Shown here: piece by piece, positions 1 through 64,000 of the stretch | Layout: every line of letters begins with the position of its first letter | How positions within the stretch are numbered: the first letter of the stretch is position 1 | DNA from: an uncultured Candidatus Saccharibacteria bacterium | GTDB lineage: Bacteria > Patescibacteriota > Minisyncoccia > UBA6257 > 1-14-0-10-40-38 | DNA: 64,000 bases | Reading direction: 5' to 3' | Assembly: GCA_964543265.1 (NCBI GenBank) | Contig: CAZIWN010000001.1 | Location: 232,977-296,976, forward strand | The notes under the pieces: model-generated | What the model was told of the DNA's origin: nothing | Seen by the model: the letters and a program-made list of their open reading frames with translations, nothing else | Databases searched by the model: none | Program-made: the position numbers and the translations under genes

Positions 1-1181
1 CAGATATCGACGACAAAATAATAAAAAGAGCTAAAGAACAAAACATAGATCCCTTAGATTTTGCCAAACTAATGACAAAGAATTATTTATCAGATATGAA
101 GTCTCTTGGCATAAACTCTGTCACCAAATATGCTCCGGCGACAAAATTCATCAAACAAATTGAATCTCAAGTAAATAATCTTATTAAAAAAGGATTTGCC
201 TATAAAATAGAAAACGATGGCTGGTATTTTGACATAAAAAAATTTCCAGAATACGGCAAACTTTCCCACAGAACAGCGCAAGGAGCAGAAGACTCAGTAA
301 GCAGAATTGATGATTCTGTATATAAACAAAGTAAGGGAGATTTTTGTCTTTGGAAATTTAAGCGCGATGGCGATCCTTTCTGGAAATCAAAAATTTTAGG
401 AGATGGCCGTCCTGGTTGGCACATAGAAGATACGGCGATTTCAGAAAAGTTCTTCGGACCTCAATATGATATCCACGGCGGAGGCTTAGATTTAAAGTTT
501 CCGCATCACGAAGCCGAAATCACACAACAAGAGTGCTCCTCCGGGCTCTCCCCTATGGTTAAAATTTGGATGCATAGCGGAATGCTCAATATTGAGGGTA
601 AAAAAATGTCTAAAAGTTTAAATAATTTTTTAACTATTCAAGATTATTTAAAAAATCACAGCACAGACTCTCTTAAATTACTAGTTTTTAGCACTCACTA
701 TCGTTCTTCTTTAGAATATTCTGATTCTTCAGTATCCCAAGCTGAAAACTCTCTAAAAACCATCAAAGAATTTTTAGTTAAAATAGATTTTTCTCAAAAA
801 TCAAAAGAAAAAGGAAATTTATCATTTGACCTTAAATCTTTTGAAGATAATTTCTCATCCGCCCTACAAAATGATTTAAATACTCCAGAAGCAATTTCTT
901 CTATTTTTTCTTTAATTAATGAAGTTAACAAGATTATTTGGAATTTAAATCTTATTTCCTTAAAAAATATACAAAAAACCATAAAAGACAAATTGGATTT
1001 GTTTGGTATTTCAACAAACTTAGACAAAGTACCTCAAAATATAAACAAGCTAGCCAAAGAACGAAAGTTATTAAGAGATTCTAAACAGTTTGTTAGAAGC
1101 GACGAGTTGAGAAAAAAAATAGAAGAGTTAGGATATAAAGTAGAAGACACGCCAAAGGGGCAAATAGTTTTCAAAAACTAA
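1..1181 (+). CDS. cysS: cysteinyl-tRNA synthetase, 5' truncated at window edge (frame open from nt 3)
   Basis: Class I aaRS motifs DIHGGGLDLKFPHHEAEI and KMSKS. The frame has no stop back to the window start, so the HIGH region must lie upstream. Confidence 0.8.
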   Translation, partial: DIDDKIIKRAKEQNIDPLDFAKLMTKNYLSDMKSLGINSVTKYAPATKFIKQIESQVNNLIKKGFAYKIENDGWYFDIKKFPEYGKLSHRTAQGAEDSVSRIDDSVYKQSKGDFCLWKFKRDGDPFWKSKILGDGRPGWHIEDTAISEKFFGPQYDIHGGGLDLKFPHHEAEITQQECSSGLSPMVKIWMHSGMLNIEGKKMSKSLNNFLTIQDYLKNHSTDSLKLLVFSTHYRSSLEYSDSSVSQAENSLKTIKEFLVKIDFSQKSKEKGNLSFDLKSFEDNFSSALQNDLNTPEAISSIFSLINEVNKIIWNLNLISLKNIQKTIKDKLDLFGISTNLDKVPQNINKLAKERKLLRDSKQFVRSDELRKKIEELGYKVEDTPKGQIVFKN

Positions 1182-1184
1182 ATC

Positions 1185-2534
1185 ATGACAAAAGTTCCTC
1201 CTCAAAATTTAGAAGCCGAACAATCTGTTTTGGGTTCATTAATGATAGATAAAGACGCCATATATAAAGTGGTTGATCTTTTATCTAGTGCAGATTTTTA
1301 CAAATCTTCACACGGCAAAATTTATGAAGCTATACTATCCATATATTCAAAAAATGATCCTATAGATATCTTAACCGTATCTTCAAAACTTAAAGAGATA
1401 AATCAATTAGATGAAGTTGGAGGATCAACATATCTCACCGATCTAATAAACGGAGTTCCAACATCATCCCATGTCGCCTATTACGCTAAAAAAGTTAAAG
1501 ATCAAAAAATATTAAGAGATCTCATCAGCGCTTCTTCCGATATAACAGAACAAGCATTCAACCAACCAGGAGACCTAGATGCAACCCTAGATGAAATAGA
1601 AAAGAAAATCTTTTCAATTTCTCAAAAAACAGTCACTCAAAATTTTACAGCCATCAAAGACGAGCTTCATTTAGCATATGAAAGAATAGAAGCCCTACAT
1701 CGCGGAGACGGACAATTAAGAGGAGTTCCTACCGGATTTCAAGAATTAGACAACATTCTTTCCGGTCTTCAAAAATCAGACTTAGTTGTTTTAGGCGCCA
1801 GACCATCTTTAGGAAAAACCTCTCTAATGTTAGACATTGCCAGACAAGCAGCGGTTCATCACGGACAATCAATTGGAATATTTTCTCTTGAAATGTCGCG
1901 CGAACAAATAATTGATCGTTTAATTTCTGCAGAAGCTCAAGTCCCTCTTTGGAAACTTCGCACAGGAAGGCTTTCTGATGACACAGATTTCGAACTTATT
2001 CAAAAAGCCCTAGACACTTTATCAAAGGCCAATATCTATATAGACGACACTCCGGCGCCAAATATTTTGCAAATGAGAGCCATGGCTCGCCGCCTTCAAG
2101 CAAATCACGGACTTCACATTATAATGGTAGATTACCTCCAATTAATTCAACCAAGAGTTGGCAACGATAATGCAGTCCAACAGATCACAGAAATTTCTAG
2201 AGGATTAAAAAATCTAGCCAGAGAATTAAAAATACCAGTTCTAGCACTCTCCCAATTATCTCGCGCAGTCGACCAAAGAGACGTTAAAGTTCCTAGACTT
2301 TCTGACTTAAGAGAATCTGGATCTATCGAACAAGACGCAGACGTTGTTATGTTTATTTACAGAAAAGACAGAGATAAAATGTCTCTATCTCCAGAAGAAG
2401 AAAATATGGCGGAGGTTATTATTGCTAAACATAGAAATGGACCACTAGGAACCGTTAGATTTAAATTTGACGCAGAAAAATCATCCTTCAAACCGATAGA
2501 TAAAATGCACATCGCGCCACCAGAGGGTTTTTAG
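1185..2534 (+). CDS. dnaB: replicative DNA helicase DnaB
   Basis: N-terminus NLEAEQSVLGSLM. Walker A GARPSLGKTS. RecA-like C-domain with ALSQLSR. 449 aa. Confidence 0.9.
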   Translation: MTKVPPQNLEAEQSVLGSLMIDKDAIYKVVDLLSSADFYKSSHGKIYEAILSIYSKNDPIDILTVSSKLKEINQLDEVGGSTYLTDLINGVPTSSHVAYYAKKVKDQKILRDLISASSDITEQAFNQPGDLDATLDEIEKKIFSISQKTVTQNFTAIKDELHLAYERIEALHRGDGQLRGVPTGFQELDNILSGLQKSDLVVLGARPSLGKTSLMLDIARQAAVHHGQSIGIFSLEMSREQIIDRLISAEAQVPLWKLRTGRLSDDTDFELIQKALDTLSKANIYIDDTPAPNILQMRAMARRLQANHGLHIIMVDYLQLIQPRVGNDNAVQQITEISRGLKNLARELKIPVLALSQLSRAVDQRDVKVPRLSDLRESGSIEQDADVVMFIYRKDRDKMSLSPEEENMAEVIIAKHRNGPLGTVRFKFDAEKSSFKPIDKMHIAPPEGF

Positions 2535-2548
2535 TTTTAATTTTACTT

Positions 2549-3169
2549 TTGATATTTAACTTTATGTATCCAGAACCAATTAAGAAAATTTCTAAAATAT
2601 TATCAGAATTTCCCGGCATTGGCCCCAGACAAGCCATAAGAATAGCTTTTTATTTAGCCAACCAAGGAAAAAACCTTGCGAACAACCTAGAAGAAGCACT
2701 AGAAGAATTAGGACATATAAAAATCTGCAAAGAATGCTTTTCTTCTTTCGAATTATCTAAAGGTGAAAACGGCCTTTGTCATATCTGCAAAGACAAAAAC
2801 AGAAAAGACAATATTATAGCCATAATAGAAAAAGAAACTGATTTAATCTCTTTAGAAAAAACAAAAGAATTTAAGGGAAAATATTTAGTTTTGGGAGAAA
2901 TTTCAAAAGACGGCATATTAAAAGGTGAGCAAAAATTAAGATTAAACTCGCTAAAAGAAAGACTGAGCAGCAATCCAGACAAGATCGAAGAGATAGTTTT
3001 AGCAATTAATCCTGGAACCTTAGGAGATATCGAATCTTCTCTGTTATTTAATGAATTAAAAAACTTCACCAATAAAATATCTCGCCTCGGACGAGGGCTT
3101 CCAACTGGCGGAGAAATAGAATTTGCTGATGACGAAACACTAAAAGGTGCCCTAGAAAATAGAAGATAA
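2549..3169 (+). CDS. recR: recombination protein RecR
   Basis: HhH motif EFPGIGPRQAIRIAF. C4 zinc finger CKEC..CHIC. Toprim-like C-terminus. About 200 aa. Confidence 0.9.
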   Translation: MIFNFMYPEPIKKISKILSEFPGIGPRQAIRIAFYLANQGKNLANNLEEALEELGHIKICKECFSSFELSKGENGLCHICKDKNRKDNIIAIIEKETDLISLEKTKEFKGKYLVLGEISKDGILKGEQKLRLNSLKERLSSNPDKIEEIVLAINPGTLGDIESSLLFNELKNFTNKISRLGRGLPTGGEIEFADDETLKGALENRR

Positions 3170-3170
3170 T

Positions 3171-3197
3171 AAAATCAGGACTTAAGTCCTGATTTTA
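3171..3197. terminator. bidirectional intrinsic terminator between convergent recR and rplU
   Basis: Hairpin aaaatcaggacttaagtcctgatttt with A/T runs on both sides. Confidence 0.6.
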
Positions 3198-3201
3198 TTA
3201 A

Positions 3202-3513
3202 TTATGCGGTAATTTTTGTGATCTGTATTTGAGAATAATTCTGTCTGTGTCCCTTTTTCTTTCTTTGTCTTGTTTTTGAGTGGTATTTAAAGACAATAAC
3301 CTTATCAGCCCTACCATTATCCAAAACCTTAGCTTCAACTTTAGCGCCAGCAAGAATAGGCTTACCTATTTGTATATCAGCACCCTTTATTACAGCCAAA
3401 ACCTGATCAAACATAAAAACCTCTCCCGGTTTTTTTTCGAGTTTTTCTATTTTTAACTTTGCCCCTTCGGCAACTTTATATTGTTTTCCTCCTGTTTTTA
3501 TAACTGCGAACAT
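3202..3513 (-). CDS. rplU: 50S ribosomal protein L21
   Basis: MFAVIKTGGKQYKV start. 103 aa. Confidence 0.9.
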   Translation of the reverse strand: MFAVIKTGGKQYKVAEGAKLKIEKLEKKPGEVFMFDQVLAVIKGADIQIGKPILAGAKVEAKVLDNGRADKVIVFKYHSKTRQRKKKGHRQNYSQIQITKITA

Positions 3514-3578
3514 ATTTTTATTCTAAATAATTTTCACTCCTTTTAATTCGTAATTTTAAACGCTTAAATTCTCCTTAT

Positions 3579-3947
3579 TTAGTTGGTTAATATGATAACA
3601 GATGTAAAAACTAAAATCAAGAGAAATAAAGACATTGTTGCAAAAGCCATTAATTTAGCTAAAAAAACGTCATTTTTATAAACCCTTCTAGATATAAATA
3701 AATTTAACAACAGAATAAAAAAGAAAAAAGCATATAACAAACCAATCTCTGTTTTTGAAAAAATATATTTTGAATAACCAGTCAAAGCCTTGATAACTAT
3801 ACTAAATTCACTACTCAAAAAATGAAAATAACTTAAAAAAAATGAAATCAATAAAACAATAAAAGATGCCACAAAACAAGATCTTATAAATCTATTTTCT
3901 TTTAAAAAAATGAATATTTTCAATGATGCTATATTTTTAAAAAACAT
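3579..3947 (-). CDS. hypothetical multi-pass membrane protein
   Basis: 122-aa ORF with 3-4 hydrophobic helices. No recognisable family. Confidence 0.35.
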   Translation of the reverse strand: MFFKNIASLKIFIFLKENRFIRSCFVASFIVLLISFFLSYFHFLSSEFSIVIKALTGYSKYIFSKTEIGLLYAFFFFILLLNLFISRRVYKNDVFLAKLMAFATMSLFLLILVFTSVIILTN

Positions 3948-4020
3948 ATTAATTTAAACTTACCAGCTATTAACATTCAATATTTTATGAAAAAACAAAT
4001 ACATTATATAATAATAACTA

Positions 4021-4353
4021 ATGGACAATCTAAATCAAGAAAATAATTTTGGCCAAGAGCCGATACAAAGTTTGAATCAAGAAAAAAAACCAACCATTAT
4101 AGTTATTTCAATAATAGGCGCCTTGTTTATTGTCGGAGCTGTATTGGGTTTTATATACATAAAAAAATCAAAACTCGGCAACGCTCCATACGGAGAAGTT
4201 ATTAATAAAACCTATACCAAAGAAGAAGTCTTGGATTCGATGAATGATAATCTTGTTAGAATTGAAAATCCAGCTATAGACCAAAAAGTTTTAAATAGCT
4301 TATCTGGAACTCCTAAAAAAACAACAAAAACGTCTAATACAATAAAAAAATAA
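4021..4353 (+). CDS. hypothetical single-pass membrane protein
   Basis: 110-aa ORF with one TM helix (IIVISIIGALFIVGAVLGFIYI) and a Lys/Thr-rich tail. Confidence 0.35.
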   Translation: MDNLNQENNFGQEPIQSLNQEKKPTIIVISIIGALFIVGAVLGFIYIKKSKLGNAPYGEVINKTYTKEEVLDSMNDNLVRIENPAIDQKVLNSLSGTPKKTTKTSNTIKK

Positions 4354-4362
4354 AGCAAAGAT

Positions 4363-4989
4363 ATGAATTGGGAAAAAACTAAAAAAATAATAGAAAGTCT
4401 TATAGCTGTAGCTGTCGTTTTTGCTGTCGCAAATAGCGCAAGAGGAGGCTGGAACAATAAGCCACCATCCGCTCCAGACAATAATCCAGTAGAGTTTGTA
4501 GATATCGGAACAAAAAACCAGTTAAAAGAAGGCTATCTTTATCTTAACTATGACGGAGAATTAAATGTACCAGGAACCGCACCAAGCGGATTAATTGTCT
4601 TCGGAGATCCGACTAATGGTAAGGTTGGTGTTGGAACCATCACCCCGACAGAAAAACTTGAAGTAGCCGGAAATGTTAATATAAATAAAACATCAGGAAA
4701 TCCAGATGGAGTCATTATTGCAAATGACACAATCGGTAACTGGGCCAGTAAAGATAGTGTTCTTAGGAAGTTTGATGATGGATTAATGTATTGGAGTCAG
4801 CCAGTGCAATGGCTGACTTTAACAAGCGATCATGCCAGTGGCCTTGACTGCCCAAACGGACTACCAACTCCAGCATCTTGTTCTAGTATTGGATACAAAG
4901 AATACAAAACAAATCCAAACATTGGCGAAATTTGCGTAAATGACACGACAAGTAATTACTCTTATTGGGTCAGAAATTGCTATAAATAA
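4363..4989 (+). CDS. secreted/anchored hypothetical protein, paralog of the next gene, Cys-rich C-terminus
   Basis: N-terminal hydrophobic anchor. Motif GVGTITPTEKLEVAGNVNI shared with the next ORF. Six Cys in the C-terminal 60 aa. Confidence 0.5.
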   Translation: MNWEKTKKIIESLIAVAVVFAVANSARGGWNNKPPSAPDNNPVEFVDIGTKNQLKEGYLYLNYDGELNVPGTAPSGLIVFGDPTNGKVGVGTITPTEKLEVAGNVNINKTSGNPDGVIIANDTIGNWASKDSVLRKFDDGLMYWSQPVQWLTLTSDHASGLDCPNGLPTPASCSSIGYKEYKTNPNIGEICVNDTTSNYSYWVRNCYK

Positions 4990-4992
4990 ATT

Positions 4993-5580
4993 ATGAAAAA
5001 AATAAAAACAATATTATTTGTATCGTTTGGGGTAATTTTCGCCTCAATAATAATAGCCAAAGCTTTCACTGAACCAATCAACACATCAATAAATCAAAGT
5101 ATTAAGGTTCCAATTAATATTGGACAATCTCCTCAATTTAAAGAGGGAGGATTGGGTGTAAACTCTGGTAAAGCTGATAATGGATTAATTATAGTAAATA
5201 CAACATCTCCAGGAGCAGAGGGTTTTGGTATCGGAGTTAAGTCTCCGTCAGAAAAACTGCAAGTAGAAGACGGAAACATCAGAATCACTAACGGAAACAT
5301 AGTGACCCCCATTAGCGGATCGGGAATTATAGATAGTTATCTTACGGCAACCACAACAAGCACATCAACAATGCAATGGTCAAATATTGCTTGGCTTAGC
5401 ATCCCAAGAGTAGACATAGTAACTGGAAGTGGAGCAAATTGTCTTAAAATTTGGCCAAGTTGCCCAGCTGGTTGGACAGAATATTCTCAAGAAATTTTCA
5501 GTGACACCTGCGCTTTATATGATGGAACATATAAATATATGGCTACTCGCACTTGTTATCAAAATTTCAACCCAAACTAA
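4993..5580 (+). CDS. secreted hypothetical protein, paralog of the previous gene
   Basis: Signal peptide. Motif GIGVKSPSEKLQVEDGNIRI. C-terminal Cys pattern CLKIWPSCPAGW...C..C. Only 3 bp from the previous gene. Confidence 0.5.
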   Translation: MKKIKTILFVSFGVIFASIIIAKAFTEPINTSINQSIKVPINIGQSPQFKEGGLGVNSGKADNGLIIVNTTSPGAEGFGIGVKSPSEKLQVEDGNIRITNGNIVTPISGSGIIDSYLTATTTSTSTMQWSNIAWLSIPRVDIVTGSGANCLKIWPSCPAGWTEYSQEIFSDTCALYDGTYKYMATRTCYQNFNPN

Positions 5581-5617
5581 ACAATATAAAGCTTTTGTTT
5601 GAGTATTTATTATAAAA

Positions 5618-6553
5618 ATGAAAAGATACCTTAAGGCGTTTCTGATAATTTTAATTATAGGCCTTTTTTCTATAATCTTAGTTAAAAAATCACTAAGCGG
5701 ATCATCTGGAAATATTACTGGATGGGTGTGGAGCGGATCATTTAATGATCAATATAATGGTTGCATGTTTTCACCGGAAAACTGCGGAAATTCTGGCTGG
5801 GTTTCATTGTCATCCTCAAACGACTATGCAGGAAAAGATCCAAACGGAGCAACTTATGGATTAAACGTCCCTTCAACAGATGGACCCGTTACGGGATATA
5901 TTTGGAGCTCTAATCTTGGATGGATAGATTTCCAACCAATCAATGGATTTCCAACAACTGGATGTAAGCCAACCCCGTGCCCAGATTATGGCGTAAAAAG
6001 GGTTGGAGATGATTTTTTTGGTTGGGCCAAAATACTTAGCATGACTGGTGCGGATGAGGGTTGGATTAAATCATCTGGAATAGCAAATGATGGATCGAGT
6101 TATGGAGTAACGGTAGATCAAATAGCTCAAACCGTTAGTGGAAAAATGTGGTCAAACGACATAGGTTGGCTTGATGTTAACGGGACTTTTTCTAATCCAC
6201 CATGCGACCCAGCCACAGACCCATCCTGTGCCCCTCCGCAGATTGGTTTAAATTCAACATGCTCAGGAACACCAAATCCTGCATATATTTCAACCGGAGG
6301 CAATATAAACTGGAAAGCAACTGTAATTAGCGACGGGGTTCCTCCATACACTTATTCCTGGACATTCACACCGGCACCAGATAGTAAAACCGGCTCAAAT
6401 GATCAAATATCAGCCAAATATTCTGTTCCGGGTCTAAAATCAGCTACGGTTGAAATCCTAGACAGCGTTGGCAGTACAACCTCATCGACCTGCAATGTGG
6501 ATATGCTTAAAACTGGAAAAGTAAAAGAAACCATACCTCTTCCGTTAGAATAA
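5618..6553 (+). CDS. secreted hypothetical protein with internal G(W/Y)xWS..N.GW(I/L)D repeats
   Basis: N-terminal anchor. Four degenerate ~40-aa repeats (GWVWSGSFND.., GYIWSSNLGWIDF, GWAKIL..DEGWIKSSG, KMWSNDIGWLDVNG). Cys-rich. Confidence 0.5.
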   Translation: MKRYLKAFLIILIIGLFSIILVKKSLSGSSGNITGWVWSGSFNDQYNGCMFSPENCGNSGWVSLSSSNDYAGKDPNGATYGLNVPSTDGPVTGYIWSSNLGWIDFQPINGFPTTGCKPTPCPDYGVKRVGDDFFGWAKILSMTGADEGWIKSSGIANDGSSYGVTVDQIAQTVSGKMWSNDIGWLDVNGTFSNPPCDPATDPSCAPPQIGLNSTCSGTPNPAYISTGGNINWKATVISDGVPPYTYSWTFTPAPDSKTGSNDQISAKYSVPGLKSATVEILDSVGSTTSSTCNVDMLKTGKVKETIPLPLE

Positions 6554-6569
6554 TTTTTATAAATAAGAA

Positions 6570-6605
6570 AAATCCCCGCGCCACTAACCCTTCGGGGATT
6601 TTTTA
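6570..6605 (+). terminator. intrinsic terminator downstream of 5618..6553
   Basis: Stem atccccg ... cggggat followed by a T-run. Confidence 0.6.
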
Positions 6606-6609
6606 ATCC

Positions 6610-6645
6610 AAGCTTGCGAATACTACGAGGAGGAATAACAAAGTA
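6610..6645 (+). repeat. intergenic structured repeat, copy 1 (3' half only, truncated)
   Basis: aagcttgcgaatactacgaggaggaataacaaagta matches the second half of the consensus (..AAGC.ATGCGGATACT.CGAGGAG.AAC.ACGAAGTA). Confidence 0.6.
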
Positions 6646-6672
6646 GATCGCTATTAAAATTGAAAAGCTTTT

Positions 6673-6746
6673 GCGCTCCTAATGGGAATCGAACCCATGT
6701 TTATGCCTTGAGAAGGCAACGTCCTAGGCCACTAGACGATAGGAGC
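6673..6746 (-). tRNA. tRNA-Glu (anticodon CTC)
   Basis: Reverse complement folds as a cloverleaf with acceptor GCTCCTA/TAGGAGC, T-loop TTCGATT and anticodon loop TTCTCAA. Confidence 0.8.
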
Positions 6747-6755
6747 TATAATTAT

Positions 6756-8036
6756 TTACTGCCGAACCAGCTCGTCGACTATCTTATCCATTTTTATACC
6801 TCTCGACCCCTTAATTAAAACCAAATCACCCTCTTTAATCAAGTTTCTTGCCTCTAGGGACGCAGTTTCCGAATCTAGGTACCTCTTTACATTCTTTTTA
6901 TTAAAACCAGCCCCCAAAGCCCCCTCTTCAATAAATCTAGCCTCTTCCCCAACTATAAACAAATAATCAAAGACCTTAGAAGCATAAGAGCCAACTTTTC
7001 TATGAGCTTCCTCGCTAAACCTGCCAAGCTCTAACATGCTTCCCAAAAAACCAATCCTCCTTCCAGACCTATTAATAGACTCTACTCCCTCTATAGCAGA
7101 TAAATAAGAAGCCAATGAAGCATTATAAGAATCATCCATAATTATAGAATTATTAACTCCCCTTAGAATATTCATTCTACTATGCTCCGGAAGAAACACG
7201 TTGAGACCCCTAGTGGCTTCGACTAAATTCATCCCCAAAGACAGTCCGCAAGCAACTGCAACCGCCGAAGCATAAGCCACTGGTTTACCGAATGAATTTC
7301 TTATTCTAACCGGAATAAAACTACCAGCATATTCCAGTTTAAAATTAACTTCTGGTTCACCATTTTCACTTATATTACTTTCATAAGAAGATATTTTTAA
7401 ATCATTATCTTTATTAAATCCAAACAATAAAATTTTAGCTCTGGTTCTCTTTTTTAATTCCTGAGTCCTTACATCATCTCCGTTTAAAATGGCGTACTGA
7501 GAAACATAAAATCCTTCAATTAACTTAGCTTTTTCTCTAAAAACAGCATCTGCGTCCAAATACTTGCCGACATGAGCAGGCGTCTCGCCGATAAAAGTTA
7601 TAACTCCTAAATCGGGGCGTATTTTTGAAACTAATTTTTTTATATCACCCGGACCATCGGCTCCATATTCTAAAACCAAAAAATCTGGATATTTTTTATT
7701 CTTGAAAAGAATATTGAAAATTGCTTCAAAAAATATTTGAAAAAATATCTTAAACTTAAAAAATCCAGAAAAATCCATATCTTCACCGGATTTACTTATA
7801 GCAACTAAGCTATCTGCTTTTAAACTCGAAATTACGGTTATAGGTAAGCCTACTTCATTATTAAAACTGCCAAAACTAGCCCTCACGTTGTATTTCGTGG
7901 ACAAAACAGCCTCGACAGCATTCTTGGCTGAAGTTTTACCAACAGAACCAGTTATTCCTATTACAAACGGTTTATATTTTCTAATAGTTAAACCAGCTAA
8001 AAAAAACAAAATATTGCTTAAAAATCTATTTTTCAC
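6756..8036 (-). CDS. murF: Mur ligase family, most like UDP-MurNAc-tripeptide--D-Ala-D-Ala ligase
   Basis: ATP-binding motif GITGSVGKTS. Mur ligase middle and C-terminal domains. Sits in the dcw cluster next to ftsI. Confidence 0.65.
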   Translation of the reverse strand: MKNRFLSNILFFLAGLTIRKYKPFVIGITGSVGKTSAKNAVEAVLSTKYNVRASFGSFNNEVGLPITVISSLKADSLVAISKSGEDMDFSGFFKFKIFFQIFFEAIFNILFKNKKYPDFLVLEYGADGPGDIKKLVSKIRPDLGVITFIGETPAHVGKYLDADAVFREKAKLIEGFYVSQYAILNGDDVRTQELKKRTRAKILLFGFNKDNDLKISSYESNISENGEPEVNFKLEYAGSFIPVRIRNSFGKPVAYASAVAVACGLSLGMNLVEATRGLNVFLPEHSRMNILRGVNNSIIMDDSYNASLASYLSAIEGVESINRSGRRIGFLGSMLELGRFSEEAHRKVGSYASKVFDYLFIVGEEARFIEEGALGAGFNKKNVKRYLDSETASLEARNLIKEGDLVLIKGSRGIKMDKIVDELVRQ

Positions 8037-8044
8037 TCTATTTC

Positions 8045-9730
8045 TTATTTATTCTTAATATCTGAAAGATTATCGGGCGGAACGTTAAAATATTCAAGAA
8101 GGTATCCCATTATATCCCTAAAGGCAGGAACAACGGTAACTCCGGCCAATGGACCTATTTCTGGCCTATCTATTTTTACCAAAACGGTTAACTTTGGATC
8201 TAATGCTGGAGCAAAACCTATAAATGTGTGGATATAAGCATTTTCTTCGTAACCAGAAGACTTAAGTTTAGAAATTTGAGCGGTTCCAGTTTTCCCAGCA
8301 ACATTATATTTAGGTATTTCAGCATATTTACCATTAATAACCGCCTGTATCATCATATCCCTAACCTTGGCAGATGTCTCACTAGAAGCAACGCGTCTTA
8401 CTACTTCTGGTTTTTCTGATTTGAAAATCAATGGACGCATAAGATTTCCCCCATTAGCAATTGCAGAAAAAGCACTGATCATTTCGATAGGAGTAACAGC
8501 AACACCCTGACCGAAAGATGCCGTAGCAACATTTATTTCCGGAACATCGTCCCCATCAAGAGATTTTAAATTACCCCTAATTTCCCCAGGTAAACTTATT
8601 CTTGTTTTTTCTCCAAAACCAAAATCATTAATAAATTTCTTAAATAAATCCTTTCCCAAAAGAGATGCAACATAAGCCGCACCAGTATTGATCGAATGAC
8701 CTATAACTTCCGTCATAGAAACCTTACCATAAGCCGTCTGATTAAAATTAGTAATCTTTTTCTTATTCAGAAGAAGAAATCCTTTATCAAAAAAAGTTGA
8801 TTCTGGTGTTATTTTTTTCTCCTCTATGCCAGCGAACATAGTAATTGGCTTCATAACAGATCCAGGCTCATATAAAAGCTGAATAGCGGGATTTATAAAA
8901 TTAGCTAATGGATATTTACTATAACTATTTGGATCAAAGCTGGGATAATTTGCTAAAGCCAAAATCCTACCTGTTTTTGGATCCTGAACAATAACCGAAC
9001 CGGAAGTAGCCTTCTTATCAACAACAACTTTTTCCAAAACTTCTTCAACCTTAGATTGGATATTTCTATCTATATTTAAAACAATATCTTCCCCAGATTT
9101 TCCAGGTAAAAGAACATTATCTTGAGATACCCCACTTTCACCATTCAAATCATCATTAAATAGACTTTCTATACCATATCTTCCTTTAACCTCATCATCT
9201 TCTCCGCTTGGACCAACAAATCCTATTACATGAGCAGCAAGTTTTTCGTATGGATAATATCTAGCTTCTCTTGAATCTATATAAACACCCGGCAAATTCA
9301 AATTTTGAACCTTTTCACCCTCATAATCAGACACCTTGAAAGCTATCTCTTCATAAAGATCATTTTTCTTTATTAATTTATTGGCTATCTTATTCTTATC
9401 CAAAGAAAGCGTATCTGAAAGAATTTCTGCTGTTTCTTGAGCATCAGCTATTTCTGAAGGTACAGCGTATATATATTTATATGGCTTATTTACGGCGGCT
9501 GGAATTAAATTATCATTTTTATCAGTAAAATAAATCTCTCCCCTCTTAGCTAAGGAATTTTTTAATCCCTTAAATTGGGCAAATGCTTTTTTAAAATAAA
9601 CATCTCCCTGGCTTATTTGAATCTTATATAAATTAGCTCCTAAAATAAAAAATAGGCTCAAAAAAACGCCTATCAAAAAAAACATTCTAAATTTTATATG
9701 ACTTTTCGTTTTAAAATTATGACTTTTCAT
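8045..9730 (-). CDS. ftsI: penicillin-binding protein 2 / FtsI-type transpeptidase
   Basis: N-terminal TM anchor. Active-site motifs SVMK, SIN-like and KTGTA. Sits in the dcw cluster. Confidence 0.8.
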   Translation of the reverse strand: MKSHNFKTKSHIKFRMFFLIGVFLSLFFILGANLYKIQISQGDVYFKKAFAQFKGLKNSLAKRGEIYFTDKNDNLIPAAVNKPYKYIYAVPSEIADAQETAEILSDTLSLDKNKIANKLIKKNDLYEEIAFKVSDYEGEKVQNLNLPGVYIDSREARYYPYEKLAAHVIGFVGPSGEDDEVKGRYGIESLFNDDLNGESGVSQDNVLLPGKSGEDIVLNIDRNIQSKVEEVLEKVVVDKKATSGSVIVQDPKTGRILALANYPSFDPNSYSKYPLANFINPAIQLLYEPGSVMKPITMFAGIEEKKITPESTFFDKGFLLLNKKKITNFNQTAYGKVSMTEVIGHSINTGAAYVASLLGKDLFKKFINDFGFGEKTRISLPGEIRGNLKSLDGDDVPEINVATASFGQGVAVTPIEMISAFSAIANGGNLMRPLIFKSEKPEVVRRVASSETSAKVRDMMIQAVINGKYAEIPKYNVAGKTGTAQISKLKSSGYEENAYIHTFIGFAPALDPKLTVLVKIDRPEIGPLAGVTVVPAFRDIMGYLLEYFNVPPDNLSDIKNK

Positions 9731-9808
9731 CCTAAATATTTTAAGAAAATGAAAACTGCTTCCAAAAACTTAAATAAAAATGGAAACTATTTTATTAAAA
9801 ACAAATTT

Positions 9809-10117
9809 CTAGTTCTGACTAGCTAATTTTAAACTATCTGTCTCGATATACAAAGGGGACTTTTCTAACACCAATCCTAAAAGTTTAGAATTAGCATTTT
9901 GAGCAGTAGAATTATTGTATTCATCTAAAGATTTAACTAATTCAAAATTTTTAGACTTCTCATTTTTTAAGCTTTCTTGGAGATTAGCAGAAGAGTTTCT
10001 TAAATTCATCGCAATATTATAGTTGTAAACCAAGATTGATAAAAAAGTTAAAGCTCCAACAACCAAAAAACTATTTATCCACATCATTATTCCTATTTTT
10101 TTATTTTTTAAATTCAT
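9809..10117 (-). CDS. FtsL/DivIC-like septum protein (small bitopic coiled-coil protein)
   Basis: 102 aa with one TM helix and a coiled-coil tail. Lies between rsmH and ftsI as in canonical dcw clusters. Confidence 0.4.
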   Translation of the reverse strand: MNLKNKKIGIMMWINSFLVVGALTFLSILVYNYNIAMNLRNSSANLQESLKNEKSKNFELVKSLDEYNNSTAQNANSKLLGLVLEKSPLYIETDSLKLASQN

Positions 10118-10127
10118 TTTTTTATTT

Positions 10128-11036
10128 TTATAAAATTTCTAATGCTCTAAGCTTTGCCGATCTCGATCTTCTATTATTTAAAATCTCATTTCTACTTGGT
10201 GGAATTGGTTTTTTTGTCAAAATTTTACCCAATCCATCTTTTTCCATATTCTTAAATTCATTTTTAACAACTTTATCTTCAAGAGACTGAAACGAAACCA
10301 CCACCACCCTTCCGCCAGGTTTTAAAATATATTTAGAATCTCTTAAAACCTTTTCTATTGCCCCCAATTCATCATTTATAAATATTCTGAAAGCTAAAAA
10401 TGTTCTAGTTGCTGGATGAATGCGTCCCATCTCATAATTTCTTGGTAAAATCTTCTTAATCGCATCAACAAGTTCAAAAGTTGTTTCTATAGGCTTTTTC
10501 CTCTGTGTTTCATATATTGAATCTGCAATTTTTCTAGCAAATCTCTCTCCGCTATAGTCTCTTAAAATTTTTTCGATTTCATCCTTTTTCAATCTCCTTA
10601 AAGCATCTCTTAATGGTTCTTTAGAGTCCTCATAAGTCATTAAAAGCGGTTCGTCTCTCATAAAAGAAAATCCCCTTCCATAATCCTCTATTTCCGGAGA
10701 AGAAAATCCAAGATCTAATACCAACCCATCAGCTTTTTCAACTAATGGATTTATAAATGACTCCCCCAATTCAGAAAAATTTCCCTGCTTAAAAATTAAA
10801 TTTCCAGAAGCCATTTCACCGCTAAATCTATTTTTTCCATTCTTTATAGCTACAGGACTCAAATCTACCGCCAACACAGTTCCATTATCTCCAACAGCTC
10901 CCAAAAACTCCCTAGTATATCCACCCTCTCCAAATGTTCCATCAATTATAAAATCTCCTTTTTTTGGTTTTAGACAATCTATAACTTCTTTTAAAAGTAC
11001 TGGAATGTGAGGCATTGTTTTATATTCCCAACTCAC
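10128..11036 (-). CDS. rsmH: 16S rRNA (cytosine1402-N4)-methyltransferase RsmH (MraW)
   Basis: HIPVLLKEVIDCL start. SAM-binding fold. Immediately follows mraZ. Confidence 0.9.
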   Translation of the reverse strand: MSWEYKTMPHIPVLLKEVIDCLKPKKGDFIIDGTFGEGGYTREFLGAVGDNGTVLAVDLSPVAIKNGKNRFSGEMASGNLIFKQGNFSELGESFINPLVEKADGLVLDLGFSSPEIEDYGRGFSFMRDEPLLMTYEDSKEPLRDALRRLKKDEIEKILRDYSGERFARKIADSIYETQRKKPIETTFELVDAIKKILPRNYEMGRIHPATRTFLAFRIFINDELGAIEKVLRDSKYILKPGGRVVVVSFQSLEDKVVKNEFKNMEKDGLGKILTKKPIPPSRNEILNNRRSRSAKLRALEIL

Positions 11037-11451
11037 CCATCTTTTCAGCTATTTCATCCGACTGTGATTCAGTTTTTGATTTATACTCCTTCCAAGAAGA
11101 TTCATCCCAAACTTCAATTCTATTAAACAATCCAGTCACAACTGCGTTTTTAGATAATCCAGCGTATTGCCTTAAATATTCTGGAATCAATATTCTTCCC
11201 TGAGTATCAACCTCAACATCAACAGCTCCAGACATCATAAGTCTCACAAAAGCCCTGGAATTAGCTTGAGCAAGAGGTAATTCTATAAGCTTGGTGGCCA
11301 ACTTATCCCACTCTGCTTTTGAAAATATAAATAAACACCTATCTAATCCCCTGGTAACAATCGCTCCAGAAACTAAACCCTTCCTGAACTTAGCAGGAAT
11401 TGCCATTCTACCCTTCAAATCTAAACTATGTGAATACTCTCCAATAAACAT
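11020..11451 (-). CDS. mraZ: transcriptional regulator MraZ
   Basis: MFIGEYSHSLDLKGRMAIPAKFR. Duplicated MraZ domain. 143 aa. Confidence 0.9.
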   Translation of the reverse strand: MFIGEYSHSLDLKGRMAIPAKFRKGLVSGAIVTRGLDRCLFIFSKAEWDKLATKLIELPLAQANSRAFVRLMMSGAVDVEVDTQGRILIPEYLRQYAGLSKNAVVTGLFNRIEVWDESSWKEYKSKTESQSDEIAEKMGELGI

Positions 11452-11474
11452 TATTTTTAAAGCAGTTTTTTAAG

Positions 11475-11514
11475 TTATCCCCAGATTCAGCGGTTATCCC
11501 CATAGTTATCCACA
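11475..11514 (+). promoter_or_regulatory. three direct repeats TTATCCCCA / TTATCCCCA / TTATCCACA (DnaA-box-like), 27-76 bp upstream of mraZ
   Basis: Boxes at 11475-11483, 11494-11502 and 11506-11514. The third box is a perfect DnaA-box consensus. On the mraZ-sense strand they read TGKGGATAAC x3. Confidence 0.55.
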
Positions 11515-11587
11515 ATTCCCCACCGCTCATTAAATATACCCCACTCCGCCCCAAACTTCAACAAATAAAACTGTTAATAAATAAAAA

Positions 11588-11623
11588 AATCTGCCTCGAA
11601 ATTTCTTAAGAGGCAGATTTTTA
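11588..11623. terminator. bidirectional terminator after the DUF305 gene
   Basis: ctgcctc-gaaatttctta-gaggcag, flanked by an A-run and a T-run. Confidence 0.55.
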
Positions 11624-11639
11624 TATAAATATACTTTTC

Positions 11640-12056
11640 TTAATTTATTTTTATCATCACATCATTAGAATCTTTGGATTTAAACCATTGCTGCAACCAA
11701 CCCTTCATCTTTTCAATTTCAGAAGTTTGTCCAGCAATAATATCACTAGATAGCATCAATATTTCTGGTCTGTGAGAAGTTATTAGTGCCTTATTTGCCA
11801 TTGAAACAGCTCCTTGGTGATGAGTGATCATCTCACCTAAAAAAGCCTTATCAAATTCATCGCCACTTAAACCATCCAAGCCAGACATCATACCCCTCAC
11901 GCTTTCGTTCATTCCAGAAACGAGCTTACTTCCAGACAAGTTATCAACCACCATATCAGATCCCTTACTCCCACCGTCAAATCCCCAAATCAAAAAACCT
12001 ACAAAAATACCCAAAACCAACAAGATCGCTCCACTAAAAAAATTATTCTTTTGCAT
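11640..12056 (-). CDS. DUF305-family (ferritin-like) secreted protein
   Basis: N-terminal TM/signal. HHQGAVSMA ... EIEKMKGWL motif pair typical of DUF305. Confidence 0.5.
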   Translation of the reverse strand: MQKNNFFSGAILLVLGIFVGFLIWGFDGGSKGSDMVVDNLSGSKLVSGMNESVRGMMSGLDGLSGDEFDKAFLGEMITHHQGAVSMANKALITSHRPEILMLSSDIIAGQTSEIEKMKGWLQQWFKSKDSNDVMIKIN

Positions 12057-12116
12057 ATTTTTATTAATTTTATTCCTTCAATATATTTTTAACAAAAAAA
12101 TATATCAATATCAAAT

Positions 12117-13070
12117 CTATACTAGCTCTACCAAGGCAGACGCCAAATAGCTCTCCCTCATAAGTGAACTGCCGTTCATAAAATCCTCATCTTGACCCAA
12201 AAAAGTTATTTTCTTAATCCTACCTCCGCTAAAAGCTGATAAGCTAATCATATTTTTCAAATCATTATTATTTATTTCACTAAAATTAGTAGCCACAAAT
12301 AAACATCCCCCAGGGTTAAGTATTTTTAAAGACATATCTATTAAAACTTGCATATCCTTCTTAACGCTAAAAGATTTGCCATCATGGGTAGAAAAAGAAG
12401 GAGGATCAATAATTACAATATCAAAATAATTATTCTTTTTTACTGCTATTTTTAAATATTCCACAGAATCAAAGACAGTAAATTCATTCTTATTAGGAAT
12501 AATTCCGTTTAATTCATAATTTATCTTTCCCCTATTCAATATCTTTTTACTTATATCAACATTCACGACATCCTTTGCTCCACCACTTCGGACATAAACC
12601 CCAAAAGAACAGGTGTATGCAAAAAGATTTAAAACTTTTTTATCTCGAGATAATCCTTTTATAACTTGCCTATTGCGCCTCATATCCAAAAACAAACCCG
12701 TATTTAAAGTATCGTTCATATCAACTTCAAACTTTAAACCGTTTTCTAGAACCACGGTTTTAGGATTACCAGAATCTATCCAAACTTCCGATCTAAAAGC
12801 ATCCTTTTTAGAAGACGCAGATTCTGTTCTGTCTTTTACAATAAAATACTCCCCACCAAAATCCCTAACAATATTAATTAATACCTCTTTTTCATTTAAC
12901 CACTTTTTATTAAAAATCTGAGCCACAAAATGCTTATTATGCTTTTCTAAAATCAATCCATCAAGATTATCGGCGATACCATTAACTAAGCGCACAGCGT
13001 TTGTGTTTTCTAAAATTTTTCCACGTTTATTAATAGCAGATATTAATAGATCAATAATTTGAATAACCAT
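12117..13070 (-). CDS. class I SAM-dependent rRNA methyltransferase, RlmI/RlmK-like
   Basis: Motif IVIIDPPSFS and a Rossmann-type MTase core. Confidence 0.6.
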   Translation of the reverse strand: MVIQIIDLLISAINKRGKILENTNAVRLVNGIADNLDGLILEKHNKHFVAQIFNKKWLNEKEVLINIVRDFGGEYFIVKDRTESASSKKDAFRSEVWIDSGNPKTVVLENGLKFEVDMNDTLNTGLFLDMRRNRQVIKGLSRDKKVLNLFAYTCSFGVYVRSGGAKDVVNVDISKKILNRGKINYELNGIIPNKNEFTVFDSVEYLKIAVKKNNYFDIVIIDPPSFSTHDGKSFSVKKDMQVLIDMSLKILNPGGCLFVATNFSEINNNDLKNMISLSAFSGGRIKKITFLGQDEDFMNGSSLMRESYLASALVELV

Positions 13071-13079
13071 TTATTTTAG

Positions 13080-13151
13080 TGCGCTTTGCTGGTATCGAAC
13101 CAGCGACCCCTTCAATGTGAATGAAGTGCTCTACCACTGAGCTAAAAGCGC
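13080..13151 (-). tRNA. tRNA-Val (anticodon CAC)
   Basis: Reverse complement GCGCTTTTAGCTCAGTGGTAGAGCACTTCATTCACATTGAAG...TTCGATACCAGCAAAGCGC. Anticodon loop TTCACAT. Confidence 0.8.
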
Positions 13152-13180
13152 ATAATCTAAATTAAAGTATAGTAAATATA

Positions 13181-13211
13181 AAAAATCTGTCCAAATTTGG
13201 ACAGATTTTTT
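13181..13211. terminator. bidirectional terminator
   Basis: aaaaaatctgtccaaatttggacagatttttt. Confidence 0.6.
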
Positions 13212-13231
13212 ATATAAGACAGATTTCAATC

Positions 13232-13600
13232 TTATTTCACCTCTACCTTGGCTCCAGCAGCTTCTAACTTAGTTTTCAAGTCAGTTGCTTCTTCTTTCTT
13301 AATTCCAGTTTTAACTGGCTTTGGAGCGCCATCAACTAAATCTTTAGCCTCCTTAAGTCCTAATCCCAAAGCTTCTCTCAAAACTTTAATGACTTGGATT
13401 TTTTGAGCTCCGCCATCAGTCAAAACAACATCAAACGCTGTTTTTTCTTCAGCAGCTTCAGCTCCAGCTCCACCACCCATTCCGGCAACTGGCATAGCCG
13501 CAGAAACTCCGAATTTTGCTTCCATCTTTTTTATTAATTCTGAAATTTCAACAACGGTCAAAGTTTCAACTTCAGAAATTATTTTATCTAACTTTTCCAT
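13232..13600 (-). CDS. rplL: 50S ribosomal protein L7/L12
   Basis: [32 protein letters not shown]. Ala-rich hinge. 122 aa. Confidence 0.9.
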
Positions 13601-13628
13601 ATTTTTAATTTATTTTTAACTTTTATAA

Positions 13629-14129
13629 TTATTTCTTTTTACCAACTTCATCCAACGTATACATCATTTTTCTTATTGGACCAGTAATAGCTCCCATAAG
13701 AAGTTGCAACAATACCTCTCTTGAAGGAAGTTTTGCAATTTCTGTAAACGCTTTAAGATCTAAGAAATTCTTTTTATTAATTTCATAAGCTCCTAAAATA
13801 TTTAGAACCTTCTTATCTTTAACAACTTCTTTTTGAAATTTATGAATTATTCCAGCAATAGAAGAGACATCTCCTTTTGCAAAAACTCCGGCAACCTGAG
13901 CTGTAAATGTTACTGGATCAAAATCTAATCCAGATTTTTTCATTGCCACAGCCAACAATCTCTTCTTAAAGATTCTTATTTGCCCACCTGCCGATTTTAA
14001 ATCTTTTTTCAATTTATTAACCGAAGCAGTTGGAATGCCGGTAAAATCTATAAATATCAAACTCTGATTCTTAGAAATTAAATCTCTTCCAAGCTTAATT
14101 TCCTTCGATTTCTGCTCTTTTGTTTTCAT
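13629..14129 (-). CDS. rplJ: 50S ribosomal protein L10
   Basis: 166 aa, L10 N-terminal pattern. Directly upstream of rplL. Confidence 0.85.
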   Translation of the reverse strand: MKTKEQKSKEIKLGRDLISKNQSLIFIDFTGIPTASVNKLKKDLKSAGGQIRIFKKRLLAVAMKKSGLDFDPVTFTAQVAGVFAKGDVSSIAGIIHKFQKEVVKDKKVLNILGAYEINKKNFLDLKAFTEIAKLPSREVLLQLLMGAITGPIRKMMYTLDEVGKKK

Positions 14130-14390
14130 TATTTTACTTATTATCTATCGTTCGACCATTTTATAAATGTCTCCTTAAAAAGAAAAAAGACGTGATTTCC
14201 ACGACTTTTGATTCAGAATACAAAAAACAGTATTCTCCTCGGAAGGACTTATTTGAATGCCCTCTGTCTTTGGAAACATAAAAATACTAACAGAATATAT
14301 AGCCAAAAGTCAAATATTGACTTTAAAACCTAAACGTAATACAATAACCCAACTGTCAATTGGGGGAAAAAGTAGTTCCTTTTGGCGGTA

Positions 14391-14445
14391 CCCCTGAATC
14401 TCGCACCACGGGCACCGGCGCGAGAATCAGGGGTTGTTTTTTTAT
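14391..14445 (+). terminator. GC-rich 14-bp hairpin plus T-run on the plus strand, with no annotated upstream plus-strand gene
   Basis: cccctgaatctcgc-accacgggcaccgg-cgcgagaatcagggg then ttgttttttta. Lies in the trmD-rplJ spacer. Confidence 0.5.
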
Positions 14446-14457
14446 AAAACAAATTTA

Positions 14458-15126
14458 TTACCGAGCACTCCTCCAATCTTCAATTTTTTTATGATCACCG
14501 GATAAAAGAACTTCTGGAACCTTTAATCTCTTTGTTTTTTTACCATTCTTTATCTCAAAAACTTCTGGACGAGTATAGGTTGGATAATAACCCTTAACAT
14601 CTTCCAAGGATTCATATTTCCCCAAAAAGCCAGGTATAAATCTCGAAACTGTCTCCATTAAAACCATGGCCGGAATCTCTCCACCAGACAAAACATAATC
14701 CCCAATAGAGACTTCCTCATCGGCAACATTTTCAGCCACTCTTTCATCTACGCCCTCATACCTTCCACAAATCAAAATCAATCTATCATATTTTGCCAAT
14801 CTTTTAGCCATTTCCGAATCAAGCTTCTTGCCCCTTGTAGAAAACAAAATGACCCTAGTTTTTTTATTTGGTTTCAATTTCTCTACGGCCTTATAAATTG
14901 GCTCAACTTTTAAAACCATTCCCGGACCCCCTCCATATGGACTTCCGTCAACCGTTCTGTGCTTATCTTCTGTGTAATCTCTTAGATCGTGAATTTTTAT
15001 ATTTAAAATTTCATTTTTTTTGGCGCGCTTAAAAAGCGATTCATTAAAATATGAATCAAAAATCTTTGGAAAAATCGTTATAATATCAAAATTTATTCTC
15101 TTTACAGCCTTTTTCATAACCACCAT
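14458..15126 (-). CDS. trmD: tRNA (guanine37-N1)-methyltransferase
   Basis: DIITIFPKIF...DLRDYT...SPYGGGPGMVL. SPOUT knot motifs. Confidence 0.9.
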   Translation of the reverse strand: MVVMKKAVKRINFDIITIFPKIFDSYFNESLFKRAKKNEILNIKIHDLRDYTEDKHRTVDGSPYGGGPGMVLKVEPIYKAVEKLKPNKKTRVILFSTRGKKLDSEMAKRLAKYDRLILICGRYEGVDERVAENVADEEVSIGDYVLSGGEIPAMVLMETVSRFIPGFLGKYESLEDVKGYYPTYTRPEVFEIKNGKKTKRLKVPEVLLSGDHKKIEDWRSAR

Positions 15127-15188
15127 ATAATACCAGAAATAATAAAATTTGTAAATAAATTACAAATCTTTCGATTATAAAAGATCAG

Positions 15189-15266
15189 CTACAAGGCGCG
15201 AGTGAGTACCGACTGAGATGTATTGATATAAATACTTCGAAGGAGGAGTGGAGTGAGCAACGCCGT
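15189..15266 (+). repeat. intergenic structured repeat, copy 2 (long subfamily with central palindrome)
   Basis: tacAAGGCGCGAGTGAGTACCGACTGAGATGTATTGATATAAATACTTCGAAGGAGGAG...AACGCCGTA. Flanked by inverted repeat cgattataaaagatcagc / gatgaattttataattg. Confidence 0.75.
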
Positions 15267-15323
15267 AGATGAATTTTATAATTGAAAGTATAAAAAAAAT
15301 GAGACCGATTGGTCTCATTTTTT

Positions 15324-15617
15324 TTACAACCCAGGTTCTACTCTTGGCGCCCTAGTCGATCCTTCTGGTTCGTCTATTTTAAGATTAACTCTTGCGTTGT
15401 GTTTTATTCCCACAATTCTTAAAAGGGATCTAATCGCTTTAGCGGTTGCCCCTTGTCTACCCACAACTTGACCCATATCTTCGGGATGAACTTTTAAAGT
15501 TAAAAGAACCCCCATCTCGTCAACTTTTCTATCGATTTTGACATCATCTGGATGATCAACAATCGCCTTAACTAAACTTTCTAAAAATTCTTGGTCTGCT
15601 ATTCTCATTTTCTTCAA
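15324..15617 (-). CDS. KH-domain RNA-binding protein (YlqC/UPF0109 family)
   Basis: GVLLTLKVHPEDMGQVVGRQGATAKAIRSLL. Conserved position between rpsP and trmD. Confidence 0.8.
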   Translation of the reverse strand: MKKMRIADQEFLESLVKAIVDHPDDVKIDRKVDEMGVLLTLKVHPEDMGQVVGRQGATAKAIRSLLRIVGIKHNARVNLKIDEPEGSTRAPRVEPGL

Positions 15618-15721
15618 AATTTATTTCTGATTCGTGACGACCTTTCCGCGTTAACTGCGTGACTAAATTATAAAATACAAAAACAAAAAATGAAATTAAC
15701 AACTAACCCGAAATAAAAATC

Positions 15722-16042
15722 TTATTTAGCCGCTTCAGCAGCTGCTGGTGCAGCTTTAGCTTCTTCTTTTGATTTCTTTGGTTTTGCGTGAACTGCAATC
15801 TTTTTTCCCTCAATAACCTTATTCGCAAGTAGTAAATTATGAACAGTATCGGTTGGTTGAGCTCCATTTTTAATCCAATATAAAACTCTTTCTTTATTGA
15901 TCTCTACCTTGTTTAATTCTGGGTTAAAATAGCCCAAATCCTCCAAAGATCTTCCAACCATAGTAGATCTTCTCTCATTAACAATAAGCCTATATGCTGG
16001 CTGGTGCTTCTTTCCTATTCTTTTTAGTTTAATTGCTAACAT
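15722..16042 (-). CDS. rpsP: 30S ribosomal protein S16
   Basis: MLAIKLKRIGKKHQPAYRLIV. Lys/Ala-rich C-terminal tail. Confidence 0.9.
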   Translation of the reverse strand: MLAIKLKRIGKKHQPAYRLIVNERRSTMVGRSLEDLGYFNPELNKVEINKERVLYWIKNGAQPTDTVHNLLLANKVIEGKKIAVHAKPKKSKEEAKAAPAAAEAAK

Positions 16043-16103
16043 TGTATTTGAATAAATATATGAGATATATAGTATTAGAAAACTTTAAACTTGTCAAAAA
16101 AAT

Positions 16104-18290
16104 CTAATCCAGCTTCAAAGATAAGAGTTTTGATGATCCATCCTCCCCCAAAGTAACACCATAAAGAACACTTGCAATCTCCATAGTTGCCCTATTATGA
16201 GTAACAATCAAAAATTGAGTTTTCTTTGAAAAATCCTTAATTAAAGAGCTTAATCTCTTAGTATTTGCCTCATCTAAAGCCGCATCAATTTCATCTAAAA
16301 CTAGAAATGGCGGAGGACTGACAGAAATCAAAGCAAATAATACTGCCAAAGAAACCAAGCTCTTCTCTCCTCCAGATAAAGACTCAAGAGAAGCGACTTT
16401 CTTTTTTGGTAACGAAACAGATATTTCAATACCTCCATGGTCAAATTTCTTCCGTTCCTCAATTTCCACCTCATCAGAATTATTTTTTGGAACAATTTCC
16501 TCTATCTCACCTTCAACAATCTCTTTAATTTCTTTTTTAACCAAGGTTAATTTTGCCGATCCGCCCTGAAACATTAATTTAAAATAATTAGTAAATTCAT
16601 GATTAATTTTAACCATGGCTTCCTTAAATTCTTTATGTATTTTTTCATCCAATTCCTTGATTAAAGAATTTAAATCTGCAAATGCTTTTTCCAAATCCTG
16701 AATTTGAGAAGATAAAAATGAATATCTAGCTTCAGTTTCCTTCGCTTCTTTTAAAAGAGATTCGTCCACCTCTCCAATAGCAGATATTTCCGATCTTAAT
16801 TTAAAAATTTTTCTTTCGGATTCTCTTGCCTCGCTTTCAGAGAATGAGTTAGTTAAACCCTCTTCCGAAACACCAAACTGCTTCATTTCTTTTAAGATTT
16901 CATCTTTAGAAATTAATATTTTTTCCAATTCAAAGGCAAATCTAGATCTAGAACTTAATAATTCTGATATTTCCCTATTTTTATCTTGAACCCTAATAAA
17001 AGACTTTTTAAAATTATCGTTAAATTCTTTGCTAGAATTAGAAATCTCCGCTTCCTCTTTTGAAAGAGATGATATTTCCATTTCTAGTTGCTTAAGATTC
17101 TCAAATAATTCTTTCTTCTTTTTTTCAAATTCTTCTCTTTCTACATTATTTGTAACTTCTGAAGTTTTTTCAGAATCTTCAAAAAAATTATCAATCTTTG
17201 AAATTAAATCTTTCAATGCAGATTTTAATATTTCAAAATCAGATAACTCATATGTCTCTTCTATTTTTTTTCTTACATCCTTAAAAAACACAACCACCTC
17301 TTCGCTATTTACCACCTTTTTATCCTTCTTTTTGGGTAAAAATTCGATTTGCGCCTCAATCTTTCCCAACTCCCTTTCTACATGAGACTTCTTTTCATAA
17401 ATCTGATTTTTCCTTTCTGCGACAGCTCTTCTTTTCTGCTCTTCCTCTTTTTTACTTTCCTTATTACTATCTTCTAAATTTTTTACCTCCTTTTCAAGCA
17501 AACCAAGCTCTTCTTTTCTAGCAGAAATAGCAATATCAATATTTTTTATATCTAGTCCGATTTTTTCTTCCTGTGTCTTATAAACACTTAATTTAGAACC
17601 ATAATAATTCTTTTCTAGATTAACTAGTTCATTCCTATATTCATCGTGCTTTTCCCATTTAGCCGCTTGGCGTCTCAAGACTTTCAAATGAGGCAAGATC
17701 TCTTCGGTCAGAGCTTTTGCCTTATCCATATTTATTCTTGTGCTTTCAAGCTTCAGTTCAGATTCATGTTTTTTTATCTGATAAGTTCTAAGTCCAAGAA
17801 TTTCTTCCAACATTTCTCTTCTCTCTTTTTCGCTGGCCTTTATGAAGATATCACTCTGTCCTTGATTGATGATGGTTAAACCTCTAGCGCCAAGCTTAGA
17901 TTTGGCAAAAAAATCTAAAATCTCTTTAGCTCTAACTTCTGAATCATTTATAAAGTATTTTGATGTTCCGTCTCTATCAATTCTTCTAGAAACAGTCACT
18001 TCCTCATATTCAACAGGAAAAAACTTTGAAGAATTATCGAGTGTCATTGAAGCCTGCGCAAACCCAGCTCTTGGCCTTGTTGGAGTACCAGAAAAAATCA
18101 AATCTTCTGCTTTTCCACCTCTCATATTTTTCGCCTCTCTTTCACCCAAAAGCCAACGGATGGCATCTATCACATTAGATTTTCCAGATCCATTAGGACC
18201 CACAACCGCCAAAACTCCTTCCGGAAAATCCAAAACCGCCTTTTCCGCAAAAGACTTAAATCCCAAAAGTTCCAATTTCTTCAAAAGCAT
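16104..18290 (-). CDS. smc: SMC-family chromosome partition ATPase (short-arm variant, 728 aa)
   Basis: N-terminus LELLGFKSF...GPNGSGKSN (Walker A). Long coiled-coil. C-terminal signature LSGGEKSLVSLAVLFAL and Walker B LDEIDAALD. Confidence 0.65.
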   Translation of the reverse strand: MLLKKLELLGFKSFAEKAVLDFPEGVLAVVGPNGSGKSNVIDAIRWLLGEREAKNMRGGKAEDLIFSGTPTRPRAGFAQASMTLDNSSKFFPVEYEEVTVSRRIDRDGTSKYFINDSEVRAKEILDFFAKSKLGARGLTIINQGQSDIFIKASEKERREMLEEILGLRTYQIKKHESELKLESTRINMDKAKALTEEILPHLKVLRRQAAKWEKHDEYRNELVNLEKNYYGSKLSVYKTQEEKIGLDIKNIDIAISARKEELGLLEKEVKNLEDSNKESKKEEEQKRRAVAERKNQIYEKKSHVERELGKIEAQIEFLPKKKDKKVVNSEEVVVFFKDVRKKIEETYELSDFEILKSALKDLISKIDNFFEDSEKTSEVTNNVEREEFEKKKKELFENLKQLEMEISSLSKEEAEISNSSKEFNDNFKKSFIRVQDKNREISELLSSRSRFAFELEKILISKDEILKEMKQFGVSEEGLTNSFSESEARESERKIFKLRSEISAIGEVDESLLKEAKETEARYSFLSSQIQDLEKAFADLNSLIKELDEKIHKEFKEAMVKINHEFTNYFKLMFQGGSAKLTLVKKEIKEIVEGEIEEIVPKNNSDEVEIEERKKFDHGGIEISVSLPKKKVASLESLSGGEKSLVSLAVLFALISVSPPPFLVLDEIDAALDEANTKRLSSLIKDFSKKTQFLIVTHNRATMEIASVLYGVTLGEDGSSKLLSLKLD

Positions 18291-18408
18291 AAAGTAAAAT
18301 TATAACAGAACCAATAAAAACAATGTATTCAAACCTCTTTAATTTAAATTCTTATATTCAACTAAAAATCGCTAGTGCTAGATAGATATAATTTTCAAAT
18401 TTTATAAA

Positions 18409-18473
18409 TACAAGGCGTTTCGACGAAGTTGTATCAGAGCCATGCGGATACTACGAGAAGAAACAACGAAGTA
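18409..18473 (+). repeat. intergenic structured repeat, copy 3 (short subfamily)
   Basis: tacAAGGCGTTTCGACGAAGTTGTATCAGAGCCATGCGGATACTACGAGAAGAAACAACGAAGTA. Confidence 0.8.
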
Positions 18474-18492
18474 TTTTTCAAAAATCAAAACA

Positions 18493-19176
18493 TTACAAAC
18501 TTAAAAGAGCTTTTTTGGCTGCGTCCACCTCTGCATCTTGCTTAGACTGTCCAGTTCCAGTCGCAATCAATTTTTCCCCAAAGAAAACTCCAGAAGTAAA
18601 AACTCTGGCATGGTCTGGTCCTTCTTCTCCTAAAACTTTATAAACTGGAGTTATTTTATTTTTCTCCTGTATTATTTCCTGTAACTTACTTTTGGCATCA
18701 TATTGCAAACCCTTAGCTAAAATCTCTTCTAAATTATTCATTACAAATTTCTTAATAAAAGCCTTGGCTGGCTTAATTCCCCCATCAAGATAAATTGCTC
18801 CAATAACAGCTTCTGCGCCATTAGCCAAAATAACATCTCTGGCTCTCCCAGAATCTTTTGCTTCTCCTTTAGAAAGCAAAATAAAATCATCTAATTTAAA
18901 ATCTCTGGCAATTTTCGCCATCATTTGAAAATTAACCAAAGCAGATCTTATCGGAGTTAATTTCCCTTCTGGGTGTTGCGGAAACAGTAAAAACAATTCC
19001 TCCGTTGTAATAAGCTCTAAAACAGCATCGCCCAAAAACTCCATTCTTTCGTTTTGGCCATACTGCCACTGCGGATTCTCATTCAAATATGAACGATGAG
19101 TCAGCGCTTCTTTTAGAAAATCCTGATTTTTAAATTTATAATCTATTATTTTTTCAAAACTCTTAAAATTATCCAT
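18493..19176 (-). CDS. rnc: ribonuclease III
   Basis: RNase III signature ERMEFLGDAVLEL. C-terminal dsRBD. Confidence 0.9.
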   Translation of the reverse strand: MDNFKSFEKIIDYKFKNQDFLKEALTHRSYLNENPQWQYGQNERMEFLGDAVLELITTEELFLLFPQHPEGKLTPIRSALVNFQMMAKIARDFKLDDFILLSKGEAKDSGRARDVILANGAEAVIGAIYLDGGIKPAKAFIKKFVMNNLEEILAKGLQYDAKSKLQEIIQEKNKITPVYKVLGEEGPDHARVFTSGVFFGEKLIATGTGQSKQDAEVDAAKKALLSL

Positions 19177-19184
19177 AATTAAAA

Positions 19185-19628
19185 TTATTTCTTTCCGTCA
19201 GCCTTCTTAGTCTCCTCTAAAGATCTATAAACAGAGCCCAAAACACCATTAATAAATTTTCCGGCATTCGGTCCAGCAAAATTCTTAGCAATCTCTATTG
19301 CCTCGTTAATAGCAACCTTTTCTGGCACTTCTTTTTTATCTTCAAAAACTAATTCATAAACACCAATTCTTAAGGCGTTTCTATCAACTAAAGAAATCTG
19401 CTCTAAAGGCCATTCACTAGCAGCTTTTCTAATAATATTATCTATCTCATTAAGATGAGTAACTATGCCGTTGATTAATCTCCAAGCAAAATCTGGCTCA
19501 TCAACACCATCGGCAAATTCTTTTAAATTTCTATCTAATATTTTTACCAAGTCTTCTCTGCGATCATAAAAATCCCACTCATAGAGAGATTGGAGAACCA
19601 CAGAGCGAATCAATTGGCGAGTTGCCAT
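19185..19628 (-). CDS. nusB: transcription antitermination factor NusB
   Basis: 147-aa all-helical NusB-like protein in its conserved neighbourhood. Confidence 0.8.
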   Translation of the reverse strand: MATRQLIRSVVLQSLYEWDFYDRREDLVKILDRNLKEFADGVDEPDFAWRLINGIVTHLNEIDNIIRKAASEWPLEQISLVDRNALRIGVYELVFEDKKEVPEKVAINEAIEIAKNFAGPNAGKFINGVLGSVYRSLEETKKADGKK

Positions 19629-19707
19629 ATATTTATATTTTAAAGAACAAAATTTAAAAAAACAATTAAGCTAATTAAGACAACTTAAACTTAAATCAAA
19701 AAACGAC

Positions 19708-19872
19708 TTAAGCCTTGGATCCGTAATTTCCGCACTGAGCGCAAGCCCTATGAGAAAAAACTGGTCCCTTGCATTTTTCGCAAACTAAAATATTGGTCTT
19801 CTTAAGAGCCAAATGAGATCTTCTTCTTCCAACTTTCGATTTTGAATGATGTTTTACTGGTACACCTCCCAT
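19708..19872 (-). CDS. rpmF: 50S ribosomal protein L32 (not in the ORF track; 54 aa)
   Basis: Hand translation gives MGGVPVKHHSKSKVGRRRSHLALKKTNILVCEKCKGPVFSHRACAQCGNYGSKA. This is the L32 basic N-terminus plus C4 zinc ribbon. Confidence 0.8.
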   Translation of the reverse strand: MGGVPVKHHSKSKVGRRRSHLALKKTNILVCEKCKGPVFSHRACAQCGNYGSKA

Positions 19873-19975
19873 ATTTTTTAATTTTTAAAATTTTATAAAC
19901 AAATTAAGCGATTTACAAAGAATAACTCAACTTTTTCAAAAAGTCCAGCCTATTTACAACAATCACTCACAACCA

Positions 19976-20004
19976 TTGACAATCTAATATTTTTCTGCTA
20001 GCAT
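19976..20004 (+). promoter_or_regulatory. sigma70-like promoter TTGACA-N17-TAGCAT for the GC-rich ORF
   Basis: TTGACA at 19976-19981 and TAGCAT at 19999-20004. SD aaggggaaaaga lies before the ATG at 20057. Confidence 0.45.
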
Positions 20005-20056
20005 ATAGCACAGTACCAGTTAAGAAGGGGAAAACCAAAGGCATAAGGGGAAAAGA

Positions 20057-20491
20057 ATGGACAGCGCAACCGCACCTCTTTCGACGACCCGTTTCGATCG
20101 GACCGGCTTCCAGTTCGACGTGAATTCCGAGATGCAAGAAAGCGTCTTCGACCTCGTCGAAGGCGCCCTGAATCGTGACGGCGAAGTGCGGGCAGAAGGA
20201 ATGCCCGACGAGATCGCCACGATCTCGGAAGCGCACATCTTCGCGGGCGAAGAAGGTCGAGTTCCGGCCACGCTCGAAGAAGCGATGAGCTTCGTCGAGC
20301 GCAACACGACAATCGCAGGTCACTGCGTGGTCGTAGCAACCGGAACCCAGACCTTCCACGGCGGAGAGTTTTTCGTCTTCGCGATTCGCAAGCACGAACG
20401 CGCAGACAAGACCGGCTTCGTCGTGACGACGATCCCGCTCACGAGCACGTGGGCGCGCCACTACAAGGTGGCGCACCTCTCAGCCACCTGA
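20057..20491 (+). CDS. hypothetical acidic 144-aa protein in a GC-rich (~60% GC) islet
   Basis: Only this frame and strand has a promoter, SD and downstream terminator. The three overlapping minus-strand ORFs are high-GC artefacts. Confidence 0.5.
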   Translation: MDSATAPLSTTRFDRTGFQFDVNSEMQESVFDLVEGALNRDGEVRAEGMPDEIATISEAHIFAGEEGRVPATLEEAMSFVERNTTIAGHCVVVATGTQTFHGGEFFVFAIRKHERADKTGFVVTTIPLTSTWARHYKVAHLSAT

Positions 20492-20504
20492 CCTGACCCC
20501 CCAA

Positions 20505-20566
20505 GCCCCGACACTAGAGCCTCTCGCGCACCGCGCGGAGCTCTAGCTGTCGGGGCTTCTTTTTTT
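20505..20566 (+). terminator. long GC-rich compound hairpin plus T-run after the GC-islet ORF
   Basis: gccccgacactagagcctctcgcgcaccgcgcggagctctagctgtcggggc then ttcttttttt. Confidence 0.7.
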
Positions 20567-20655
20567 ACAAAAAAACTTTGTATTTTTCCACTGACTAAAA
20601 TAGAATAAGAGTATTAATCTTAGAAAAATACCAAAATATTAATATTTTTAACAAA

Positions 20656-20718
20656 GACAAGGCGTTTTTGCGAAGCTGTATCAAGCAATGCGGATACAGC
20701 GAGTAAAAAGAACGCAGT
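20656..20718 (+). repeat. intergenic structured repeat, copy 4 (short subfamily), immediately upstream of dnaE
   Basis: gacAAGGCGTTTTTGCGAAGCTGTATCAAGCAATGCGGATACAGCGAGTAAAAAGAACGCAGTA. Its internal ATG is in frame with dnaE and creates a spurious N-terminal extension in the ORF track. Confidence 0.75.
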
Positions 20719-20747
20719 ATTTGTTAGTAAAGATTAATATTAAACCA

Positions 20748-23700
20748 ATGAAGTTTACTCATTTACACGTTCACTCTCATTATTCGCTACTAGATGGCCT
20801 TCCAAAAATCCCCGACCTCGTAAAAAGAGTTAAGGAATTAGGAATGGATTCCGTCGCTTTAACCGATCACGGTAATCTTTATGGCGCAATAGAATTTTAT
20901 AAAGAGGCAAAAAAACAAGGCATTAAACCAATTTTAGGAGTTGAAGCTTACATTTCTCCAAAAGGGATGGAAGACAAAGATAGTAATGATGAAAAATATT
21001 TTCATCTAACTCTTTTAGTAAAAGATAATAAGGGTTGGCAAAATTTAATTAAACTCGTAACCGAAGCTCATCTTAAGGGTTTTTACTATAAACCAAGGAT
21101 GGATAAAGAACTTTTGAGAAAATATTCCGAAGGACTTATTGCCCTATCTGGTTGTATTACGGGAGAAGTTTCTAGAAATATCTTATCCGGAAACTACGAA
21201 AAAGCTGTAGCGATGGCAAAAGAATATGAATCAATTTTTGGAAAGGGTAATTATTATTTAGAAGTTGGTAATCATCCAGGATTTAAAGACACGGTCAAAG
21301 CCAAGGAAGGGTTAATAAAAATTTCTAAGGAAACAGGAATTCCCCTAGTCGCCACTCAAGATCTTCACTACTTAAGAAAAGAAGATTCAGAATATCACGA
21401 CATCTTACTAGCCGTTCAAACCGGAAATAAATTAACCGATCCAGGTCGTCTTACATTAAAAGACGATGATTTTTCTATGACTAGCCCCGAAGAAATGGCT
21501 GAACGTTTTAAAGATATCCCAGAAGCCGTTTCAAATGCTTATGAAATATCTCAAATGTGCAACGTTGAGATTGAGCTTGGAAAAATAAAACTTCCAAAAT
21601 TTCAAGTTCCAACAGGAGAATCTGGAAATGAGTATTTGAGAAAATTAATTAATGAAAGACTTTCTGGAAAATACGAACAAAAAACTGAAGAAGTTTCTAA
21701 AAGAATAGAGATGGAATTGGGTGTTATAGAAAAAATGGGATTTGCTGATTATTTCTTAATCGTTCAGGACTTTATTAATTGGGCCAAAGATCATGGCATA
21801 GTTGTTGGCCCCGGAAGAGGATCTGCCGCAGGCAGCATCGTCTCTTACATACTAGGTATAACAGATATAGATCCAATTAAATACGATCTTCTTTTCGAAA
21901 GATTTTTAAACCCAGACAGAATTCAAATGCCTGATATAGACGTAGACATCACCGACATCCGTCGCGATGAAGTCTTGGGATATCTTCGAGAAAAATATGG
22001 AGAAGATAAGGTTGCTAACATTATCACTTTCGGAACCATGGCTGCTCGTGCCTCTATTAGAGATGTTGGCAGAACCATGGATCTTTCTTATTCATTTTGT
22101 GACCAAATCGCAAAAATGATTCCGGCAAATTTAGATTTAAAAGAAGCTCTAGAGCAAGTTGATGATTTAAATAAAATCTATAAGGCAGATAAAAATGCCA
22201 AAAAATTAATCGATGTTGCTCTTCATTTAGAAGGAGTTGCTCGACACGCCTCCGTTCACGCCTGCGGAACGGTTATTTCCAATGAAACACTTACCAACTA
22301 TCTCCCCCTTCAAAAAGCCCCACAAGATCCAAACATCACAATTACACAATTTGAAATGCATACCGTTGAAGATCTCGGTCTTCTAAAAATGGATCTTTTG
22401 GGTTTAAAAAATCTAACCATCATTGAAAACACAATTAATCTGGTTGAAGAAAGATTTGGCACTAAAATAAATATTTCTAAAATTCCAATAGATGACAAAA
22501 AAGCCTTTGCCCTTCTTCAAGCTGGAATCACTTGCGGCATTTTCCAATTTGAATCCGCTGGAATGACTCGCTACCTTAAAGAACTTAAACCAAGCGAAAT
22601 AGAAGATTTAATCGCTATGGTGGCCCTATATCGCCCAGGACCAATGGAACTTATTCCAGATTACATTGCCAGAAAACATAAAAAGAAACAGGTCGTCTAT
22701 CTCCATCCAAAACTAGAATCTGTTCTTAAAAATACCTATGGAATTATGATCTACCAAGAACAGCTCATGATGGGCGCTCGTGTTTTGGCTGGCTTCACGC
22801 TTGCCGAAGCAGACGTCTTAAGAAAAGCTGTCGGTAAAAAAATTAAAGAGCTTCTCCAAAAACAAAAAGATAAGCTTATTGATGGCTGTCAAAAAAATGG
22901 AGTCCCTAAAGATGTGGCAGAAAAATTCTGGGCACTAGTTGAGCCTTTCGATAGATACGGATTCAACAGAAGCCACGCCGCTGCTTACGCCATGATCGCC
23001 TATCGCACAGCCTACCTTAAAGCCAACTACCCAATTGAGTTTATGAACTCTTTGTTAAATTCTGATGCCGGAGACACTGAACGCGCCGCTTATTTGATTC
23101 AAGAGTGCAAAAAAATGAATCTTGAAGTTTTGCCACCAGACATCAATAAAAGCTCTGCTAACTTTTTTCCAGAATCAGAAAAAACAATCCGTTTTGGATT
23201 AACTGCGATTAAAAACGTTGGAGCTAATATCATAGAAGCCATAATTAATGAAAGAAGAAAGGGCGGAGAATTTAAAAACCTTTCAGACCTCATTTCTCGC
23301 GTTAAGCATAAAGATTTAAATAAAAAATCCCTAGAATCTCTGGTTAAATGTGGAGCCCTAGATTCTTTAGGTACAGAAAGAAACCAAATAATTTTAAATA
23401 TAGAAGAAATATTAAAATTTATCAGCAACATTAGAAAGTCTGAATCAGAAAATCAGATGGGTCTTTTTGGTGCCCCCAAAGCATCTAGTAATGCAATTAA
23501 ATTAAAGGAAGTTCCACCAGCCACAACAGCTGAAAAACTATTATGGGAAAAAGAATTATTGGGTCTTTATGTCACCGACCACCCATTAAGCTATCTAAAA
23601 CCAAAAATAGACTTAATGAAGGCTAGGCCAATTAATGAATGTATTACTAATGGAAATGAATCCGGGTATTTCAGAATTGCAGGACTTCTTTCCGGAATTA

Positions 23701-23909
23701 AAAAAATCACCACCAAGAGTGGCAAGCCAATGCTTTTCGCAAAACTAGAAGATTTTACTAGCTCTCTAGAATTAGTTGTTTTCCCAACTATGCTAGAAAA
23801 AAAGCCATTAGTCTGGAAAGAAAATGCAGTCTTGGCAGTTGTGGGTAAAATGGATTTTGCCAGAGGCGAACCGAAGATCATCTGCGAAGACGCCACAGAA
23901 ATTGTTTAA
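20748..23909 (+). CDS. dnaE: DNA polymerase III alpha subunit
   Basis: PHP domain start MKFTHLHVHSHYSLLDG. Pol III alpha core and OB-fold C-terminus. True start taken at the second Met (20748). Confidence 0.9.
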   Translation: MKFTHLHVHSHYSLLDGLPKIPDLVKRVKELGMDSVALTDHGNLYGAIEFYKEAKKQGIKPILGVEAYISPKGMEDKDSNDEKYFHLTLLVKDNKGWQNLIKLVTEAHLKGFYYKPRMDKELLRKYSEGLIALSGCITGEVSRNILSGNYEKAVAMAKEYESIFGKGNYYLEVGNHPGFKDTVKAKEGLIKISKETGIPLVATQDLHYLRKEDSEYHDILLAVQTGNKLTDPGRLTLKDDDFSMTSPEEMAERFKDIPEAVSNAYEISQMCNVEIELGKIKLPKFQVPTGESGNEYLRKLINERLSGKYEQKTEEVSKRIEMELGVIEKMGFADYFLIVQDFINWAKDHGIVVGPGRGSAAGSIVSYILGITDIDPIKYDLLFERFLNPDRIQMPDIDVDITDIRRDEVLGYLREKYGEDKVANIITFGTMAARASIRDVGRTMDLSYSFCDQIAKMIPANLDLKEALEQVDDLNKIYKADKNAKKLIDVALHLEGVARHASVHACGTVISNETLTNYLPLQKAPQDPNITITQFEMHTVEDLGLLKMDLLGLKNLTIIENTINLVEERFGTKINISKIPIDDKKAFALLQAGITCGIFQFESAGMTRYLKELKPSEIEDLIAMVALYRPGPMELIPDYIARKHKKKQVVYLHPKLESVLKNTYGIMIYQEQLMMGARVLAGFTLAEADVLRKAVGKKIKELLQKQKDKLIDGCQKNGVPKDVAEKFWALVEPFDRYGFNRSHAAAYAMIAYRTAYLKANYPIEFMNSLLNSDAGDTERAAYLIQECKKMNLEVLPPDINKSSANFFPESEKTIRFGLTAIKNVGANIIEAIINERRKGGEFKNLSDLISRVKHKDLNKKSLESLVKCGALDSLGTERNQIILNIEEILKFISNIRKSESENQMGLFGAPKASSNAIKLKEVPPATTAEKLLWEKELLGLYVTDHPLSYLKPKIDLMKARPINECITNGNESGYFRIAGLLSGIKKITTKSGKPMLFAKLEDFTSSLELVVFPTMLEKKPLVWKENAVLAVVGKMDFARGEPKIICEDATEIV

Positions 23910-23917
23910 AAATTAAA

Positions 23918-23958
23918 AACTGGCGGAAGCATCTTGCGTCATTCCGCCAGTTTTTTTC
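23918..23958 (+). terminator. intrinsic terminator after dnaE
   Basis: ctggcggaagcatcttgcgtcattccgccag then ttttttt. Confidence 0.7.
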
Positions 23959-23971
23959 TCCAACCTCATTA

Positions 23972-24172
23972 TTATTCAATAGAGGGCTCAGCAACAGTAG
24001 CACGGTCAAGAGCTCGTCTCACCCTTCTTCGAACATCATTTGCAATTTCATCTTCCCTGTTTCGACAGGGATGACAGTTAATAACGTGACTAAGTAAAGA
24101 ATAAAGACCAGATCTCAAATCAGCGCTCGCGCGATGCCACAGTTGATCACACTCTGAATCTGAAGGACTCAA
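23972..24172 (-). CDS. hypothetical 66-aa ORF in a mildly GC-elevated spacer (weak)
   Basis: ORF only. No homology recognised. Confidence 0.2.
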   Translation of the reverse strand: MSPSDSECDQLWHRASADLRSGLYSLLSHVINCHPCRNREDEIANDVRRRVRRALDRATVAEPSIE

Positions 24173-24289
24173 GACTCGCCTCCTTCACAATGAAGCCTAG
24201 AGAATATAAAAATATTAATTCCCAAACCAGCACCATGTCAATAATTGAATAAAATTCACTTTAAATATAGAATTTATAAAACGAAAAAT

Positions 24290-26035
24290 ATGGAAAAATC
24301 ACAAAAAATAGAAGGAATTCGACACTCTCTAGCTCATTTATTAGCCGCTTCTGTCTTAAAAAAATATAAGACCGCCAAGCTCGGCATCGGCCCAGCAATT
24401 GAAAATGGTTTTTATTATGATATCCAATTTAAAAATCCGATCACCGAAACCGATCTGGCAGAATTTGAAAAAGAAATTAAAAACTTAATTTCTCAAAAAT
24501 TAGAATTTAAAGGAGAAAAAATAACCCCCCTCAAAGCCAAAAAGCTTTTTGCTGGCCAGAAATTTAAACTCGACCTAATAAAAGAATTCGCCAAAGACAA
24601 AAAAGATTTAACCATCTACAAAACCGGAGAAGTCTTCACCGATCTCTGCAAAGGCGGACACATTAAGAATACTTCCGAAATTAATCCAGAAGCTTTTAAA
24701 CTAACCCACACAGCCGGAGCTTATTGGAGAGGAGATGAAAAAAATCCCCAACTTACCAGAATTTATGGATTAGCTTTCGAAAACAAAGAAGAATTAGAAA
24801 ATTATATTAAGCAACTAGAAGAAGCAAAGAAGAGAGATCATAAAGTTTTAGGACCTCAATTAGATCTTTTCACTTTTTCCGAGCTTGTTGGTCCTGGTCT
24901 TCCTCTTTGGACTCCAAAAGGAACTATTCTTAGAGACGAATTAGATAATTTCATCTGGCAATTAAGAAAAGAACGCGGTTATGAAAGAGTTGATATTCCC
25001 CATATCACGAAAATAACGCTTTATGAAAAAAGTGGTCATTGGGATAAATACAAAGATGATCTCTTTAAAATTAAAACTCGCGAAGATCACATGTATGCTA
25101 TGAAGCCCATGAACTGCCCGCACCATGCGCAGATTTATGCCCGCAAACAATGGAGCTACAGAGATCTCCCTCAAAGATATTCTTCTACTACAAAAGTTTA
25201 TAGAGACGAACAGTCTGGTGAGCTTGCCGGCCTTTCAAGGGTTCTTTCTATAACTCAAGATGATGCTCACGTTTTTTGCAGAAGCTCTCAAGTTAAAAAA
25301 GAAATGAGTAGCGTCTGGGATATTATAGAAACTTTCTATGGAACTTTTGGATTTAAACTAACTCCAAGACTTTCTCTTAGAGATCCAAAAAACAAAGAGA
25401 AATATTTAGGAACTCCAAAGATGTGGGAAGAAACCGAAAATGAATTAAGAGTATTAGTTAAAGAAAAAGGATCGAGTGCCGAAGAAGCTTTAGGAGAAGC
25501 CGCGTTTTATGGTCCTAAAATAGACTTTATGGCTAAAGATTCGTTGGGCAGAAGCTGGCAGGTTGCCACAATTCAACTAGACGTTAATCAACCAGAAAGA
25601 TTTAATCTTTCCTGTATCAATGAAGACGGCAAAGAAGAAAGAATCGCCATGATCCACGCCGCCATTATGGGTTCTATTGAGAGATTTTTATCAGTTTTAA
25701 TCGAACACTATGCTGGAGCCTTCCCTCTTTGGCTCTCCCCTGTTCAGGTTAGAATTTTGCCAGTTGGTGAAAAATTTTTAAATTACGCCAACGAAATAAA
25801 ATCAGAGTTAATTAAAAATAATATCCGCGTAGATTTGCCAGAGCCAAATGAAACACTCGGCAAAAGAATTCGTGCTGGAGAAATGGAAAAAATCCCAATG
25901 CTTTTAATCATCGGCGAAAAAGAAGTTACAGCCAAAAATGTAACCATGCGCCGTTACTCCGATAAATCGCAAAAAGAAATGACTATTAGCGAACTAGTTA
26001 GTACCATCCAAAAAGAAGTTAAAGAAAAGAAATAA
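24290..26035 (+). CDS. thrS: threonyl-tRNA synthetase lacking the N-terminal TGS domain
   Basis: Editing-domain motif RHSLAHLLA. Class II catalytic core. C-terminal anticodon-binding domain. ATG at 24290 preferred over the TTG at 24245. Confidence 0.85.
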   Translation: MEKSQKIEGIRHSLAHLLAASVLKKYKTAKLGIGPAIENGFYYDIQFKNPITETDLAEFEKEIKNLISQKLEFKGEKITPLKAKKLFAGQKFKLDLIKEFAKDKKDLTIYKTGEVFTDLCKGGHIKNTSEINPEAFKLTHTAGAYWRGDEKNPQLTRIYGLAFENKEELENYIKQLEEAKKRDHKVLGPQLDLFTFSELVGPGLPLWTPKGTILRDELDNFIWQLRKERGYERVDIPHITKITLYEKSGHWDKYKDDLFKIKTREDHMYAMKPMNCPHHAQIYARKQWSYRDLPQRYSSTTKVYRDEQSGELAGLSRVLSITQDDAHVFCRSSQVKKEMSSVWDIIETFYGTFGFKLTPRLSLRDPKNKEKYLGTPKMWEETENELRVLVKEKGSSAEEALGEAAFYGPKIDFMAKDSLGRSWQVATIQLDVNQPERFNLSCINEDGKEERIAMIHAAIMGSIERFLSVLIEHYAGAFPLWLSPVQVRILPVGEKFLNYANEIKSELIKNNIRVDLPEPNETLGKRIRAGEMEKIPMLLIIGEKEVTAKNVTMRRYSDKSQKEMTISELVSTIQKEVKEKK

Positions 26036-26068
26036 GATCATAAAATTTAAAACGGCCATCTAGCCGTT

Positions 26069-27526
26069 TTAAATTTTTAACAACTCTTCTCTAAAAATCT
26101 TCTGCAATATCCCCGGATTCCCCTTTCCTTTTAAAGCACCCATCGCACGCCCAACCAAAAACTGCAAAGCATTTTCTTTTCCTTTTTTGAAGTCTTCTAT
26201 AGCTCTCGGGTTTTCTGCTAATATTTTATGCGCCAAAAGCTTTAATTCGTTTTCATCAGAAACCTGTTCCAATCCTAGCGAGCTTAAAAGATTATGTGGA
26301 TCTTCTCCCGTTTCAAACATTTTTTTCAAAATATCTTTAGCCGATCTCGAAGAAACTTTATTATGAGAAATCATTTCTATCAGATCAGAAAAGTTTTCTG
26401 GATTTATTTTAATATCGCCGAATCCGAATTTCGAAGCCGACATCAAACCCATTAAATCAGATGTTAAATAGTTATAAATCAGCTGAATTTCTTTTTTAGT
26501 ATTAATATCGTCCTCTGCTTCAATTTCAGACACAGATTCTTCAAAAAAACTCGCCAATGCCAAATCTTGGATCAGAATATTCGCCTGCTCTTCATTTAAA
26601 CCATATTCCTTTTGGAATCTCAATCTTTTAATACCTGGTAATTCTGGAATACTAGCCTTAATTTCTTTTAAACTTATTTTAGATAAATCGAGTGGCGGAA
26701 TATCTGGATCTGGAAAATATCTATAATCATGGGCAGATTCTTTTGATCTTTGCGAAAAAGTCGTTCCAGTATTTGCATCCCATCCACGAGTCTCCTGAAC
26801 AACCTTACCCCCCGATTCTAAAACTCCCTCTTGTCTTTTAAGTTCATATTCAATCGCACCCCTAACAGATGAAAAAGAAGCAATGTTTTTTACCTCAACC
26901 TTTGTTCCAAATTTAAATTCGCCATTTACAATCGTCCCTAAACTCACGTTAGCCTCAACCCTCATTAAACCACGCTCCATATCCGCATCAGATGCCCCCA
27001 AGTATTTCAAAGTTAATTGTAGCTCTTTTGCAAATTCCGATGCCTGTTCGGCACTTTTAATATCTGGTTCGGTTACCAATTCCATTAAAGGCACTCCGGC
27101 TCTATTATAGTCAACAAAAGACACCTCATTGCCATTCTTATCCTTCCCGTGCTCCAAGCTAGCCGTATCCTCTTCTAAATGAATTCTAGTGAGTTTTACA
27201 CCCCTTAAAACCCCTCCAAATACTAAAGGAAGGTCGTACTGTGATATCTGATAAGCCTTGGGTATATCTGGATAAAAATAATTTTTCCTATCAAATTTTG
27301 AAAATTGAGGAATATCTCCCTGAAGCGCCATTCCTATTTTTAAAACCAATTCCACCGCTTTTTTATTTACCACCGGCAAAGTCCCTGGGTGAGCTAAACA
27401 AATTGGACAAGTATTTTTATTCGGCTCAATATTAAAAGTCTCATTAAGACACGAGCAAAACATTTTCGTTTTTGTTTTTAATTCAGCGTGTATTTCAAGA
27501 CCGATGGTTGGAATGTATTTAGACAT
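26069..27526 (-). CDS. gatB: Asp/Glu-tRNA(Asn/Gln) amidotransferase subunit B
   Basis: MSKYIPTIGLEIHAELKTKTKMFCSC. C-terminal GatB/YqeY domain. Start trimmed to MSKYIP. Confidence 0.9.
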   Translation of the reverse strand: MSKYIPTIGLEIHAELKTKTKMFCSCLNETFNIEPNKNTCPICLAHPGTLPVVNKKAVELVLKIGMALQGDIPQFSKFDRKNYFYPDIPKAYQISQYDLPLVFGGVLRGVKLTRIHLEEDTASLEHGKDKNGNEVSFVDYNRAGVPLMELVTEPDIKSAEQASEFAKELQLTLKYLGASDADMERGLMRVEANVSLGTIVNGEFKFGTKVEVKNIASFSSVRGAIEYELKRQEGVLESGGKVVQETRGWDANTGTTFSQRSKESAHDYRYFPDPDIPPLDLSKISLKEIKASIPELPGIKRLRFQKEYGLNEEQANILIQDLALASFFEESVSEIEAEDDINTKKEIQLIYNYLTSDLMGLMSASKFGFGDIKINPENFSDLIEMISHNKVSSRSAKDILKKMFETGEDPHNLLSSLGLEQVSDENELKLLAHKILAENPRAIEDFKKGKENALQFLVGRAMGALKGKGNPGILQKIFREELLKI

Positions 27527-27628
27527 AAAATCGTTATGTAGAAGTATAGAAAAAAAACAAACCCTAAACAAGTAAAATAAAAAACAAACCCGGTCGCCTG
27601 ATTTCTCAAGCTACCGGGTTTTAGATCA

Positions 27629-27654
27629 GATCAGCGGATTCTCACCCGCTGATC
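27629..27654. repeat. GC-rich stem-loop with 9-bp perfect stem (gatcagcgg ... ccgctgatc)
   Basis: Read directly. Sits at the left edge of the GC-rich islet. Confidence 0.7.
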
Positions 27655-27924
27655 ACGGACAGATGCATGCATCTGTCCGCCACCGAAAGAAGACCTGCCC
27701 TGACGAATCGTCGTCGTCCGATCGGGACGAACAGAGCACCTGAGACACCGACCAGCCACGAGCCGTCGGCTACAGGCCGGACAGTTGTCCCCTCGAGGGT
27801 TCACGAACGCCACCGGCGTCAGAAACGCCTCGAACGGCACCCGCCTCTCTGGACGCTTCTTCTCGTCGCACGGAATCGCCCCGCCACCAGCAAGCGACGC
27901 CGCAAGCATTCCCACAAGCATCAT
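27631..27924 (-). CDS. small (97 aa) protein with hydrophobic N-terminus and CxxC..CxxC zinc-ribbon, in a ~62% GC islet
   Basis: Strong SD GGGAGGAG 8 nt before the ATG. CPACS...CLRC pair. The opposite-strand ORFs are considered artefacts. Confidence 0.4.
   Translation of the reverse strand: MMLVGMLAASLAGGGAIPCDEKKRPERRVPFEAFLTPVAFVNPRGDNCPACSRRLVAGRCLRCSVRPDRTTTIRQGRSSFGGGQMHASVRDQRVRIR
27657..27678. repeat. 22-bp perfect palindrome ggacagatgcatgcatctgtcc
   Basis: Read directly. Centre is TGCATGCA. Confidence 0.8.
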
Positions 27925-28064
27925 CTGCCTTCTCCTCCCGTTAAAGAAAAGTGCTAAAAAACATTATAAAACTTTTAAAGATATAAATCAAAATTAAATT
28001 TGCCTTAGAAAAAATATAGGCATACCATTATTTCAGCACCACAAAACCAAAAAAGGAGAATGTT

Positions 28065-28865
28065 ATGGCAAAAATCTTCATTGCCAACATTCCCGTTTGG
28101 CATGGAGGATTGGTTAAGGTTCTTAGGGGGCTTGGAATTCACGACAAACTAATTGTGATTAGTGCAGAAATAGCAAATGGCCTTGCCGGAGAAGAGATTG
28201 ACGAAAGAAGACTTCCTGATTCAGAAGCTGTTCACTGCGCCAAGCAACACGTCTGGTCCAGGGTGGAACTACTTACTCTTAAAAATATAGAAAAAATAAG
28301 AGATGACAAAGATATTGCCGTAAGCGCCACAGACGACGAAGTTACAAGGCGAGTTATAGCAAAAGTGTTTCCCAAGGCAAGGATCGCTTGGCTTAACACC
28401 TTCTCAAAAGCAGAAAGTGTAGGCAGAGACGCTGTGGTAATAGTCGAAGAAGCATCCGTTCAAGTAAGAGAAATTCGACTAATGATGCTTGCCGAAGCTC
28501 AAGCCAAGCTTTCCCCGCTCAAAGACCTTCTCTCTGGCGCAGTTCTATCCTCAGAAGATGGTCGATTCTTGGGCAAAGCTGGCATCAGACACCTACCCAC
28601 CGAATTCGAGCCATTTCTTGACGACAATCGCCTCTCCATCGCCCATCCGATCGCAATACTCGTTGCCCTGTCTGCCAGAAACGGATTGTCTATTATGGGA
28701 TCGACAATTTACTCCACCGATTTTCCTTGCACCACTTGCGCTAAGATCATAGGTGTTTCCGGAATAAAGACTGTTTTTGTAAAATACGGAAACAATACAA
28801 GAAGCCTGCAAATACTCCGCGCCTTTGGAGTAAAAGTAATAAGAATTGTGTCCAAAAAAGACTAG
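28065..28865 (+). CDS. cytidine/dCMP-deaminase-fold protein with atypical active site (HPI instead of HAE; PCTTC retained)
   Basis: C-terminus AHPIAILVAL...FPCTTCAKIIGVSGIKTVFV aligns to the dCMP deaminase HAE...PCxxC...GIK..VY pattern. About 45% GC. Confidence 0.45.
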   Translation: MAKIFIANIPVWHGGLVKVLRGLGIHDKLIVISAEIANGLAGEEIDERRLPDSEAVHCAKQHVWSRVELLTLKNIEKIRDDKDIAVSATDDEVTRRVIAKVFPKARIAWLNTFSKAESVGRDAVVIVEEASVQVREIRLMMLAEAQAKLSPLKDLLSGAVLSSEDGRFLGKAGIRHLPTEFEPFLDDNRLSIAHPIAILVALSARNGLSIMGSTIYSTDFPCTTCAKIIGVSGIKTVFVKYGNNTRSLQILRAFGVKVIRIVSKKD

Positions 28866-28905
28866 TGCCAAGTTACCGCATGCGGTAACTTGGCACTGTT
28901 TTTTT
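28864..28905 (+). terminator. 34-bp perfect palindrome plus T-run (terminator of 28065..28865)
   Basis: agtgccaagttaccgcatgcggtaacttggcact then gttttttt. Confidence 0.75.
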
Positions 28906-29158
28906 ACTGCTGACGAAAGTATCCGGCTGGCCTGGTGTGAGAGCCATCTGGTGGACGCCTTGGTGGAGTATATCCACAGCCATTACACATCCGTAGACGA
29001 GCATCAATATTTGTAGATTTGCATTTTGGACAACAATCAACAGAGATAGCAGTCGATACAGCCGGCTTCTTCTCCGAAGACTTACATCCAGTAATACAAC
29101 AACCATTTCGGTTGAGTTCCCGAAACGCTCTGCAAATTTTACAAAGTCCTGTAGCCAT
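28904..29158 (-). CDS. Cys-rich 84-aa zinc-ribbon-like protein
   Basis: 14 Cys (CKIC, CC..GC, CCPKC, CNGCG). Strong SD aaggggagg before the ATG. Preferred over the overlapping 113-aa frame. Confidence 0.4.
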   Translation of the reverse strand: MATGLCKICRAFRELNRNGCCITGCKSSEKKPAVSTAISVDCCPKCKSTNIDARLRMCNGCGYTPPRRPPDGSHTRPAGYFRQQ

Positions 29159-29297
29159 CTGACCTCCCCTTGTCTAAGAAAGAATTCCTTGTTCTGCAGT
29201 TTAGGATAAAACAAAACACCAAACTCTTACAAGCCCTCAATCATTACAAAAATATTATAAACATTGATTATCATACTTAATAATGTAGAATCGTAAT

Positions 29298-29972
29298 ATG
29301 GCACTATCAGACAAGAGAATATTGGAAGCAAAAGAAAAAGGAGATATTTTAATTCATCCTTTTGATAAAAAAAACTTAGCCACTTCAAGCTACGACGTTA
29401 CTTTAGGCGAATTCTATTTTCGCGAACAAATTCCAGACAAATATCACAATAAAATCTATAATATTTGGGACAAAAACCACATCGACAGAGTTTGGGGCGT
29501 AAATTTTCACAAAGCTATAACCGCCAAAGAAGCTTTTAAAAATTTTAATTTTGAATTTAACAACTTAAAACCAACCGAAAAAGTAATTCTTTTAGAACCA
29601 GGGGAAACAATTTTAGCTCACACCAACGAATTTATTGGTGGTCTAAACCACATCACCACCATGATGAAAGCTCGTTCTTCTCTTGGAAGAAGTTTTATAG
29701 AAGTTTGTAAATGTGCCGGCTGGGGCGACGTTGGCTACGTTAATCGTTGGACCATGGAAATTACTAACAATTCAAAAAGTTATATTATTCCACTCGTAGT
29801 TGGCAGAAGAATAGCTCAAATCATTTTCTTTGAAACTGGTGAAATTTTAGGCAGCGACTACACAAAAACAGGAAAATATAACACGACAACAGATTTAGAA
29901 AAATTAAAAAAAGAATGGAATCCATTTATGATGCTTCCAAGATTAGATAAGGATCGAGATATTAAAAAATAA
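29298..29972 (+). CDS. dcd: dCTP deaminase (Dcd/dUTPase superfamily)
   Basis: N-terminus MALSDKRIL..SSYDVTLG and core SSLGRSF..GWGDVG..WTMEITN align to E. coli Dcd. Confidence 0.75.
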   Translation: MALSDKRILEAKEKGDILIHPFDKKNLATSSYDVTLGEFYFREQIPDKYHNKIYNIWDKNHIDRVWGVNFHKAITAKEAFKNFNFEFNNLKPTEKVILLEPGETILAHTNEFIGGLNHITTMMKARSSLGRSFIEVCKCAGWGDVGYVNRWTMEITNNSKSYIIPLVVGRRIAQIIFFETGEILGSDYTKTGKYNTTTDLEKLKKEWNPFMMLPRLDKDRDIKK

Positions 29973-29990
29973 ATTTCATTCTAATTATAA

Positions 29991-30818
29991 ATGAAAATTT
30001 ATAACGATGTTCTAAAAAAAATCTTAGAAAACGGCGTTGATAGAAAAGGTAGAAATGCTATGACTCGCGCACTTTTTGCAATTCAAATGCGTTTTAACTT
30101 AGAAGATGGATTTCCAGCCGTAACCACTAAACAATTAGCGTTTAATGGAGTAAAAAGCGAATTACTTTGGTTTTTAGAAGGTAGTAATAGCGACGAAAGA
30201 TTAAAAGAGATTTTAGGAAAAGATCGCACAATTTGGACCGATAATGCTAATGCTCCATATTGGATAGATAAAGCAAAATTTCCAGGAGATCTCGGAAGAA
30301 TTTATGGAGTTCAATGGAGGCACTGGAAAAGAACAGACGGAAAAGAAGTAGATCAAATAGCTCATCTTATTAATAAACTAAAAACAGACCCAAACGATCG
30401 TCGCCTGGTAGTTACCTCCTGGAATCCAGGAGAATTAGATCAAATGGCCCTCCCTCCTTGTCATATGATTTTTCAATTCTTTGCCGCTAATGGAAAACTT
30501 TCTTTACACATGACTCAACGCAGTTGCGATATGTTTTTGGGGGTTCCGTTTAATATCGCCTCTTATTCGCTGCTCTTAGCCATGATTGCGCAAGTGGTTA
30601 ACATGACTCCACACGAGTTTGTAATCACCCTCAATGATGCTCATATTTATCACGAACATTTTGATGCAGTAAAAGAACAATTATCCAGAGAACCAAAAAA
30701 ACTGCCAAAACTTTGGCTAAATCCAGAAATTAAAGATATAAATAAATTTACAATGGATGATATTAAGCTTGTAGACTATGAACACTATCCAACTATCAAA
30801 GCCAAAATGATAGTTTAA
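29991..30818 (+). CDS. thyA: thymidylate synthase
   Basis: QMRFNLEDGFPAVTTK, catalytic PPCH, RSCDMFLGVPFNIASY. Asn at the dUMP-specificity position. Confidence 0.9.
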   Translation: MKIYNDVLKKILENGVDRKGRNAMTRALFAIQMRFNLEDGFPAVTTKQLAFNGVKSELLWFLEGSNSDERLKEILGKDRTIWTDNANAPYWIDKAKFPGDLGRIYGVQWRHWKRTDGKEVDQIAHLINKLKTDPNDRRLVVTSWNPGELDQMALPPCHMIFQFFAANGKLSLHMTQRSCDMFLGVPFNIASYSLLLAMIAQVVNMTPHEFVITLNDAHIYHEHFDAVKEQLSREPKKLPKLWLNPEIKDINKFTMDDIKLVDYEHYPTIKAKMIV

Positions 30819-30822
30819 AATA

Positions 30823-30851
30823 AAAAAACCGCCATCTCGGCGGTTTTTTTA
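30823..30851. terminator. bidirectional terminator between thyA and rplK
   Basis: aaaaaaaccgccatctcggcggttttttt. Confidence 0.7.
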
Positions 30852-30853
30852 TT

Positions 30854-31279
30854 TTAGTCTTTAACCTCAATACCCATATTCTTTGCTGTTCCTGCGATAA
30901 TTCTCACAGCAGCATCGATATTATCCGTATTTAAATCGGCTTTCTTCTTTTCAGCTATATCCCTTAAATCAGCTTTAGTAACTGTTCCAACTTTTGTTTT
31001 ATTTGGAACTCCAGATCCTTTTTCAATCTTAGCTGCCTTCTTAAGCAAAGATGAAGCTGGAGGGGTTTTTAATATGAAACTAAACGATCTATCTTCATAA
31101 ATAGTGATAACTGCTGGCACAACATCTCCAACCATTTCCTTGGTTTTATCATTAAATTCCTTACAAAAACCAGCGATATTAATACCCTGTGGTCCGAGAG
31201 CTGTTCCTATTGGTGGTTGAGGAGTAGCCTTACCTGCCTCTATTTGAAGTTTTATTACTGCCTTAATTCCTTTTGCCAT
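30854..31279 (-). CDS. rplK: 50S ribosomal protein L11
   Basis: [35 protein letters not shown]. Start trimmed to MAKGIK. Confidence 0.9.
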
Positions 31280-31407
31280 GTTTTTATTGTTTATACATAA
31301 TACATCGAACAAATTTAAAAATCAAACGCCAAAACAAAAAACCAACAATATTAAGATTTTTCATAAATACAGCCTAATTTTTCAATCTTGAAATATTAAA
31401 TAGTTAT

Positions 31408-31488
31408 ATGCAAGGCTTGGCCGAGAAGCGAACCGAGATGTACTAAATATTAGTACTTCGAGGGAGCATCGGAGGCCGTAACGAAGCA
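31408..31488 (+). repeat. intergenic structured repeat, copy 5 (long subfamily, central palindrome gtactaaatattagtac)
   Basis: atgCAAGGCTTGGCCGAGAAGCGAACCGAGATGTACTAAATATTAGTACTTCGAGGGAGCATCGGAGGCCGTAACGAAGCA. Flanks aaatagttat / gatagctattt are inverted. Confidence 0.8.
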
Positions 31489-31512
31489 GATAGCTATTTA
31501 AAATTTCAAAAA

Positions 31513-32166
31513 CTAAAGCTTTTGGACTTGCAAACTGTCTAACTCTACGGAAGTCTCTCTGCCGAATATAGTAACCAATACCTTTATCTTGCCTTTTTCA
31601 GCGTCAATTTCAGAAATCTTAGCATCATAATCCTTAAAAGGACCATCGGTAATCTTAATCATATCACCGACTTTCATATCAATATTAAACTTCATCTCCT
31701 TACCCTCCATCTTACCCATCAATTCCTCTATTTCTTTTCTTGAAAGTGGGCTTGGCATAGTTGATTCAGCACCAACGAACCCTGTAACGCGAGGAGTGTT
31801 TCTAACCACATACCAAGAATCATCAGTCATAATCATATCTACCAAAACATATCCGTGATAAATTTTTTCGTCAGCAACCTTTCTCTTTCCGTTCTTAATC
31901 TTAACTTTTTTCTCTTTTGGAACTAAAACATTAAAAATCTTATCTTCCATTCCCAAAGTTTCAACTCTTTGTTTTAAATACCTAACAACGGCATCTTCAT
32001 AGCCAGAATAGGTATGCACGGCATACCAATTTCTTTCTGAACTATTCTTTTTTCCAACAACATCACTCTCCCTCGCAGGATCAAGTAAATTACCTATTTT
32101 CTCAACTTCCTTATTTCCAGATTCTTCCGTAGGCAAATTTGCTCCAACGTTTAATTCGTCTGCCAT
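31513..32166 (-). CDS. nusG: transcription termination/antitermination factor NusG (about 40-aa acidic N-terminal extension)
   Basis: NGN domain (WYAVHTYSGYE) plus KOW (FKVGDMIKITDGPF). Lies between secE and rplK. Confidence 0.85.
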   Translation of the reverse strand: MADELNVGANLPTEESGNKEVEKIGNLLDPARESDVVGKKNSSERNWYAVHTYSGYEDAVVRYLKQRVETLGMEDKIFNVLVPKEKKVKIKNGKRKVADEKIYHGYVLVDMIMTDDSWYVVRNTPRVTGFVGAESTMPSPLSRKEIEELMGKMEGKEMKFNIDMKVGDMIKITDGPFKDYDAKISEIDAEKGKIKVLVTIFGRETSVELDSLQVQKL

Positions 32167-32173
32167 AAAATTT

Positions 32174-32353
32174 TTAAATTATTGTATTTAAAAGATACCC
32201 GAAAACAAAGTCCATTGCTCCCAAGAAAAAAGCTAAGAAAATAGAAAGTCCGATAACGATCAAGGTAAGCTTTCTGGTTTCTGCAAATGTTGGCCAGTTT
32301 ATTCGCCTAAATTCTTGATGCGCGTCTGCGAAAAACAATTTAATTCTATTCAT
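32174..32353 (-). CDS. secE: preprotein translocase subunit SecE (59 aa; below the ORF-track cutoff)
   Basis: Hand translation gives MNRIKLFFADAHQEFRRINWPTFAETRKLTLIVIGLSIFLAFFLGAMDFVFGYLLNTII. Single TM. Conserved secE-nusG order. Confidence 0.7.
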   Translation of the reverse strand: MNRIKLFFADAHQEFRRINWPTFAETRKLTLIVIGLSIFLAFFLGAMDFVFGYLLNTII

Positions 32354-32500
32354 GGAAATATTATATGATATTACGGCTTAAAACGGCAAATGTCAACCGA
32401 GTAGTAGAAATCCGACTATGGATTTTGTCGCCTTGCGATCAGTCAGATTTTCGCTACCTGGTCAACCTCCCCAGAGATTGTTTCGCGATGATTAATTAAG

Positions 32501-32566
32501 TACAAGGAGCAACGACGAAGCTGTATTTGAGCCATGCGGATACTGCAAGGAGTTGGCGACGTAGTA
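32501..32566 (+). repeat. intergenic structured repeat, copy 6 (short subfamily)
   Basis: tacAAGGAGCAACGACGAAGCTGTATTTGAGCCATGCGGATACTGCAAGGAGTTGGCGACGTAGTA. Flanks attaattaag / aattaattaat are inverted. Confidence 0.8.
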
Positions 32567-32590
32567 ATTAATTAATAAGCGCGAAACACC

Positions 32591-34648
32591 CTATCCGCTG
32601 ATATCGAGATTTTTAACTAGAAGAGCATTAGCCTGTATAAACATTTTCCTAGGCTGAACCTCCTCGCCCATTAAGACATCAAATAATTTATCGGCTGCTT
32701 CAGCATCTTCAACGGCAACCTGGAATAACAATCTATTTGCCGGATTCATTGTCGTCTCCCAAAGCTGATCTGGATTCATCTCTCCTAAACCTTTATATCT
32801 CTGTATACTTATTCCCTTAGTATTACTATCATCAAAAACCTCTTCCACTTGGTCTTTTCCTTCTTTAACATTTTTCGCCTTTGCTTTTTGAGCCTTAATA
32901 TCCTGAAGTTCTTTTACGGTTTTATCTTTTTCTTTATCAGAATAAACATACCTCACCTCCTTTCCAGATTGAACTCTATAAAGTGGTGGTTGGGCAATAT
33001 AAAGATATCCAGCCTCTACAATTGGTTGGAAATATCTATAGAAAAGAGTAAGTAGTAAAGTTCTAATATGAGCTCCGTCAACATCTGCATCTGTCATTAA
33101 AACGATTTTATGATATCTGATTTTTGTAATATCAAACGTGTCAGCTATAGCTGTTCCAATTGCAACAACTAAAGATTTAATCTCTTTATTAAGTAACATC
33201 TTGTCTATTCTAGACTTTTCCACATTTAAAATTTTTCCTCTTAAGGGAAGAATGGCTTGAGTTCTTCTGTCTCTTCCAGATTTTGCAGATCCGCCTGCGC
33301 TATCTCCTTCAACTATAAACAGTTCCGATTCTTCTGGTTTTCTAGAGCTACAATCGGCAAGTTTTCCAGGCAAGGTCAAACCCTCCAAGGCACCCTTTCT
33401 CAAAACCATATCCTTCGCAGCTTTGGCGGCTTTTCTAGCTTTTAAAGCCAAAATACATTTTTCAATAATAGCCTTTCCGTCTTGAGTATTTCTCAATAAG
33501 AAATCTTTCAGAGCTTCGCCAACCACTGCTTCAACCGCAGTCCTCGCCTCAACGCTTCCAAGCTTGGCTTTTGTCTGTCCCTCAAATTGAGGTTCAGGAA
33601 TTTTTACCGAAACAATTCCTATAATTCCCTCTCTAACGTCATCTCCAGAAAAAGCATCTTCATTAGCTTTTAAATATCCTCCATCGCGAGCAAAATCATT
33701 TAATCCCCTAGTTAAAGCCGATCTAAAACCAGTTATGTGAGTTCCTCCATCTGGAGTGTGAATATTATTAGCGAAACTTAATTCTTTTATTTCAAATTCA
33801 TCACCGTAAGTAAAAGCTGCTTCTACTTCTAATTTTTCATAGTCTTTCTTTACATAAAAATTAGACCCTAAAATAGGTTTTCTGGAAGATGCTAAATGAT
33901 TTAGAAAAGAGTTCAATCCACCATCAAAGCAAAATCCAAAATAAGAAATATTTTTACTATCCCTAGCATCAACAACCTCCATTCTGATTCCAGCAGTCAA
34001 AAATGCCTGTTGCCTTAAACGATCTAAAATCTTTTTTAAATCAAAATTGGTATCTGGAAAAATTTCTGGATCTGGCTGGAACATTATCTTGGTTCCAGTT
34101 TTTTCAGATTTTCCAATTTTCTTAACCGGCCCCTGAACTTTTCCTTTTTTATATTCTTGAACATGAACTCCCCCATCTCTTTGAATTTCCGCCTTCATCC
34201 AAGTCGAAAGAGCGCAAACCACAGACGATCCCACTCCATGAAGACCTCCGGAAACCTTATAAGAATCTCCTCCGAATTTTCCTCCAGCGTGAAGCGTGGT
34301 TAAAACTGTTTCAAGTGTAGATTTTTTTGTTTGCGGATGTATTTCAACCGGAATTCCTCTTCCATCGTCAGTTACGGCTACAATATTATCCTCCAACAAC
34401 TCAACGCGGATATTCTTTGCATATCCGGCCATAGCTTCGTCGATTGAGTTGTCTACTATTTCCCAAATTAAGTGGTGCAATCCTTCTGGTCCAGTTGTTC
34501 CAATATACATTCCAGGACGCTTTCTAACAGGATCCAAACCCTCTAATACGAAAATATCCTTCGCTCCATACGACGCCGGTTTTTTATCTTCTTTTTTCGA
34601 TTCCTTTTTATCTTCTTTTTTAACCTCTTCTTGATCGTTTTTTGCCAT
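32591..34648 (-). CDS. gyrB: DNA gyrase subunit B
   Basis: GHKL ATPase (N..D..G motifs), Toprim (EGDSAGG, PLRGKILNVEK), C-terminal tail. Confidence 0.95.
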   Translation of the reverse strand: MAKNDQEEVKKEDKKESKKEDKKPASYGAKDIFVLEGLDPVRKRPGMYIGTTGPEGLHHLIWEIVDNSIDEAMAGYAKNIRVELLEDNIVAVTDDGRGIPVEIHPQTKKSTLETVLTTLHAGGKFGGDSYKVSGGLHGVGSSVVCALSTWMKAEIQRDGGVHVQEYKKGKVQGPVKKIGKSEKTGTKIMFQPDPEIFPDTNFDLKKILDRLRQQAFLTAGIRMEVVDARDSKNISYFGFCFDGGLNSFLNHLASSRKPILGSNFYVKKDYEKLEVEAAFTYGDEFEIKELSFANNIHTPDGGTHITGFRSALTRGLNDFARDGGYLKANEDAFSGDDVREGIIGIVSVKIPEPQFEGQTKAKLGSVEARTAVEAVVGEALKDFLLRNTQDGKAIIEKCILALKARKAAKAAKDMVLRKGALEGLTLPGKLADCSSRKPEESELFIVEGDSAGGSAKSGRDRRTQAILPLRGKILNVEKSRIDKMLLNKEIKSLVVAIGTAIADTFDITKIRYHKIVLMTDADVDGAHIRTLLLTLFYRYFQPIVEAGYLYIAQPPLYRVQSGKEVRYVYSDKEKDKTVKELQDIKAQKAKAKNVKEGKDQVEEVFDDSNTKGISIQRYKGLGEMNPDQLWETTMNPANRLLFQVAVEDAEAADKLFDVLMGEEVQPRKMFIQANALLVKNLDISG

Positions 34649-34824
34649 ATATTATTAAATAAAATAAGCTCTTAATAAGAGTTTTTGAACTACTTAATTA
34701 TATCAAAAAACTGGCCACAAAACAAGCAATTTTTACAAAAGAAAACCACCTACATTACTGTAAGTGGTCGAGGTTGAAACGCTATTTTCAAAAAGTGTCT
34801 ACAAATATCATCACCAAGCCCCTA

Positions 34825-35427
34825 TTATTTCCGTCTAATGAGAGCATAACGGCGGTCGTTCCATTCATCATCCAACCACAAACATCCCCAGAACCACCTG
34901 TAACCGCTCCAAAATAAATGACGAATACATATACCTCCAGCATCATCACGATATCTTGTTCCCCAGAAAAAGATCCATCCGATCCTCTTCCAATCATCGG
35001 GAATGAGCTCTGGGTAGGTAATTAAGTAATCAAGAACATTGGCGTTCAAAACCGGCTCTTTCTCAAGCTCTTTAAGGAGCTTATGGCCTTTAATAACCCT
35101 TCCATTTTGTTGGTTCGGCGAAAGATGCAACACTACAGCCGACAGGTTCCAGTTCAGAACTCCATCTCTTATATGATTTTCCACCTTAAGTCCATCTGGG
35201 ACTAACGGCTTGGCGTCGCAATCGATCTCCCGATTCCGATTATCCGACCCCAAATCAAGTAAATGCCGAAATGCATCTCGATCGACACCATCAACATTTC
35301 CATCTAGTAAATCTGACAATAAACCAGATTCAAGTAGATTCTGTAGGCGTTCTGGAGAAATACGTTTTTCCAGAACCATCTCTAAGATCTTCAAGCCTTG
35401 TGGCAGGGTTGCCAATTTCATTGACAA
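34825..35427 (-). CDS. hypothetical 200-aa protein with Trp-rich C-terminus in a ~45% GC islet
   Basis: ORF with SD AAGGA. Composition atypical for this genome. No family recognised. Confidence 0.3.
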   Translation of the reverse strand: MSMKLATLPQGLKILEMVLEKRISPERLQNLLESGLLSDLLDGNVDGVDRDAFRHLLDLGSDNRNREIDCDAKPLVPDGLKVENHIRDGVLNWNLSAVVLHLSPNQQNGRVIKGHKLLKELEKEPVLNANVLDYLITYPELIPDDWKRIGWIFFWGTRYRDDAGGICIRHLFWSGYRWFWGCLWLDDEWNDRRYALIRRK

Positions 35428-35721
35428 GTCCTTTTAGCTAAGGCGTCGCCGTAATCACTCCAATGCGGAGCAACTTTAGCGGGCCGATTGTGTTGCTTGG
35501 TCATAGCTTAAAAAGCTCATATTTTGTTATTTTTTTACATTAAATATTTTACTCTTTACAAAACACAAGCCCTTAAAGCTATGACCACTTTTATTACCAC
35601 TTTTTAATTAAATTGTAATGTGCTAATTAAATTTATATCACATTAATCCTTAAATGGTCAATTACTAATACACATTACTAAATATATTAGGTAATTATTT
35701 TTTAAATTCAAAAACGGCTAG

Positions 35722-35799
35722 ATGCAAGGCTTGGGCGAGAAGCGATTGAGGTGTATTAATTTAATACTCCGAAAGAGCATCGAAGACCATAACGAAGCA
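35722..35799 (+). repeat. intergenic structured repeat, copy 7 (long subfamily)
   Basis: atgCAAGGCTTGGGCGAGAAGCGATTGAGGTGTATTAATTTAATACTCCGAAAGAGCATCGAAGACCATAACGAAGCA. 24-bp inverted flanks tttaaattcaaaaacggctagatg / cagatggctgtttttcaatttaaa. Confidence 0.8.
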
Positions 35800-35822
35800 G
35801 ATGGCTGTTTTTCAATTTAAAA

Positions 35823-37118
35823 CTACCTAATAACAGCCTTCAAATCCTTAACCGTCATCTCCTCAACCTGCTTGTGAATTACGTTTATTTCTTCGTTAGT
35901 AAGCGTTCTTTCATGAGATCGATAAACAACTCTAAAGGTATAACTTTTTTTATTTTCTCCAAATTTTTTTGCGTTTTCAAATTGATCAATCAATTTAACT
36001 TCTTCTGCCAAATCCCCTGCGCAGTGTCTCACAATTTCATAAAATCCATTTAAAGATGTGGATTTATCTACAATAAAAGAAATGTCGCGGATAATTTCTG
36101 GATATTTGCTAACCTCCTCATAAACACTATTAATATTCTTAAATTGCTTTGTGATTCTTTCATCTTCAGACCACAAAACTCTAATATCTGGGATTTTCAT
36201 TTTCATAATTGCCAATCTTTCTAATCCGAATCCGAAAGCCCAGCCATTATAAATTTCTGGATCTAATCCAAAATTCCTTAAAACGTTATTATGCACGATT
36301 CCCGCACCCACAACCTCAAGCCAATCATTACCCCATTTAATTTCAATCTGAGTTGATGGATTTGTGAAAGGAAAGGCGTCGTCCAAAAACCTATATTCAA
36401 TAGAATTTCCAAAAACAGACTTCATAATATTCGCCAAAACATCCTGCAACATTTTCAGCGTTACTATTTTTTCGCTTTTTTTAGATACAAACATTCCATC
36501 TATCTGATGAAATACAGGAAAATGTTTTCTATCAATCTCATCTTTTCTATAAACTTTTCCGTAACACAATTCTCCCACCCAGCCATTTTTATTTAATCTT
36601 TCAAGAACCTCTTTGTCGCTTAAATAATAAAGCCACATAGAAGTCGTGTGAGTTCTAAGGATTCTTTCAGAATCTAAAAAATAAGTATCGGTTGGCCTTC
36701 TTCCTGGATGTTCTTGTGGAAAATTAAATAAATCAAAAGCATTTTTCACGGTTACAGTTTCCGGAATTTTAACCACATCAAAACCCTTAAAATCTTTAAT
36801 TTTTAAAATCTCATCCAAAATAAACTTAACTGGCGAATTTTCTTTGCGAGCTAAATCTGGCATTGCCATTAATCGCTTCAAGCGCACAGCATCAAAATCG
36901 TTTCCTTTTAAAATCCCAGCAACAACTGGCTTTTCTTTTAAATCTTCATACTCAATAAAGCTCCCTCCTGTTGGAGCTTTTATTTTCAAATCTTTTCTTA
37001 AAAATTGAGACTCTGGTGCGGTCTGCTTCTTTAAAAAAATAGGTGTTTTCTTTTTTAAGGTTGTCTTTTTATAAGTCTTCTTGGCTTTCAAATTTCCTTT
37101 CATCTTCATTTTATTCAT
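35823..37118 (-). CDS. pheS: phenylalanyl-tRNA synthetase alpha subunit with Lys-rich N-terminal extension
   Basis: Class II motif 3 GWAFGFGLERLAIMK. N-terminus MNKMKMKGNLKAKKTYKKTTLKKK. Confidence 0.85.
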   Translation of the reverse strand: MNKMKMKGNLKAKKTYKKTTLKKKTPIFLKKQTAPESQFLRKDLKIKAPTGGSFIEYEDLKEKPVVAGILKGNDFDAVRLKRLMAMPDLARKENSPVKFILDEILKIKDFKGFDVVKIPETVTVKNAFDLFNFPQEHPGRRPTDTYFLDSERILRTHTTSMWLYYLSDKEVLERLNKNGWVGELCYGKVYRKDEIDRKHFPVFHQIDGMFVSKKSEKIVTLKMLQDVLANIMKSVFGNSIEYRFLDDAFPFTNPSTQIEIKWGNDWLEVVGAGIVHNNVLRNFGLDPEIYNGWAFGFGLERLAIMKMKIPDIRVLWSEDERITKQFKNINSVYEEVSKYPEIIRDISFIVDKSTSLNGFYEIVRHCAGDLAEEVKLIDQFENAKKFGENKKSYTFRVVYRSHERTLTNEEINVIHKQVEEMTVKDLKAVIR

Positions 37119-37131
37119 AAAATTTTATTAG

Positions 37132-37203
37132 TAGCAGGGGTGGGAATCGGACCCACGGCCTAGCGCTTATGAAACGCTCGCTCTACCATTGAGCTACCCT
37201 GCC
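37132..37203 (-). tRNA. tRNA-Met or tRNA-Ile2 (anticodon CAT), elongator type
   Basis: Reverse complement GGCAGGGTAGCTCAATGGTAGAGCGAGCGTTTCATAAGCGCT...GGTCCGATTCCCACCCCTGCT. Anticodon loop TTCATAA. Confidence 0.75.
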
Positions 37204-37293
37204 ATATATTTACCCGATTAATAATAATTTTTTTGCGCAAAAAAAGCAAAATTTTAATGCCCCCATTTCGGGGGGCACTAAAATTAACATTTG

Positions 37294-37365
37294 TTGCGGA
37301 GGCCGGACTTGAACCGGCGACCTCCTGGTTATGAGCCAGACGAGCTACCACTGCTCTACTCCGCG
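37294..37365 (-). tRNA. initiator tRNA-fMet (anticodon CAT)
   Basis: Reverse complement CGCGGAGTAGAGCAGTGGTAGCTCGTCTGGCTCATAACCAGGAGGTCGCCGGTTCAAGTCCGGCCTCCGCA. C1 x A72 mismatch. Confidence 0.75.
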
Positions 37366-37513
37366 TCTTTATTATATAATAAAATCCCATATTTGCGCAA
37401 TAGTCAAATAAGCCTTATTTTAAAGGATTTATAGAACCATCTAATAAATAGACGCTACAACTTGATTATAGTGATAAAAATATTTATACTTCTCAAGTCA
37501 GAATAAAAGAAAT

Positions 37514-37585
37514 GCAGTGGTAGCTTAGCGGCAAAGCACCTCCCTGTCACGGAGGGGACCGCGGGTTCAAATCCCGTCCACTGCG
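37514..37585 (+). tRNA. tRNA-Asp (anticodon GTC)
   Basis: GCAGTGGTAGCTTAGCGGCAAAGCACCTCCCTGTCACGGAGG...GGTTCAAATCCCGTCCACTGCG. Confidence 0.85.
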
Positions 37586-37595
37586 CAAAAATAAA

Positions 37596-37632
37596 AACAA
37601 GACGGCCTCGTGCCGTCTTGTTTTTATTTATT
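37596..37632. terminator. bidirectional terminator (after tRNA-Asp on the plus strand and gatCAB on the minus strand)
   Basis: aaaaacaagacggcctcgtgccgtcttgttttt. Confidence 0.7.
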
Positions 37633-37760
37633 ATGTCTGGCGAGATTTGAACAGGGGTGGCGCTGGAGGGGGCGAATATAGCCACCTCCAATGCGGAAAC
37701 ATTAAAACCGATTGGTTTTAAAAATTTTCAATTTTGAAAATTTGTTCAAATACCCGTCTT

Positions 37761-39227
37761 TTAAAAAGATTCGTAATACTGTCCCATTCCCAATATATCC
37801 GCCTCTCTGAAAGATTTTCCGATTAATTGAAATCCAACCGGCAAGCTATTAATTCCTTTAACCGGAATCGAAATTCCAGGAAGCCCAGCCAAGTTAACTG
37901 GAATTGTAAAAATATCAGACAAATACATTGCCAATGGATCTGCAGATTTTTCTCCAATCTTAAAAGCTACAGTTGGAGAAACAGGAGTCAAAATAACATC
38001 AACTTCTTTAAATGCATCTGTAAAATCTTTTTTAACCAAACTCCTCACCTTCTGCGCCTTAGAATAATAGGCATCATAATATCCAGAAGACAAAACATAA
38101 GTTCCCAAAATTATTCTTCTCTTAGGTTCATCTCCAAATCCTTGAGTTTTATTTTTTACATATAAATCTAAAAGATTTTTGGCCTCGGAGCGAACATTCC
38201 CAACTTTCGCATATCTAATTCCATCAAATCTAGCCAAATTAGAACTAGCTTCGGCCGGTAAAATTATGTAATAACAAGAAAGTGCATATTTTGTATTCGG
38301 CAGAGACACCTCTTTAATTTCAAATCCAGATTTTTTATAAAAATCTATAACCGAATTAATCCCCTGCTTTGTAGACTCATCCATTCCCTCAAGATTAAAA
38401 TACTCTTTAGGAATACCGATTTTTAACTTCTTAACTTTTTCAAAATCAGGATTAATTAAATCTTCGCCATATTTTATATCCTGAGAAGTTCCATCGTTCT
38501 TATCTATTCCAGAAATTGTCTTAAAAATAGTTGCCACATCTTTTACGGTTTTAGCAAAAGGGCCAATCTGATCCAAAGAAGATGCCAAGGCAATAGCTCC
38601 AAATCGAGAAACCGCCCCATATGTTGGTTTTAATCCCACAACTCCGCAAAGAGATGCTGGTTGCCTTATAGATCCCCCAGTATCAGTTCCAAGTGATCCT
38701 AAAGCCATTCCCGAGGCCACAGCCACAGCCGATCCACCAGAAGAACCACCTGGCACCCTTTCTAAGTCATGTGGATTTCTAGTTTTCTGATAAGCAGAAT
38801 TTTCAGTTGAAGAACCCATCGCAAACTCATCTAAATTAAGTTTTCCTAAAAATATTACTCCAGCGGATTTAAGTTTCTTAATAACCGTTGCGTCATAACT
38901 TGCAATATAATTTTCTAATAATTTAGATCCAGCCGTAGCCCTGTGTCCTCTTATTAAAATATTATCTTTAATAGCCATAGGCACAGCAAACATAGGTTGA
39001 TTTTTAATAACCTCCACGCCCTCAAGAGCAATTTTTTCATCTGCTTTTTTTGCTTCAGCTAAAGCTGAATCCTTCATTAGACTTAGATAAGCTCCAAGCT
39101 TTGAGTCTTCAGTCTCAATAATGCTAAAAAGATTTTCAAAAAAAGATAAGGCGGTAAAATCTTTATTTAAAAGTCCTTGATGATATTTTTCGATTGTAAA
39201 ATCCTTGATATTCATACAATTATTCAA
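37761..39227 (-). CDS. gatA: Glu-tRNA(Gln) amidotransferase subunit A (amidase signature)
   Basis: GGSSGGSAVAVASG amidase signature. Ser-cisSer-Lys triad context. 488 aa. Confidence 0.9.
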   Translation of the reverse strand: MNNCMNIKDFTIEKYHQGLLNKDFTALSFFENLFSIIETEDSKLGAYLSLMKDSALAEAKKADEKIALEGVEVIKNQPMFAVPMAIKDNILIRGHRATAGSKLLENYIASYDATVIKKLKSAGVIFLGKLNLDEFAMGSSTENSAYQKTRNPHDLERVPGGSSGGSAVAVASGMALGSLGTDTGGSIRQPASLCGVVGLKPTYGAVSRFGAIALASSLDQIGPFAKTVKDVATIFKTISGIDKNDGTSQDIKYGEDLINPDFEKVKKLKIGIPKEYFNLEGMDESTKQGINSVIDFYKKSGFEIKEVSLPNTKYALSCYYIILPAEASSNLARFDGIRYAKVGNVRSEAKNLLDLYVKNKTQGFGDEPKRRIILGTYVLSSGYYDAYYSKAQKVRSLVKKDFTDAFKEVDVILTPVSPTVAFKIGEKSADPLAMYLSDIFTIPVNLAGLPGISIPVKGINSLPVGFQLIGKSFREADILGMGQYYESF

Positions 39228-39540
39228 AAACAGGTGGAACTTTTAATAAATTCCCATCCTTGTCTGGAAACTCAGAAACACAAAGAGAATTGTCTAAATT
39301 ATCCACCACCACTTCATCTTCCCTCATTACGTTTTTTAAATCGCCACCAGAAAAAATCGGTGACACCTTACTAGTATCAACGGCATTTAAATCATTAAAA
39401 TAGTCTAAAATCTTTCCTAAATCATTTAAAAACCTCTCTTCTTGATCAGGACGAACATCAAACCTAGCAAGTTTTGCTAGATGTTCTAAATCTTTCTTTT
39501 CCAGTTTTGACATTCTTTTATTATATATAAACAGATTCAA
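39220..39540 (-). CDS. gatC: Glu-tRNA(Gln) amidotransferase subunit C
   Basis: MSKLEKKDLEHLAKLARFDV. About 100 aa. Overlaps the gatA start. Confidence 0.8.
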   Translation of the reverse strand: MNLFIYNKRMSKLEKKDLEHLAKLARFDVRPDQEERFLNDLGKILDYFNDLNAVDTSKVSPIFSGGDLKNVMREDEVVVDNLDNSLCVSEFPDKDGNLLKVPPVFE

Positions 39541-39555
39541 AAAACAAAAACAAAC

Positions 39556-41604
<2,049 letters not shown>

Positions 41605-41669
41605 TCAAATAATACCAAAAAAACCAGACTTAAACCAAAAAAAACTCATCTCTTTTTTAGATAAATAAG

Positions 41670-41736
41670 TACAAGAAGCGACGACGAAGCTGTATATAAG
41701 CGAAAGCGAATACTGCGAGGAGGAGACGACGAAGTA
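41670..41736 (+). repeat. intergenic structured repeat, copy 8 (short subfamily)
   Basis: tacAAGAAGCGACGACGAAGCTGTATATAAGCGAAAGCGAATACTGCGAGGAGGAGACGACGAAGTA. Perfect ~21-bp inverted flanks tctcttttttagataaataag / attatttatctaaaaagagat. Confidence 0.85.
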
Positions 41737-41745
41737 ATTATTTAT

Positions 41746-42207
41746 CTAAAAAGAGATACTAAAGGCTCTAGCGGCCGACCCAGCTCTTCCGACAGATTTA
41801 ATACAAGTAAGAACATCTGGAGTCGTTCCCTCATCATGAACCGCACCAAAAGGACAGCCAGCATCTTTAGAAATTAAAAGCTCATAAGTCTGATTGTCGG
41901 TTAATTTACCAGTAAAAGAATTATCATATTGATTATTTCCAGACTCCAAACAAACATCAGTAGAGGCGATAAGCGCCTGATCTGGTGCATTTAAATTATT
42001 ACACCTAAAAACCTTAAAAAGACCTCTCTCCAACGCTGCGTCTGCGGAATATATTGCCTTAACGGAATCAACGGCTATATTCGTTTGTCTAGTTTGATTT
42101 AAGGTTAAAACACCAGCAACAGTAGTTGCGACCAAAAATACAGACGCCAAAAACAAAACAGTAACCAACATAACTTGCCCAGAACTATTTTTATTAAAAA
42201 AGTACAT
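41746..42207 (-). CDS. pilus-assembly / minor pilin-like protein (PilX-like N-terminal helix)
   Basis: N-terminal hydrophobic helix MLVTVLFLASVFLVATTVAGVL. Position in the pilin cluster. Confidence 0.4.
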   Translation of the reverse strand: MYFFNKNSSGQVMLVTVLFLASVFLVATTVAGVLTLNQTRQTNIAVDSVKAIYSADAALERGLFKVFRCNNLNAPDQALIASTDVCLESGNNQYDNSFTGKLTDNQTYELLISKDAGCPFGAVHDEGTTPDVLTCIKSVGRAGSAARAFSISF

Positions 42208-42215
42208 TTTTTAAA

Positions 42216-42773
42216 TTATTCAAAATTTCTTGCAGAAGTTGTCATTTGTAAATCGGTAAATATTCCAGTCAACTTTGGATCCTTTGACCCAACTCTTAAA
42301 AATAAATTTACTCTCGAAGGCCATTCTTCTCCAAAACTAGATAATAATTTTAAGTCAACTAACCTCACCTCAAAAATCTGCACATCAACCAAAGATGAAG
42401 TTAATCTTTCAAAAGTAACTCCCAAATCATCACTTTTTTCTACTGATTTTTCTACAGAGTTAAGTCTATATATGGAATCTCCTCCTTTTGCATTTCTGAA
42501 TCTAAAGGAATTACCAACATCTCCACCAATACAACTACCAGAAAAATCAGCAACACAAAAACTAGATCCAGTTCTAATATCTCTGGAAATAGATTCTAAA
42601 ACTAAACTAGAATTATCATTTGTAGCCATAAGAGAAATAACCGCTTTTTGCACTCTTAAAGAATTAACGAATATTCCAGAAACAATACCCACTAGAATAA
42701 CGAAAATAGCCATCGAGACCAAGAGCTCAACAACAGTAAATCCATTATTAATTTTAATTTTTAATCTTTGCAT
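42216..42773 (-). CDS. type IV minor pilin-like protein (prepilin N-methylation motif)
   Basis: NNG-FTVVELLVSMAIFVILVGIVSGIF (G|FTxxE). Confidence 0.6.
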   Translation of the reverse strand: MQRLKIKINNGFTVVELLVSMAIFVILVGIVSGIFVNSLRVQKAVISLMATNDNSSLVLESISRDIRTGSSFCVADFSGSCIGGDVGNSFRFRNAKGGDSIYRLNSVEKSVEKSDDLGVTFERLTSSLVDVQIFEVRLVDLKLLSSFGEEWPSRVNLFLRVGSKDPKLTGIFTDLQMTTSARNFE

Positions 42774-42785
42774 TTTAATGTTGCT

Positions 42786-43418
42786 TTACGGCGTTCTCCA
42801 TGGAAGAAAAAAGTCTTGAACCAATAACGAAAACTTACCACCCTTACTTTCCCAACCAACAGCAGAAGTCACTCTATATTCTAAATCTAAATCCGGAGTT
42901 GCCCCAGAATGGGGATCATCTATTATTATAAGTCTTTTAAATTTAGTCCTATTTCCAGAAGGATCATAAGAATATCTGCCCGCATCAGAATAAGTTATAT
43001 TTCTAGCATCCGAACAGCTAAAAAGAAGATCATACACATTTTTCTTATTTGGCTCTCCGCCAATAACACAAGAATCTATTTTTCTTAAAACATTATCATC
43101 AAAACCAACTTCATAAATACCAGCCTCAATCTTTCCCGCGCCCCAACCATAAAAAGAATACGGAGAGGCATTATCTCTTTCTATAATATATTGTCTATCA
43201 AAAAAATTCTTTATTATTTCAATCCCCTCAGCCGATAAAAACGTTGCCGTATAAGTATCACCATTAATTCTATTAAAACCCAAAGACTTATTTAATAAAG
43301 TTACAATACCCAAAACAGCAGCAATAATCGCCGATGATGCTACCAATAATTCTATGATGGATTGACCTTTATTTTTATGAAAAATCATATTTGATTCAAT
43401 TTTTTCAAAGTCTAGCAA
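42786..43418 (-). CDS. type IV minor pilin-like protein
   Basis: KGQSIIELLVASSAIIAAVLGIV prepilin-like leader and helix. Confidence 0.5.
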   Translation of the reverse strand: MLDFEKIESNMIFHKNKGQSIIELLVASSAIIAAVLGIVTLLNKSLGFNRINGDTYTATFLSAEGIEIIKNFFDRQYIIERDNASPYSFYGWGAGKIEAGIYEVGFDDNVLRKIDSCVIGGEPNKKNVYDLLFSCSDARNITYSDAGRYSYDPSGNRTKFKRLIIIDDPHSGATPDLDLEYRVTSAVGWESKGGKFSLLVQDFFLPWRTP

Positions 43419-44080
43419 GAGGTTGTAAACTCATCTAAATTAATCTGAGAGGATCTATTTATTTTTATTAAAGAACATCCACCTCCAGAAAATTCAAGCT
43501 GAACATTAGCCTCCTTATAGCTAGGACTATCTGGATTAAAAATAACAGTTGGATCTGGTGGCTGAAAGAAAACATCCATAGAAGTTTTTGAAGAAGCTGA
43601 GCTACAAGAAAATCCGGAAGGTAAAACATCTAAGCATTTAAATTCTAATATATTTTTATCAAGAGTTCCTTTTTCAAAAACCTGAGCCGGCTCAGACGGA
43701 TCAAAAACTCCAACACTAGATCCAGAACATGTCCCCGATGGATCTATATCTTTATATACATAATAAGAATCATCACCCGAAGAATTCTTTTCAAAATGAA
43801 CTCCCCATCCGCAAATAATCTCCGTTGGTCTAATTCCGGAAATAGTAAATTGAGTGGGCTGATAAGTTTCTAATGAATATGATTTAGCTTTAAAAATGGC
43901 GCTCACGACCAATGATCTTTCGTTTGAAAAAATTAAAAACTTTCTACTATCTCCAGAATAAATTATTAAAATAGATGAAAGGACAACTGAGATACCAAGA
44001 ACAACCACCATCTCGATAACGGTAAAAGCTGACTCTGAAAAGAATTTTTTAAAAAATTTACTACCAATCATTAATTTCAT
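43412..44080 (-). CDS. type IV minor pilin-like protein
   Basis: SAFTVIEMVVVLGISVVL prepilin-like helix. Confidence 0.5.
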   Translation of the reverse strand: MKLMIGSKFFKKFFSESAFTVIEMVVVLGISVVLSSILIIYSGDSRKFLIFSNERSLVVSAIFKAKSYSLETYQPTQFTISGIRPTEIICGWGVHFEKNSSGDDSYYVYKDIDPSGTCSGSSVGVFDPSEPAQVFEKGTLDKNILEFKCLDVLPSGFSCSSASSKTSMDVFFQPPDPTVIFNPDSPSYKEANVQLEFSGGGCSLIKINRSSQINLDEFTTSC

Positions 44081-44085
44081 CCTGA

Positions 44086-45045
44086 CTAATTAATCGGAAA
44101 AAGGCTAAAATAAAAATTTAAAATATCAACACCAAAAAACATTACAACCACAGTGGAAAGAACGATAAACGGACCAAACGGCACCAACGTTTTCATCCCT
44201 GCCCTTTTCCCCAACATTAAAATTATACTCCAAAAAGAACCTATTATAAACGAACCCAAAAGAGCCAAAATAATATCTGGCCAACCCAATAAAACACCCA
44301 AAGCTATCGCTAACTTAACATCGCCAAAGCCCATTCCCCTGCCTCTGCTTAAAAAATATATTCCTCCAAATAAAACCAAACCAAAACCCAACCCCAATAC
44401 ACTAGAAATAAAAATTGAATCTCTAAATCCGAACAATGAAGCATAATGACCTAAAAACGAAAATCTATAAAAATCAAATAAAGAATATTTATATTTAATA
44501 AAAGCTAAAATAATCCCAAGGATTAAAATTAATAAATTCGAACTATCGGGTATAATCCGCAGTCTCAAATCAACTAAAGAAATAAAAACCAGAGTTAGTA
44601 AAAATAATATATAAATTCCGCATAAAATATAAAAAACAACAGGCATAGACCCGATAACAAACTTAAATTCATAAACCCTATTAACTAATTTAGGAACAAA
44701 AACAAAGATTAAACCAGAGATAATCTCGATTATTGGATACTGAAAAGATATTTTTTGCTTACAATTACCACACCTCCCCAAAAGGAATAAGAAACTTAAA
44801 ATGGGAATCAAGTTTATCCAAGAAATTTCCTTACCACAACTCATACAATTGCTTCTTCCAGAAATCTTCTTTAAATCAAAAACTTTTCCATCTTCAGAAT
44901 ATCTTAAAGACAAAACATTTAAAAAACTTCCAAACAATGTTCCAAAAACAAAAAGTATAAAATTTATCATAAAAATATTATTTATTTGTTTTGAATTATA
45001 AATGTCAGCTACAAGGCGCGAGTGAACAAAGACTAATATTATCAC
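44086..45045 (-). CDS. pilD: prepilin peptidase (A24 family)
   Basis: N-terminal CxxC..CGNC zinc motif. 6-8 TM helices. Aspartyl peptidase A24 region. Confidence 0.8.
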   Translation of the reverse strand: MIILVFVHSRLVADIYNSKQINNIFMINFILFVFGTLFGSFLNVLSLRYSEDGKVFDLKKISGRSNCMSCGKEISWINLIPILSFLFLLGRCGNCKQKISFQYPIIEIISGLIFVFVPKLVNRVYEFKFVIGSMPVVFYILCGIYILFLLTLVFISLVDLRLRIIPDSSNLLILILGIILAFIKYKYSLFDFYRFSFLGHYASLFGFRDSIFISSVLGLGFGLVLFGGIYFLSRGRGMGFGDVKLAIALGVLLGWPDIILALLGSFIIGSFWSIILMLGKRAGMKTLVPFGPFIVLSTVVVMFFGVDILNFYFSLFPIN

Positions 45046-45058
45046 ACATTAATTAATC
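45010..45058 (+). repeat. intergenic structured repeat, copy 9a (degenerate 5' part of long subfamily)
   Basis: agctacaaggcgcgagtga is identical to the 19-mer in copy 2. The rest has decayed. Confidence 0.55.
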
Positions 45059-45073
45059 TTTATTTGAGATGAG

Positions 45074-45138
45074 TACAAGACGCGACGACGAAAGTGTACA
45101 TAAGCTAAGCGAGTACTCTGAGGAGGAGCAACGCAGTA
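45074..45138 (+). repeat. intergenic structured repeat, copy 9b (short subfamily), tandem to 9a
   Basis: tacAAGACGCGACGACGAAAGTGTACATAAGCTAAGCGAGTACTCTGAGGAGGAGCAACGCAGTA. 12-bp inverted flanks tatttgagatga / tcatctcaaata. Confidence 0.8.
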
Positions 45139-45155
45139 ATCATCTCAAATATAAA

Positions 45156-45749
45156 TTAATTCCCGTAGAAGCATTCTTTGTTACCCATACAATAATAATC
45201 CCCATCGCAATCTATCCCTCCAGGATAAAGATTCTTACAAGACTCAGAAGAGCAAGAAACCGGTGACAATTTAGAAATTATATCTGCATTATCGATATCA
45301 TCACTTAAAAATTTACTATCAGCAGAAATCCTAGCCCTTAAAATATAGCACTGACCTCTCGGTATAGACGTTCCAGAACCAAGCTGCACAAAATAACTAT
45401 AAGTTTCACCCAAGGAAACATCTGGATCGTTTTGTAGCGGCTCCAATCCTATATCTGCTCTTTTTAATATATCAGACAACTCTTGCCAACTTAAAGGATC
45501 TTCACCTGGGTTATTAGGAGTAACAGCTCCACGACACTCAGAAGACACTATACTGCCAGGATAAAAACCGCATTTCAATTTAAAAAGCTCTAAAGATTGA
45601 GCCGCACTCTTCAAATCTGCAACTCTTTGATCATCTTTTGTTTTTTTTCTCACATCCAATAAACTAGGCAAAACAAGGGAAATAATAACGCCGATAACGC
45701 CGATAACTATTAATATTTCAACCAATGTAAAACCCTTTTTATTGAACAC
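45156..45749 (-). CDS. type IV pilin
   Basis: KKGFTLVEILIVIGVIGVIISL prepilin motif. Cys pair near the C-terminus. Confidence 0.7.
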   Translation of the reverse strand: MFNKKGFTLVEILIVIGVIGVIISLVLPSLLDVRKKTKDDQRVADLKSAAQSLELFKLKCGFYPGSIVSSECRGAVTPNNPGEDPLSWQELSDILKRADIGLEPLQNDPDVSLGETYSYFVQLGSGTSIPRGQCYILRARISADSKFLSDDIDNADIISKLSPVSCSSESCKNLYPGGIDCDGDYYCMGNKECFYGN

Positions 45750-46263
45750 CGACGCAATAAATATTATCTACACCTCCATTAATACCACAACTAAAACTAG
45801 TGAAATAACTTGTGAAATTAATATCCCCGTCATCTATATCAGACTTTAAAGCAGAATTATCGGTTTCTAAATGAGCGGTTAAAATATATGCTTGATTAGT
45901 TGTTCCTGGATGATATTCATAATTAGGCACAGAACCAACTTCAAATGGGATTCTAACATTTAACGAGCTCTTTAAAACAGACGACAATAGCGTTCCATCC
46001 GTCCAAGCTCCATCAGAAAAATTACCAGGAGTACATGAAGCACCAGCTCCAGCCGCTCCTCCAGGATAATATCCACATTTATTGTAATAAAGCTCTAGCG
46101 CACTCTGAACCTGCTTCAAATCAGCAATTCTTCTAGCATCACGAGCAGATTGCCTAGCTCCATTTAAACTCACTAAAAGCGCCGAAGCTAAAATACCGAT
46201 AATAGCTATTACTATTAATAATTCCACCAGAGTAAAACCTTTCCTATTTTTAATTTTATTCAT
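45739..46263 (-). CDS. pilA: type IV pilin (candidate major pilin)
   Basis: RKGFTLVELLIVIAIIGILASALL. C-terminal Cys pair. Confidence 0.7.
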   Translation of the reverse strand: MNKIKNRKGFTLVELLIVIAIIGILASALLVSLNGARQSARDARRIADLKQVQSALELYYNKCGYYPGGAAGAGASCTPGNFSDGAWTDGTLLSSVLKSSLNVRIPFEVGSVPNYEYHPGTTNQAYILTAHLETDNSALKSDIDDGDINFTSYFTSFSCGINGGVDNIYCVGVQ

Positions 46264-46303
46264 ATATTTTTAATTCTTCTAATTTGGATTTATAAAGAGC
46301 AGA

Positions 46304-46367
46304 TACGAGACGTTTCGAGGAAGTTGCATCAAGCTATGCGGATACTACGACGAGAAACAACGAAGTA
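46304..46367 (+). repeat. intergenic structured repeat, copy 10 (short subfamily)
   Basis: tacGAGACGTTTCGAGGAAGTTGCATCAAGCTATGCGGATACTACGACGAGAAACAACGAAGTA. Confidence 0.8.
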
Positions 46368-46388
46368 TATGCCTTTATAAATTCAAAT

Positions 46389-47600
46389 TTATCTAATGAC
46401 TTGTATTAAATTATATATCGGAAGTAGTAGCGCCGCAAACATAAACCCAACCATTAAACCCAAAAACACCATTATAACTGGCTGTATTAATTCAGAGATA
46501 TTAGAAACTAAATTATCAACCTCTCTAGAATAGAAGGAATTTACCTTCTGAAACATTTCTTCCAATTTTCCAGTCTGCTCACCCACAGATATCATCTGCG
46601 TCACAATTGGCGGAAAATATTTAGCATAAAGCTGAAATGCTTGGCTTAATTGTTCACCCCTCCTAAGTCTTTCAACAATTTCGTGTATTACCTCTTCGTA
46701 CAACTCACTGCCAACAGTGTGACCAGCAATCTCCAAAGATTGAGTTATAGGAATTCCTCCCTTAATTAAAACGCTAGCCACTTCAGAAAATCTTGCAATG
46801 TATAATTTTCTGAAAAGATTACCAAGTCCAGGAATTGCCAAAACAATTTGATTTAAAATAGCTTTTCCCTCCCTGCTCCTGAAATAATCCAAAACAATAA
46901 TTAAAAATATTATTATAAAAACAATAATTCCAGCCCACCATTCATTAATAAAGTCTCCTAAACTTAGAAATATTCTAGTTATTAAAGGAAGCTCAAAATT
47001 AGCTTCAGTAAAAATAGGTTTTATCTGCGGAAAAACTAAACCAACCAAAACTCCTCCAACTATAAGCGATAAGCTGATTACAAAAACAGGATAAATCATA
47101 GCTGTCCTCACCTTCGAAGATAAAAGAAGCTCTTTTTCTAAATAATTAGCTAAATACTCCATCACCTCCTCTAGCCTTCCGGTAACTTCAGCAGATTGGA
47201 CCAAATTTACATAGAAATCAAAAAATATATTTCCATGTTTTTGTAAGGATTGAGAGAAAGAAAGTCCAGAACTTATATCCTGAGAAATTTCATATAAAGC
47301 CTCCTTTAAAACAGAATTAGTTGTTTGATAATAAAGAGAATTTAAAGAGTCTGTTAGTGATATTTTCGCGCCCAACATCGCGGCAAATTGTCTAGTAAAT
47401 ATCGCTAAATCTTTAGATTTAACCCTTTTCCAAAAAAGAAAAATTTCGTTATACCATTTAGGCTCCGAATATTTATCTATGCTTAAAATAAAAAGATCAT
47501 GAGAAATTAAGACACTAGTCGCAGTATCTTTATCCACAGCCTCAACATTACCCACCTGAAGCTCTCCAGTTTTTGTTCTTGCGCTGTATCTAAATTTCAT
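46389..47600 (-). CDS. pilC: type IV pilus assembly platform protein PilC (GspF family)
   Basis: Duplicated GspF domains. 403 aa. Three TM segments. Confidence 0.85.
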   Translation of the reverse strand: MKFRYSARTKTGELQVGNVEAVDKDTATSVLISHDLFILSIDKYSEPKWYNEIFLFWKRVKSKDLAIFTRQFAAMLGAKISLTDSLNSLYYQTTNSVLKEALYEISQDISSGLSFSQSLQKHGNIFFDFYVNLVQSAEVTGRLEEVMEYLANYLEKELLLSSKVRTAMIYPVFVISLSLIVGGVLVGLVFPQIKPIFTEANFELPLITRIFLSLGDFINEWWAGIIVFIIIFLIIVLDYFRSREGKAILNQIVLAIPGLGNLFRKLYIARFSEVASVLIKGGIPITQSLEIAGHTVGSELYEEVIHEIVERLRRGEQLSQAFQLYAKYFPPIVTQMISVGEQTGKLEEMFQKVNSFYSREVDNLVSNISELIQPVIMVFLGLMVGFMFAALLLPIYNLIQVIR

Positions 47601-47620
47601 AATTCCTATTTTTTATTTCT

Positions 47621-48694
47621 CTACATTCTCTCTAATAAAATTCTTAATTCTGATTGATTTAAAGAATAAAGCTCAGCAACCTCTGGAGAAATTATCCTCT
47701 GCCTTACTAAATTAGCAAGAGATCTATTTAAAGTAATCATTCCTTCCTGCATGTTTGTCTCTATTACCAAATCTATCTGATAAGCCTTTCTCTCTCTAAT
47801 TAAGTTTCTTATAGCAGAATTCACAAACATTATTTCGCAAACAGGTATACGCCCTCCTCCAACCTTAGGAAGAAGTCTTTGAGAAACTATAGCCACAAGA
47901 GTTGCAGCAAGCTGAGAAGTAACTTGACCCTGTTGCTCGGCAGGAAAACTGTCTATTATTCTGTCTATTGTCTGAGCAGCTGAATTTGTATGAAGAGTGG
48001 AAAAAACTAAGTGTCCAGTTTCAGCAGCTGTCATGGCTGTAGAAATTGATATAACGTCTCTCATTTCTCCTATCATAACAACGTCTGGGTCCTGTCTTAA
48101 AAGAGATTTAAGTGCGTGATGAAAGCTAATAGTATCTGTCCTCACCTCTCTTTGTGAAATAATTGACCTGTCCTGTGCAAAAAGATATTCGATAGGATCC
48201 TCAATTGTAACAATATGTTCAGTTCTCGTATGATTAACTTCATCAACTAGGGCCGCCAAACTAGTAGATTTTCCATGACCAGCGGGACCCACAAAGAGAA
48301 CAAATCCTTGAGATAGTTTAGTTAAGTCATGAAGTACTGGAGGTAATCCCAATTGCTCAATAGTTTTAACCTTACTAGGAATAAGCCTTAAAGCAGCAGC
48401 CATATAACCTCTTTGAAAAAAAACATTTACCCTAAACCTAGCCTTATCTTCATAAGAATATGAAAAGTCCAATTCGCGCCTAGCTGCAAATTCTTGACTC
48501 TGAGAATCAGTTAGAAGAGACGTCACCAACCCTTCCGCAATTTCCGGAGAAACTATCGGCTCAGCATCAACGGGAACCAACACTCCATCAATTCTCAAGC
48601 TTGGCTTTTTACCAACACCTATATGAATATCTGAAGCATTTTGCTTAACCGCCAAAAGCATCAAACTCTCTAACCTATCTTTATAGTCAGTCAT
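47621..48694 (-). CDS. pilT: twitching-motility retraction ATPase PilT
   Basis: Walker A GPAGHGKST, Asp box, Walker B DPDVVMIGEMRD, His box. 357 aa. Confidence 0.85.
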   Translation of the reverse strand: MTDYKDRLESLMLLAVKQNASDIHIGVGKKPSLRIDGVLVPVDAEPIVSPEIAEGLVTSLLTDSQSQEFAARRELDFSYSYEDKARFRVNVFFQRGYMAAALRLIPSKVKTIEQLGLPPVLHDLTKLSQGFVLFVGPAGHGKSTSLAALVDEVNHTRTEHIVTIEDPIEYLFAQDRSIISQREVRTDTISFHHALKSLLRQDPDVVMIGEMRDVISISTAMTAAETGHLVFSTLHTNSAAQTIDRIIDSFPAEQQGQVTSQLAATLVAIVSQRLLPKVGGGRIPVCEIMFVNSAIRNLIRERKAYQIDLVIETNMQEGMITLNRSLANLVRQRIISPEVAELYSLNQSELRILLERM

Positions 48695-48790
48695 ATTTGT
48701 TTATTTATAAATTATAACTTATTTAGTAATCCCCTGCGAAGTGTAAAAATATATAAAATCTATTTAAGAAAATTATAAAAATTAAGAAAG

Positions 48791-48855
48791 TGCGCAGAGC
48801 GACGACGAAGTTGCATTAAAGCTGTGCGGATACTGCGAGGAGAAACGACAAAGCA
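48791..48855 (+). repeat. intergenic structured repeat, copy 11 (short subfamily)
   Basis: tgcGCAGAGCGACGACGAAGTTGCATTAAAGCTGTGCGGATACTGCGAGGAGAAACGACAAAGCA. Confidence 0.8.
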
Positions 48856-48875
48856 ATTTCTTCATTTTTATAATT

Positions 48876-50615
48876 TTAAACCACTTCCGTTTCGCTAATT
48901 ACATCCTCTATCGAAACAAGTCCCTGCAAAGCTTTTATAATTCCGTCTTGCCTCAATGAGACCATTCCTTGTCTTTCAGCTTCCTTAGAAATATCATTCT
49001 CTGAAAAATTCTTTCCGGCCAAAATCTGAGACAATTCTTTTGTCATCTCAAAAACTTCAAAAATAGCCACACGACCAACTATTCCCTTATTTTTACAAAC
49101 CTTACAACCATTAGCTTTATACACCTTAAACGGTTCTTTTATCTGAAACTTGCTCTGTATGGAAGATAATTCTTTCTTTATAACATTTAAAATCTCTGGT
49201 GATGGATCGTGCGACGTCTTACAGTTATCGCACAATTTAGAAATCAATCTTTGTCCCGCCATAGCAGAAATCGCGGAAGGTAAAAGATATCCAGAAACAC
49301 CCAAATCTATTAATCTAGGAATAACTCCGACAGCATTATTTGTGTGTAAAGTTGAAAGCAGTATGTGACCAGTTAAAGCAGCATTAACGGCCAAATCTGC
49401 AGTTTCTTTATCGCGAATTTCTCCAACCATTAAAATATCCGGATCTTGTCTTAATATTTCTCTAAGTCCTGACGCAAAGCTATATCCTATCTCTGGCTTA
49501 ATTTGAGATTGATTAATGCCCTCAATCGTATATTCAACAGGATCTTCCAAACTCATAACATTAACATTTTCCTTATTTAAAATTTTCATCAGAGCATACA
49601 AAGTGGTTGTTTTTCCTGATCCAGTTGGACCAGTTAGAAGAACCATACCATAAGCCCTCTCTATAGCCCTTCTTAGAATTTCCGAGCTTTGTCCAACAAT
49701 ACCCAAATCCTCAAGATTTTTTAAGCCAGTAGCGCTATCCAAAACCCTCAAAGCAACCTTTTCGCCATTAGGTGTTGGGAAAGTTGAAACCCTGAAATCT
49801 ATTTCCTTTTCAAAAATCATCGTCCTAAATCTTCCATCTTGGGGAATCCTGGTTTCATCCAGCTTCAAACTAGAAAGAATTTTTACACGAGAAACTATGG
49901 CCTGAGATAATTCTGGAGGAAAAGAAGTGTATTCTTCTAAATTTCCATTTAATCTAAATCTAACCCTAGTCTTTAGTCTTCCCGGCTCTATATGAATATC
50001 AGATGCTTTAGCCCCCACAGCCTCTTTCAAAAGACCAGAAACTATTCTTATTATGGGAGCGCCAATTTCTTTATTTGAAGAACTGGCTTCATCTAGCTTA
50101 ATAATTTTTTGAAACGATTTAAATTCGTCAGCTCCTTTTTCCGATTTTAAAAAACTTAAAGCTTCCTTTATCTCATCCGATATTGGATTATATTTATTAA
50201 TTACCGCATAAACATCAGAAGGAGTAACTATATAAACACCAAGGTTAACCTTTTCTCTTGAAGCTAAAAATTTTAAAGCCTGCTGGGCTTGTGTATCGTC
50301 TGGATTCACCATTCCAACCACAATCATATCCTGAGTTCTACTCATAGGAGTCATCTTAAAACTCCTAGCATTATCAAAAGGAATTAACTTAACTAAATCT
50401 TCTGATATAGAAGCAACATCTATTTTTTTAAAAGGTATTTTTAAGATTCTTGATTTTATCTTAGCAACATCATCTTCGGAAACTAAATTATCAGAATAAA
50501 TAACCTCTTCAGCAGTTTTTTTTACAGAATCAGCCTCTCTTAAAACCCTAGACCCATCTTCTTGTGTTAAAAGACCTTCTGTTACTAAGGCAGAAATTAA
50601 ATCCTGGTTTTTCAT
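48876..50615 (-). CDS. pilB: type IV pilus assembly ATPase PilB (GspE family)
   Basis: N-terminal GspII domain. Walker A GPTGSGKTT. Tetracysteine CDNC...CKVC. 579 aa. Confidence 0.85.
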   Translation of the reverse strand: MKNQDLISALVTEGLLTQEDGSRVLREADSVKKTAEEVIYSDNLVSEDDVAKIKSRILKIPFKKIDVASISEDLVKLIPFDNARSFKMTPMSRTQDMIVVGMVNPDDTQAQQALKFLASREKVNLGVYIVTPSDVYAVINKYNPISDEIKEALSFLKSEKGADEFKSFQKIIKLDEASSSNKEIGAPIIRIVSGLLKEAVGAKASDIHIEPGRLKTRVRFRLNGNLEEYTSFPPELSQAIVSRVKILSSLKLDETRIPQDGRFRTMIFEKEIDFRVSTFPTPNGEKVALRVLDSATGLKNLEDLGIVGQSSEILRRAIERAYGMVLLTGPTGSGKTTTLYALMKILNKENVNVMSLEDPVEYTIEGINQSQIKPEIGYSFASGLREILRQDPDILMVGEIRDKETADLAVNAALTGHILLSTLHTNNAVGVIPRLIDLGVSGYLLPSAISAMAGQRLISKLCDNCKTSHDPSPEILNVIKKELSSIQSKFQIKEPFKVYKANGCKVCKNKGIVGRVAIFEVFEMTKELSQILAGKNFSENDISKEAERQGMVSLRQDGIIKALQGLVSIEDVISETEVV

Positions 50616-50621
50616 TTTTAT

Positions 50622-50915
50622 CTAAAAAGGAACAAATGGATTTTCTCGACCATTAACACCGAACCCAGGTTTTGGAGCAAAACTTCTTAATTTTTCCAAA
50701 TCTTTATTTTTAAAAACAGCGCTCGGATCTATATATTGAGAATTAGCAATAATCTCAGCCTCTTTTAAACCAACCGGTAAAATTACTTCAAATTTAGGAG
50801 TGTCGGAAAAAAACAAATAATAAGCAGCCACTACAAAAAAACCGATTATAAAAAGAACAGTTGTCCACCTCACCCAATTTATTTTAGCTTGCTTAGGTTC
50901 AAATATTATTGCCAT
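50622..50915 (-). CDS. small bitopic protein in the pilus locus
   Basis: 97 aa with one TM helix. Function unknown. Confidence 0.3.
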   Translation of the reverse strand: MAIIFEPKQAKINWVRWTTVLFIIGFFVVAAYYLFFSDTPKFEVILPVGLKEAEIIANSQYIDPSAVFKNKDLEKLRSFAPKPGFGVNGRENPFVPF

Positions 50916-50920
50916 AAATT

Positions 50921-51475
50921 TTATTCAGTATAATAAGTATTTAATACGACCGAGTAAGAATTATTACCCTTATCATCTGGAATAATATTCATAGAAACAA
51001 TGTCCATAATTCTCATATTTTTTTCCACGTCAGTTATAAATGTCTTGAATTTTTCATAAGGACCCTTTAATTGCAATTTAACTTGCAAAACTGAATTTTG
51101 AGTAAAGTCTCTGCCTTTAGCAGACTTATTTGGAAGAAGATTAAAATCTAAAGAAACTAAAAGTATTCCATCAATTTTAGAAATTGCATTTATTTGATAC
51201 AAAAAAGATTCATACTCAGGATCTTTCGGAACTATATTTAAAGCATTTTTTTCAAGATTAGCTAATTGGTCCTGATAATTAGAAAGCACATCCTTAACTT
51301 TTGCCACAACACTTTCTTGGTTTGCTATTGTAGATTTATTCGCAGAATATTCCCCTCTTAAAACCGATACCTGGCTATAAGCTGGTCTTAAAAAGAACAA
51401 AAACAAAATAATGGAACCAAATAAAAGCCCCAGACTTAAAACCAAACTTATAAATCTTTTAGATGATCCTTTCAT
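50921..51475 (-). CDS. PilO-like pilus assembly protein
   Basis: Single N-terminal TM, coiled-coil, periplasmic domain. Position after pilN. Confidence 0.5.
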   Translation of the reverse strand: MKGSSKRFISLVLSLGLLFGSIILFLFFLRPAYSQVSVLRGEYSANKSTIANQESVVAKVKDVLSNYQDQLANLEKNALNIVPKDPEYESFLYQINAISKIDGILLVSLDFNLLPNKSAKGRDFTQNSVLQVKLQLKGPYEKFKTFITDVEKNMRIMDIVSMNIIPDDKGNNSYSVVLNTYYTE

Positions 51476-52017
51476 TTTTGAGATTTTAAGAAGTTATTAT
51501 TAAAATAAACACTTAGATCAAATTCCACCTTTCCACCCTCAATTAATCTCGCATTAGTTGTCTGATATTTAGAAACATAATCCAAACTATTTATTAACGA
51601 AATCTGATAGGACAAAATATCGTAATCACGAGCAATTCCTCTTAAGTTAAGCTTTGCTCCCTGAACATCAAAATCAAAACTTTTCCAAAAAATAGACTTG
51701 TTTGTATTAAACTGTAAAAAATCAAAAACTCTAGAGGCAACAAGTCTAGAATTTAATAATCTATCTATAGAAACTAGTTCCCTCTCAAAGCTTTGAAACC
51801 TATCCTGATCCTCTCGTGAAATTTCATTAGCCAACGAATTTAAACTATCTTTAGTTTCCGCAATTCTTTTTTCTAAAAGAGGAACATATCCAAAACTCAA
51901 ACCCAAATAAGAAATTAAAATTAAAGAAAAAATTACCACTAAAAAACTCAAAAGTTTAGAAGCTCCCTCAGGCCTCAACTCATCCTTAAATTGTGGATTT
52001 TTATTAAAATCTGCCAT
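51472..52017 (-). CDS. PilN-like pilus assembly protein
   Basis: Short cytoplasmic N-terminus, TM helix, coiled-coil. Overlaps pilO by 4 nt. Confidence 0.5.
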   Translation of the reverse strand: MADFNKNPQFKDELRPEGASKLLSFLVVIFSLILISYLGLSFGYVPLLEKRIAETKDSLNSLANEISREDQDRFQSFERELVSIDRLLNSRLVASRVFDFLQFNTNKSIFWKSFDFDVQGAKLNLRGIARDYDILSYQISLINSLDYVSKYQTTNARLIEGGKVEFDLSVYFNNNFLKSQK

Positions 52018-52061
52018 TTTTTATACAAATTTCTCTACAAAATCTTGAAAGATAAAGTAAT

Positions 52062-52127
52062 TACAAGGAGCTCTGACGAAGCCGTATTAAAGCCAAGCAC
52101 ATACGGCAAGAAAGAATCGATGCAGTA
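52062..52127 (+). repeat. intergenic structured repeat, copy 12 (short subfamily, perfect internal stem gccgtat/atacggc)
   Basis: tacAAGGAGCTCTGACGAAGCCGTATTAAAGCCAAGCACATACGGCAAGAAAGAATCGATGCAGTA. Confidence 0.8.
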
Positions 52128-52148
52128 ATTGGCTAGTTTGCAAATATT

Positions 52149-53222
52149 TTAAACGTAAGCCTTGATGGCTGCGCCAATCGCTACTCCCAAATTAACCCCC
52201 ATCCCCTTCAAAACATTTTCCAAGATTTTGTCGTAATTCAAATCCTTAAATGGATCTGCCTTAACAACTTTCACGCCCAATTTGCTTTCAAAATAAGATT
52301 CTATTCCAAACAAATTAGAGCTTCCTCCAGACAAAATCGCCAAGCTGACCTTCTCTCCATAATTAGACTCAAAATTTGAGACAAGACGCTTCGCCTCATA
52401 AAGTATAACATCTAAGACAGGTGTAATTAGTGTGGATAACTCGTGCTCTCCAGACGAACCATAAAGACCTCTTTCTTTTTTAAAGTCTTCTGATCTTCTT
52501 GGGTGAATATTTAATCCATTTGATATAGTTTGAGTAATCGAACTGCCGGCAAAATCGGTCTGACCTAAAGATTTTAAAAGCCCGTTATTTGAGATTGCAA
52601 TCGCGCTAGACCTAGCCCCTATATCAATAATTAATTGATTTTCAGAAACACCCCTGGTTAACGCTCTAGCTAGGCTTATTCCTTCAACCTCCAAAGAAAC
52701 TAATTTTAAGCCAGCGTAAGCAAATATGCTTTGATATTTTGATATCAAATCTTTTGGAACAGCTACCAAAAGAACCTGATTCTTTTTTAATCCAGACTCA
52801 TCAACTCGCTCCCCAACCTTCATCCAATCTAAAGCAATGGTATTGAGCGGCAACGGTATATATTGCTGCGCCTGTAAATCTATAAATTTTTTAATTTCAG
52901 AATCTGTCATCGCCGGCACTTCAGCTAAAGTTGTAAAAACAGAAAAAGCAGAAATAGAAGCATTAGCTTCTTTTGTTTTAAAGCCGGCTTTTTGAACTAA
53001 AAGTTTTAACATCGGACCGACAACCTCTTCAGAAATCTTTAAACTGCTTGTTTGAAATGCTTCATTAAATCTTTCTAAATAAGAATAAATATCAAGCACT
53101 CCATAATTTCCCAAAGTTAGCGTATTTCCAGATCTTAAAACTTCAGCGATTTTTATTGACGTAGTTCCTATATCAACCCCCAAAAAAGAATTACCCTTTA
53201 ATATTGAGCTAAAAAGAGACAT
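52149..53222 (-). CDS. pilM: type IV pilus assembly ATPase-fold protein PilM
   Basis: Actin-like fold start FLGVDIGTTSIKIAEV. Start trimmed to MSLFSSIL, which removes the overlap with comFC. Confidence 0.8.
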   Translation of the reverse strand: MSLFSSILKGNSFLGVDIGTTSIKIAEVLRSGNTLTLGNYGVLDIYSYLERFNEAFQTSSLKISEEVVGPMLKLLVQKAGFKTKEANASISAFSVFTTLAEVPAMTDSEIKKFIDLQAQQYIPLPLNTIALDWMKVGERVDESGLKKNQVLLVAVPKDLISKYQSIFAYAGLKLVSLEVEGISLARALTRGVSENQLIIDIGARSSAIAISNNGLLKSLGQTDFAGSSITQTISNGLNIHPRRSEDFKKERGLYGSSGEHELSTLITPVLDVILYEAKRLVSNFESNYGEKVSLAILSGGSSNLFGIESYFESKLGVKVVKADPFKDLNYDKILENVLKGMGVNLGVAIGAAIKAYV

Positions 53223-53262
53223 ATTTGATTGTTTGTAATAAAATTGTAACATAAAAAATGAG

Positions 53263-53979
53263 ATGAAAAAAATTCTCATCTGCATAAAAACATTAATCAT
53301 CGATTGTCTTTTTCCCAACATCTGCGGTTTTTGCGAAAAAAATCTAGAAAAAAAGACTGAGATAAACGGTTTATGCGATAATTGTTTTCATAAAATTGAA
53401 ATCTATGATTTTTTCTCTTGCGGGAAATGCTTCGCTCGCTTACCAAATAATAAAAAAATCTGTCACCAGGAATTGAAATATATTTTAGGTAGCGCTTCAA
53501 CTTTTAAAAACGAAATAATTCAAAAATTAATAAAAGGGCTCAAATATGAAAGGCGTCAAAATTTGAGCCTACCAGCATCTCAAATAATTAAATTATTTAT
53601 CCAAAAAACAAACTTTAATTTCAAGGATTATTTAATAATTCCAATACCAATTCATAAATCAAAAGAAAAAATAAGAGGATTTAATCACGCAGAATTAATC
53701 GGAGAGCATCTCTCAAAATCAAACGACCTAAGAATGATAAAAAATTGCCTGATAAAATCAAAAAACACCAAATCCCAAACCGAAACAGAAAATCATGAAG
53801 AAAGATTTAAAAATATAAAAGATAGTTTCTTGATTAAAAATCCCGAATTAATAAAAAACCAAAACATAATCCTACTAGACGATGTCTCAACCAGTGGCGC
53901 AACCCTAAGTGAAGCCAGTGAAATCTTAAAAAAATCCGGAGCCAAAAATATAATTGCCCTAGTCCTAGCAAAAGCATAA
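53263..53979 (+). CDS. comFC: competence protein ComFC (phosphoribosyltransferase-type)
   Basis: N-terminal C4 zinc finger CGFC..CDNC..CGKC. PRTase motif IILLDDVSTSGATL. Confidence 0.8.
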   Translation: MKKILICIKTLIIDCLFPNICGFCEKNLEKKTEINGLCDNCFHKIEIYDFFSCGKCFARLPNNKKICHQELKYILGSASTFKNEIIQKLIKGLKYERRQNLSLPASQIIKLFIQKTNFNFKDYLIIPIPIHKSKEKIRGFNHAELIGEHLSKSNDLRMIKNCLIKSKNTKSQTETENHEERFKNIKDSFLIKNPELIKNQNIILLDDVSTSGATLSEASEILKKSGAKNIIALVLAKA

Positions 53980-54018
53980 AAACCACATAGGATTTATAAT
54001 TTAAATAAATTTAAAAAA

Positions 54019-54094
54019 TACGAGGAGTTTCGACGAAGGTGTATGTAAGCCACGCGAATACTCCGAGGAGAAAACGACAAAGTATTTTTTAAAT
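54019..54094 (+). repeat. intergenic structured repeat, copy 13 (short subfamily)
   Basis: tacGAGGAGTTTCGACGAAGGTGTATGTAAGCCACGCGAATACTCCGAGGAGAAAACGACAAAGTA. Perfect 16-bp inverted flanks aaataaatttaaaaaa / ttttttaaatttattt. Confidence 0.85.
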
Positions 54095-54103
54095 TTATTT
54101 AAA

Positions 54104-55300
54104 TTAATACCCTTCTTGTTTTTCTGCGTCTATAACATATTGCCCAACATCCACAACTTGCGCCTTAGTTACTTTTTTCAAAGATTTTGAAGAAATTCCA
54201 TTACCATCAACATCAACAGTAATCAATCCAGAAACTCCAGACCAATTAGTTAAAGACTTCATCCATTCAGAAATATTTTTTATATTAACTTCTCCCCCAT
54301 GATAATTTGCGGAAAAAGCATCCTTAATCACAAAAAGAGCATCATAAGCATAAAAAGCCATTCCTATCGGATATTCTCCATAAACAGCCTTATATTCTTC
54401 TCTAAAATTTTGAGCTGCTAAATTATTCTTCCAATCTATATCAGTTGATATAGCTAAAGATCCCTCAAACGTTTTTGGATTCTTTGAGATGTTTTCGCTA
54501 TCAAAAATAGAAATTGGCGAAGCAAAATATGCATTAATTCCTTTTTCTCTTATTTTCTTTAAAATTTCAAAGCTATTATCTTTTGAATCCACGGCGACAT
54601 AAACAGCTTCCGGTTTTATAGTCTTAATTTCATCTATAATTTCCTGCGTGTCTTTTGAAAAATCAACCGCAGAATCTAAAACAACTTCACCGTCCGATTC
54701 TGAAAAATATTTTCTAAAACTATCAGATGATGCTTCTCCAAATTTAGTTTTATCGTGAAGTATCGCAGATTTACTAACTTTAAGATCGTTTATAAAATAA
54801 TTTGCCAAAAAAGAACCTTCAAAAAAGTCTGGCGAAGTTACAGAATAAGCAGACTCACCAGCCCCAGATACTCCATAATCAAGACCAGAATAAGAAACCA
54901 TAATTCCGCCATAATTTTTTACAACTCCAGAGATAGAAGCCACCTCTTCCTTGCACGATCCGGCAATTATAATTTTTATTCCCAAATCTATTAATTTTTT
55001 AGCAGACTCTCCGCTTTTTTTAGAATCACAACCTCCATCCTCAAAAACTACGCTTATCTTCCTTCCATCCACGCCTCCGACATCATTAATTTTTTTCTGC
55101 CCAAGCTCCAATGCCCCCTTAACAGCCAAAACTTCAACAGAGTCATTATCCATAGGCAAAATAGCCCCAATCTTTATTTCAGACTGAGAATCGGAAGAAT
55201 AATTAGGAAATATAGCAAAACCACCAATTGCAAAAACGGCTATCAAAAAAACAAAAGTTATAATCCTTATCATTAGCTTAAATAGTATATAATTAAACAA
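54104..55300 (-). CDS. ABC transporter substrate-binding protein, type-1 PBP (Leu/Ile/Val-binding family)
   Basis: Signal/TM anchor. IKIGAILPM..G..A..GA.LA periplasmic binding fold. Confidence 0.65.
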   Translation of the reverse strand: MFNYILFKLMIRIITFVFLIAVFAIGGFAIFPNYSSDSQSEIKIGAILPMDNDSVEVLAVKGALELGQKKINDVGGVDGRKISVVFEDGGCDSKKSGESAKKLIDLGIKIIIAGSCKEEVASISGVVKNYGGIMVSYSGLDYGVSGAGESAYSVTSPDFFEGSFLANYFINDLKVSKSAILHDKTKFGEASSDSFRKYFSESDGEVVLDSAVDFSKDTQEIIDEIKTIKPEAVYVAVDSKDNSFEILKKIREKGINAYFASPISIFDSENISKNPKTFEGSLAISTDIDWKNNLAAQNFREEYKAVYGEYPIGMAFYAYDALFVIKDAFSANYHGGEVNIKNISEWMKSLTNWSGVSGLITVDVDGNGISSKSLKKVTKAQVVDVGQYVIDAEKQEGY

Positions 55301-55397
55301 TCGCCATTAATTTCAATCAATCTTATTTCCAATATATATTAAAAGAGCAGTCAAATCAATTTAATCGTCACAAAAGCATTTAAAATACGTTACCTAA

Positions 55398-55952
55398 ATG
55401 GAATTGAAAAATAACAACATAGAAGAATTAATGAATTTGGCAGTATCTGGAGATAATGACGCTTTTAAAGAAATTTACAATAACTTCTTTACCCCAGTAT
55501 ACAAATACGTCTTAACCAGAACATTAAGAGACGATTTAGCCAAAGACATATCTCAGACGGTTTTTTTAAAAAGCTTTGAGAATATAAAAAGATATAAATA
55601 TCAAGGCAAATCACCGCTAGCCTATTTTTTTACCATAGCCAAGAACGAAATAGTGAACGAGTGGCGAAAAAATAATAAAATCCATCAACAACCTATAGAA
55701 GAATTAGAAGAAAAGATTAAATCAGATTATCGCATTGAAACGGTGGCAGAAAATAATTTAAATTTAGATAAATTAAAATCAGCTATCGCCCACCTAACAG
55801 AAGAACAGCAAGAATTAATATCATTAAAGTTTATAAGCGGACTAGAAAATTCAGAAATCAGCGAAATAATGAATAAATCAGAAGAAGCAATTAGACAAAT
55901 GCAGTTTAGAGCCCTAAAAGCCATTAAAGAGAAAATTAAAAGAAATGAATAA
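55398..55952 (+). CDS. ECF-type RNA polymerase sigma factor
   Basis: Region 2 (YNNFFTPVYKYV) and region 4 HTH (LISLKFISGLENSEISEIMNKSEEAIRQ). Confidence 0.8.
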   Translation: MELKNNNIEELMNLAVSGDNDAFKEIYNNFFTPVYKYVLTRTLRDDLAKDISQTVFLKSFENIKRYKYQGKSPLAYFFTIAKNEIVNEWRKNNKIHQQPIEELEEKIKSDYRIETVAENNLNLDKLKSAIAHLTEEQQELISLKFISGLENSEISEIMNKSEEAIRQMQFRALKAIKEKIKRNE

Positions 55953-56571
55953 AGATATTAAAAAAGAAGATTTATTGGAAAAGATAATTAAAGACATAAA
56001 ATCAGACAAATTAAGTCCTGATAGTTTTTCCAATGACCAAGAATTGAAAGAACTGTCTAATATTGCCAAATCTCTTTTCGATAATTCAAAAAAAATAACA
56101 CCACCAGAATCTTATTTAAAATCAGCAATCTCAAATATTGGGAATAACGTCACGGAAGTAAATCGTGAACGTTATCAAAATAGAGGGTTTAAGGGTCGGT
56201 CCTCTAATCTCAGTAATTGGGATTTAATACTAAATTTCATGAATAAAACAAAAGTATTGATTCCTGCAGGACTTGTAATATTAGTCCTCGTCATAACAGG
56301 AATAAAGGTAAAAGGTTCCCAAGATATATCAGTTTTAAACAAAGAATTCGAAAGCATAGAAAGTTTAGATTCGGAATTTTCAAATGTCATTGATCAAGAA
56401 ATCGATAATAGCGACATCTCGACATATCTAAGCTCAAATTCTTCACCAGCAGACTATTCAGAAGAAATTAAAATTGAGGATGATTCTGCGGAAATAAATT
56501 CTTTAGAATCAAGCTTCAATTCATTAATAGATGATGAAAATCAGACAAACTCAATATCGTCATCATTCTAA
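55945..56571 (+). CDS. putative anti-sigma factor (bitopic membrane protein)
   Basis: Overlaps the sigma gene stop. Central TM VLIPAGLVILVLVITGI. Confidence 0.4.
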   Translation: MNKDIKKEDLLEKIIKDIKSDKLSPDSFSNDQELKELSNIAKSLFDNSKKITPPESYLKSAISNIGNNVTEVNRERYQNRGFKGRSSNLSNWDLILNFMNKTKVLIPAGLVILVLVITGIKVKGSQDISVLNKEFESIESLDSEFSNVIDQEIDNSDISTYLSSNSSPADYSEEIKIEDDSAEINSLESSFNSLIDDENQTNSISSSF

Positions 56572-56607
56572 AAAACAGTCGAAGAACGAAAACAATAAAT
56601 TAAAAAA

Positions 56608-57291
56608 ATGAAAAAACAATTAACAATTTTAGGATTAGCTGGAGTTATGATCCTTGTAGGATTAACATCCGCTAATGCCCAAGAAGCAAGATCTATTATG
56701 GGGGGAGGAAAACAGGTTATTCTCAAGGGCGATAATCTCAAATCTGTAATCAAACAATCTGGCCCAAATGGATTAATCCAAATGATGACCGCCAGATTAA
56801 ATATGATTTACAGCAACAAAAACGTCACACCTGAAATAAAAGCCAAGATAGATTCATTAAAATCAAAGCTTCAAGTTTCAGAACCGTTTGAAAACAAAAC
56901 CAACAGAGCAGAAATACAAGCTCTTTGGCAAGATATTTTAAAATCTACAAATCAGTTGAGAAAAGAGGTTAGATCAGAAAAGGCTTTAAAGATTTTTGCG
57001 GAAGTAGATGTCCACATCACAAAAATCACAGAAAGAGCTAATAATTTAAAATCAAAAGCCAATGATAAACCAGAAGCTTTAGATTTAATCAACAAAGCCC
57101 TTACATTAATCGACTCCGCTAAAGCAAACCTTGCCACAGCTAAAGCCAGAGCCAATGATGAAGACTTAGAAGGATTAAGGAAGTTCGTCAAAACAAATAT
57201 TTTTGATGTTTTGAAAGAAGCCCATAAAAATCTTCAATCATCTCACAGTATTCTCAAGGGAGATACTAGAAACGAAGAAGGAAATAACTAA
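56608..57291 (+). CDS. secreted alpha-helical hypothetical protein
   Basis: Signal peptide and helical repeats. Follows the sigma/anti-sigma pair. Confidence 0.4.
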   Translation: MKKQLTILGLAGVMILVGLTSANAQEARSIMGGGKQVILKGDNLKSVIKQSGPNGLIQMMTARLNMIYSNKNVTPEIKAKIDSLKSKLQVSEPFENKTNRAEIQALWQDILKSTNQLRKEVRSEKALKIFAEVDVHITKITERANNLKSKANDKPEALDLINKALTLIDSAKANLATAKARANDEDLEGLRKFVKTNIFDVLKEAHKNLQSSHSILKGDTRNEEGNN

Positions 57292-57301
57292 TATTCCTTA
57301 A

Positions 57302-57337
57302 ACAAAAAAAACACCCCATATGGGGTGTTTTTTTGTT
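57302..57337. terminator. bidirectional terminator between convergent genes
   Basis: aaaaaaaacaccccatatggggtgtttttttg. Confidence 0.7.
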
Positions 57338-57348
57338 TTCTATAAAAT

Positions 57349-57906
57349 TTACAAAGCCCTAGCAACCAATCCTATAGCCAGTATTCCAATAAAATTAGAA
57401 ATTAAAGAAATAGGAATAAACCAAGTAGTCTTCATTTTTGAAAAACCCAACAAGCTAATCCCCAATTCATCTGGAAAAGGAGAAGCGATAATAAGAACTC
57501 CAATAACAAAAGCAAACCATCTAAACAACCTCAATCTAAAAAAAGCTCTAACTCTTTTACCAGCTCCTTGGTGTTTTAATAATTCGCTTAAGTGCTCTGA
57601 AAATCTGTCTTTAAAAAATCTAAATATAACTAAATCTCCAATAACCGCACCTAAAGATCCCAAAATGGCAGTTACTAAAACAGAATCAACCCTAGCAATC
57701 TCTCCCAAGGCAACTATTGCCGGAGCAGTTGTAAAAGCGGAAGTAAAAAATATTCCAGCTATAAAACTTCCAAGAAATTCCAGCTCCCTAGTAGAAGCCA
57801 ATAAATCCATCAAAATACCAGTCTTAACTAAAAGAACGGCAATTATAATGCTAAAAAAAATTATTACTAAATCTTGAAGTAAAAATATCTTTTGACGCTT
57901 AGACAT
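57349..57906 (-). CDS. YqaA/DedA-family (VTT-domain) small membrane protein
   Basis: SFIAGIFFTSAFTTAP...AILGSLGAVIGDLVIFRFF resembles E. coli YqaA. Preferred over the overlapping plus-strand ORF. Confidence 0.45.
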   Translation of the reverse strand: MSKRQKIFLLQDLVIIFFSIIIAVLLVKTGILMDLLASTRELEFLGSFIAGIFFTSAFTTAPAIVALGEIARVDSVLVTAILGSLGAVIGDLVIFRFFKDRFSEHLSELLKHQGAGKRVRAFFRLRLFRWFAFVIGVLIIASPFPDELGISLLGFSKMKTTWFIPISLISNFIGILAIGLVARAL

Positions 57907-57921
57907 TCATCTAATTCTAAC

Positions 57922-58668
57922 CTACGCTTCTATTTTCCTAAAGAGGTAACTTCCCAATCCCATAAATACTGATATTCCAATAAGTAGCGCGATCAAATCC
58001 ACAGTCAACCCAAAGTGATAATCCCCTAAAAACATTCCCCTTAAAGCATCCACCCCATAAGACAAAGGATCAACTTTTGCAATTACATTAATCGCTGAAG
58101 GCAATCCTTTTAATGGAAATAAAGATCCAGATAAAAAAAATATTGGCATCACTAAAAAGTTCATAATAAGCTGAAATCCCTGCATATCATCTAAAGTTGA
58201 AGCAATTGCCGTTCCAAGAGCCGTAAACAAAACCGCAATCATAAACATAATTAAAATTGCTATAGATAATAAGATTAAATGCTCTGGTCTAAATCCAACG
58301 AGTAATGATAGAAATAGAACTATTAATCCCTGAATAGTGGCCACAGTTGCTCCTCCAAGCGTCCTGCCAAGCATAATGGTAAATCTAGATACTGGCGCAA
58401 CCAGTGTCTCTTTCAAAAATCCAAACTGCTTATCCCAAATAATTTCTATACCAGAAAATATAGCAGTAAAAAGTATGCTCATAGAGATAATTCCCGGAGC
58501 TAAAAATTGGATATAGTTCCCGCCTCCGGCTTGAGTATAAATTGGACCAAATCCAAATCCTAACGCCACCAAAAACAAAATTGGTTGCCCCAAAGAACCG
58601 ATCATCCTAGCCTTACTCCTAAAATACCTCTTCAACTGCCTTAACCACAAAATATAAATTGTAGACAT
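57922..58668 (-). CDS. ABC-2 type transporter permease
   Basis: Six TM helices. ABC-2 family pattern. Adjacent to the ATPase. Confidence 0.75.
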   Translation of the reverse strand: MSTIYILWLRQLKRYFRSKARMIGSLGQPILFLVALGFGFGPIYTQAGGGNYIQFLAPGIISMSILFTAIFSGIEIIWDKQFGFLKETLVAPVSRFTIMLGRTLGGATVATIQGLIVLFLSLLVGFRPEHLILLSIAILIMFMIAVLFTALGTAIASTLDDMQGFQLIMNFLVMPIFFLSGSLFPLKGLPSAINVIAKVDPLSYGVDALRGMFLGDYHFGLTVDLIALLIGISVFMGLGSYLFRKIEA

Positions 58669-58680
58669 AATTATTTTTAT

Positions 58681-59478
58681 TTATCTTTTTCCGCCCCACA
58701 TTTTGCGCATCTGTCGCATATGATCTTTTGAAGACGCCTCTTCTTCTCTAATTTCGTGTCCAGTAAGCGAAAGAAACGCCTCTTCTAAAGATTTTGAATT
58801 AGTTTTATTTTTCAATTCTTCCGCCGTTCCCAAAGCAATCATTTTTCCATGATCAATAATGGCAATCCTATGCGCAATTTTTTCTGCTTCTTCCATATAG
58901 TGAGTCGAAAAGAAAATCGTCATTCCCTCTTCTTTGTTAAGTTTGGCAATATAATTCCACATATGATTTCTGGTTTGCGGATCAAGTCCAAGCGTTGGCT
59001 CATCTAAAAACAAAACTTTTGGATGATGAAGTAGGCCTCTGGCAATTTCCAATCTCCTTTTCATTCCTCCAGAAAAGTTTTTCACCAAATCATCTTTTCT
59101 GTCTGCCAAATCAACAAATTTCAACATTTGGTCAATTCTTGTTTGCTTATCTTTTTTAGGCACAGCATATAAAACCGCGTGCAAATCTAAATTTTCATAA
59201 GCGGTAAGTTCATCATCTAAGCTATGATCTTGAAACACAATTCCAAAATGATGCCTCACCTTATCTCCTTCTTTTAAAACATTATCTCCATTCAAATGAA
59301 TCTCCCCTGCTGTTGGAGCAAGTAGCGTGGTAAGCATCTTGATTGTTGTCGACTTTCCCGAGCCATTAGGCCCTAAAAACGCAAAAATCTCCCCTTTTTT
59401 AACCTCAAACGAGATATCTGAAACCGCCACGAAATCCTTAAATTTCTTAGTTAAATTCTTTACTTCAATTATATTCAT
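58681..59478 (-). CDS. ABC transporter ATP-binding protein
   Basis: Walker A GPNGSGKST, signature LSGGMKRRLEIARGL, Walker B LFLDEPT. Confidence 0.85.
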   Translation of the reverse strand: MNIIEVKNLTKKFKDFVAVSDISFEVKKGEIFAFLGPNGSGKSTTIKMLTTLLAPTAGEIHLNGDNVLKEGDKVRHHFGIVFQDHSLDDELTAYENLDLHAVLYAVPKKDKQTRIDQMLKFVDLADRKDDLVKNFSGGMKRRLEIARGLLHHPKVLFLDEPTLGLDPQTRNHMWNYIAKLNKEEGMTIFFSTHYMEEAEKIAHRIAIIDHGKMIALGTAEELKNKTNSKSLEEAFLSLTGHEIREEEASSKDHMRQMRKMWGGKR

Positions 59479-59510
59479 AAATTAATGAAATATAATTGTC
59501 TCACAAAAAC

Positions 59511-60029
59511 CTAGATATTTCTAGAATCATACGCCCAATGAAGCATGGCTTGTCTTTGCCTTCTTCTGCAAGACAAATCTAATGACTCGCAATATTTTTT
59601 AATTTGAACCAAGTGTCTTCTTATAGCAACCCATCTTTTTATCTGCCTATCATCTTCTTCCGGAATGCGCCTCCCCATATAATACCTGCAATACCACTCA
59701 AACCATCCCCTAGGATCACTCGAATATATCCAACCCCTCTTTCTCCACTCAGATAAGGGTTGACTGGCATCCACTTTAAAAAAATTAACCTCAATATCTT
59801 TCTTTAGAGACATTTTCGCTTTTTTAAACCAATCCGAAGGATATTCCCCTTTAGCATCATTCATATACTTTCCTCCAAAAACTCCCAACTCCAACATTTC
59901 CTTAGGTGTAAGTTCAGGTTTAAATCTAGGATCAAAATTCTTACCCATTGGTTCAGTTAAATAATATTCATACCCACTCTGCATTTTATTATTCACCTTA
60001 ACCAATTTCTTTTTAAAATTACTTTTCAT
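59511..60029 (-). CDS. hypothetical 172-aa basic protein, last gene of the island operon
   Basis: ORF with W/R-rich segment GWFEWYCRYYMGRR..RQIKRW. No family recognised. Confidence 0.4.
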   Translation of the reverse strand: MKSNFKKKLVKVNNKMQSGYEYYLTEPMGKNFDPRFKPELTPKEMLELGVFGGKYMNDAKGEYPSDWFKKAKMSLKKDIEVNFFKVDASQPLSEWRKRGWIYSSDPRGWFEWYCRYYMGRRIPEEDDRQIKRWVAIRRHLVQIKKYCESLDLSCRRRQRQAMLHWAYDSRNI

Positions 60030-60050
60030 TTTAAAAAAACAAATAAAATA

Positions 60051-61145
60051 CTATATTCCAGATTTTATTCGATTATCTTGCCTACATAACATCTGACAAT
60101 TTTCCGTGACAGTTTTTCCTCCTTCGCGCCAAGGCTTAATATGATCGGCTTCCATATCTTCTATTTCAAAAGTTTTCTTACATTTTTTACAAATACCTTT
60201 TTGACGCTCATAAGTCTCCCTTTTCATTTTTTCAGTGAAAGAGCGGATGTTGAGATATTTTTCTTGTCGAGTCAAAATATAAGGATAAATCCCAGACTTT
60301 TTTGTGACATCTTCGTCTTGCATTAACTCGGTTATTTCTTTTTCTAATTTTTTAGAATCTAACTTTTTATCTTTAAATTCGTTATACAACTCACCCCATT
60401 CTACGTGAGTCATTTCGCGGCGATAATTTGGAAATATTTTTTGTACCCAAGCAATCACATCTTGAAAATATTTCCACAGCTTATCGGCATCTTTATCTTT
60501 CTGATGCTTACCCATATAATCTTCAATTTTGTCATTACTGATCCAGCGCAATACTGTCTCCAAATATTCTTGACGATTTAGCTGCCCACTCACGTAATCT
60601 TTGGCCAGTAGATATGCCGGCGCGTTACTCTTACTGAAATACCTCTTGGCATCGGTTACCCACGGCCCGGAATAAATGGCATTTAAAAGTTCCTGCGGAG
60701 TCAGTTTCTCGCCGGCCGTGTTAATAACCTTAAACCAAGCAAGTTTTTCATCATCCGTGCCTTCGCAAAAATATACCATAAGCGGATAGTCTCGGATTTT
60801 CTTTTTCTCTTCCTCGGTCAAATTCTCAAAATACATCTGATATCCACGATTCACGACGTTAAAATCTCCCGCCAAAAAGTTACAGATACTAACGGTGCGC
60901 TGTTGACCATCAAGAATTTCGAAACTTCCGTCTATATTCTTCACCCAATACATTGCATTCAGCGGGAATCCACCCATCACTGAATTAACGACAGCAATCT
61001 GCTGTTCGGGTTTGTAAATAAACTCGCGCTGATATTTCGGGCGAATATTTAATTTTCCACCATAGCCCACCACGCCCTCCTCTTCACTGTTTTTATATCC
61101 GTCAACTATTTCATGTATTGGAATTTGATGTAATTCTATTTTCAT
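60051..61145 (-). CDS. DUF262 (ParB/GmrS-like NTPase) + C-terminal HNH nuclease fusion; GmrSD-like type IV restriction candidate
   Basis: N-terminal DUF262-type motifs (ILDGQQR). C-terminal HNH CKKCKK...ADHIKPW..GG..ENCQMLC..N. Confidence 0.65.
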   Translation of the reverse strand: MKIELHQIPIHEIVDGYKNSEEEGVVGYGGKLNIRPKYQREFIYKPEQQIAVVNSVMGGFPLNAMYWVKNIDGSFEILDGQQRTVSICNFLAGDFNVVNRGYQMYFENLTEEEKKKIRDYPLMVYFCEGTDDEKLAWFKVINTAGEKLTPQELLNAIYSGPWVTDAKRYFSKSNAPAYLLAKDYVSGQLNRQEYLETVLRWISNDKIEDYMGKHQKDKDADKLWKYFQDVIAWVQKIFPNYRREMTHVEWGELYNEFKDKKLDSKKLEKEITELMQDEDVTKKSGIYPYILTRQEKYLNIRSFTEKMKRETYERQKGICKKCKKTFEIEDMEADHIKPWREGGKTVTENCQMLCRQDNRIKSGI

Positions 61146-61156
61146 ATTATTTTTGA

Positions 61157-61876
61157 TTAATTGTGTTGGACTTTTAGCTTATGCGTCTCATAGCTCAAGT
61201 GATTATCTCTAATATTAGATGCGATTTCTATATATTTTTTATGTTCCTTAATAAAATCTTCAAACAAAACTGGCAATATAAAAGAGTGGTCGTTCCCTCG
61301 ATGAATTTCATTTCTTTTACAAGAATTACAATTAAATGTATCCTTATTAATTTTATTGAACATATTTTCCCTTAATAAGTAAAAAAGTGTAGGCGTATTC
61401 CAAGTTCTTGTATTACAAAAAACACAATTATGAAAAGTCACTAAATATTCATAGCTTTTATTAAGGTCTGGCAATACTACTGCGAGCATGGCATTTGTTC
61501 TACTTGTTTTACCTCCTCTTCTTTTGTCGTTTCTTAGAGAATAAGATATTTCGTTGGGTATCCACTGCTCTTTTTCTATTTTGGTTCTGTCAAACATATT
61601 GGGGGATACTAAAACTATAGTCACAGAACTATCAAAAATTTTACCTTTTAATTTTGTATCAATTGTATCATTTGAAAATTCAGCCAGCGATTCATTATCT
61701 TTTTCACCCTTAAAAATATTATCGCCATTTTTTGTAAGTAATGTTTCTAAAAAATTAACATAATGTCTCGCGGTTATTTTATTGTCGGTATCTTTACCTA
61801 TTTCATAACTAAAAAAATCACTATAGTTATATACATTACTGTCTTTGTGTTTGTAGCTAATAAAAACTTTGGCCAT
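61157..61876 (-). CDS. TIR-domain protein (ThsB/DUF1863-like) with C-terminal CxxC..CxxC segment
   Basis: MAKVFISYKHKD...IVLVSPNMF...EQWIPNEI matches the bacterial TIR pattern. The C-terminus has CVFCN...CNSC. Confidence 0.6.
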   Translation of the reverse strand: MAKVFISYKHKDSNVYNYSDFFSYEIGKDTDNKITARHYVNFLETLLTKNGDNIFKGEKDNESLAEFSNDTIDTKLKGKIFDSSVTIVLVSPNMFDRTKIEKEQWIPNEISYSLRNDKRRGGKTSRTNAMLAVVLPDLNKSYEYLVTFHNCVFCNTRTWNTPTLFYLLRENMFNKINKDTFNCNSCKRNEIHRGNDHSFILPVLFEDFIKEHKKYIEIASNIRDNHLSYETHKLKVQHN

Positions 61877-61880
61877 ACGT

Positions 61881-62318
61881 TTAAGCGATTAATTTTATTA
61901 TTATAACCATTGCTAAGCAAAGAATGCCGTAAAATCCCAGAAGTATTGGGGAGAAAATGGAGGCGAAAAGTGTTTTATCTGCATGAGTTTTAAATTCGCC
62001 AATATTCATAGAGAAATCAATTTCCTCCTCAGGGATTTTTCTTACTTTATCATGCAAACCACGAAATTTACGCTCCAACGATAGAAAGTAACCATCGTAA
62101 ATCCAGAATAAAACTAATAAAATAAAAAACAAAACTGGTGCCCACTTCGCAACATTTAATAAGTCAGAAGTCGATACAGCGAAAAGACCGGCAAGAAGTG
62201 TTATTGACCAACCTCTTAGATAAAACAGGTTTCCACCCATACGATCAATGACCCCCTGGATCATTTGTAAATGAGCAATTTTATTTGGACAATGTTTGTA
62301 TTCTTTTAGATTTTCCAT
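61881..62318 (-). CDS. small 3-TM membrane protein (candidate effector)
   Basis: 145 aa with three predicted TM helices. 4-nt gap to the TIR gene and 1-nt gap to the MTase gene. Confidence 0.45.
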   Translation of the reverse strand: MENLKEYKHCPNKIAHLQMIQGVIDRMGGNLFYLRGWSITLLAGLFAVSTSDLLNVAKWAPVLFFILLVLFWIYDGYFLSLERKFRGLHDKVRKIPEEEIDFSMNIGEFKTHADKTLFASIFSPILLGFYGILCLAMVIIIKLIA

Positions 62319-62319
62319 A

Positions 62320-63390
62320 TTATTTTTTCCTTTTAATTAAAATTCGTGCGTACAATTCTTTATTTGTCCCAGGTAAAATACCACGATGTTTATGCAGAGG
62401 ATCTTTTCTTAATCTTTCTACTTCTGGTGTCTTGTCACCACTATGAGTCTGACCTATAACCTCAAATTGATCGGGATTATATTTATCAATAAAAGTAAGA
62501 GGAACACCCATGACGCCACTATAATCCATAGGAATTTCAGAAACTTTTGATACTTCAATAGCATCATAATTGTCATACTTTGGATATTCTTCAGGTTTAT
62601 AGTTTTTATAAAAAGTCATTTTCTCGTGGCGTTTTAAGGTATCAAGATTCGTGAACCACAAAATACGCCCCATACTAAAATATTTTATACCGTCTACAAT
62701 TTTTTTTCTTGATTCCGTCTCTATGTCATAATCTTTGGGAACCTGAAACCATTTTGTGCCACCATTATCATAACCAAGCCACAATTTATTTTCCTTGATA
62801 AGTTTGAAAATTTCTTTATACGTTATAGCGTTCTGATCACCGAGAATCAAAAACTTTTTCCTATATTCAACAAGTTGTGCCACGTATTCTCGAAATAAAG
62901 AAAACGGCGGATTGGTGACTACAATGTCTGCTTCTTTGAGCAATTCAACACACTCATCGCTTCTAAAATCGCCACCGCCTTTTAAGGGAGCGGATACATT
63001 GGCGTCGTGCTTAAGTAGATACTCTACATCAGCCAAGTCTATAGAACCGTCAGTGTTGCTATCCGGAACTTTATTAATTTCAATCTTTATTGGCTGCTTA
63101 CCTTTAGACCCAGCTATTTTAGGTAGTGACAATTGTCCCCCAATAATTGGCGAACCGCTGCAACTGGTAGTAATCAGTTTCTTGAGTTTTAATTCGTTAA
63201 ATTTAGAAGCAAAATATTTGAAAAAATTGCTTTCAAACGGATCATCGCAGTTACAATACACTACCTTATCATTGAACTGATCTTTATAGTGCTTAAGCTC
63301 TTTTTCGATATCAACAAGCTGGGTATAAAACTCATCTTTTTTTGCCTTGCTTGCCCTATGTAAATTCTTATTTAAAGATTTGGTCGCCAT
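62320..63390 (-). CDS. N6-adenine DNA methyltransferase, EcoRI-methylase-like family
   Basis: DEFYTQ...KVVYCNCDDPFESNFFKYF...DIVVTNPPFSLFREY...KYDNYDAI pattern. Start trimmed to MATKSL because the ORF-track N-terminus is a read-through of tRNA-Ser. Confidence 0.7.
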   Translation of the reverse strand: MATKSLNKNLHRASKAKKDEFYTQLVDIEKELKHYKDQFNDKVVYCNCDDPFESNFFKYFASKFNELKLKKLITTSCSGSPIIGGQLSLPKIAGSKGKQPIKIEINKVPDSNTDGSIDLADVEYLLKHDANVSAPLKGGGDFRSDECVELLKEADIVVTNPPFSLFREYVAQLVEYRKKFLILGDQNAITYKEIFKLIKENKLWLGYDNGGTKWFQVPKDYDIETESRKKIVDGIKYFSMGRILWFTNLDTLKRHEKMTFYKNYKPEEYPKYDNYDAIEVSKVSEIPMDYSGVMGVPLTFIDKYNPDQFEVIGQTHSGDKTPEVERLRKDPLHKHRGILPGTNKELYARILIKRKK

Positions 63391-63408
63391 TGTTTCAATC
63401 AAAATTTG

Positions 63409-63495
63409 CGGTGAGGGCGAGATTCGAACTCGCGATGCCCTTTCGGACATAACAGTTTTCAAGACTGTCGCCTTAGACCACTCGGCCACCTCACC
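63409..63495 (-). tRNA. tRNA-Ser (anticodon TGA), long variable arm
   Basis: Reverse complement GGTGAGGTGGCCGAGTGGTCTAAGGCGACAGTCTTGAAAACTGT-variable arm-GCGAGTTCGAATCTCGCCCTCACCG. Confidence 0.85.
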
Positions 63496-63571
63496 TTAAA
63501 AACAAAGTAAATTTAAACACAAAAACAAGCAAAACTCAACTTTTTACCCCCATATTCCCAACTATCGTTTA

Positions 63572-64000
63572 TTAACCCAAAAACTGTCTCAAATTAGCAT
63601 CTATAGCCCCAGCACCCATAAATACCAAAACACTCTTAGCTTCTAGGTTATTATTTAAAGTTTTAATTACCGATTCAAAATCTGGCGAATAAAAAACTTT
63701 TTTCCTTTTCTTTTTTAATTCTTGAGTTAAAGCAAAAGCATCTTTTGGCTCGGCAAGTTCATGTCTGGCAACAGAAAGTTTTAACGATCCAATTTTTGAT
63801 AAATTATCTTTATCGTCTCTGCCTAAAACTCTATATGCAGGGAGTATTATCGTTAAATCTGAATTAGTAAAAGAAGAAACGAAATCTGGAAAGAGCGCCT
63901 CCAATCTTTTTGCCTGATGCGGCTCAAAAATACAAACTATTTTTTCATTTTTGTGCTTTTCTTTAAAAGCTTTCAAGGTCGCCTTAATTTCTGTTGGGTG
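63572..64000 (-). CDS. murC: UDP-N-acetylmuramate--L-alanine ligase, C-terminal part (5' end beyond window)
   Basis: C-terminal Mur ligase domain, IVCIFEPHQAKR...VLVFMGAGAIDANLRQFLG. Frame open to the window end. Confidence 0.55.
   Translation of the reverse strand, partial: HPTEIKATLKAFKEKHKNEKIVCIFEPHQAKRLEALFPDFVSSFTNSDLTIILPAYRVLGRDDKDNLSKIGSLKLSVARHELAEPKDAFALTQELKKKRKKVFYSPDFESVIKTLNNNLEAKSVLVFMGAGAIDANLRQFLG

Follow-up and report, generated by a model that had tools for sequence, protein, structure and literature searches.

A dispersed hairpin repeat with a conserved G.A-ladder core, probably REP/MITE-like, in a Patescibacteria lineage

Positions 32501-32566 of the 64-kb window (the whole 64,000-nucleotide stretch of DNA analysed here) are the conserved tip, ~66 nt long, of a non-coding repeat that is dispersed and folds into a hairpin. 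In a reading that we hold with modest confidence, this repeat is a REP/MITE-like interspersed element of one Paceibacteria (Patescibacteria) lineage, which would spread selfishly via a single-stranded hairpin intermediate. The sampling comprised this 64-kb portion of the genome and, for relatives, about 150 kb, the family census being made by protein-anchored look-ups. The segment reads TAC AAGGAGCAACGACGAAG CTGTAT TTGAGCCATGCGG ATACTGC AAGGAGTTGGCGACGTAG TA, and re-reading the letters bore out the sequence description given by the initial annotation. It is the conserved core of one family-A copy (A32497) on the + strand and makes up only the tip of the element, the whole hairpin measuring about 110-155 nt.

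A repeat family at gene boundaries

Nine full copies of family A (E 1e-16 to 1e-21) and one 3' half copy were detected in the window with nhmmer, all on the + strand. A longer, related family B adds three full copies, so that 9 A-type and 3 B-type full copies and 2 truncated relics are present in 64 kb, in a single chromosomal orientation (+). The core pattern was matched 5 times in the window for 0.00 matches expected from 100 shuffles. The elements are AT-rich (GC 0.30-0.43), lie at gene boundaries and take up about 2% of the window. Core identity among the family-A copies is 0.72 and no two copies are near-identical, an absence which, as far as the sequences tell, gives no sign of recent transposition.

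Besides A32497, family A is represented in the gap between rnc (RNase III) and smc (copy 18406; 18393-18489; CM R1 91.3 bits, nhmmer E 9e-22). Whole hairpins were delineated between the + strand gene of a 144-aa protein and dnaE (copy 20653; 20610-20741; covariance model), where the copy is conserved in relative L043, between the gene of a 153-aa protein and ligA (copy 41666; 41648-41757), where the stop codon falls within the outer stem, and in the pilB/pilT gap (copy 48788; 48769-48877; covariance model). Further copies are located between a pilin gene and the prepilin peptidase gene (A45071; 45058-45154; nhmmer and covariance model), between pilC and a pilin gene (copy 46302; 46288-46382), at a site orthologous to that of a family-B copy in L034, after pilM (copy 52059; 52046-52143; nhmmer and covariance model), and between a comF-like gene (+) and a periplasmic-binding-protein gene (-) (copy 54016; 54003-54100; covariance model), the last with an outer stem of about 30 bp.

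The family-B copies were found in the khpA/trmD gap (15168-15288, subtype B1 with conserved arms; fold comparison), in the nusG/rplK gap (31388-31509; covariance model), orthologous to a copy in L029, and after pheS (35685-35832; fold comparison), at one end of a ~1.2-kb segment missing from relatives. Their ladder is identical in kind to that of family A, the U.U apex GNUGUAU/AUACUN'C is common to both, and the B copies are recovered over their full length by the family-A covariance model. Nesting and truncation also occur: a family-A 3' half (6607-6646; nhmmer E 7.9e-5, model positions 30-70) abuts a canonical terminator, and the 5' half of a B1 copy (44989-45039), recognised from its sequence, adjoins A45071. 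All these B copies and relics are likewise on the + strand.

A coding function was rejected for the family. The initial annotation had considered a conserved peptide unlikely, and indeed the loop ATG occurs in only 4/9 copies, with differing frames, most copies being antisense to their neighbours.

A pseudo-symmetric helix of G.A steps and G-C rungs

The RNA fold of 32462-32592, which contains copy A32497, has an energy of -38.5 kcal/mol (z = -4.0, 0/200 shuffles as good). Its outer stem P1 starts with the copy-specific 5' arm GTTTCGCGATGATTAATTAAG (32479-32500) and is closed by TAC (32501-32503), whose pairs 17-83, 18-82 and 19-81 are conserved in 8/9, 8/9 and 9/9 copies, with one compensatory TGC/GCA in copy 48788. 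The 5' half-site CAAGGAGCAACGACGAAG (32503-32520) follows and provides the 5' strand of the G.A-ladder helix. It leads into the apical stem P2, with its 5' arm GCTGTAT (32520-32526, T32522 being engaged in a T.T mismatch), the terminal loop TTGAGCCATGCGG (32527-32539) and the 3' arm ATACTGC (32540-32546). The 3' half-site CAAGGAGTTGGCGACGTAG (32546-32564) returns as the 3' strand of the ladder, and GTA and the P1 3' arm (ATTAATTAATAAGCGCGAAAC; 32564-32588) end 3 nt from the gyrB stop codon (32591-32593). All these features are on the + strand; the P2 arms were assigned by covariation among copies, and the half-sites by covariation, half-site comparison and a register test.

Among copies, P1 is AT-rich, copy-specific and 10-38 bp long, its arms varying while complementarity is kept. 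The mean pairwise identity of the family-A arms is 0.46 and 0.42 (0.37 +/- 0.12 for background), compared with 0.72 for the core, and shared arms were seen in subtype B1 only (4 copies, two genomes). Hairpin z-scores range from -3.4 to -5.6 in 4/5 copies folded with their flanks on the + strand, the fifth, copy 18406, having z = -1.0. Counts of G.U versus A.C in the outer stems, made as a pointer to the folding strand, are 10 for + and 29 for -; with about 1:1.9 predicted from base composition alone, they do not discriminate between the strands. The outer arms of A32497 (TGTTTCGCG...CGCGAAACA) recall a split parS, a candidate that was rejected: the window holds no parS-like site and the other copies have unrelated arms.

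The apical stem has 7 bp with a fixed U.U (T.T) mismatch and is capped by the loop, in which a 2-bp mini-stem GC/GC closed by A.G is invariant over the 9 copies; the orthologue of copy 20653 in L043 has a compensatory change there, U-A replacing C-G. Both the mismatch at a fixed position and the perfect stem in two copies had been proposed from the letters alone, and both hold: T.T is present in 7/9 copies, and the two perfect stems are those of copies 52059 (GCCGTAT/ATACGGC) and 20653 (GCTGTAT/ATACAGC). The central stem covaries, pair 37-62 being C-G in four copies, U-A in two, G-C in two and U-G in one, with one double change at each of the pairs 36-63 and 42-57.

The direct half-repeats that had been pointed out around this hairpin are real. 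The consensus halves (5', CAAGGAG-yttC-GACGAAG; 3', CGAGGAG-aaaC-GACGAAG) differ only at one position near the 5' end (A versus G) and in the central spacer, which is complementary between the two halves. Within individual copies the halves share 7-15 of 18-19 positions, which is significant compared with shuffles in 5/9 copies. Since half-repeat similarity is kept and the central stem covaries, neither of the two outcomes named in advance as contradicting this architecture was observed. Like-oriented purine-rich halves around a covarying hairpin are a true and conserved feature, but they are not the two separate sites first envisaged: they pair antiparallel in a single irregular helix.

This helix has single G-C rungs in alternation with tandem mismatches, G.A/A.G or else A.A and C.A, and at its centre lies a 3-5-bp Watson-Crick spacer. 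Each strand reads C-RA-G-GA-G-NNN-C-GA-C-GAA-G, and this same 5' to 3' reading of both strands makes the duplex pseudo-twofold symmetric; being built of tandem G.A pairs in this way, it gives its two halves the appearance of direct repeats. The proposed register places standard pairs in 52/54 rung cells and G.A or A.G in 51/72 intervening cells, for at most 32 and 40 in slid registers; overall, 84.2% of cells are paired, compared with 33-45% when the register is slid. Rungs swap in a compensatory manner (32-66, C-G in eight copies and G-C in one; 29-69, C-G in seven and U-A in two), and the mismatches recur (G33.A65 in 9/9, A34.G64 in 7/9 and G30.A68 in 8/9). Watson-Crick pairs take the place of G.A, in register, in copy 20653 and in the B2 copies. 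RNAalifold predicted 30 pairs, 20 of them with double changes, and the covariation score was 0.423 for 0.176 in shuffles (0/500 as high). Every helix is supported by compensatory changes, seen both among copies and between orthologous copies of two species. For instance, 6/7 substitutions that separate the window from L043 in the 132-nt hairpin of copy 20653 keep or improve pairing (C-G to U-A, G.U to G-C, U.G to U-A, G.G to A-U).

These observations bear on the possibility of a protein-binding site in double-stranded DNA, in which direct ~20-bp half-sites would serve tandem or dimeric proteins, or a recombinase or transposase end, the hairpin being incidental. The halves do share a 5' to 3' consensus and the core sequence is conserved. 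Compensatory changes in four helices, however, reveal selection on intrastrand pairing and not on duplex sequence, the half spacers are complementary rather than identical, and the halves are strongly purine-asymmetric. Moreover, twelve sites after unrelated housekeeping and pilus genes are unlike one regulon, and no recombinase or transposase is encoded nearby. We regard this explanation as highly improbable, and the suggestion of a direct-repeat site or a classical transposon end was not upheld, given the lack of terminal inverted repeats and of a recombinase or transposase gene in the window.

Conservation is highest at the non-Watson-Crick positions, mean column identity being 0.83-0.88 in the ladder for 0.61 in the arms and spacer. 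This agrees with a trans-acting factor, perhaps a symmetric dimer, recognising the element; a functional RNA would bear the same signature. Three other geometries were considered for the halves. A kink-turn reading of the G.A pairs was rejected: the would-be A2b varies between A, C and T in ACGNAG, G1b is A in 2 copies, and the bulge has 1 nt rather than 3. For the inner motif, local C-GNA-G mini-hairpins are made less likely by copy 46302, in which the rung is swapped in a compensatory manner to G32-C66; for the outer motif they may be an alternative to the ladder. H-DNA, which requires a mirror repeat, was rejected, the halves being direct repeats.

Orientation, turnover and possible functions

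The core folds better on the + strand in 11/12 copies (mean -15.0 versus -11.2 kcal/mol, p = 0.003). The half-sites are 73% purine, with 34% G versus 14% in the background, and the cores lie 9-25 nt past stop codons, ahead of the next promoter-like site. At 10/11 independent sites the G.A-ladder strand is antisense to the flanking genes, copy 20653 being the only one to share the orientation of its neighbours. On the + strand GC skew is negative throughout, which marks the minus strand as leading across the window; with all copies in one orientation and no origin or terminus switch within the window, only site 20653 separates the direction of replication from that of transcription. The AGGAG in each half had been likened to a Shine-Dalgarno motif. 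This reading as a ribosome-binding site was abandoned: AGGAG is a by-product of the G.A ladder, found exactly in 3/9 5' halves and 5/9 3' halves and degenerating to AAGGCG, AAGAAG or AAGACG, in copies mostly antisense to their neighbours.

On the sense transcript, a U-run clearly follows the hairpin of copy 41666 (GAGUUUUUUUU) and does so in part for 54016 and 48788; 32497 and 45071 lack it. The clear terminators of this genome are GC-stemmed A-run/T-run palindromes; they never carry a core, which rejects insertion into canonical terminators, and the gaps between the genes of the pilus cluster show none.

The sense strand of the core could also be viewed as a Rho-loading (rut-like) signal, with C/U-rich, G-poor tracts flanking a small hairpin just past the stop codon. 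The layout of lambda tR1, rutA-boxB-rutB, is comparable, with tracts flanking a small hairpin. The sense half-sites contain 34% C, 39% U and 19% G, where sense strands of this genome are otherwise rich in G, they immediately follow stop codons, the pyrimidine-rich strand is in the mRNA at 10/11 independent sites, and nusG is present in the window; we found no literature on Rho in this organism. Yet rut sites need neither a precise sequence nor pairing rungs or covariation, and the rungs here covary. The half-sites are furthermore enclosed by a long stem, which would hinder loading, and the strongly conserved copy 20653 has its purine-rich strand in the sense transcript. A rut-like role thus appears very unlikely.

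Relatives with 84-93% identity in their housekeeping proteins differ in which copies they carry. The gyrB-secE gap measures 47 nt in L028 versus 425 nt here, the pilB-pilT site is empty in L034 and L040, and the site upstream of dnaE is empty in L045 and filled in L043. A and B types substitute for each other at orthologous sites. At the ligA site of L034 the arms are present and the core is absent (the empty site reads CAATAATT, without TAC), whereas in three other filled/empty pairs the arms are missing from the empty site, so that what is gained and lost may be either the core or the whole hairpin. In 7/9 copies the C...G core has TA...TA on its two sides, TA being self-complementary and also part of the stem, and xTAC precedes the core in 7/9 copies. 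The TA of TAC at 32501-32503 may be a duplicated target dinucleotide, as one filled/empty comparison, that of the ligA site with L034, would allow. Between species, the copy upstream of dnaE is 94.7% identical and its flanking genes are 80-85% identical; at the level of sequence, this argues for a host function over selfishness for that copy.

Such a function could extend to the family if the element were a structured RNA rather than selfish DNA, an explanation that we find unlikely but worth weighing. The repeat would act in cis as an intercistronic or 3'-UTR module, or would give rise to a + strand small RNA. A homodimeric RNA-binding protein would recognise its ladder and U.U stem, or RNase III would process them, and mRNA 3' ends and stability would be set in this way; genome spread would be secondary. 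Tandem G.A motifs are typical of RNA-protein platforms, and here the covarying stems combine with conserved internal-loop purines. The distance of the cores to stop codons, their position upstream of the next promoter-like site, the lack of canonical terminators in the pilus-cluster gaps and the dnaE-upstream copy, more conserved than its flanking genes, point the same way. Outer stems of 20-38 bp suffice for RNase III, whose gene rnc lies in the window at 18493-19176, and Correia elements are cleaved by this enzyme at their paired ends (PMC10969869). On the other hand, the ladder strand is antisense at 10/11 independent sites, the sense transcript having C.U/U.C mismatches and a worse core fold. 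Orthologous sites in close relatives are often empty, meaning that the host does not need the element at those genes, truncated and nested copies resemble decay, and a terminator-type U-run follows some copies only.

Selfish spread is the reading that we prefer. The element would spread, or would once have spread, as selfish DNA, moving probably through a single-stranded hairpin intermediate whose symmetric G.A ladder and T.T stem would be recognised by a putative dimeric protein encoded elsewhere in the genome. It would be tolerated by lying in 3' untranslated or intercistronic DNA and folding on itself. Transcription with the upstream gene would add a long 3' hairpin, a possible stabiliser of the transcript or substrate of RNase III, and at least one copy, upstream of dnaE, appears co-opted. 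More tentatively, as a doubtful extension, the ladder helix and its T.T/U.U apex might be an undescribed recognition module for a symmetric protein of CPR bacteria. The latter would be either a hairpin-specific ssDNA transposase placing the ~66-nt core at palindrome apices, or an RNA-binding dimer marking gene boundaries in genomes in which many genes appear leaderless and individually transcribed. Placement of the core at a palindrome apex by an ssDNA transposase, as the ligA site suggests, would account for conserved cores in unrelated self-complementary arms and for the uniform orientation.

Candidate partners and known families were searched for. Among about 60 ORFs of the window, Pfam and NCBIfam revealed no transposase, recombinase, reverse transcriptase or Nop-domain protein, and the window contains no Y1 gene. 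Rfam at the gathering threshold returned tRNAs only in the window, and at E <= 10 two chance miRNA hits besides; over 41600-54200 nothing at the latter threshold overlapped the elements. Phage, plasmid and viral contigs gave no match to the core (BLAST of phage and plasmid records, pattern scan of IMG/VR). Exact-pattern scans of GTDB genomes, JGI metagenomes and IMG/VR yielded single chance matches in unrelated taxa, none being confirmed by nhmmer or the covariance model. Our literature searches gave no published description of such repeats in Patescibacteria.

Genomes of Patescibacteria are very small and streamlined, yet about 2% of this stretch belongs to one structured repeat family. Its fold is unusually regular, with stacked tandem G.A steps forming a symmetric helix whose non-canonical positions are best conserved, and predicts a specific, probably dimeric, binding partner. 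Should the partner be a hairpin-recognising transposase, the family would represent a new kind of non-autonomous element, conserved at its centre rather than at its ends; should it instead bind or process RNA, the repeats would be markers of where transcripts end, or begin, in organisms about whose gene regulation hardly anything is known. In practice, the repeats break short-read assemblies of these genomes and can be used as lineage markers.

Relation to known repeats and RNA motifs

The layout of the element resembles that of guide RNAs such as box C/D RNAs, TIGR stem-loop units and IS110 bridge RNAs, in which motif pairs flank short spacers, with a variable palindromic stem and a symmetric Nop-domain dimer. 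Archaeal box C/D sRNAs and TIGR units follow the order X - spacer - Y - linker - X' - spacer - Y' with a terminal stem, as here. The pseudo-twofold symmetry recalls TIGR stem-loop arrays, the symmetry of such RNAs being matched to a protein dimer (PMC12045711) and their box C/D kink-turns having tandem G.A pairs; TIGR systems also occur in Patescibacteria and their phages. Unlike in these systems, the window shows no 8-12-nt guide spacers, tandem array or Nop-domain (Nop/Tas) gene, the units are dispersed, the G.A pairs lie outside a kink-turn, and the motifs are unlike UG/CCA and RUGAUGA/CUGA. The spacers have only 3-5 nt and few variants (TTTC three times, CGAC three times), and they pair with each other; spacer length and pairing largely refute a guide function, whose probability we consider close to nil. 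Integron attC sites were rejected as well: the arms lack R''/R' boxes (RYYYAAC...GTTRRRY) and the flanks are syntenic housekeeping and pilus genes.

Closer likenesses are found among MITEs (Correia/nemis of Neisseria, ERIC, Chunjie), which are likewise non-coding, about 100-150 nt long and present in many intergenic copies with a long stem-loop. The size and copy-number definition (below ~400 bp, non-coding, multi-copy, long stem-loop) describes the present family, with its 12 full copies. Presence or absence between relatives and nested or truncated copies are common to both, and Correia elements share a possible TA duplication and paired ends long enough for RNase III (PMC3184786, PMC10969869). 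In contrast, what is conserved in MITEs is the terminal inverted repeats, which enclose a variable core, and family A, in which no conserved terminal inverted repeats were found, shows the reverse, a conserved core in arms near background. No cognate IS was seen in the window, and the core termini are direct and not inverted repeats.

REP/BIME with their RAYT (Y1), and IS200/IS605-derived palindrome-associated elements, are extragenic imperfect palindromes located after genes without terminal inverted repeats, as is the present family, with a uniform chromosomal orientation and a likely recognition of a mismatched single-stranded hairpin, as we propose here by analogy. REPs are 21-65 bp long, GC-rich and start with 5' GTAG (PMC3184786). 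The elements described here differ in being AT-rich, 110-155 nt long and built on a purine-ladder core, GTAG being sporadic only, and thus fall outside the REP/BIME definition. IS200/IS605 ends carry two different subterminal hairpins and insert 3' of a fixed tetranucleotide with no duplication of it, whereas a single central hairpin is present here, preceded by xTAC in 7/9 copies, and the empty site of L034 lacks TAC. In both groups the well-folding strand would be expected on the lagging-strand template; here it is on that of the leading strand. Other known interspersed repeats are also biased to gene 3' ends, have a terminator-like hairpin and insert into or beside one another (PMC10969869, PMC3184786). 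They differ from this family, in which a U-run follows only some copies and the clear terminators of the genome lack the core.

The helix itself finds its nearest counterparts in small nucleic-acid motifs. The ladder ends read CGAG or CRAG opposite CGNAG, the favoured context of sheared tandem G.A pairs, and recall the symmetric motif 5'-CGAG-3'/5'-CGAG-3'. They can also be compared with the C-GNA-G mini-hairpin, the N of CGNAG varying freely here, as expected for a bulged or loop base. Compared with the sheared G.A motif, up to four steps are stacked here with single G-C rungs into an 18-nt pseudo-symmetric helix, and we know of no described element with such a helix. The family is a new, unusually regular variant of bacterial intergenic palindromic repeats.

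Copies and genomic setting of the repeat

The segment at 32501-32566 reads, as the initial annotation had given it, TAC-AAGGAGCAACGACGAAG-CTGTAT-TTGAGCCATGCGG-ATACTGC-AAGGAGTTGGCGACGTAG-TA, and was identified by a repeat finder (families D1-D4) as a member of a repeat family. A profile search of the window detected nine full copies of the short type, family A, at 18406, 20653, 32497, 41666, 45071, 46302, 48788, 52059 and 54016 (E-values of 1e-16 to 1e-21), and one copy of its 3' half at 6607-6646, all on the plus strand; the core pattern matched 5 times in the window versus 0.00 expected. Three copies of a longer type, family B, with a layout like that of family A, were recovered by repeat finding at 15185 (15168-15288), 31403 (31388-31509) and 35717 (35685-35832), together with a 5' relic at 44989-45039. 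The family-A covariance model detects the B copies end to end, with E-values of 1e-3 to 0.8 that are rough owing to a shortened calibration. Subtype B1 of family B has conserved arms of about 24 bp (AATTATAAAAGxTCAGCTAC...GTAGATGAxTTTTATAATT), common to copies of the window and of L034, a locus of a related genome. No Rfam family matched the elements, and scanning the core pattern across two large DNA collections yielded chance matches only. The census covers the 64-kb window and about 150 kb from relatives; no near-identical pairs exist among the copies seen, and no transposase is encoded among the ORFs scanned in the window.

Genes of the window include gyrB, secE-nusG-rplK, smc, rnc, ligA, dnaE, dnaB, ribosomal protein genes and a type IV pilus cluster. 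The nearest GyrB, PilB and SMC proteins come from Candidatus Paceibacteria/Patescibacteria MAGs, and short Logan contigs from two sequencing runs match the window at 99.9-100% identity. The core lies 9-25 nt past the end of the minus-strand gene upstream of it, counted from the stop codon, which the outer stem overlaps in several copies. Within the pilus/competence cluster (41.6-54.1 kb), 7 of the 9 A copies separate genes, and no canonical terminator-like sites were found in the intergenic gaps. Canonical bidirectional intrinsic terminators (A-run, GC-rich stem, T-run) form perfect palindromes with arms of 16-25 nt at 3167-3200, 13176-13215, 15291-15326, 28856-28905, 30816-30856, 37589-37629 and 57300-57339; their GC stems are clearly unlike the AT-rich arms of the repeat, and none contains the core. 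Promoter-like boxes (TTGACA-17-TAATAT/TATAAT) end about 7 nt 5' of the secE, ligA and gyrB starts (32166-32400 and gene starts such as 41601 and 34648), where no Shine-Dalgarno sequence is visible. Many genes may thus be leaderless and transcribed one by one, in which case each intergenic hairpin would be a transcript boundary. A cluster resembling a defence island occupies the minus strand at 60051-63489, with a GmrSD-N/HNH endonuclease (60051-61145), a ThsB-like TIR protein (61157-61876), a 145-aa protein of unknown function and an EcoRI-methylase-family gene (62320-63489).

Structure of the stems and half-repeats

Alignment A1, made of the nine family-A copies with 15-nt flanks, gave an RNAalifold consensus of 30 pairs, 20 of which preserve pairing through two-sided changes. 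The covariation score was 0.423 versus 0.176 for shuffled alignments (0 of 500 as high), relatedness being controlled by a slid-register test and not by the shuffles: an explicit structure of 33 pairs has standard pairs in 84.2% of its cells, versus 33-45% in registers shifted by 1-3 columns on the 3' side. The sequence of the outer stem P1 differs wholly among copies and its complementarity is retained, with double changes in 14 of the 17 modelled pairs; P1 reaches 10-38 bp on longer flanks, so that the entire hairpin measures about 110-155 nt. Identity of the family-A arms is 0.42-0.46, versus a background of 0.37, and 84% of arm positions pair. Arms that are complementary without being conserved require either selection on the hairpin or, possibly, template-switch correction of quasi-palindromes, a known mutational process. 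The apical stem P2 (GNUGUAU/AUACUN'C) bears the T.T mismatch previously noticed, always at one position, in 7 of 9 copies, whereas 20653 and 52059 have a perfect stem; the terminal loop holds a 2-bp mini-stem (GC/GC). The element is under structural constraint. A duplex-DNA binding site is one of the weaker rival readings.

The initial annotation had described two direct half-repeats around a hairpin. The halves do share a 5'-to-3' consensus (C-AA-G-GA-G-yTT-C-GA-C-GAA-G in the 5' half, C-GA-G-GA-G-AAA-C-GA-C-GAA-G in the 3' half), but they are the two strands of one helix. Placed antiparallel, they form Watson-Crick rungs at columns 19-81, 22-77, 25-74, 29-69, 32-66 and 36-63 of the family-A alignment, with a spacer of 3-5 Watson-Crick pairs, for example GUUUC/GAAAC or CAAC/GUUG. 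Tandem purine-purine oppositions separate the rungs: G33.A65 (9/9 copies), A34.G64 (7/9), G30.A68 (8/9), A31.G67 (6/9), G23.A76 (6/9) and A24.G75 (5 copies, the remaining 4 having C24.A75). This register pairs 52 of the 54 rung cells and places G.A or A.G in 51 of the 72 cells between them, versus at most 32 and 40, respectively, in slid registers. Rungs covary, 32-66 being C-G in eight copies and G-C in one, and 29-69 C-G in seven and U-A in two. Copy 20653 and the B2 copies have Watson-Crick pairs in the same register where other copies have G.A. Because GA is what either strand of a tandem G.A step reads, the two strands of a helix made of such steps carry the same 5'-to-3' sequence, which gives the halves their direct-repeat appearance; the helix has a pseudo-twofold axis. 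Family B shares this ladder, in which short helices alternate with G.A steps (G45.A71 and A46.G70 in 6/6 copies, G25.A92 with C26.A91 in 6/6), and also the U.U-marked GUAU/AUAC apex. Mean column identity among paralogues is 0.88 for rungs, 0.83 for mismatch purines and 0.61 for both spacer and arms.

A guide-RNA-like unit is a weaker alternative to a REP/MITE-like element. TIGR stem-loop arrays have the abstract layout in common with the repeat (PMC12045711), but the spacers here are 3-5 nt long and pair with one another, the repeat is dispersed, and the window was found to hold no gene for a Nop-domain protein.

If joined, the outermost arms of A32497 (32479-32490 and 32577-32588), TGTTTCGCG...CGCGAAACA, would look like a parS palindrome (TGTTNCACGTGAAACA) that has changed symmetrically at two places. 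The rest of the window yielded no site of the parS kind; the parS reading was rejected and the likeness is probably a coincidence.

Orientation and turnover between relatives

On the plus strand the half-sites are 73% purine, with 34% G versus a background of 14%; on the minus strand the ladder consists of C.U/U.C mismatches. For 11 of the 12 copies, the core alone is predicted to be more stable on the plus strand (-15.0 versus -11.2 kcal/mol on average, Wilcoxon p = 0.003). Two substitutions between orthologues exchange G.U with G-C and U.G with U-A on the plus strand, and would give A.C mismatches on the minus strand. Outer stems count 29 G.U pairs on the minus versus 10 on the plus strand, an uninformative difference, as base composition alone predicts about 1.9:1. 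In these models the plus strand, which would act either as RNA or as single-stranded DNA, is the better-folding one; in every copy it is the purine-rich strand.

GC skew of the plus strand is negative throughout (-0.28 in minus-strand genes, about 0 in plus-strand genes), from which we deduce a replication component with the minus strand as leading strand. The ladder strand is antisense to the flanking genes at 10 independent sites, where these lie on the minus strand. A C-rich, rut-like signal carried by the sense transcript is another of the weaker readings. Copy 20653 is the exception: by synteny with loci L043 and L045 of two relatives, its true neighbour is a 144-aa plus-strand gene (20057-20491), so that it lies between two plus-strand genes, 9 nt 5' of the dnaE start. 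Orientation matches the chromosome strand at 11/11 sites and transcription at 10/11; the two differ at a single site, too few for a decision between them.

The surroundings of the GyrB, PilB and SMC orthologues were compared in three related genomes, X (L034, L043), GCA_009694925.1 (L028, L045) and Y (L029, L040). The 132-nt hairpin upstream of dnaE is 94.7% identical between the window and X, versus 80-85% for the genes on either side. Six of its 7 differences preserve or improve pairing: G.U to G-C, U.G to U-A, a double change of C-G to U-A in the mini-stem of the loop and, at rung 25-74, G.G to A-U. The main rival of the selfish-element reading is a genuinely functional RNA-protein module. 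The adjoining interval of 118 nt (20492-20609), from the 144-aa gene to A20653, contains a terminator with a GC-rich stem and probably also the promoter of dnaE; at 97.5% identity to L043, with flanking genes at 80-85%, it is the best-conserved part of the 5.4-kb comparison.

Close relatives differ by gain, loss, truncation and type replacement. The gyrB-secE gap is 425 nt in the window versus 47 nt, without palindrome, in L028, L029 and L033, and pilB is separated from pilT by 182 nt in the window, versus 40 nt (X) and 27 nt (Y). The dnaE-upstream site, filled in the window and X, is empty, arms included, in GCA_009694925.1; the nusG-rplK B copy is present in the window and Y and missing from L028. 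Between pilC and the pilin gene, where flanks align, the A copy of the window is orthologous to a B copy in X (arm closing pair CTAC/GTAG to ATAC/GTAT), and A and B therefore form one superfamily. Between the 153-aa gene and ligA, X has palindromic arms but lacks the core (...GATAAACAA^TAATTATTTAT...), which in the window sits precisely at the apex of these arms and fits TA...TA. The unit of movement may be the entire hairpin, missing from the empty site in three comparisons, or the core, which on its own is missing in one. Relics comprise truncated 5' fragments and a B1 3' end in X, and two in the window. Full copies number 12 per 64 kb in the window, about 4 per 44 kb in X, 1 per 44 kb in Y and 0 per 28 kb in GCA_009694925.1.

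Other differences were seen at these loci. The rnc-smc gap of X (L043 8969-9278 and 9278-9874) holds an oppositely oriented clpP and, in tandem, one full B copy and the truncated 5' fragments of two more copies; that of the window has one A copy and no clpP. Where the window has A54016, X carries, between a periplasmic-binding-protein gene and comF (L034 6325-6687), a gene of the bAvd/23S-rRNA-IVP family, which supplies diversity-generating retroelements with their accessory gene. A segment of about 1.2 kb between pheS and gyrB (34650-35830) is missing from L028 and L029 (gap of 85-120 nt); it has B35717 at one end and a 200-aa minus-strand ORF with a Trp-rich C-terminus (34825-35427) that matches nothing in Pfam or NCBIfam. 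This may be a partner gene or else an insertion of unrelated origin.

Interpretation and known kinds of repeats

The family is an interspersed repeat, structured and oriented by strand, whose tip forms a pseudo-symmetric G.A ladder; it is best explained as a REP/MITE-like element of selfish origin. Such selfish DNA, spreading now or in the past, would be recognised as a folded single strand by a putative partner and tolerated at the 3' ends of genes. It would supply transcripts with a long terminal hairpin, of sufficient length for RNase III (the window encodes this enzyme), and at least one copy, upstream of dnaE, seems to have been co-opted.

We know of no earlier description of a stacked tandem-G.A helix as the centre of a repeat. 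The element departs from IS200/IS605-type ends, kink-turns and attC sites in one or more of their defining features, and the U-run of an intrinsic terminator follows some copies only. A MITE by definition combines a long stem-loop with target duplications and terminal inverted repeats that are conserved, and REPs are GC-rich palindromes of 21-65 bp (PMC3184786). Family A lacks the conserved terminal inverted repeats of MITEs, the ligA site would fit a target duplication (TA...TA), and the elements do not have the form of the REP palindromes. We therefore consider the element a new variant: it works like a REP/MITE-type intergenic palindrome but differs in that its centre is conserved and its ends vary freely.

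Follow-up and report, generated by a model that had tools for sequence, protein, structure and literature searches.

IS1397, ISKpn1, and elements of the IS110/IS1111 family insert into REP sequences or other palindromes, and class C group II introns target terminator hairpins. Among small repeats, the SPRITE element of Streptococcus pneumoniae, a hairpin repeat with a terminator-like layout, is cited in one report (PMC10969869), and a passage of another report gives REPs as sequences of 20 to 40 nt with a GTAG or CGTC tag (PMC3733652). The element described here, found in a 64-kb stretch of DNA that we refer to as the window, is small, non-coding, multicopy, and intergenic and forms a long hairpin with a terminator-like layout, as do the Correia/NEMIS repeats of Neisseria, the SPRITE, RUP, and BOX repeats of S. 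pneumoniae, and ERIC, repeats that also insert beside or into one another.

A repeat family with copy-specific palindromic arms

The copy at positions 41649 to 41757, termed c8, is probably one copy of a small non-autonomous mobile DNA repeat. Its A-type core (41670 to 41736, plus strand; 67 nt, TACAAGAAGCGACGACGAAGCTGTATATAAGCGAAAGCGAATACTGCGAGGAGGAGACGACGAAGTA) has the ends TACAAGAAGCGACGACGAAG...GACGACGAAGTA, is bounded on both sides by the direct repeat AAGTA, and matched a covariance model of the family (R1) at 85.4 bits. The core is enclosed by a left arm of 21 nt (41649 to 41669, no strand assigned; TCTCTTTTTTAGATAAATAAG), which has a core-less ortholog in a relative (L120), and a right arm (41737 to 41757, no strand assigned; ATTATTTATCTAAAAAGAGAT) that pairs with it. 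Both neighbors are minus-strand genes, one encoding NAD-dependent DNA ligase (39556 to 41601) and the other an ORF of 153 aa (41746 to 42207), whose stop codon is overlapped by the right arm. On the minus strand, a U8 tract comes after the whole hairpin, and the core lies in the loop of the same stem. With a stable stem, a U tract, and a gene upstream, the arms at this site have the layout of an intrinsic (Rho-independent) terminator and are predicted to be one.

The window holds 12 full and 2 partial copies of this repeat, with cores of 65 to 80 nt, all on the plus strand and all intergenic. Nine of the full copies are A-type (c3, c4, c6, c8, c9b, c10, c11, c12, and c13), two are of a longer C-type (c5 and c7), and one is B-type (c2); the half copies, c1 and c9a, were recognized by eye. 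R1 was built from the nine canonical A-type copies, and the family was also traced by repeat finding. When the window was scanned with R1, these nine copies were returned at 75 to 91 bits together with three weaker variant copies, all on the plus strand, and no copy was found on the minus strand. The A-type copies other than c8 are c3 (18409 to 18494, core 18409 to 18473; 90.9 bits), which has its original right arm and a replaced left arm; c4 (20635 to 20741, core 20656 to 20719; 76.3 bits), which lies between two plus-strand genes; c6 (32479 to 32588, core 32501 to 32566; 87.5 bits); c9b (45051 to 45161, core 45074 to 45138; 87.6 bits); c10 (46281 to 46389, core 46304 to 46367; 83 bits, with an ortholog in L125 at 63 bits); c11 (48769 to 48877, core 48791 to 48855; 78 bits), an arm of which overlaps the stop codon of PilB; c12 (52062 to 52127; 75 bits), a core without arms; and c13 (53997 to 54106, core 54019 to 54084; 89.7 bits), which was also found as an inverted repeat and has perfect 25-bp arms. 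C-type copy c5 (31388 to 31509, core 31409 to 31488) occupies the gap between NusG and L11, and c7 (35700 to 35822, core 35722 to 35799) sits at the edge of a 1.1-kb insertion; they scored 66 and 67.8 bits, respectively, with a second model, R2, described below. B-type copy c2 (15170 to 15290, core 15191 to 15267) has arms conserved in the family and is absent from relatives L234 and L237. A B-type 5′ half, c9a (44989 to 45040), corresponds to a full B copy at the orthologous site of L120, and only the 3′ half remains of c1 (6606 to 6646). These last five copies are likewise on the plus strand. The window has a G+C content of 34%, its GC skew is negative throughout, and most of its genes are on the minus strand; by its protein homologs, it belongs to Patescibacteria (Pacebacteria/Paceibacterota names). 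For most copies, the genes on either side run antisense to the structured strand. The copies lie on the C-rich strand in 13 of 13 cases, including c4 and c1, which adjoin plus-strand genes.

The surroundings of several copies merit mention. The apical ATG of c4 (20688) is in frame with DnaE, which places the mechanically called ORF start 60 nt too early; the true start is at about 20748. The RNase III gene (18493 to 19176) directly adjoins c3, a position probably shared by coincidence; long perfect arms, if transcribed, would be RNase III substrates. The insertion next to c7 (34700 to 35700) puts about 1.1 kb between PheS and GyrB, where L126 has an 85-bp gap; it carries a minus-strand ORF of 200 aa (34825 to 35427) that had no Pfam or NCBIfam match, and by eye its G+C content exceeds that of its surroundings. 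Between SecE and c6, about 110 nt (32353 to 32478) that appear G+C-richer by eye are missing from L126 and L127; this stretch is partly bracketed by the direct repeat GTCAACC and could represent either a further small insertion or an RNA that has escaped annotation. Finally, the region 20057 to 20566, which is far GC-richer than the window otherwise is, carries a plus-strand ORF of 144 aa, conserved in L234 and L237 (143 aa) and without a domain match, that is followed by a long GC-rich hairpin and a T7 run resembling a strong terminator.

The core consists of two halves that form a direct rather than an inverted repeat (ACAAGGAGC..CGACGAAG, twice), and the hairpin fold consequently consists of C-G pairs spaced by tandem G.A mismatches (5′-GA/3′-AG steps). 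The core folds as an imperfect hairpin with the inner helix GYTGTAT/ATACTRC and a small apex; in c8, C-G pairs alternate with tandem G.A mismatches in a ladder capped by a GAAA apex. Compensatory changes keep pairing in 9 of the 19 predicted pairs (counted over only nine A-type sequences), and where c8 and c9b have one particular G.A/A.G step, c3, c10, and c13 have U-A/U-A and c6 has A-U/A-U. The plus-strand fold of the core was more stable than the minus-strand fold in 10 of 10 window copies. When pair types were summed over the predicted pairs of 48 family sequences, about 107 G.U pairs stood against 12 A.C pairs; this excess indicates that it is the structure of the purine-rich strand that is kept, and it points to an RNA or single-stranded DNA form.

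Several other identities for the core were considered and rejected. Translation of a small peptide (MRIL...) from the apical ATG was set aside because the ATG is missing in c8, c9b, c12, and c13, and the core is non-coding. Neither a Shine-Dalgarno role for the AAGGAG motifs nor a Rho-utilization site on the pyrimidine-rich strand fits, the orientation being random with respect to genes in the former case and random in other genomes in the latter. Likenesses to 5S rRNA loop E, SRP domain IV, the 23S GTPase center, and group II intron domain 5 extend over a few bases or copies and lack Rfam support, as does the likeness to the pMV158 nick site (TACTACGAC, in c10 only), and in a comparison with the canonical k-turn the bulge is wrongly placed.

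The 26-nt left flank of each full copy was tested for pairing both against the right flank of that copy and against those of the other full copies. Own duplexes had energies of −11 to −20 kcal/mol in 10 of the 12 full copies, whereas the 132 cross-pairings between copies had a mean of −4.3 kcal/mol (standard deviation, 2.3), and none reached the median own value; the palindromes are therefore real and copy-specific and are no effect of AT-richness. The exceptions were c12, which has no arms (own duplex, only −4.4 kcal/mol), and c3. In the same gap of L234, a left arm stands beside a truncated core, and the right arm of c3 (TTTTTCAAAAATCAAAACATT) is the exact complement of that left arm; this indicates that c3, now chimeric, originally had perfect 21-bp arms. 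Pairing of the arms is complete in c13 (25/25) and c9b (12/12), in both cases around an imperfect core, and the bases adjoining the core are conserved (AAG on the left and ATT on the right). The B-type arms are related across four copies (c2, c9a, and two copies in L120), and the C-type arms of c5 and c7 are related to each other and differ by compensatory changes. The coordinates and flank sequences quoted in the original prediction were correct on re-check. Its central observation, that each core is centered in a palindrome differing from copy to copy, stands for 10 of the 12 full copies, with c12 and c3 as exceptions, and holds strictly for the A type only. It had also noted that removal of the core plus one TA restores a perfect palindrome; this follows from the closing helix of the core (P1, TAC/GTA), to which the boundary TA...TA belongs. 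A TA duplication is not a feature of the family, whose consensus termini are YRCAAGG...AACGAAGYA with the closing helix YRC/GYA, since c5, c7, and c11 end in TGC...GCA and have no TA at their boundaries.

Relatives of the core in other bacteria

A strict A-type pattern gave zero matches in metagenome contigs, and a 15-base pattern scan of genome contigs was discarded as too loose, 119 of its 119 loci being chance matches. With a pattern based on the C-type termini (TGCAAGGCNTG, 50 to 70 nt, then TAACGAAGCA), 104 loci were found in metagenome contigs against about 20 expected by our own estimate, and about 78 of the 104 were evident true relatives of 75 to 82 nt. These relatives share a fold composed of a UGC/GCA helix, an asymmetric module, a long helix of variable sequence, a second internal loop, and an apical helix. 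The module is conserved, with 5′-AAGGCUUGCGA paired against GAGCGUAACGAAG-3′ and containing tandem G.A mismatches; in one subgroup, the run U.G, G-C, C-G, G.A, A.G is replaced by five Watson-Crick pairs (AUGGAG/CUCCAU). R2, the covariance model built from an alignment of C-type relatives, gave 89 matches, including second copies in 11 of the 8- to 14-kb metagenome slices, and it retrieved c5 and c7 (66 to 68 bits), the relatives in L127 and L234, and, weakly, the B-type copies. The A-type copies are linked to this wider family by the common termini, by a common architecture, and by weak reciprocal model matches, and a copy in L127 with an A-like apex is intermediate in form. On this comparison of sequences and folds, the A-type copies likely belong to the widespread C-type-like family.

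Carrier contigs, assigned from the cluster names of neighboring proteins, included Marinilabilia salmonicolor and Anaerophaga (Bacteroidota), a Pseudomonadota MAG, a Deltaproteobacteria MAG, a Thermoanaerobaculia-like organism, and Candidatus Nomurabacteria (Patescibacteria). The core family is old and widespread. Rfam 15 gave no gathering-score match in the window or in 8 metagenome loci; nothing appeared in 5 loci at E ≤ 5, and around c8 there were only chance-level matches at E ≤ 10. Literature searches by topic and by consensus strings returned no description of the family, the strings being absent from the papers of the collection searched. Separately, close strains (L151 [4140 to 4290], L229, L162, L213, and L197) differ in having one or two copies of a unit of about 45 nt (AAGGGAGCATACCGGGCGTATGTGACCGATGAGAAGA) that resembles the apical half of the core family.

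How the relatives behave bears on mobility. One lake genome (group 1) has 15 copies of a unit of about 150 nt with the ends GATGC.../...GCCATC, and at least seven of these copies lie between 6-bp direct repeats whose sequence varies (AATAAA, ACTGAT, AAATTT, AAAGGT, ATATTT, and ACCAAT). Direct repeats lying outside the arms are a classical MITE signature and indicate that in this group arms and core move as one unit. Shared terminal inverted repeats (TIRs) are present in groups 1 and 2 and in the B type, and in the Marinilabilia/Anaerophaga group conservation across genera extends to the arms as well as the core. The claim that the flanks are not classical MITE TIRs accordingly holds for the A-type copies of the window but not for the family as a whole. 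The window copies resemble MITEs in being small (<300 bp), non-coding, multicopy, and intergenic, but the A-type copies, c8 included, have no common TIR; a target duplication could not be fixed for them from the window boundaries, the relatives being too divergent. As for an autonomous partner, there were no TIR-only occurrences in the group 1 slices, no transposase domain among the 20 window ORFs scanned, and no recombinase candidate in the window. Relative to neighboring ORFs, family members elsewhere were sense in 12 cases and antisense in 13; 14 lay between convergent and 6 between divergent genes. The GC skew of the flanks, read on the element strand, was negative in 39 of 57 loci, not all of which are independent, and this modest evidence suggests that orientation follows replication rather than transcription. 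Many family members have the order A-run, short GC stem, core, matching stem, and T-run, the arrangement of a bidirectional terminator.

Orthologous sites and the histories of core and arms

Three relatives were compared: relative 1 (L120/L121 and L234 to L236; PilC 91%, SMC 93% identical), relative 2 (L125/L126/L237; PilC 92%, GyrB 93%, SMC 89%), and relative 3 (L122/L127; PilC 77%, GyrB 84%). The same regions hold 11 copies in the window and 0 to 3 in the relatives at 89 to 93%. At the c8 site, the gap of L120 is occupied by ATATCCTTTTAGATAAACAATAATTATTTATTAAAAGGAGAT, an uninterrupted palindrome without a core. On the gene-sense strand, this sequence forms a hairpin with a 21-bp stem, a 3-nt loop, and a U6 tract (−20.1 kcal/mol, z = −3.5), just after the stop codon of the upstream gene, and its arms differ from those of c8 in the window by one compensatory T-A to C-G change. 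The L120 palindrome looks like an intrinsic terminator of the upstream minus-strand gene, a putative assignment made from the predicted fold. The outgroup (L122) is unalignable at this gap, so the empty palindrome is not polarized; insertion of the core and its precise loss are indistinguishable at c8, and slippage at the AAGTA repeats gives the same picture.

The other sites differ. An ortholog of c4 is present in L234 (73 bits), and L237 lacks both the copy and any such arms. Copy c10 is common to the window and L125, and in the same gap L120 holds a B-type copy with other arms. At c3, c5, c6, c7, c9b, and c11, the gaps of the compared relatives are short and hold neither core nor arms: the c6 gap of L126, for instance, is 48 bp long and contains no hairpin, and c11 is absent together with its arms from L120 and L125. 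In the c5 gap of L127, a copy is present with different arms. Copy c2 sits beside, not within, a conserved terminator. A single element-poor genome (SIBX01) underlies most of the comparisons that show joint absence, and little of the intergenic DNA can be aligned. The DNA specific to the window is often longer than arms plus core (about 165 to 190 nt at c6 and c11 and 1.1 kb at c7), an excess that points to a more complex history at these sites. The idea that the core inserts into the apex of existing hairpins is thus partly supported: an empty site in the expected form of an uninterrupted palindrome is present in L120 at c8, and the unlike arms around homologous cores also favor it, but at six or seven other sites (c3, c4, c5, c6, c7, c9b, and c11), arms and core are jointly absent. 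The alternative offered with it, that the outer stem is an evolving part of a functional structure, has some support from the compensatory arm changes between c8 and L120, between c5 and c7, and in flank columns of the 48-sequence alignment.

Other features of these gaps were noted in passing. A second palindromic repeat, without the core (CACTTCGNTAAATTTTTG...CAAAAATTT..CGAATTAGA), occurs in unrelated intergenic gaps at about 9900 to 9960 of L120 and 13930 to 13990 of L234, and small palindromic repeats of more than one family are therefore present in these genomes. In the gap where the window has c13, L120 has a gene for a protein of the bAvd or 23S-rRNA-intervening-sequence type (3254 to 3616). 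Proteins of this kind often accompany diversity-generating retroelements.

The histories of core and arms can be compared directly. Between orthologs, the core is 92% and the arms are 95 to 100% identical for c4 (window versus L234), and the core is 86% and the arms are 90 to 100% identical for c10 (window versus L125); orthologous arms are at least as well conserved as the cores, so arms change no faster than cores, and fast divergence of the arms is rejected as the cause of their being unlike. Among the 36 pairs of A-type paralogs in the window, core identity averages 72% and reaches 88% (c3 and c10), and the arms average 53.5%, against 52.3 ± 7.8% for shuffled arms. Arms at the random level around homologous cores mean that the A-type arms have not diverged from one ancestral pair and, hence, that the core has been joined to different palindromes more than once. 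Nor were the arms made from the target by inverted duplication, since empty sites lack them. No A-type arms recurred elsewhere in about 190 kb of window and relatives, orthologs aside, and no case was found of identical arms with and without a core inside a single genome. Arms and core also part company at one site shared by L184 and L196, where arms and flanks are about 95% identical and the cores only 61 to 64%. At that site, the core of L184 (about 1470 to 1600, versus 2354 to 2441 in L196) is lengthened at its apex by about 125 nt, within which lies a second end-like motif, ...AACAACGAAGCG; judged from this arrangement, the extra DNA may have inserted, as a nested element, into the apex of a hairpin.

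Possible origins and relation to known systems

The explanation that we favor, though tentatively and at somewhat less than even chances, is that we are dealing with the structured core of a MITE-like element and that the A-type core has also been placed or swapped by itself at the apex of unrelated palindromes, the c8 terminator included. The defining part of the non-autonomous element is a strand-asymmetric hairpin core of 65 to 80 nt, with purine-rich loops, tandem G.A mismatches, and covarying inner helices. In most genomes, the core rides within a longer palindrome as a MITE; in the window genome, the A-type core has been joined to unrelated palindromes, most likely by insertion or exchange at a hairpin apex, and at 41649 to 41757 the receiving hairpin would be the intrinsic terminator of the upstream minus-strand gene. 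Hairpin apices might be targeted because only the loop is single stranded, and a structure-specific enzyme acting on one strand could move the core. We infer this movement of the core by itself from its association with unlike arms; c12 shows that a core can exist without arms.

A bolder form of this idea, that the G.A-rich core is its own kind of mobile unit, put into the apices of terminators and other MITEs, which then transport it, by a structure-specific single-strand enzyme, strikes us as possible but doubtful; it would explain the presence of one core within unrelated arms in at least five phyla. Slightly less credible to us, and on the whole unlikely, is the chief rival account, that arms and core are always mobile together, as in an ordinary MITE, and that the L120 palindrome is the footprint of a central deletion by replication slippage. 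Relatives lacking both arms and core at six or seven sites are what this account predicts, the conserved TIRs and 6-bp target duplications of group 1 are its hallmarks, and the B-type arms conserved in four copies and the related arms of c5 and c7 agree with it. At c8 itself, the bounding AAGTA repeat could mediate precise loss of the core, and the L120 hairpin, being long and AT-rich with a minimal loop, is unlike the usual GC-rich-centered terminators of the window. The account must, however, derive the differing A-type arms from donors outside the 64-kb window or from many subfamilies, and it is at odds with nine A-type copies that have nine unrelated arm pairs around cores as alike as orthologs and with the lack of any A-type arm recurrence, other than orthologs, in about 190 kb. 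Moreover, a DDE-type transposase requires conserved ends, and the A type has only AAG and ATT.

It is improbable, in our estimation, that the copies are host-selected structured RNAs, not now mobile, serving as terminators, processing or stability elements, or protein-binding hairpins with the outer stem as closing helix. Covariation in the inner helices and flank columns speaks for such a role, as do the compensatory arm changes (c8 versus L120 and c5 versus c7), the bidirectional-terminator layout of many family members, the invariably intergenic location with its 14 convergent and 6 divergent gaps, and the presence of an RNase III gene. Yet an RNA function sits poorly with random orientation elsewhere (12 sense versus 13 antisense), with a structured strand that is antisense to the flanking genes for most window copies, with the contrast in copy number between the window and its close relatives, and with the 6-bp target duplications of group 1; in addition, no promoter-like site was found near c8. 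That the core inserts at any site and a palindrome later extends outward from it, through template switching in replication that copies one flank inverted onto the other, would suit the often perfect arms around imperfect cores (c13 and c9b), the armless c12, and orthologous cores that change faster than arms, with changes that raise pairing, but it is very improbable, as one arm should match the ancestral flank and neither arm is found in the empty sites of c4, c6, and c11, whereas L120 has both arms at c8.

Should our favored reading of a MITE-like element with a core that can also be placed alone hold, this would be a repeat family conserved and recognizable in its structured center rather than its ends; it occurs in distant phyla, cultured Bacteroidota among them, and has no entry in RNA-family catalogues. 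Movement of the core alone into the apices of hairpins, if real, would represent a new mechanism of target choice, one that remodels terminators and other repeats, and it would partly explain the intergenic expansion in an otherwise streamlined Patescibacteria genome. Even as an ordinary MITE, the strand-asymmetric rod of tandem G.A mismatches points to a protein partner and gives a marker for annotating repeats.

Among known systems, the nearest analogue of the proposed apex insertion is the choice of palindromes or hairpins by IS1397/ISKpn1, IS110/IS1111 elements, and class C introns; those are autonomous, kilobase-sized elements whose enzymes are known, whereas here the core is non-coding and 65 to 80 nt long. 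Recognition of a single-stranded hairpin, as in REP/REPIN-RAYT systems and the PATEs of IS200/IS605, would explain both the strand-specific structure of the core and the GC-skew bias in its orientation. The size and termini of the core nevertheless differ from those of REPs and REPINs, and no RAYT gene was seen in the window, which covers part of the genome only. IS200/IS605 miniatures consist of two subterminal hairpins and insert 3′ of a fixed tetranucleotide with no target duplication, whereas the window element is a single long hairpin and the target duplications of group 1 are 6 bp long and variable. No Y1/HUH gene was seen. The attC sites of integrons are likewise imperfect palindromes that are read as a folded single strand and are variable in sequence but conserved in structure. 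In attC, however, the conserved boxes are outermost and the center is variable, the reverse of the window element, and on inspection of the alignment GCGTAAC/GTTACGC does not fit the attC boxes RYYYAAC/GTTRRRY. With the hairpin-forming MITEs of bacteria, the group 1 relatives share TIRs and target duplications. The element departs from those MITEs in that its center rather than its ends is conserved, the A-type copies having no common TIR, and in that this center is a strand-asymmetric, G.A-rich, non-Watson-Crick rod. We therefore file it as a MITE-like palindromic repeat that is unusual in where its conservation lies: in a G.A-rich structured center common across phyla, with arms that are free to differ.

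Follow-up and report, generated by a model that had tools for sequence, protein, structure and literature searches.

Several kinds of structured repeat are found between bacterial genes. The REP, BIME and REPIN sequences of proteobacteria are made of 20-40-nt units that occur in inverted pairs and carry a GTAG/CTAC motif, and they come with a RAYT (Y1 HUH) transposase whose gene is usually itself flanked by REP sequences. The ERIC (IRU), BOX, RUP and Correia elements are imperfect palindromes of ~70-150 nt that are transcribed, form long RNA hairpins and can affect the ends or the stability of mRNAs. The mycobacterial TRIT motif consists of repeated, conserved stem-loops located soon after stop codons, many of them without a canonical U-tract, and the attC sites of integrons are hairpins past genes that are conserved in structure and variable in sequence, the active strand being defined by unpaired bases. 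Here we describe a new family of this familiar kind of bacterial intergenic repeat, found in the genome of a member of the Paceibacteria (Patescibacteria/CPR) within a stretch of 64 kb (64,000 nt, hereafter the window), with particular attention to the spacer between a pilin-like gene and pilD. The reading that we favour, with moderate confidence, is that of a lineage-specific REP/ERIC-like structured repeat that has been spread by copying and probably acts as a gene-end stem-loop, the pilD locus holding two neighbouring copies, one of which is broken.

The element family in the window

Fourteen copies or pieces of the family were identified in the window (Table 1), namely nine short-form copies, three long-form copies, one 3′ half and one 5′ fragment, all of them intergenic and all on the plus strand, with none on the minus strand. 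This corresponds to a density of about one per 4.6 kb. The core of the short form measures 65 nt and the long form ~105 nt, and identity among copies is only 60-80%. Short copies scored 74-94 bits with model CM R1 and long copies 92-114 bits with model CM R2; the long-form model also gave the short copies 24-36 bits, and the two forms are homologous. The half copy at 6607 is broken at the apical loop, adjoins a terminator hairpin and tRNA-Glu, and has a plus-strand gene upstream. As comparison with L020 and L003 suggests, the long copy after pheS probably marks one end of an inserted segment of ~1.1 kb in which ORF 34825..35427 is also located. This ORF was considered as a mobilising protein and set aside, as no Pfam or NCBIfam match was obtained for it and its sole PHROG match (E = 0.06) was to a family of unknown function.

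Table 1. Element copies, element pieces and neighbouring genes discussed in the text (window coordinates)
Position	Strand	Feature	Evidence and remarks
6607..6648	+	3′ half of short-form copy	nhmmer E = 3.6e-05, profile positions 35-77
15175..15279	+	Long-form copy, khpA/trmD spacer	CM R2 91.9 bits; absent from Baikal MAG spacer
18400..18480	+	Short-form copy, rnc/smc spacer	CM R1 92.7 bits; absent from Baikal MAG (40-nt spacer)
20647..20726	+	Short-form copy, 21 nt upstream of plus-strand dnaE	CM R1 80.7 bits; absent from Baikal MAG
31394..31500	+	Long-form copy, nusG/rplK spacer	CM R2 110 bits
32492..32573	+	Short-form copy, 17 nt past gyrB stop codon	CM R1 92.3 bits; absent from Baikal MAG (48-nt spacer)
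35708..35811	+	Long-form copy after pheS	CM R2 114.5 bits
41661..41743	+	Short-form copy upstream of ligA	CM R1 89 bits; 2 nt past stop of ORF 41746..42207
44086..44970	-	pilD (prepilin peptidase)	Pfam A24_N_bact 5.9e-26, Peptidase_A24 2.9e-12; identical protein on record
44989..45033	+	Truncated long-form 5′ part	Outer-stem 5′ strand 44989-45004 plus 5′ arm; no 3′-arm partner
45023..45064	-	AT-rich spacer between the two element pieces	13-bp hairpin, minus (gene-sense) strand only
45061..45151	+	Complete short-form element	Core 45074-45138 (TAC...GTA); CM R1 91.5 bits
45156..45749	-	Pilin-like gene	Pfam N_methyl 2.6e-06; stop codon 4 nt from short-copy hairpin base
46295..46374	+	Short-form copy, pilC/pilin spacer	CM R1 83.4 bits; ortholog L002 6223-6301
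48782..48862	+	Short-form copy, pilB/pilT spacer	CM R1 83.2 bits; absent from Baikal MAG
52053..52134	+	Short-form copy after pilM	CM R1 74.2 bits
53997..54106	+	Short-form copy	CM R1 94.3 bits, model match 54010-54091; 25-bp perfect inverted flanks

Scanning the whole window with Rfam at gathering thresholds returned only tRNAs. On the elements, scans of 44900-46450 and 31350-32620 with E-values of up to 10 yielded nothing but noise, such as snoRNA and miRNA hits. A strict core pattern had no match in genome contigs or in metagenome contigs, and a relaxed one had one viral and ten metagenome matches, among which only L012 scored with the model (33.7 bits). This sequence lies inside an ATPase coding region and its outer stems are broken, and it was judged to be a chance match. 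BLAST of the elements against phages and plasmids gave no match, and a text search of the literature found no relevant account of repeats of this type in CPR/Patescibacteria. Of the window ORFs, 50 were scanned against Pfam, and none gave a match to Y1_Tnp or another transposase; the window yielded no integrase either.

Two element pieces between the pilin gene and pilD

The start codon of pilD is likely the ATG at 44970 and not the GTG at 45045 given by a mechanical ORF list. Upstream of it, the initial annotation had described a degenerate long-form 5′ fragment placed immediately before a complete short copy (45074..45138) that is closed by its own 12-bp inverted flanks, with a 19-mer common to the fragment and the copy at 15185, and each of these observations was borne out. 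The 19-mer, AGCTACAAGGCGCGAGTGA, has two exact occurrences, at 15187 and 45007 (0 matches in 100 shuffles), and direct reading extends the identity to the 21-mer TCAGCTACAAGGCGCGAGTGA (45005-45025 = 15185-15205); the ~16 nt upstream of it, which form the AT-rich outer stems, are also similar (TTTGAATTATAAATG vs TTCGATTATAAAAGA). Exact alignment, on which the initial annotation had made its claim depend, thus gives 21 identical positions out of 21, and the local alignment of the fragment with the 15175 copy, its nearest relative, scores 78, the shuffle maximum being 49. The long-form profile matches 45000-45031 at profile positions 6-37 only (E = 0.033; E = 0.006 for the 5′-arm profile on this fragment), and with the long-form profile no 3′ arm was found near the fragment or beyond the short copy. 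The piece at 44989-45033 is therefore a genuine long-form 5′ fragment of ~40 nt, in which similarity is lost after ~45027-45033. The AT-rich segment that follows (45023..45064) has a predicted folding energy of -9.1 kcal/mol on the minus strand (z = -2.7) vs -1.9 kcal/mol on the plus strand (z = +0.4), and may be what decay has left of the inside of that copy. As to the short copy, the match with CM R1 at 45065-45145 covers the full model (positions 1-81), and the flanks at 45061-45072 (TATTTGAGATGA) and 45140-45151 (TCATCTCAAATA) pair over 12 bp in the predicted fold.

A comparison of pilD upstream regions had been proposed. In the closest relative, the Baikal-deep-G188 MAG, a 28-nt remnant of the short copy (23/28 identical) is located at an equal offset from the stop codon of the pilin, whose C-terminus ECFYGN* is kept, so the short copy is old. 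The fragment could alternatively have been retained, or resemble an element only in part, because its outer stem, TTTATAAT, would be the -10 box of a pilD promoter and the spacer a composite regulatory region, not debris. The gene strand does carry TTTATAATT ~27 nt upstream of the pilD ATG, and this sequence is conserved in another relative, L006, with a pilD 81% identical, in which 26 of 32 nt are matched (a match as good being obtained in 0/1000 shuffles); promoter-like sites also exist beyond elements elsewhere. We regard this as decidedly unlikely, though, given that a promoter scan at the fragment gave nothing above chance, that the spacers of the Baikal MAG (44 nt) and of the ERZ27280317 relative (20 nt) contain no such box, and that convergence is impossible for the 21-nt GC-rich arm, which has no promoter role.

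Whether the two pieces are tandem or nested had been left undecided in the initial annotation; their adjacency is upheld, their nesting is not. If the short copy had inserted into a long-form copy already present and divided it in two, a long-form 5′ part would be expected directly upstream of the short copy, as is the case, and on direct, unscored reading the short-copy arms (TACAAGACGCGA..., ...GAGCAACGCAGTA) do appear closer to the 15175-type long form than to other short copies. Past the short copy, however, there is neither a long-form 3′ arm nor a matching outer-stem strand, the sole look-alike, CCGTAGA (45164-45170), being inside pilin coding sequence that is conserved in both genomes. 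Moreover, the 21/21 identity of the fragment suggests a history different from that of the old short copy, and probably a younger one. Such a nested insertion is hence improbable, and the two pieces are simply adjacent family members, an ordinary by-product with no special structure.

Members of a repeat family are a common cause of mis-assembly, and the low-coverage L006 contig stops at an element boundary, which leads to the question of a repeat-induced mis-join or collapse at the pilD locus. However, the spacer has an identical length of 206 nt and an identical sequence within a 4.4-kb contig of a separate Logan assembly (run SRR12487045, which may be the MAG's own source), which argues against a mis-join. 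The copies, alike at only 60-80% and with an exact common stretch of only 21 nt, are also too diverged to collapse. An artefact is thus extremely improbable, and we take the locus to be real.

Predicted fold, modules and outer stems

Both the short and the long consensus are predicted to form rods in which Watson-Crick steps of 1-5 bp alternate with conserved purine-purine (tandem G.A) loops. That is, the module CGACGAAG stands opposite CGAGGAG, giving C-G / G.A / A.G / C-G / G.A / A.G. Paired cells amount to 93% and 96%, against only 24-48% in slid controls, and 12/22 and 15/30 pairs are changed on both sides, a covariation equalled in 0/500 shuffles. Predicted energies differ between the strands, the consensus fold having -10.2 kcal/mol on the plus strand vs -5.8 kcal/mol on the minus strand for the short form and -25.3 vs -11.5 kcal/mol for the long form, with the plus strand more stable in 11 of 13 copies. 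This best-folding strand is antisense to the neighbouring genes, an observation that goes against an mRNA reading of the elements. The conserved loops are purine-purine on the plus strand and pyrimidine-pyrimidine on the mRNA strand, and the latter is odd for an mRNA stem-loop. The tally of wobbles on the plus strand (13 G.U vs 7 A.C) is not decisive for the strand.

These features could also point to a hitherto undescribed class of structured element in Patescibacteria, more than REP-like debris, that is built from repeated C-G / G.A / A.G modules and is under purifying selection at orthologous sites. Its folding strand, purine-rich and antisense to the neighbouring genes, would be recognised by a dedicated protein that binds RNA or ssDNA, a tentative proposal that we consider unlikely. 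The protein could be a copying enzyme or a factor for gene-end processing or termination, and the truncated arm at pilD could pair with the 3′ arm of the short copy as an alternative structure.

The outer inverted flanks vary between copies, and only those at 15175, 45007 and 46295 share part of their sequence. The outer stem of the 32492 copy reaches GTTTCGCG...CGCGAAAC, and the flanks of the copy at 54010 reach the stop codon of gene 54104..55300. The extra DNA at filled sites, relative to the empty sites of the Baikal MAG, includes the inverted flanks. The pilD fragment also has the outer-stem sequence of the 15175 copy, and the variable AT-rich outer stems therefore belong to the element and travel with the copied DNA. 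The initial annotation had invoked repeated mobilisation into a hairpin hotspot. A copied, proliferating family is supported by our analysis, but a hairpin hotspot is not, since the flanks travel with the element and, on inspection, the empty Baikal sites (gyrB/secE, pilB/pilT, smc/rnc and upstream of dnaE) show no hairpin matching the flanks. The ends of the element follow the pattern (C)TAC...GTA(G), with CTAC...GTAG in the 15175 copy, CTAC in the fragment, TAC...GTA in most short copies and TGC...GCA in two long copies.

Position relative to genes, promoters and terminators

Nine complete copies, including the one at 54010, directly follow a minus-strand gene, with a gap of 2-17 nt from the stop codon. 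For the seven of these copies that are followed by another gene annotated on the minus strand, the gap to its start is 31-280 nt and is the larger one in 7/7 cases; the distance from the 32492 copy to the unannotated secE start (32353) is ~138 nt. Promoter-like sites (10/12 positions) are present beyond three copies, for trmD, secE and pilT, the last one at 48740-48711 beyond the 48782 copy. The position of the elements therefore looks terminator-like, past a stop codon and ahead of the next promoter. Only one complete copy, that at 20647, has no minus-strand gene before it. Located upstream of a plus-strand gene, it keeps the same chromosomal orientation, as would be expected more readily of a rule tied to replication or to DNA than of one tied to genes.

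Because most copies are without a U-tract, most are not classical intrinsic terminators. By eye, the flanks are U-rich for the copies at 54010, 48782, 35708 and 18400 and not for those at 45065, 46295 and 32492, and a terminator scan detected none of the elements. Between 40 and 55 kb, no long-stem terminator-like site (at least 11 pairs) was found on either strand, and there are no large intergenic hairpins other than the elements. A canonical terminator (15289-15328) precedes the 15175 copy and the trmD promoter-like site (15155-15127) follows it, an arrangement that goes against a terminator role. For the nusG/rplK copy, an L1/L11 leader was considered and rejected, because rplK is antisense to its purine strand and because copies of this form are also found past pheS and khpA.

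This position suggests that the elements may be used as RNA. Persisting copies would be transcribed at gene ends as part of the mRNA and, by analogy with REP and ERIC, could act there as 3′ stem-loops that terminate the transcript, insulate it or make it more stable.

Gain, loss and conservation in related genomes

Copy number differs greatly between related genomes. In ~30 kb of syntenic sequence (L002 and L021), the Baikal MAG has one copy and the remnant described above, compared with 14 copies or pieces in the window, and a more distant relative has one copy in ~44 kb. Truncated pieces other than the one at pilD are located at window 6607-6648 and L002 7532-7560. At five other window sites, the Baikal loci have either a short spacer with no element or a repeat of another kind, as in the pilM-side spacer, where an AT-rich palindromic repeat is found. 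No family member was detected in two farther relatives (gyrB 73-74% identical), in which the nusG/rplK spacers measure 48 and 73 nt. A PilC-based search of public genome contigs returned only the Baikal contig. Comparison of filled and empty sites revealed no target-site duplication, at junctions that are blurred and at a neutral divergence near saturation.

Two copies have orthologs in these relatives. The pilC/pilin copy corresponds to L002 6223-6301 (CM R1, 63.6 bits), where the spacer is 94% identical with the Baikal MAG and has undergone a compensatory change from TTTC/GAAA to TTCC/GGAA, and the nusG/rplK copy corresponds to L022 22028-22132 in a more distant relative (CM R2, 112 bits), where the element is 64% identical, vs 39% for the flank, and compensatory pairs are also present. 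Since these copies are far more conserved than 4-fold sites, which are 44-53% different (~48% changed), the shared copies are under clear purifying selection. This, together with the compensatory changes, suggests that the elements are probably functional as well as duplicative. The earlier statement that the arrangement at pilD is hard to explain for a purely regulatory motif is therefore too strong.

Possible mode of spread

All 14 copies or pieces have the same orientation, including those at 20647 and 6607 that are next to plus-strand genes, and the GC skew is of one sign across the window. These features, the REP-like look of the (C)TAC...GTA(G) ends and the very different copy numbers of close relatives would be compatible with a single-stranded DNA hairpin element that is mobilised in trans by an enzyme of the Y1/HUH type whose gene is elsewhere in the genome, as for REP/RAYT or IS200/IS605, with an orientation set by the replication fork and a secondary role for RNA; pilD would then have received two insertions, one of which was later broken. 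Sheared G.A pairs form stably in both DNA and RNA. Nevertheless, we deem this scenario unlikely. Only one or two copies separate a gene-linked from a replication-linked rule, ~70% of the genes being on one strand, and none of the 50 window ORFs scanned encodes a transposase. Furthermore, the lagging-strand template is the strand normally exposed as ssDNA, but the better-folding, purine-rich plus strand is not that template according to GC skew, and a purely selfish element would not need the strong conservation seen for the shared copies.

Under the preferred reading of a copied gene-end repeat, the family would spread via a copy-and-paste process, and deletion or recombination at long palindromes would leave behind truncated pieces such as 44989-45033. 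A structured repeat at such a density is unexpected in the small, streamlined genomes of Patescibacteria/CPR, and suggests that a mechanism of copying, and probably a gene-end function too, exist that have not been described for Patescibacteria/CPR. With stems that vary freely, purine-purine loops that are fixed and only one orientation, the family makes a clean system with regard to action as RNA or as DNA. In practical terms, the elements mark transcription-unit boundaries for annotation, and they account for differences in spacer length among close relatives.

Comparison with known systems

The elements correspond to none of the Rfam families (riboswitches, ribozymes, leaders, sRNAs) by covariance model. 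They share with attC sites the variable-length hairpins directly past genes, conserved in structure and variable in sequence, and the single orientation, but their neighbours are housekeeping genes (gyrB, nusG, pheS, ligA, dnaE) and a pilus operon in conserved synteny, without cassettes, and R″/R′ core sites (RYYYAAC/GTTRRRY) are not visible at their ends, which have TAC/GTA and AT-rich flanks instead. Like TRIT, they are repeated stem-loops of conserved sequence shortly past stop codons, many of them without a U-tract. Unlike TRIT, one copy (15175) is behind a canonical terminator and one (20647) is before a gene, and it is their position that suggests a termination role. Correia-type MITEs differ in having conserved terminal inverted repeats, which are not seen here. 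As with ERIC/IRU, the elements are imperfect palindromes of similar length in intergenic regions that are probably transcribed, and some copies are kept at orthologous sites while others are lineage-specific, whereas there is no sequence similarity to these elements and no Rfam match, the orientation is uniform, and the structure is modular, the long form differing from the short one by extra G.A modules.

Compared with REP, the units here are longer (65-105 nt, outside the 20-40 nt of REP), single and in one orientation, their stems vary freely while the purine-purine loops are conserved, and the host is a CPR bacterium of ~34% GC, with no RAYT found among the 50 window ORFs scanned. On the other hand, as in REP, there are many extragenic copies (14 copies or pieces in 64 kb), which are imperfect palindromes located mostly just past genes and whose hairpins retain mismatches; related genomes differ in copy number, and some copies are truncated. 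The GTAG/CTAC motif of REP is complete in the 15175 copy, is represented by CTAC in the pilD fragment, is reduced to TAC...GTA in most short copies, and has TGC...GCA in its place in two long copies.

Structure and placement of the repeat family

The family was delineated consistently by repeat finding, by an HMM and by two covariance models. Its members are homologous, structure-constrained and strand-uniform repeats at gene ends; copies have been gained and lost in a lineage-specific way, and some are under selection. No minus-strand member was found in the window, even with filters off, and no Rfam family matched the elements. The short and long forms are homologous, since the short copies score 24-36 bits with the long-form model; the long form has additional modules. 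The elements fold into a rod that is built of short Watson-Crick steps and conserved purine loops in alternation and is closed by an AT-rich, variable outer stem. In the short form, CGACGAAG lies opposite CGAGGAG twice, in a pseudo-symmetric arrangement, with the pairing order C-G, G.A, A.G, C-G, G.A, A.G. Covariation is strong: paired cells amounted to 93% and 96% in the two alignments (slid controls, 24-48%), both sides had changed in 12 of 22 and 15 of 30 pairs, and none of the shuffles matched the observed covariation score. All copies are purine-rich on the + strand (57-69%, G > C), while the whole window has C > G on that strand.

Coordinates of the repeat copies and of neighbouring features
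Feature	Position	Strand	Remark
Short copies (9)	18400, 20647, 32492, 41661, 45065, 46295, 48782, 52053, 54010	+	
Long copies (3)	15175-15279, 31394-31500, 35708-35811	+	
3' half (1)	6607-6648	+	
Long-form 5' fragment (1)	44989-45033	+	
Terminator-like hairpin	6573-6606		AAAAATCCCCG...CGGGGATTTTTT
Pilin-like gene	45156..45749	-	
GC-rich island	19967-20566		
144-aa ORF in island	20057..20491	+	No family match
Hairpin-forming segment, ~70 nt	32392-32467		
Insertion, ~1.1 kb	34700-35811		pheS/gyrB
Terminator of insertion	34769-34744		
200-aa W/R-rich ORF in insertion	34825..35427		Function unassigned
Cluster of defence-like genes	60051-63489		
GmrSD_N + HNH protein	60051..61145		
ORF in cluster	61157..61876		Faint ThsB_TIR match
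145-aa ORF	In the cluster		Uncharacterised
EcoRI-methylase-family protein	62320..63489		

Nine complete copies, 54010 included, lie directly after a minus-strand gene, 2-17 nt from its stop codon. In seven of these cases the following gene has a minus-strand annotation and starts 31-280 nt further on; the 32492 copy is followed after ~138 nt by an unannotated secE start at 32353. Promoter-like sites (10 of 12 positions matched) come after three copies, at trmD, secE and pilT. From 40 to 55 kb the elements are the sole large intergenic hairpins, and the scan revealed no long-stem terminator-like site there. They thus hold the position expected of a terminator or 3' stem-loop. Most copies lack a U-tract, and the 15175 copy is located behind a canonical terminator. 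From 6.7 to 55 kb the genes lie mostly on the minus strand; the 20647 copy, 21 nt upstream of the plus-strand dnaE, keeps the chromosomal orientation of the others. A strong terminator-like hairpin adjoins the half element on its broken side; at gene ends, one hairpin element may take the place of another.

The pilD-upstream locus

pilD, identified by a Pfam match, is the minus-strand neighbour of the pilin-like gene in this AT-rich window (~34% GC); its start is most likely the ATG at 44970, which leaves a spacer of 185 nt. The initial annotation correctly saw a real feature here, consisting of adjacent copies, one of them broken. The 45065 short copy is complete (91.5 bits, full model covered), with its core at 45074-45138 closed by 12 flanking base pairs in the predicted fold, and the spacer is identical in a separate assembly of run SRR12487045. 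The 19-mer pointed out in the 5' fragment has exactly two occurrences (15187 and 45007), with none expected by chance; read directly, the identity with the 15175 long copy spans 21 nt (15185-15205 = 45005-45025), and similarity continues for another ~16 nt on the upstream side, into AT-rich sequence. This 21/21 identity suggests that the two sequences share a recent origin; the 15175 site is empty in the closest readable relative, Baikal-deep-G188 (GCA_009694925.1).

It had also been proposed that the copies are nested or adjacent through repeated insertion into a single hairpin hotspot. Only positions 6-37 of the long-form profile match the fragment, and there is no 3' arm near it. Nesting is thus unsupported, because no such arm lies beyond the short copy and the look-alike CCGTAGA there is conserved pilin coding sequence. 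The hotspot idea fails as well, since the inverted flanks fall inside the extra DNA of filled sites, the empty sites of the relative contain, by inspection, no hairpin matching the element flanks, and the fragment and the 15175 copy have the same outer-stem sequence. The arrangement is ordinary for such repeat families. As to the fragment's age, its 21/21 identity has to be set against the conservation of the adjacent TTTATAATT region in a relative with an 81%-identical pilD, represented by a low-coverage Hainich groundwater metagenome contig (L006) that starts (1-38) where the long-form fragment would end.

Gain, loss and selection among relatives

The source organism is a Paceibacteria MAG, to which Baikal-deep-G188 shows amino-acid identities of 83% (pilD), 93% (gyrB) and 92% (dnaE). 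Over ~30 kb of conserved synteny, the latter has one orthologous short copy, at pilC/pilin (L002 6223-6301), and a 28-nt remnant of the pilD-upstream short copy, as far from the pilin stop codon as that copy is in the window; the remnant is identical at 23/28 positions, which none of 1000 shuffles equalled. The 45065 short copy is older than the split from the Baikal lineage. The equivalents of the 15175, 18400, 20647, 32492 and 48782 sites are short and empty, and two other spacers contain an unrelated AT-rich palindromic repeat. The latter family (AAAATCAAAAT(T/G)GCAA ... TTTACATTGTCATTTT; L002 480-596 and 8454-8569, L020 3407-3565), absent from the window, occupies some spacers in which the window has GA-module elements (pilM/next gene, nusG/rplK). 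The more distant ERZ27280317 (64% identity in pilD and 81% in dnaE) carries just one copy, a long one at nusG/rplK, orthologous to 31394-31500 and with many compensatory changes. No members were found in the still more distant genomes examined, nor any further ones by pattern scans of genome, metagenome and viral collections or by BLAST against phages and plasmids.

Between the window and the Baikal MAG, 44-53% of four-fold degenerate sites differ. The pilC/pilin element nevertheless differs at only ~9 of 72 positions (~12%), a double change from TTTC/GAAA to TTCC/GGAA among them, and the nusG/rplK copy is 64% identical where its flank is 39%. Retained copies are therefore constrained, and the copy-number differences reflect long evolutionary time and not recent bursts. 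The whole pilC/pilin spacer (46253-46399 versus L002 6198-6343), and not the element alone, is 94% identical despite ~48% difference at synonymous sites, which points to strong constraint on a region controlling the pilin gene.

Neighbouring features

The ~70-nt segment next to secE has GTAG...CTAC ends on the minus strand and 7-bp direct repeats (GGTTGAC) at its borders, and is missing from the Baikal gyrB/secE spacer; it resembles an independent small insertion, one whose target duplication gave the secE promoter a second -35 box. The ~1.1-kb insertion, seen relative to two related genomes, has the long copy 35708-35811 at one end and its own terminator, and its ORF gave no Pfam or NCBIfam match and no significant PHROG match. 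The ORF of the GC-rich island is followed by a strong terminator; the island is not a recent import, since the Baikal MAG conserves it at the corresponding place (L021 7557..7988).

Probable mechanism; the active strand

The family probably spread by copying through some enzyme; none of the 50 window ORFs scanned against Pfam matched a transposase. Of the broken copies, 6607 is interrupted at its apex, whereas the breaks of 45007 and L002 fall inside the arms; such copies would have arisen by palindrome-associated deletion. Evidence on the active strand is mixed. The consensus folds are more stable on the + than on the - strand (-10.2 versus -5.8 and -25.3 versus -11.5 kcal/mol), as are 11 of 13 copies, and the + strand loops are of the kind forming defined G.A structures. 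Relative to the flanking genes, however, the + strand is antisense, and judging by GC skew it is not the one that replication normally exposes; wobble-pair counts (13 versus 7) are not decisive. A replication-oriented mechanism acting at the DNA level therefore stays a serious rival to a role in transcripts.

What makes the family worth pursuing is that it is built of G.A modules, has one orientation throughout and is conserved in a CPR genome. It is new and lineage-restricted, and its kind is a known one, that of structured intergenic palindromic repeats; its members probably serve as transcribed gene-end stem-loops, in the manner of REP/ERIC-type repeats.

Follow-up and report, generated by a model that had tools for sequence, protein, structure and literature searches.

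What kind of system is formed by a TIR-domain gene and a gene for a small membrane protein lying side by side in a member of the Patescibacteria, bacteria whose genomes are tiny and in which few defences have been recognised? The two genes lie near one end of the window (the whole stretch of DNA analysed here, 64,000 nucleotides). A sequence-only reading proposed a minimal module of TIR signalling and membrane effector, possibly in an alternative or new arrangement. The module itself is borne out: the membrane protein is homologous to the neighbour of a validated type V ThsB from Bacillus thuringiensis (Bt), and the TIR protein belongs to the BdThsB1 class of ThsB proteins. The arrangement is not new, being already type V Thoeris (Yirmiya et al. 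2025) and, in PADLOC, the candidate system PDC-M50.

Sequence comparison indicates that the pair, thsF followed by thsB, is very probably a type V Thoeris anti-phage system. Type V Thoeris was described in 2025, and the window pair is an additional example, in a CPR bacterium.

Layout of the locus

Five genes run tightly together on the minus strand after a tRNA-Ser gene: methylase, thsF, thsB, nuclease, and an open reading frame of 172 codons (Table 1). The successive gaps, counted from the tRNA gene, are about 17, 1, 4, 11, and 21 nt. Next to tRNA-Ser the run forms a small defence island, into which the pair has been inserted so that it separates methylase from nuclease. Open reading frames and sequence agree with the coordinates and the four-nucleotide spacer first assigned to the pair. 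The order given in the sequence-only reading, TIR gene first and membrane gene after, must be reversed: both genes are on the minus strand, and the membrane gene is transcribed first.

Table 1. Features of the thsF-thsB locus, in window coordinates
Feature	Coordinates	Strand	Basis or remark
tRNA-Ser(TGA)	63408-63495	minus	ARAGORN
EcoRI-type N6-adenine DNA methyltransferase	62320-~63390	minus	Pfam EcoRI_methylase 6.7e-140, from residue 42
thsF, 145-aa membrane protein	61881-62318	minus	ORF; PADLOC PDC-M50A; phrog_19896
thsF stop codon	61881-61883	minus	sequence
thsF/thsB spacer, 4 nt ('acgt' on the plus strand)	61877-61880	minus	sequence
thsB, 239-aa TIR protein of BdThsB1 class	61157-61876	minus	ORF; ThsB models
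thsB start codon	61874-61876	minus	sequence
ThsB Glu109 codon (GAA), motif QWIPNEISYSL	61550-61552	minus	predicted TIR catalytic glutamate
ThsB C-terminal beta-rich extension, residues ~136-239	61160-61471	minus	pLDDT above 90; aligned to BdThsB1
GmrSD_N (DUF262) + HNH nuclease	60051-61145	minus	PADLOC REase_II PDLC03418 3.9e-130
172-aa ORF, no family match	59511-60029	minus	ORF

The methyltransferase gene also matches the PADLOC model MTase_II. The nuclease matches Pfam GmrSD_N (7.8e-19) and HNH (3.2e-12), and is predicted to be the type II restriction enzyme that partners the methylase. As listed, the methylase open reading frame has 389 residues and begins within the tRNA-Ser(TGA) gene, and its N-terminus, MAEWSKATVLKT..., is a protein reading of the tRNA gene. 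Because of this overlap the first 33 codons are probably untranslated; the true start is likely Met34, at 63390. A start 17 nt past the tRNA 3' end leaves no space for a separate promoter.

Scans of the gene run found promoter-like sites to be no commoner than in shuffled sequence, and found zero terminator-like sites. With no signal above chance in either scan, it is the short spacers that speak for an operon. The edges of the island were sought in two ways: as att-type direct repeats of the tRNA-Ser 3' end, of which none was convincing; and as a change in base composition, where a GC break was absent.

The 172-codon frame at the end of the run matched nothing in Pfam, NCBIfam, PADLOC, PHROGs, or PDB sequences, and its homologue is absent from all 80 thsF loci examined. 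Homologues with 36–45% identity occur in large phages of Vibrio, Cobetia, Yersinia (YerA41), and Flavobacterium, where they are annotated as hypothetical or 'structural protein'. (Farther along, at 57320-57906, two mirror-image frames of 185 codons occupy the same stretch on opposite strands. The minus-strand frame reads as a hydrophobic membrane protein; the plus-strand frame is probably a shadow ORF.)

The two proteins

Three membrane helices are predicted for ThsF. Its hydropathy profile has two strongly hydrophobic segments (residues ~59–74 and ~123–145) and a moderate one (37–55), all contained in helices of the AlphaFold2 monomer model (11–49, 60–94, and 124–144; pLDDT 82, pTM 0.71). The predicted layout comprises an N-terminal amphipathic helix; TM1 (~37–55); TM2 (~59–74); a charged segment (75–122); and TM3 (~123–145). 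The sequence-only description, a protein made almost entirely of three transmembrane helices, therefore holds for the number of predicted helices and fails for their extent, since only about 60 of the 145 residues are membrane-embedded. The rest consists of the amphipathic helix, which is conserved, and the loop/helix region of about 48 charged-segment residues, predicted to be cytoplasmic. Invariant residues occur in both: K13, H16, Q21, R26, and N30 in the amphipathic helix; and D75, E82, R83, R86, R93, and D101-F102-S103-M104 after TM2. Many of them are polar.

All four PADLOC PDC-M50A models match the window ThsF (best 1.3e-38), as does the PHROG family phrog_19896 (9.5e-31; function unassigned in PHROGs). 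Pfam and NCBIfam gave no usable match to the window protein, and a PDB fold search returned nothing specific. Across the family, a Pfam scan of ThsF relatives yielded sub-threshold matches only (DUF2270, DUF3278, and 8xMP), so the family assignment cannot rest on Pfam. By hmmscan, DUF2270 (PF10028) is matched by 28 of 80 family members at E≤1, with a best value of 3e-4 that is still sub-threshold; neither the window ThsF nor the neighbour of the Bt ThsB matches it. The DUF2270 label in the type V preprint is presumably a remote-homology annotation, since hmmscan does not reproduce it, and a DUF2270 match does not discriminate membership of type V Thoeris.

For the second protein, the call of a TIR domain stands. 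ThsB matches Pfam ThsB_TIR (PF08937; 3e-06, above the family cut-off) and, over residues 2–233, the PADLOC ThsB model PDLC00428 (3.4e-63); PDLC00438 matches also. A further match is to phrog_13658 (1.4e-26; function again unassigned in PHROGs). Because both proteins of the pair match PHROG families, relatives of the pair are, on this evidence, probably carried by phages or prophages as well.

The ThsB family profile matches one solved structure over its whole length: 9VYL, entitled 'BdThsB1 with NAD' (1.6e-94). The window protein by itself aligns with 9vyl_A at 8.6e-51 and 44% identity, again at full length and including the Cys-rich C-terminal part, and its AlphaFold2 model (pLDDT 87.7) superposes on 9VYL with TM-scores of 0.82/0.87. 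A literature search for 'BdThsB1' found no paper. The TIR1 protein of B. dafuensis is a characterised ThsB that responds to infection by making a ThsA-activating cADPR isomer (Ofir et al. 2021 preprint).

The catalytic glutamate, which the sequence-only reading left for alignment to settle, is present. E109 is shared by all 73 ThsB relatives; hhalign places it opposite the catalytic E85 of BcThsB from B. cereus, for which an E85Q mutant is described (Ofir et al. 2021); and it is conserved also in the alignment to BdThsB1. Homology indicates a catalytically intact TIR domain.

The CxxC..CxxC segment that the sequence-only reading saw in the TIR protein is likewise there, in the C-terminal extension, as C151-x2-C154 and C183-x2-C186. 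Among ThsB relatives, conservation is at least 90% at C151 and C183, while C154 and C186 vary and are often absent; the Cys-rich tail of some members therefore does not have the four cysteines of a canonical zinc ribbon. Nor is the tail special to this locus, as had been suggested: it is a fold feature of the whole BdThsB1-type clade, which also pairs with ThsA. (A locus-specific sensor add-on was considered for CxxC..CxxC and rejected, as the segment is integral to the fold of the BdThsB1 class and, of its four cysteines, just C151 and C183 are well conserved.) Elsewhere, members of this clade lie beside a SIR2-STALD (SIR2-SLOG) ThsA in Vibrio vulnificus, and also in multi-TIR/SLOG-like loci. 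This pairing with ThsA- and SLOG-type effectors fits a ThsB that generates a signal for exchangeable partners better than one that acts as an NADase effector by itself.

Type V relatives and conservation of the pair

Type V Thoeris consists of ThsB and a three-helix membrane effector, 'DUF2270', renamed ThsF; it was validated in B. thuringiensis DAR 81934 and Bacillus sp. 1NLA3E (Yirmiya et al., bioRxiv 10.64898/2025.12.03.692087). The Bt system protects against phage, uses 3'cADPR as its signal, and is inhibited by the Tad1 sponge; supplied from outside, 3'cADPR harms cells that carry the system and spares those that lack it (bioRxiv 10.64898/2025.12.03.692087). Added 3'cADPR gave no toxicity with the system of Bacillus sp. 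1NLA3E, and in an AF3 model a ThsF heptamer forms a ring-shaped oligomer with positively charged pockets between protomers (bioRxiv 10.64898/2025.12.03.692087).

The window pair connects to this system through the exact ThsB of Bt DAR 81934, which was recovered (P0241) and is 100% identical to the Table S1 sequence (IMG 2624526259). The gene immediately downstream (L090:4773-5198) encodes 141 residues; by adjacency and consecutive IMG gene numbers, its product should be the validated ThsF effector. The window ThsF is 38% identical to this protein over its full length of 145 residues (E 5e-31), and hhalign matches the ThsF family profile to it with a probability of 100% (E 2e-45). Further links run through ThsB: the Table S1 cluster 2742576382, labelled 'DUF2270 - Type V', contains TIRs like the window ThsB, with shared motifs through the C-terminal part; and on plasmids of Klebsiella, Priestia, and Terribacillus, homologues of the window ThsF adjoin homologues of the Bt-type ThsB. 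The surroundings of the Bt system are a typical defence island. Beside the validated genes (L090, 5454-8759) lie a Gabija-like pair, OLD-family AAA/TOPRIM plus UvrD helicase, and a DAC-domain gene.

Searches recovered more than 263 proteins related to ThsF and, in species genomes, more than 546 loci that encode such relatives. Patescibacteria account for most of these loci, but Gamma- and Betaproteobacteria, Acidobacteriota, Myxococcota, and a cyanobacterium are among the hosts listed too. The Patescibacteria clade is unusually conserved (56–91% identity among the 120 matches listed), and appears to be common as well as highly conserved in that group.

Whether homologues of the two genes co-occur in other genomes was a further point raised by the sequence-only reading, and they do. 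At 77 of the 80 loci examined, a ThsB-type TIR frame lies on the same strand within 1.5 kb of the thsF relative; of the three loci without one, two are truncated where their contig ends. This pairing is far beyond chance. The partner comes in two sizes. Directly downstream of thsF, 27 of the 80 fetched loci have a long TIR like the window ThsB; among the 49 remaining downstream frames at the 80 loci, 45 encode short ThsB_TIR proteins. PADLOC model PDC-M50B is matched by 43 of 49 short partner TIRs in related loci. At 13 loci a further, short ThsB stands directly upstream, giving a three-gene form, ThsB-ThsF-ThsB, whose last ThsB is in most cases long; the upstream short ThsB is absent from the window locus. 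(L001, with the short ThsB at 5488-5997, L009, L018, L022, L023, L026, and L027 are among the three-gene loci.)

By homology, these relationships suggest a most likely mechanism. Phage infection would activate ThsB, which would convert NAD+ into a cyclic ADP-ribose isomer. This isomer would most likely be 3'cADPR, because BdThsB1 makes a ThsA-activating isomer and the Bt type V system uses 3'cADPR. Oligomers of ThsF would bind the isomer through their conserved cytoplasmic residues, and signal-bound ThsF would damage the membrane, stopping phage replication by abortive infection. The proposal accounts for the want of a separate ligand-sensing domain in ThsF, since the binding site would be formed within the oligomer by the conserved cytoplasmic segment.

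Rival readings and comparison with known systems

Might the TIR protein itself be the killing effector, depleting NAD+, with the membrane protein as its sensor, anchor, or regulator and no diffusible signal? NADase effector activity is common among bacterial TIR proteins, and the validated ThsF partners come from ThsB clades other than that of the window. The type V preprint itself warns of an NADase possibility for unverified configurations (bioRxiv 10.64898/2025.12.03.692087). However, BdThsB1/TIR1, the nearest relative with a solved structure, makes a signal by which a separate ThsA is activated; the SIR2-STALD ThsA and SLOG-type effectors adjoining the window clade form the pattern expected of an interchangeable generator; and 3'cADPR toxicity in Bt requires the system. 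A TIR effector acting by NAD+ depletion is thus highly improbable here. Least probable of all, to the point of being nearly negligible, is a role outside defence, such as membrane stress or housekeeping through NAD+-derived nucleotides. The biology of Patescibacteria, including the phages of the lineage, is poorly known, which leaves some room for such a role. Nevertheless the pair sits among restriction-modification genes beside a tRNA; its relatives adjoin Gabija-like OLD/UvrD genes, type I restriction-modification genes, and integrases; PADLOC defence models match both proteins; and a homologous pair gives phage protection.

The tightness of the gene run raises the matter of its neighbours. 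Methylase, ThsF, ThsB, and nuclease could form one composite system, in which, for example, the nuclease/methylase controls or answers the TIR signal. Spacers of 1, 4, and 11 nt in a run devoid of terminator-like sites are what such a system would have, and the arrangement recurs: in the closest relative (L001, 4375-9078) the Thoeris genes split the restriction-modification unit as they do in the window, and in L062 (3628-6899) restriction-modification genes of the same type adjoin thsF-thsB. Yet in L062 the methylase and nuclease homologues overlap each other by 4 nt, with thsF-thsB after them and outside the unit, and each module is complete alone by PADLOC models. Moreover, both restriction-modification genes are present at just two of the 80 thsF loci (the methylase alone at one more), which makes coupling unlikely. 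The methylase and DUF262-HNH nuclease are an ordinary type II restriction-modification unit. Defence genes often nest within one another's operons without coupling. A composite system is accordingly quite improbable, and the Thoeris and restriction-modification genes are most likely independent modules. There is a small chance that the Patescibacteria pair answers a different TIR product or a second input, or that it is co-regulated with the restriction-modification genes as a layered unit. If true, a layered unit of this kind would suit ultra-small episymbiotic cells, where cell killing has different consequences.

The reading of the pair as type V Thoeris also bears on other families of membrane effectors. 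The sequence-only reading looked to type II Thoeris, CBASS, and Pycsar for the closest relatives, but neither Macro nor SLATT, nor any other Pfam domain, is present in ThsF. A type II Thoeris effector was rejected, as a Macro match was absent at E≤10 in 32 ThsF members; a SLATT effector (type VII Thoeris) likewise, as SLATT was absent among the best 25 of 49 Pfam families (80 members, E≤1); and a CBASS or Pycsar effector, as Pfam scans of ThsF found no cyclic-nucleotide-binding domain. Type II Thoeris (TM plus Macro effector, His-ADPR signal), SLATT, CBASS, and Pycsar systems share a logic with the window pair: a signal-making enzyme and a membrane-disrupting abortive effector. In contrast to CBASS and Pycsar, the window locus has no adjacent cyclase gene, and ThsF is of another sequence family.

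The PADLOC-DB v2 candidate PDC-M50 pairs a membrane protein (A) with a TIR-like protein (B). The window ThsF matches A, whereas the long TIR of the window does not match PDC-M50B and is matched instead by the ThsB models PDLC00428 and PDLC00438. A literature search for 'PDC-M50' found no paper; the label denotes an unvalidated candidate.

Type I Thoeris supplies the nearest solved relative of the TIR protein. ThsB1 of B. dafuensis FJAT-25496 (9VYL) shares with the window ThsB both the motif QWIPxEISYSL and a Cys-containing C-terminal part. The partners differ: the effector of BdThsB1 is ThsA, a SIR2-SLOG NADase, whereas the window ThsB is paired with the membrane protein ThsF. A SIR2-SLOG ThsA, the hallmark of that pairing, is absent among the genes scanned at 59511-63976.

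Type V Thoeris is the system that the window pair resembles as a whole. Both have two genes, for a ThsB TIR and a protein of about 140 residues with three membrane helices; and among relatives of the window pair, as in the preprint's Table S3, there are three-gene variants in which ThsF is joined by two ThsBs. The gene order differs, being thsF then thsB in the window and thsB then thsF in B. thuringiensis, and the window ThsB falls in a different TIR cluster from both validated type V ThsBs. No new principle is added, for system type, effector family, and likely signal were all described in 2025; what the locus does show is that a TIR-signalling defence module can be recognised from raw sequence alone. 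Two differences from the described type V systems remain for a pair known here from its sequence. Its host belongs to the Patescibacteria (CPR), and type V Thoeris is thereby extended to them. It is nested inside a restriction-modification unit, and the window thus offers a clean natural case of one defence system within the operon of another.
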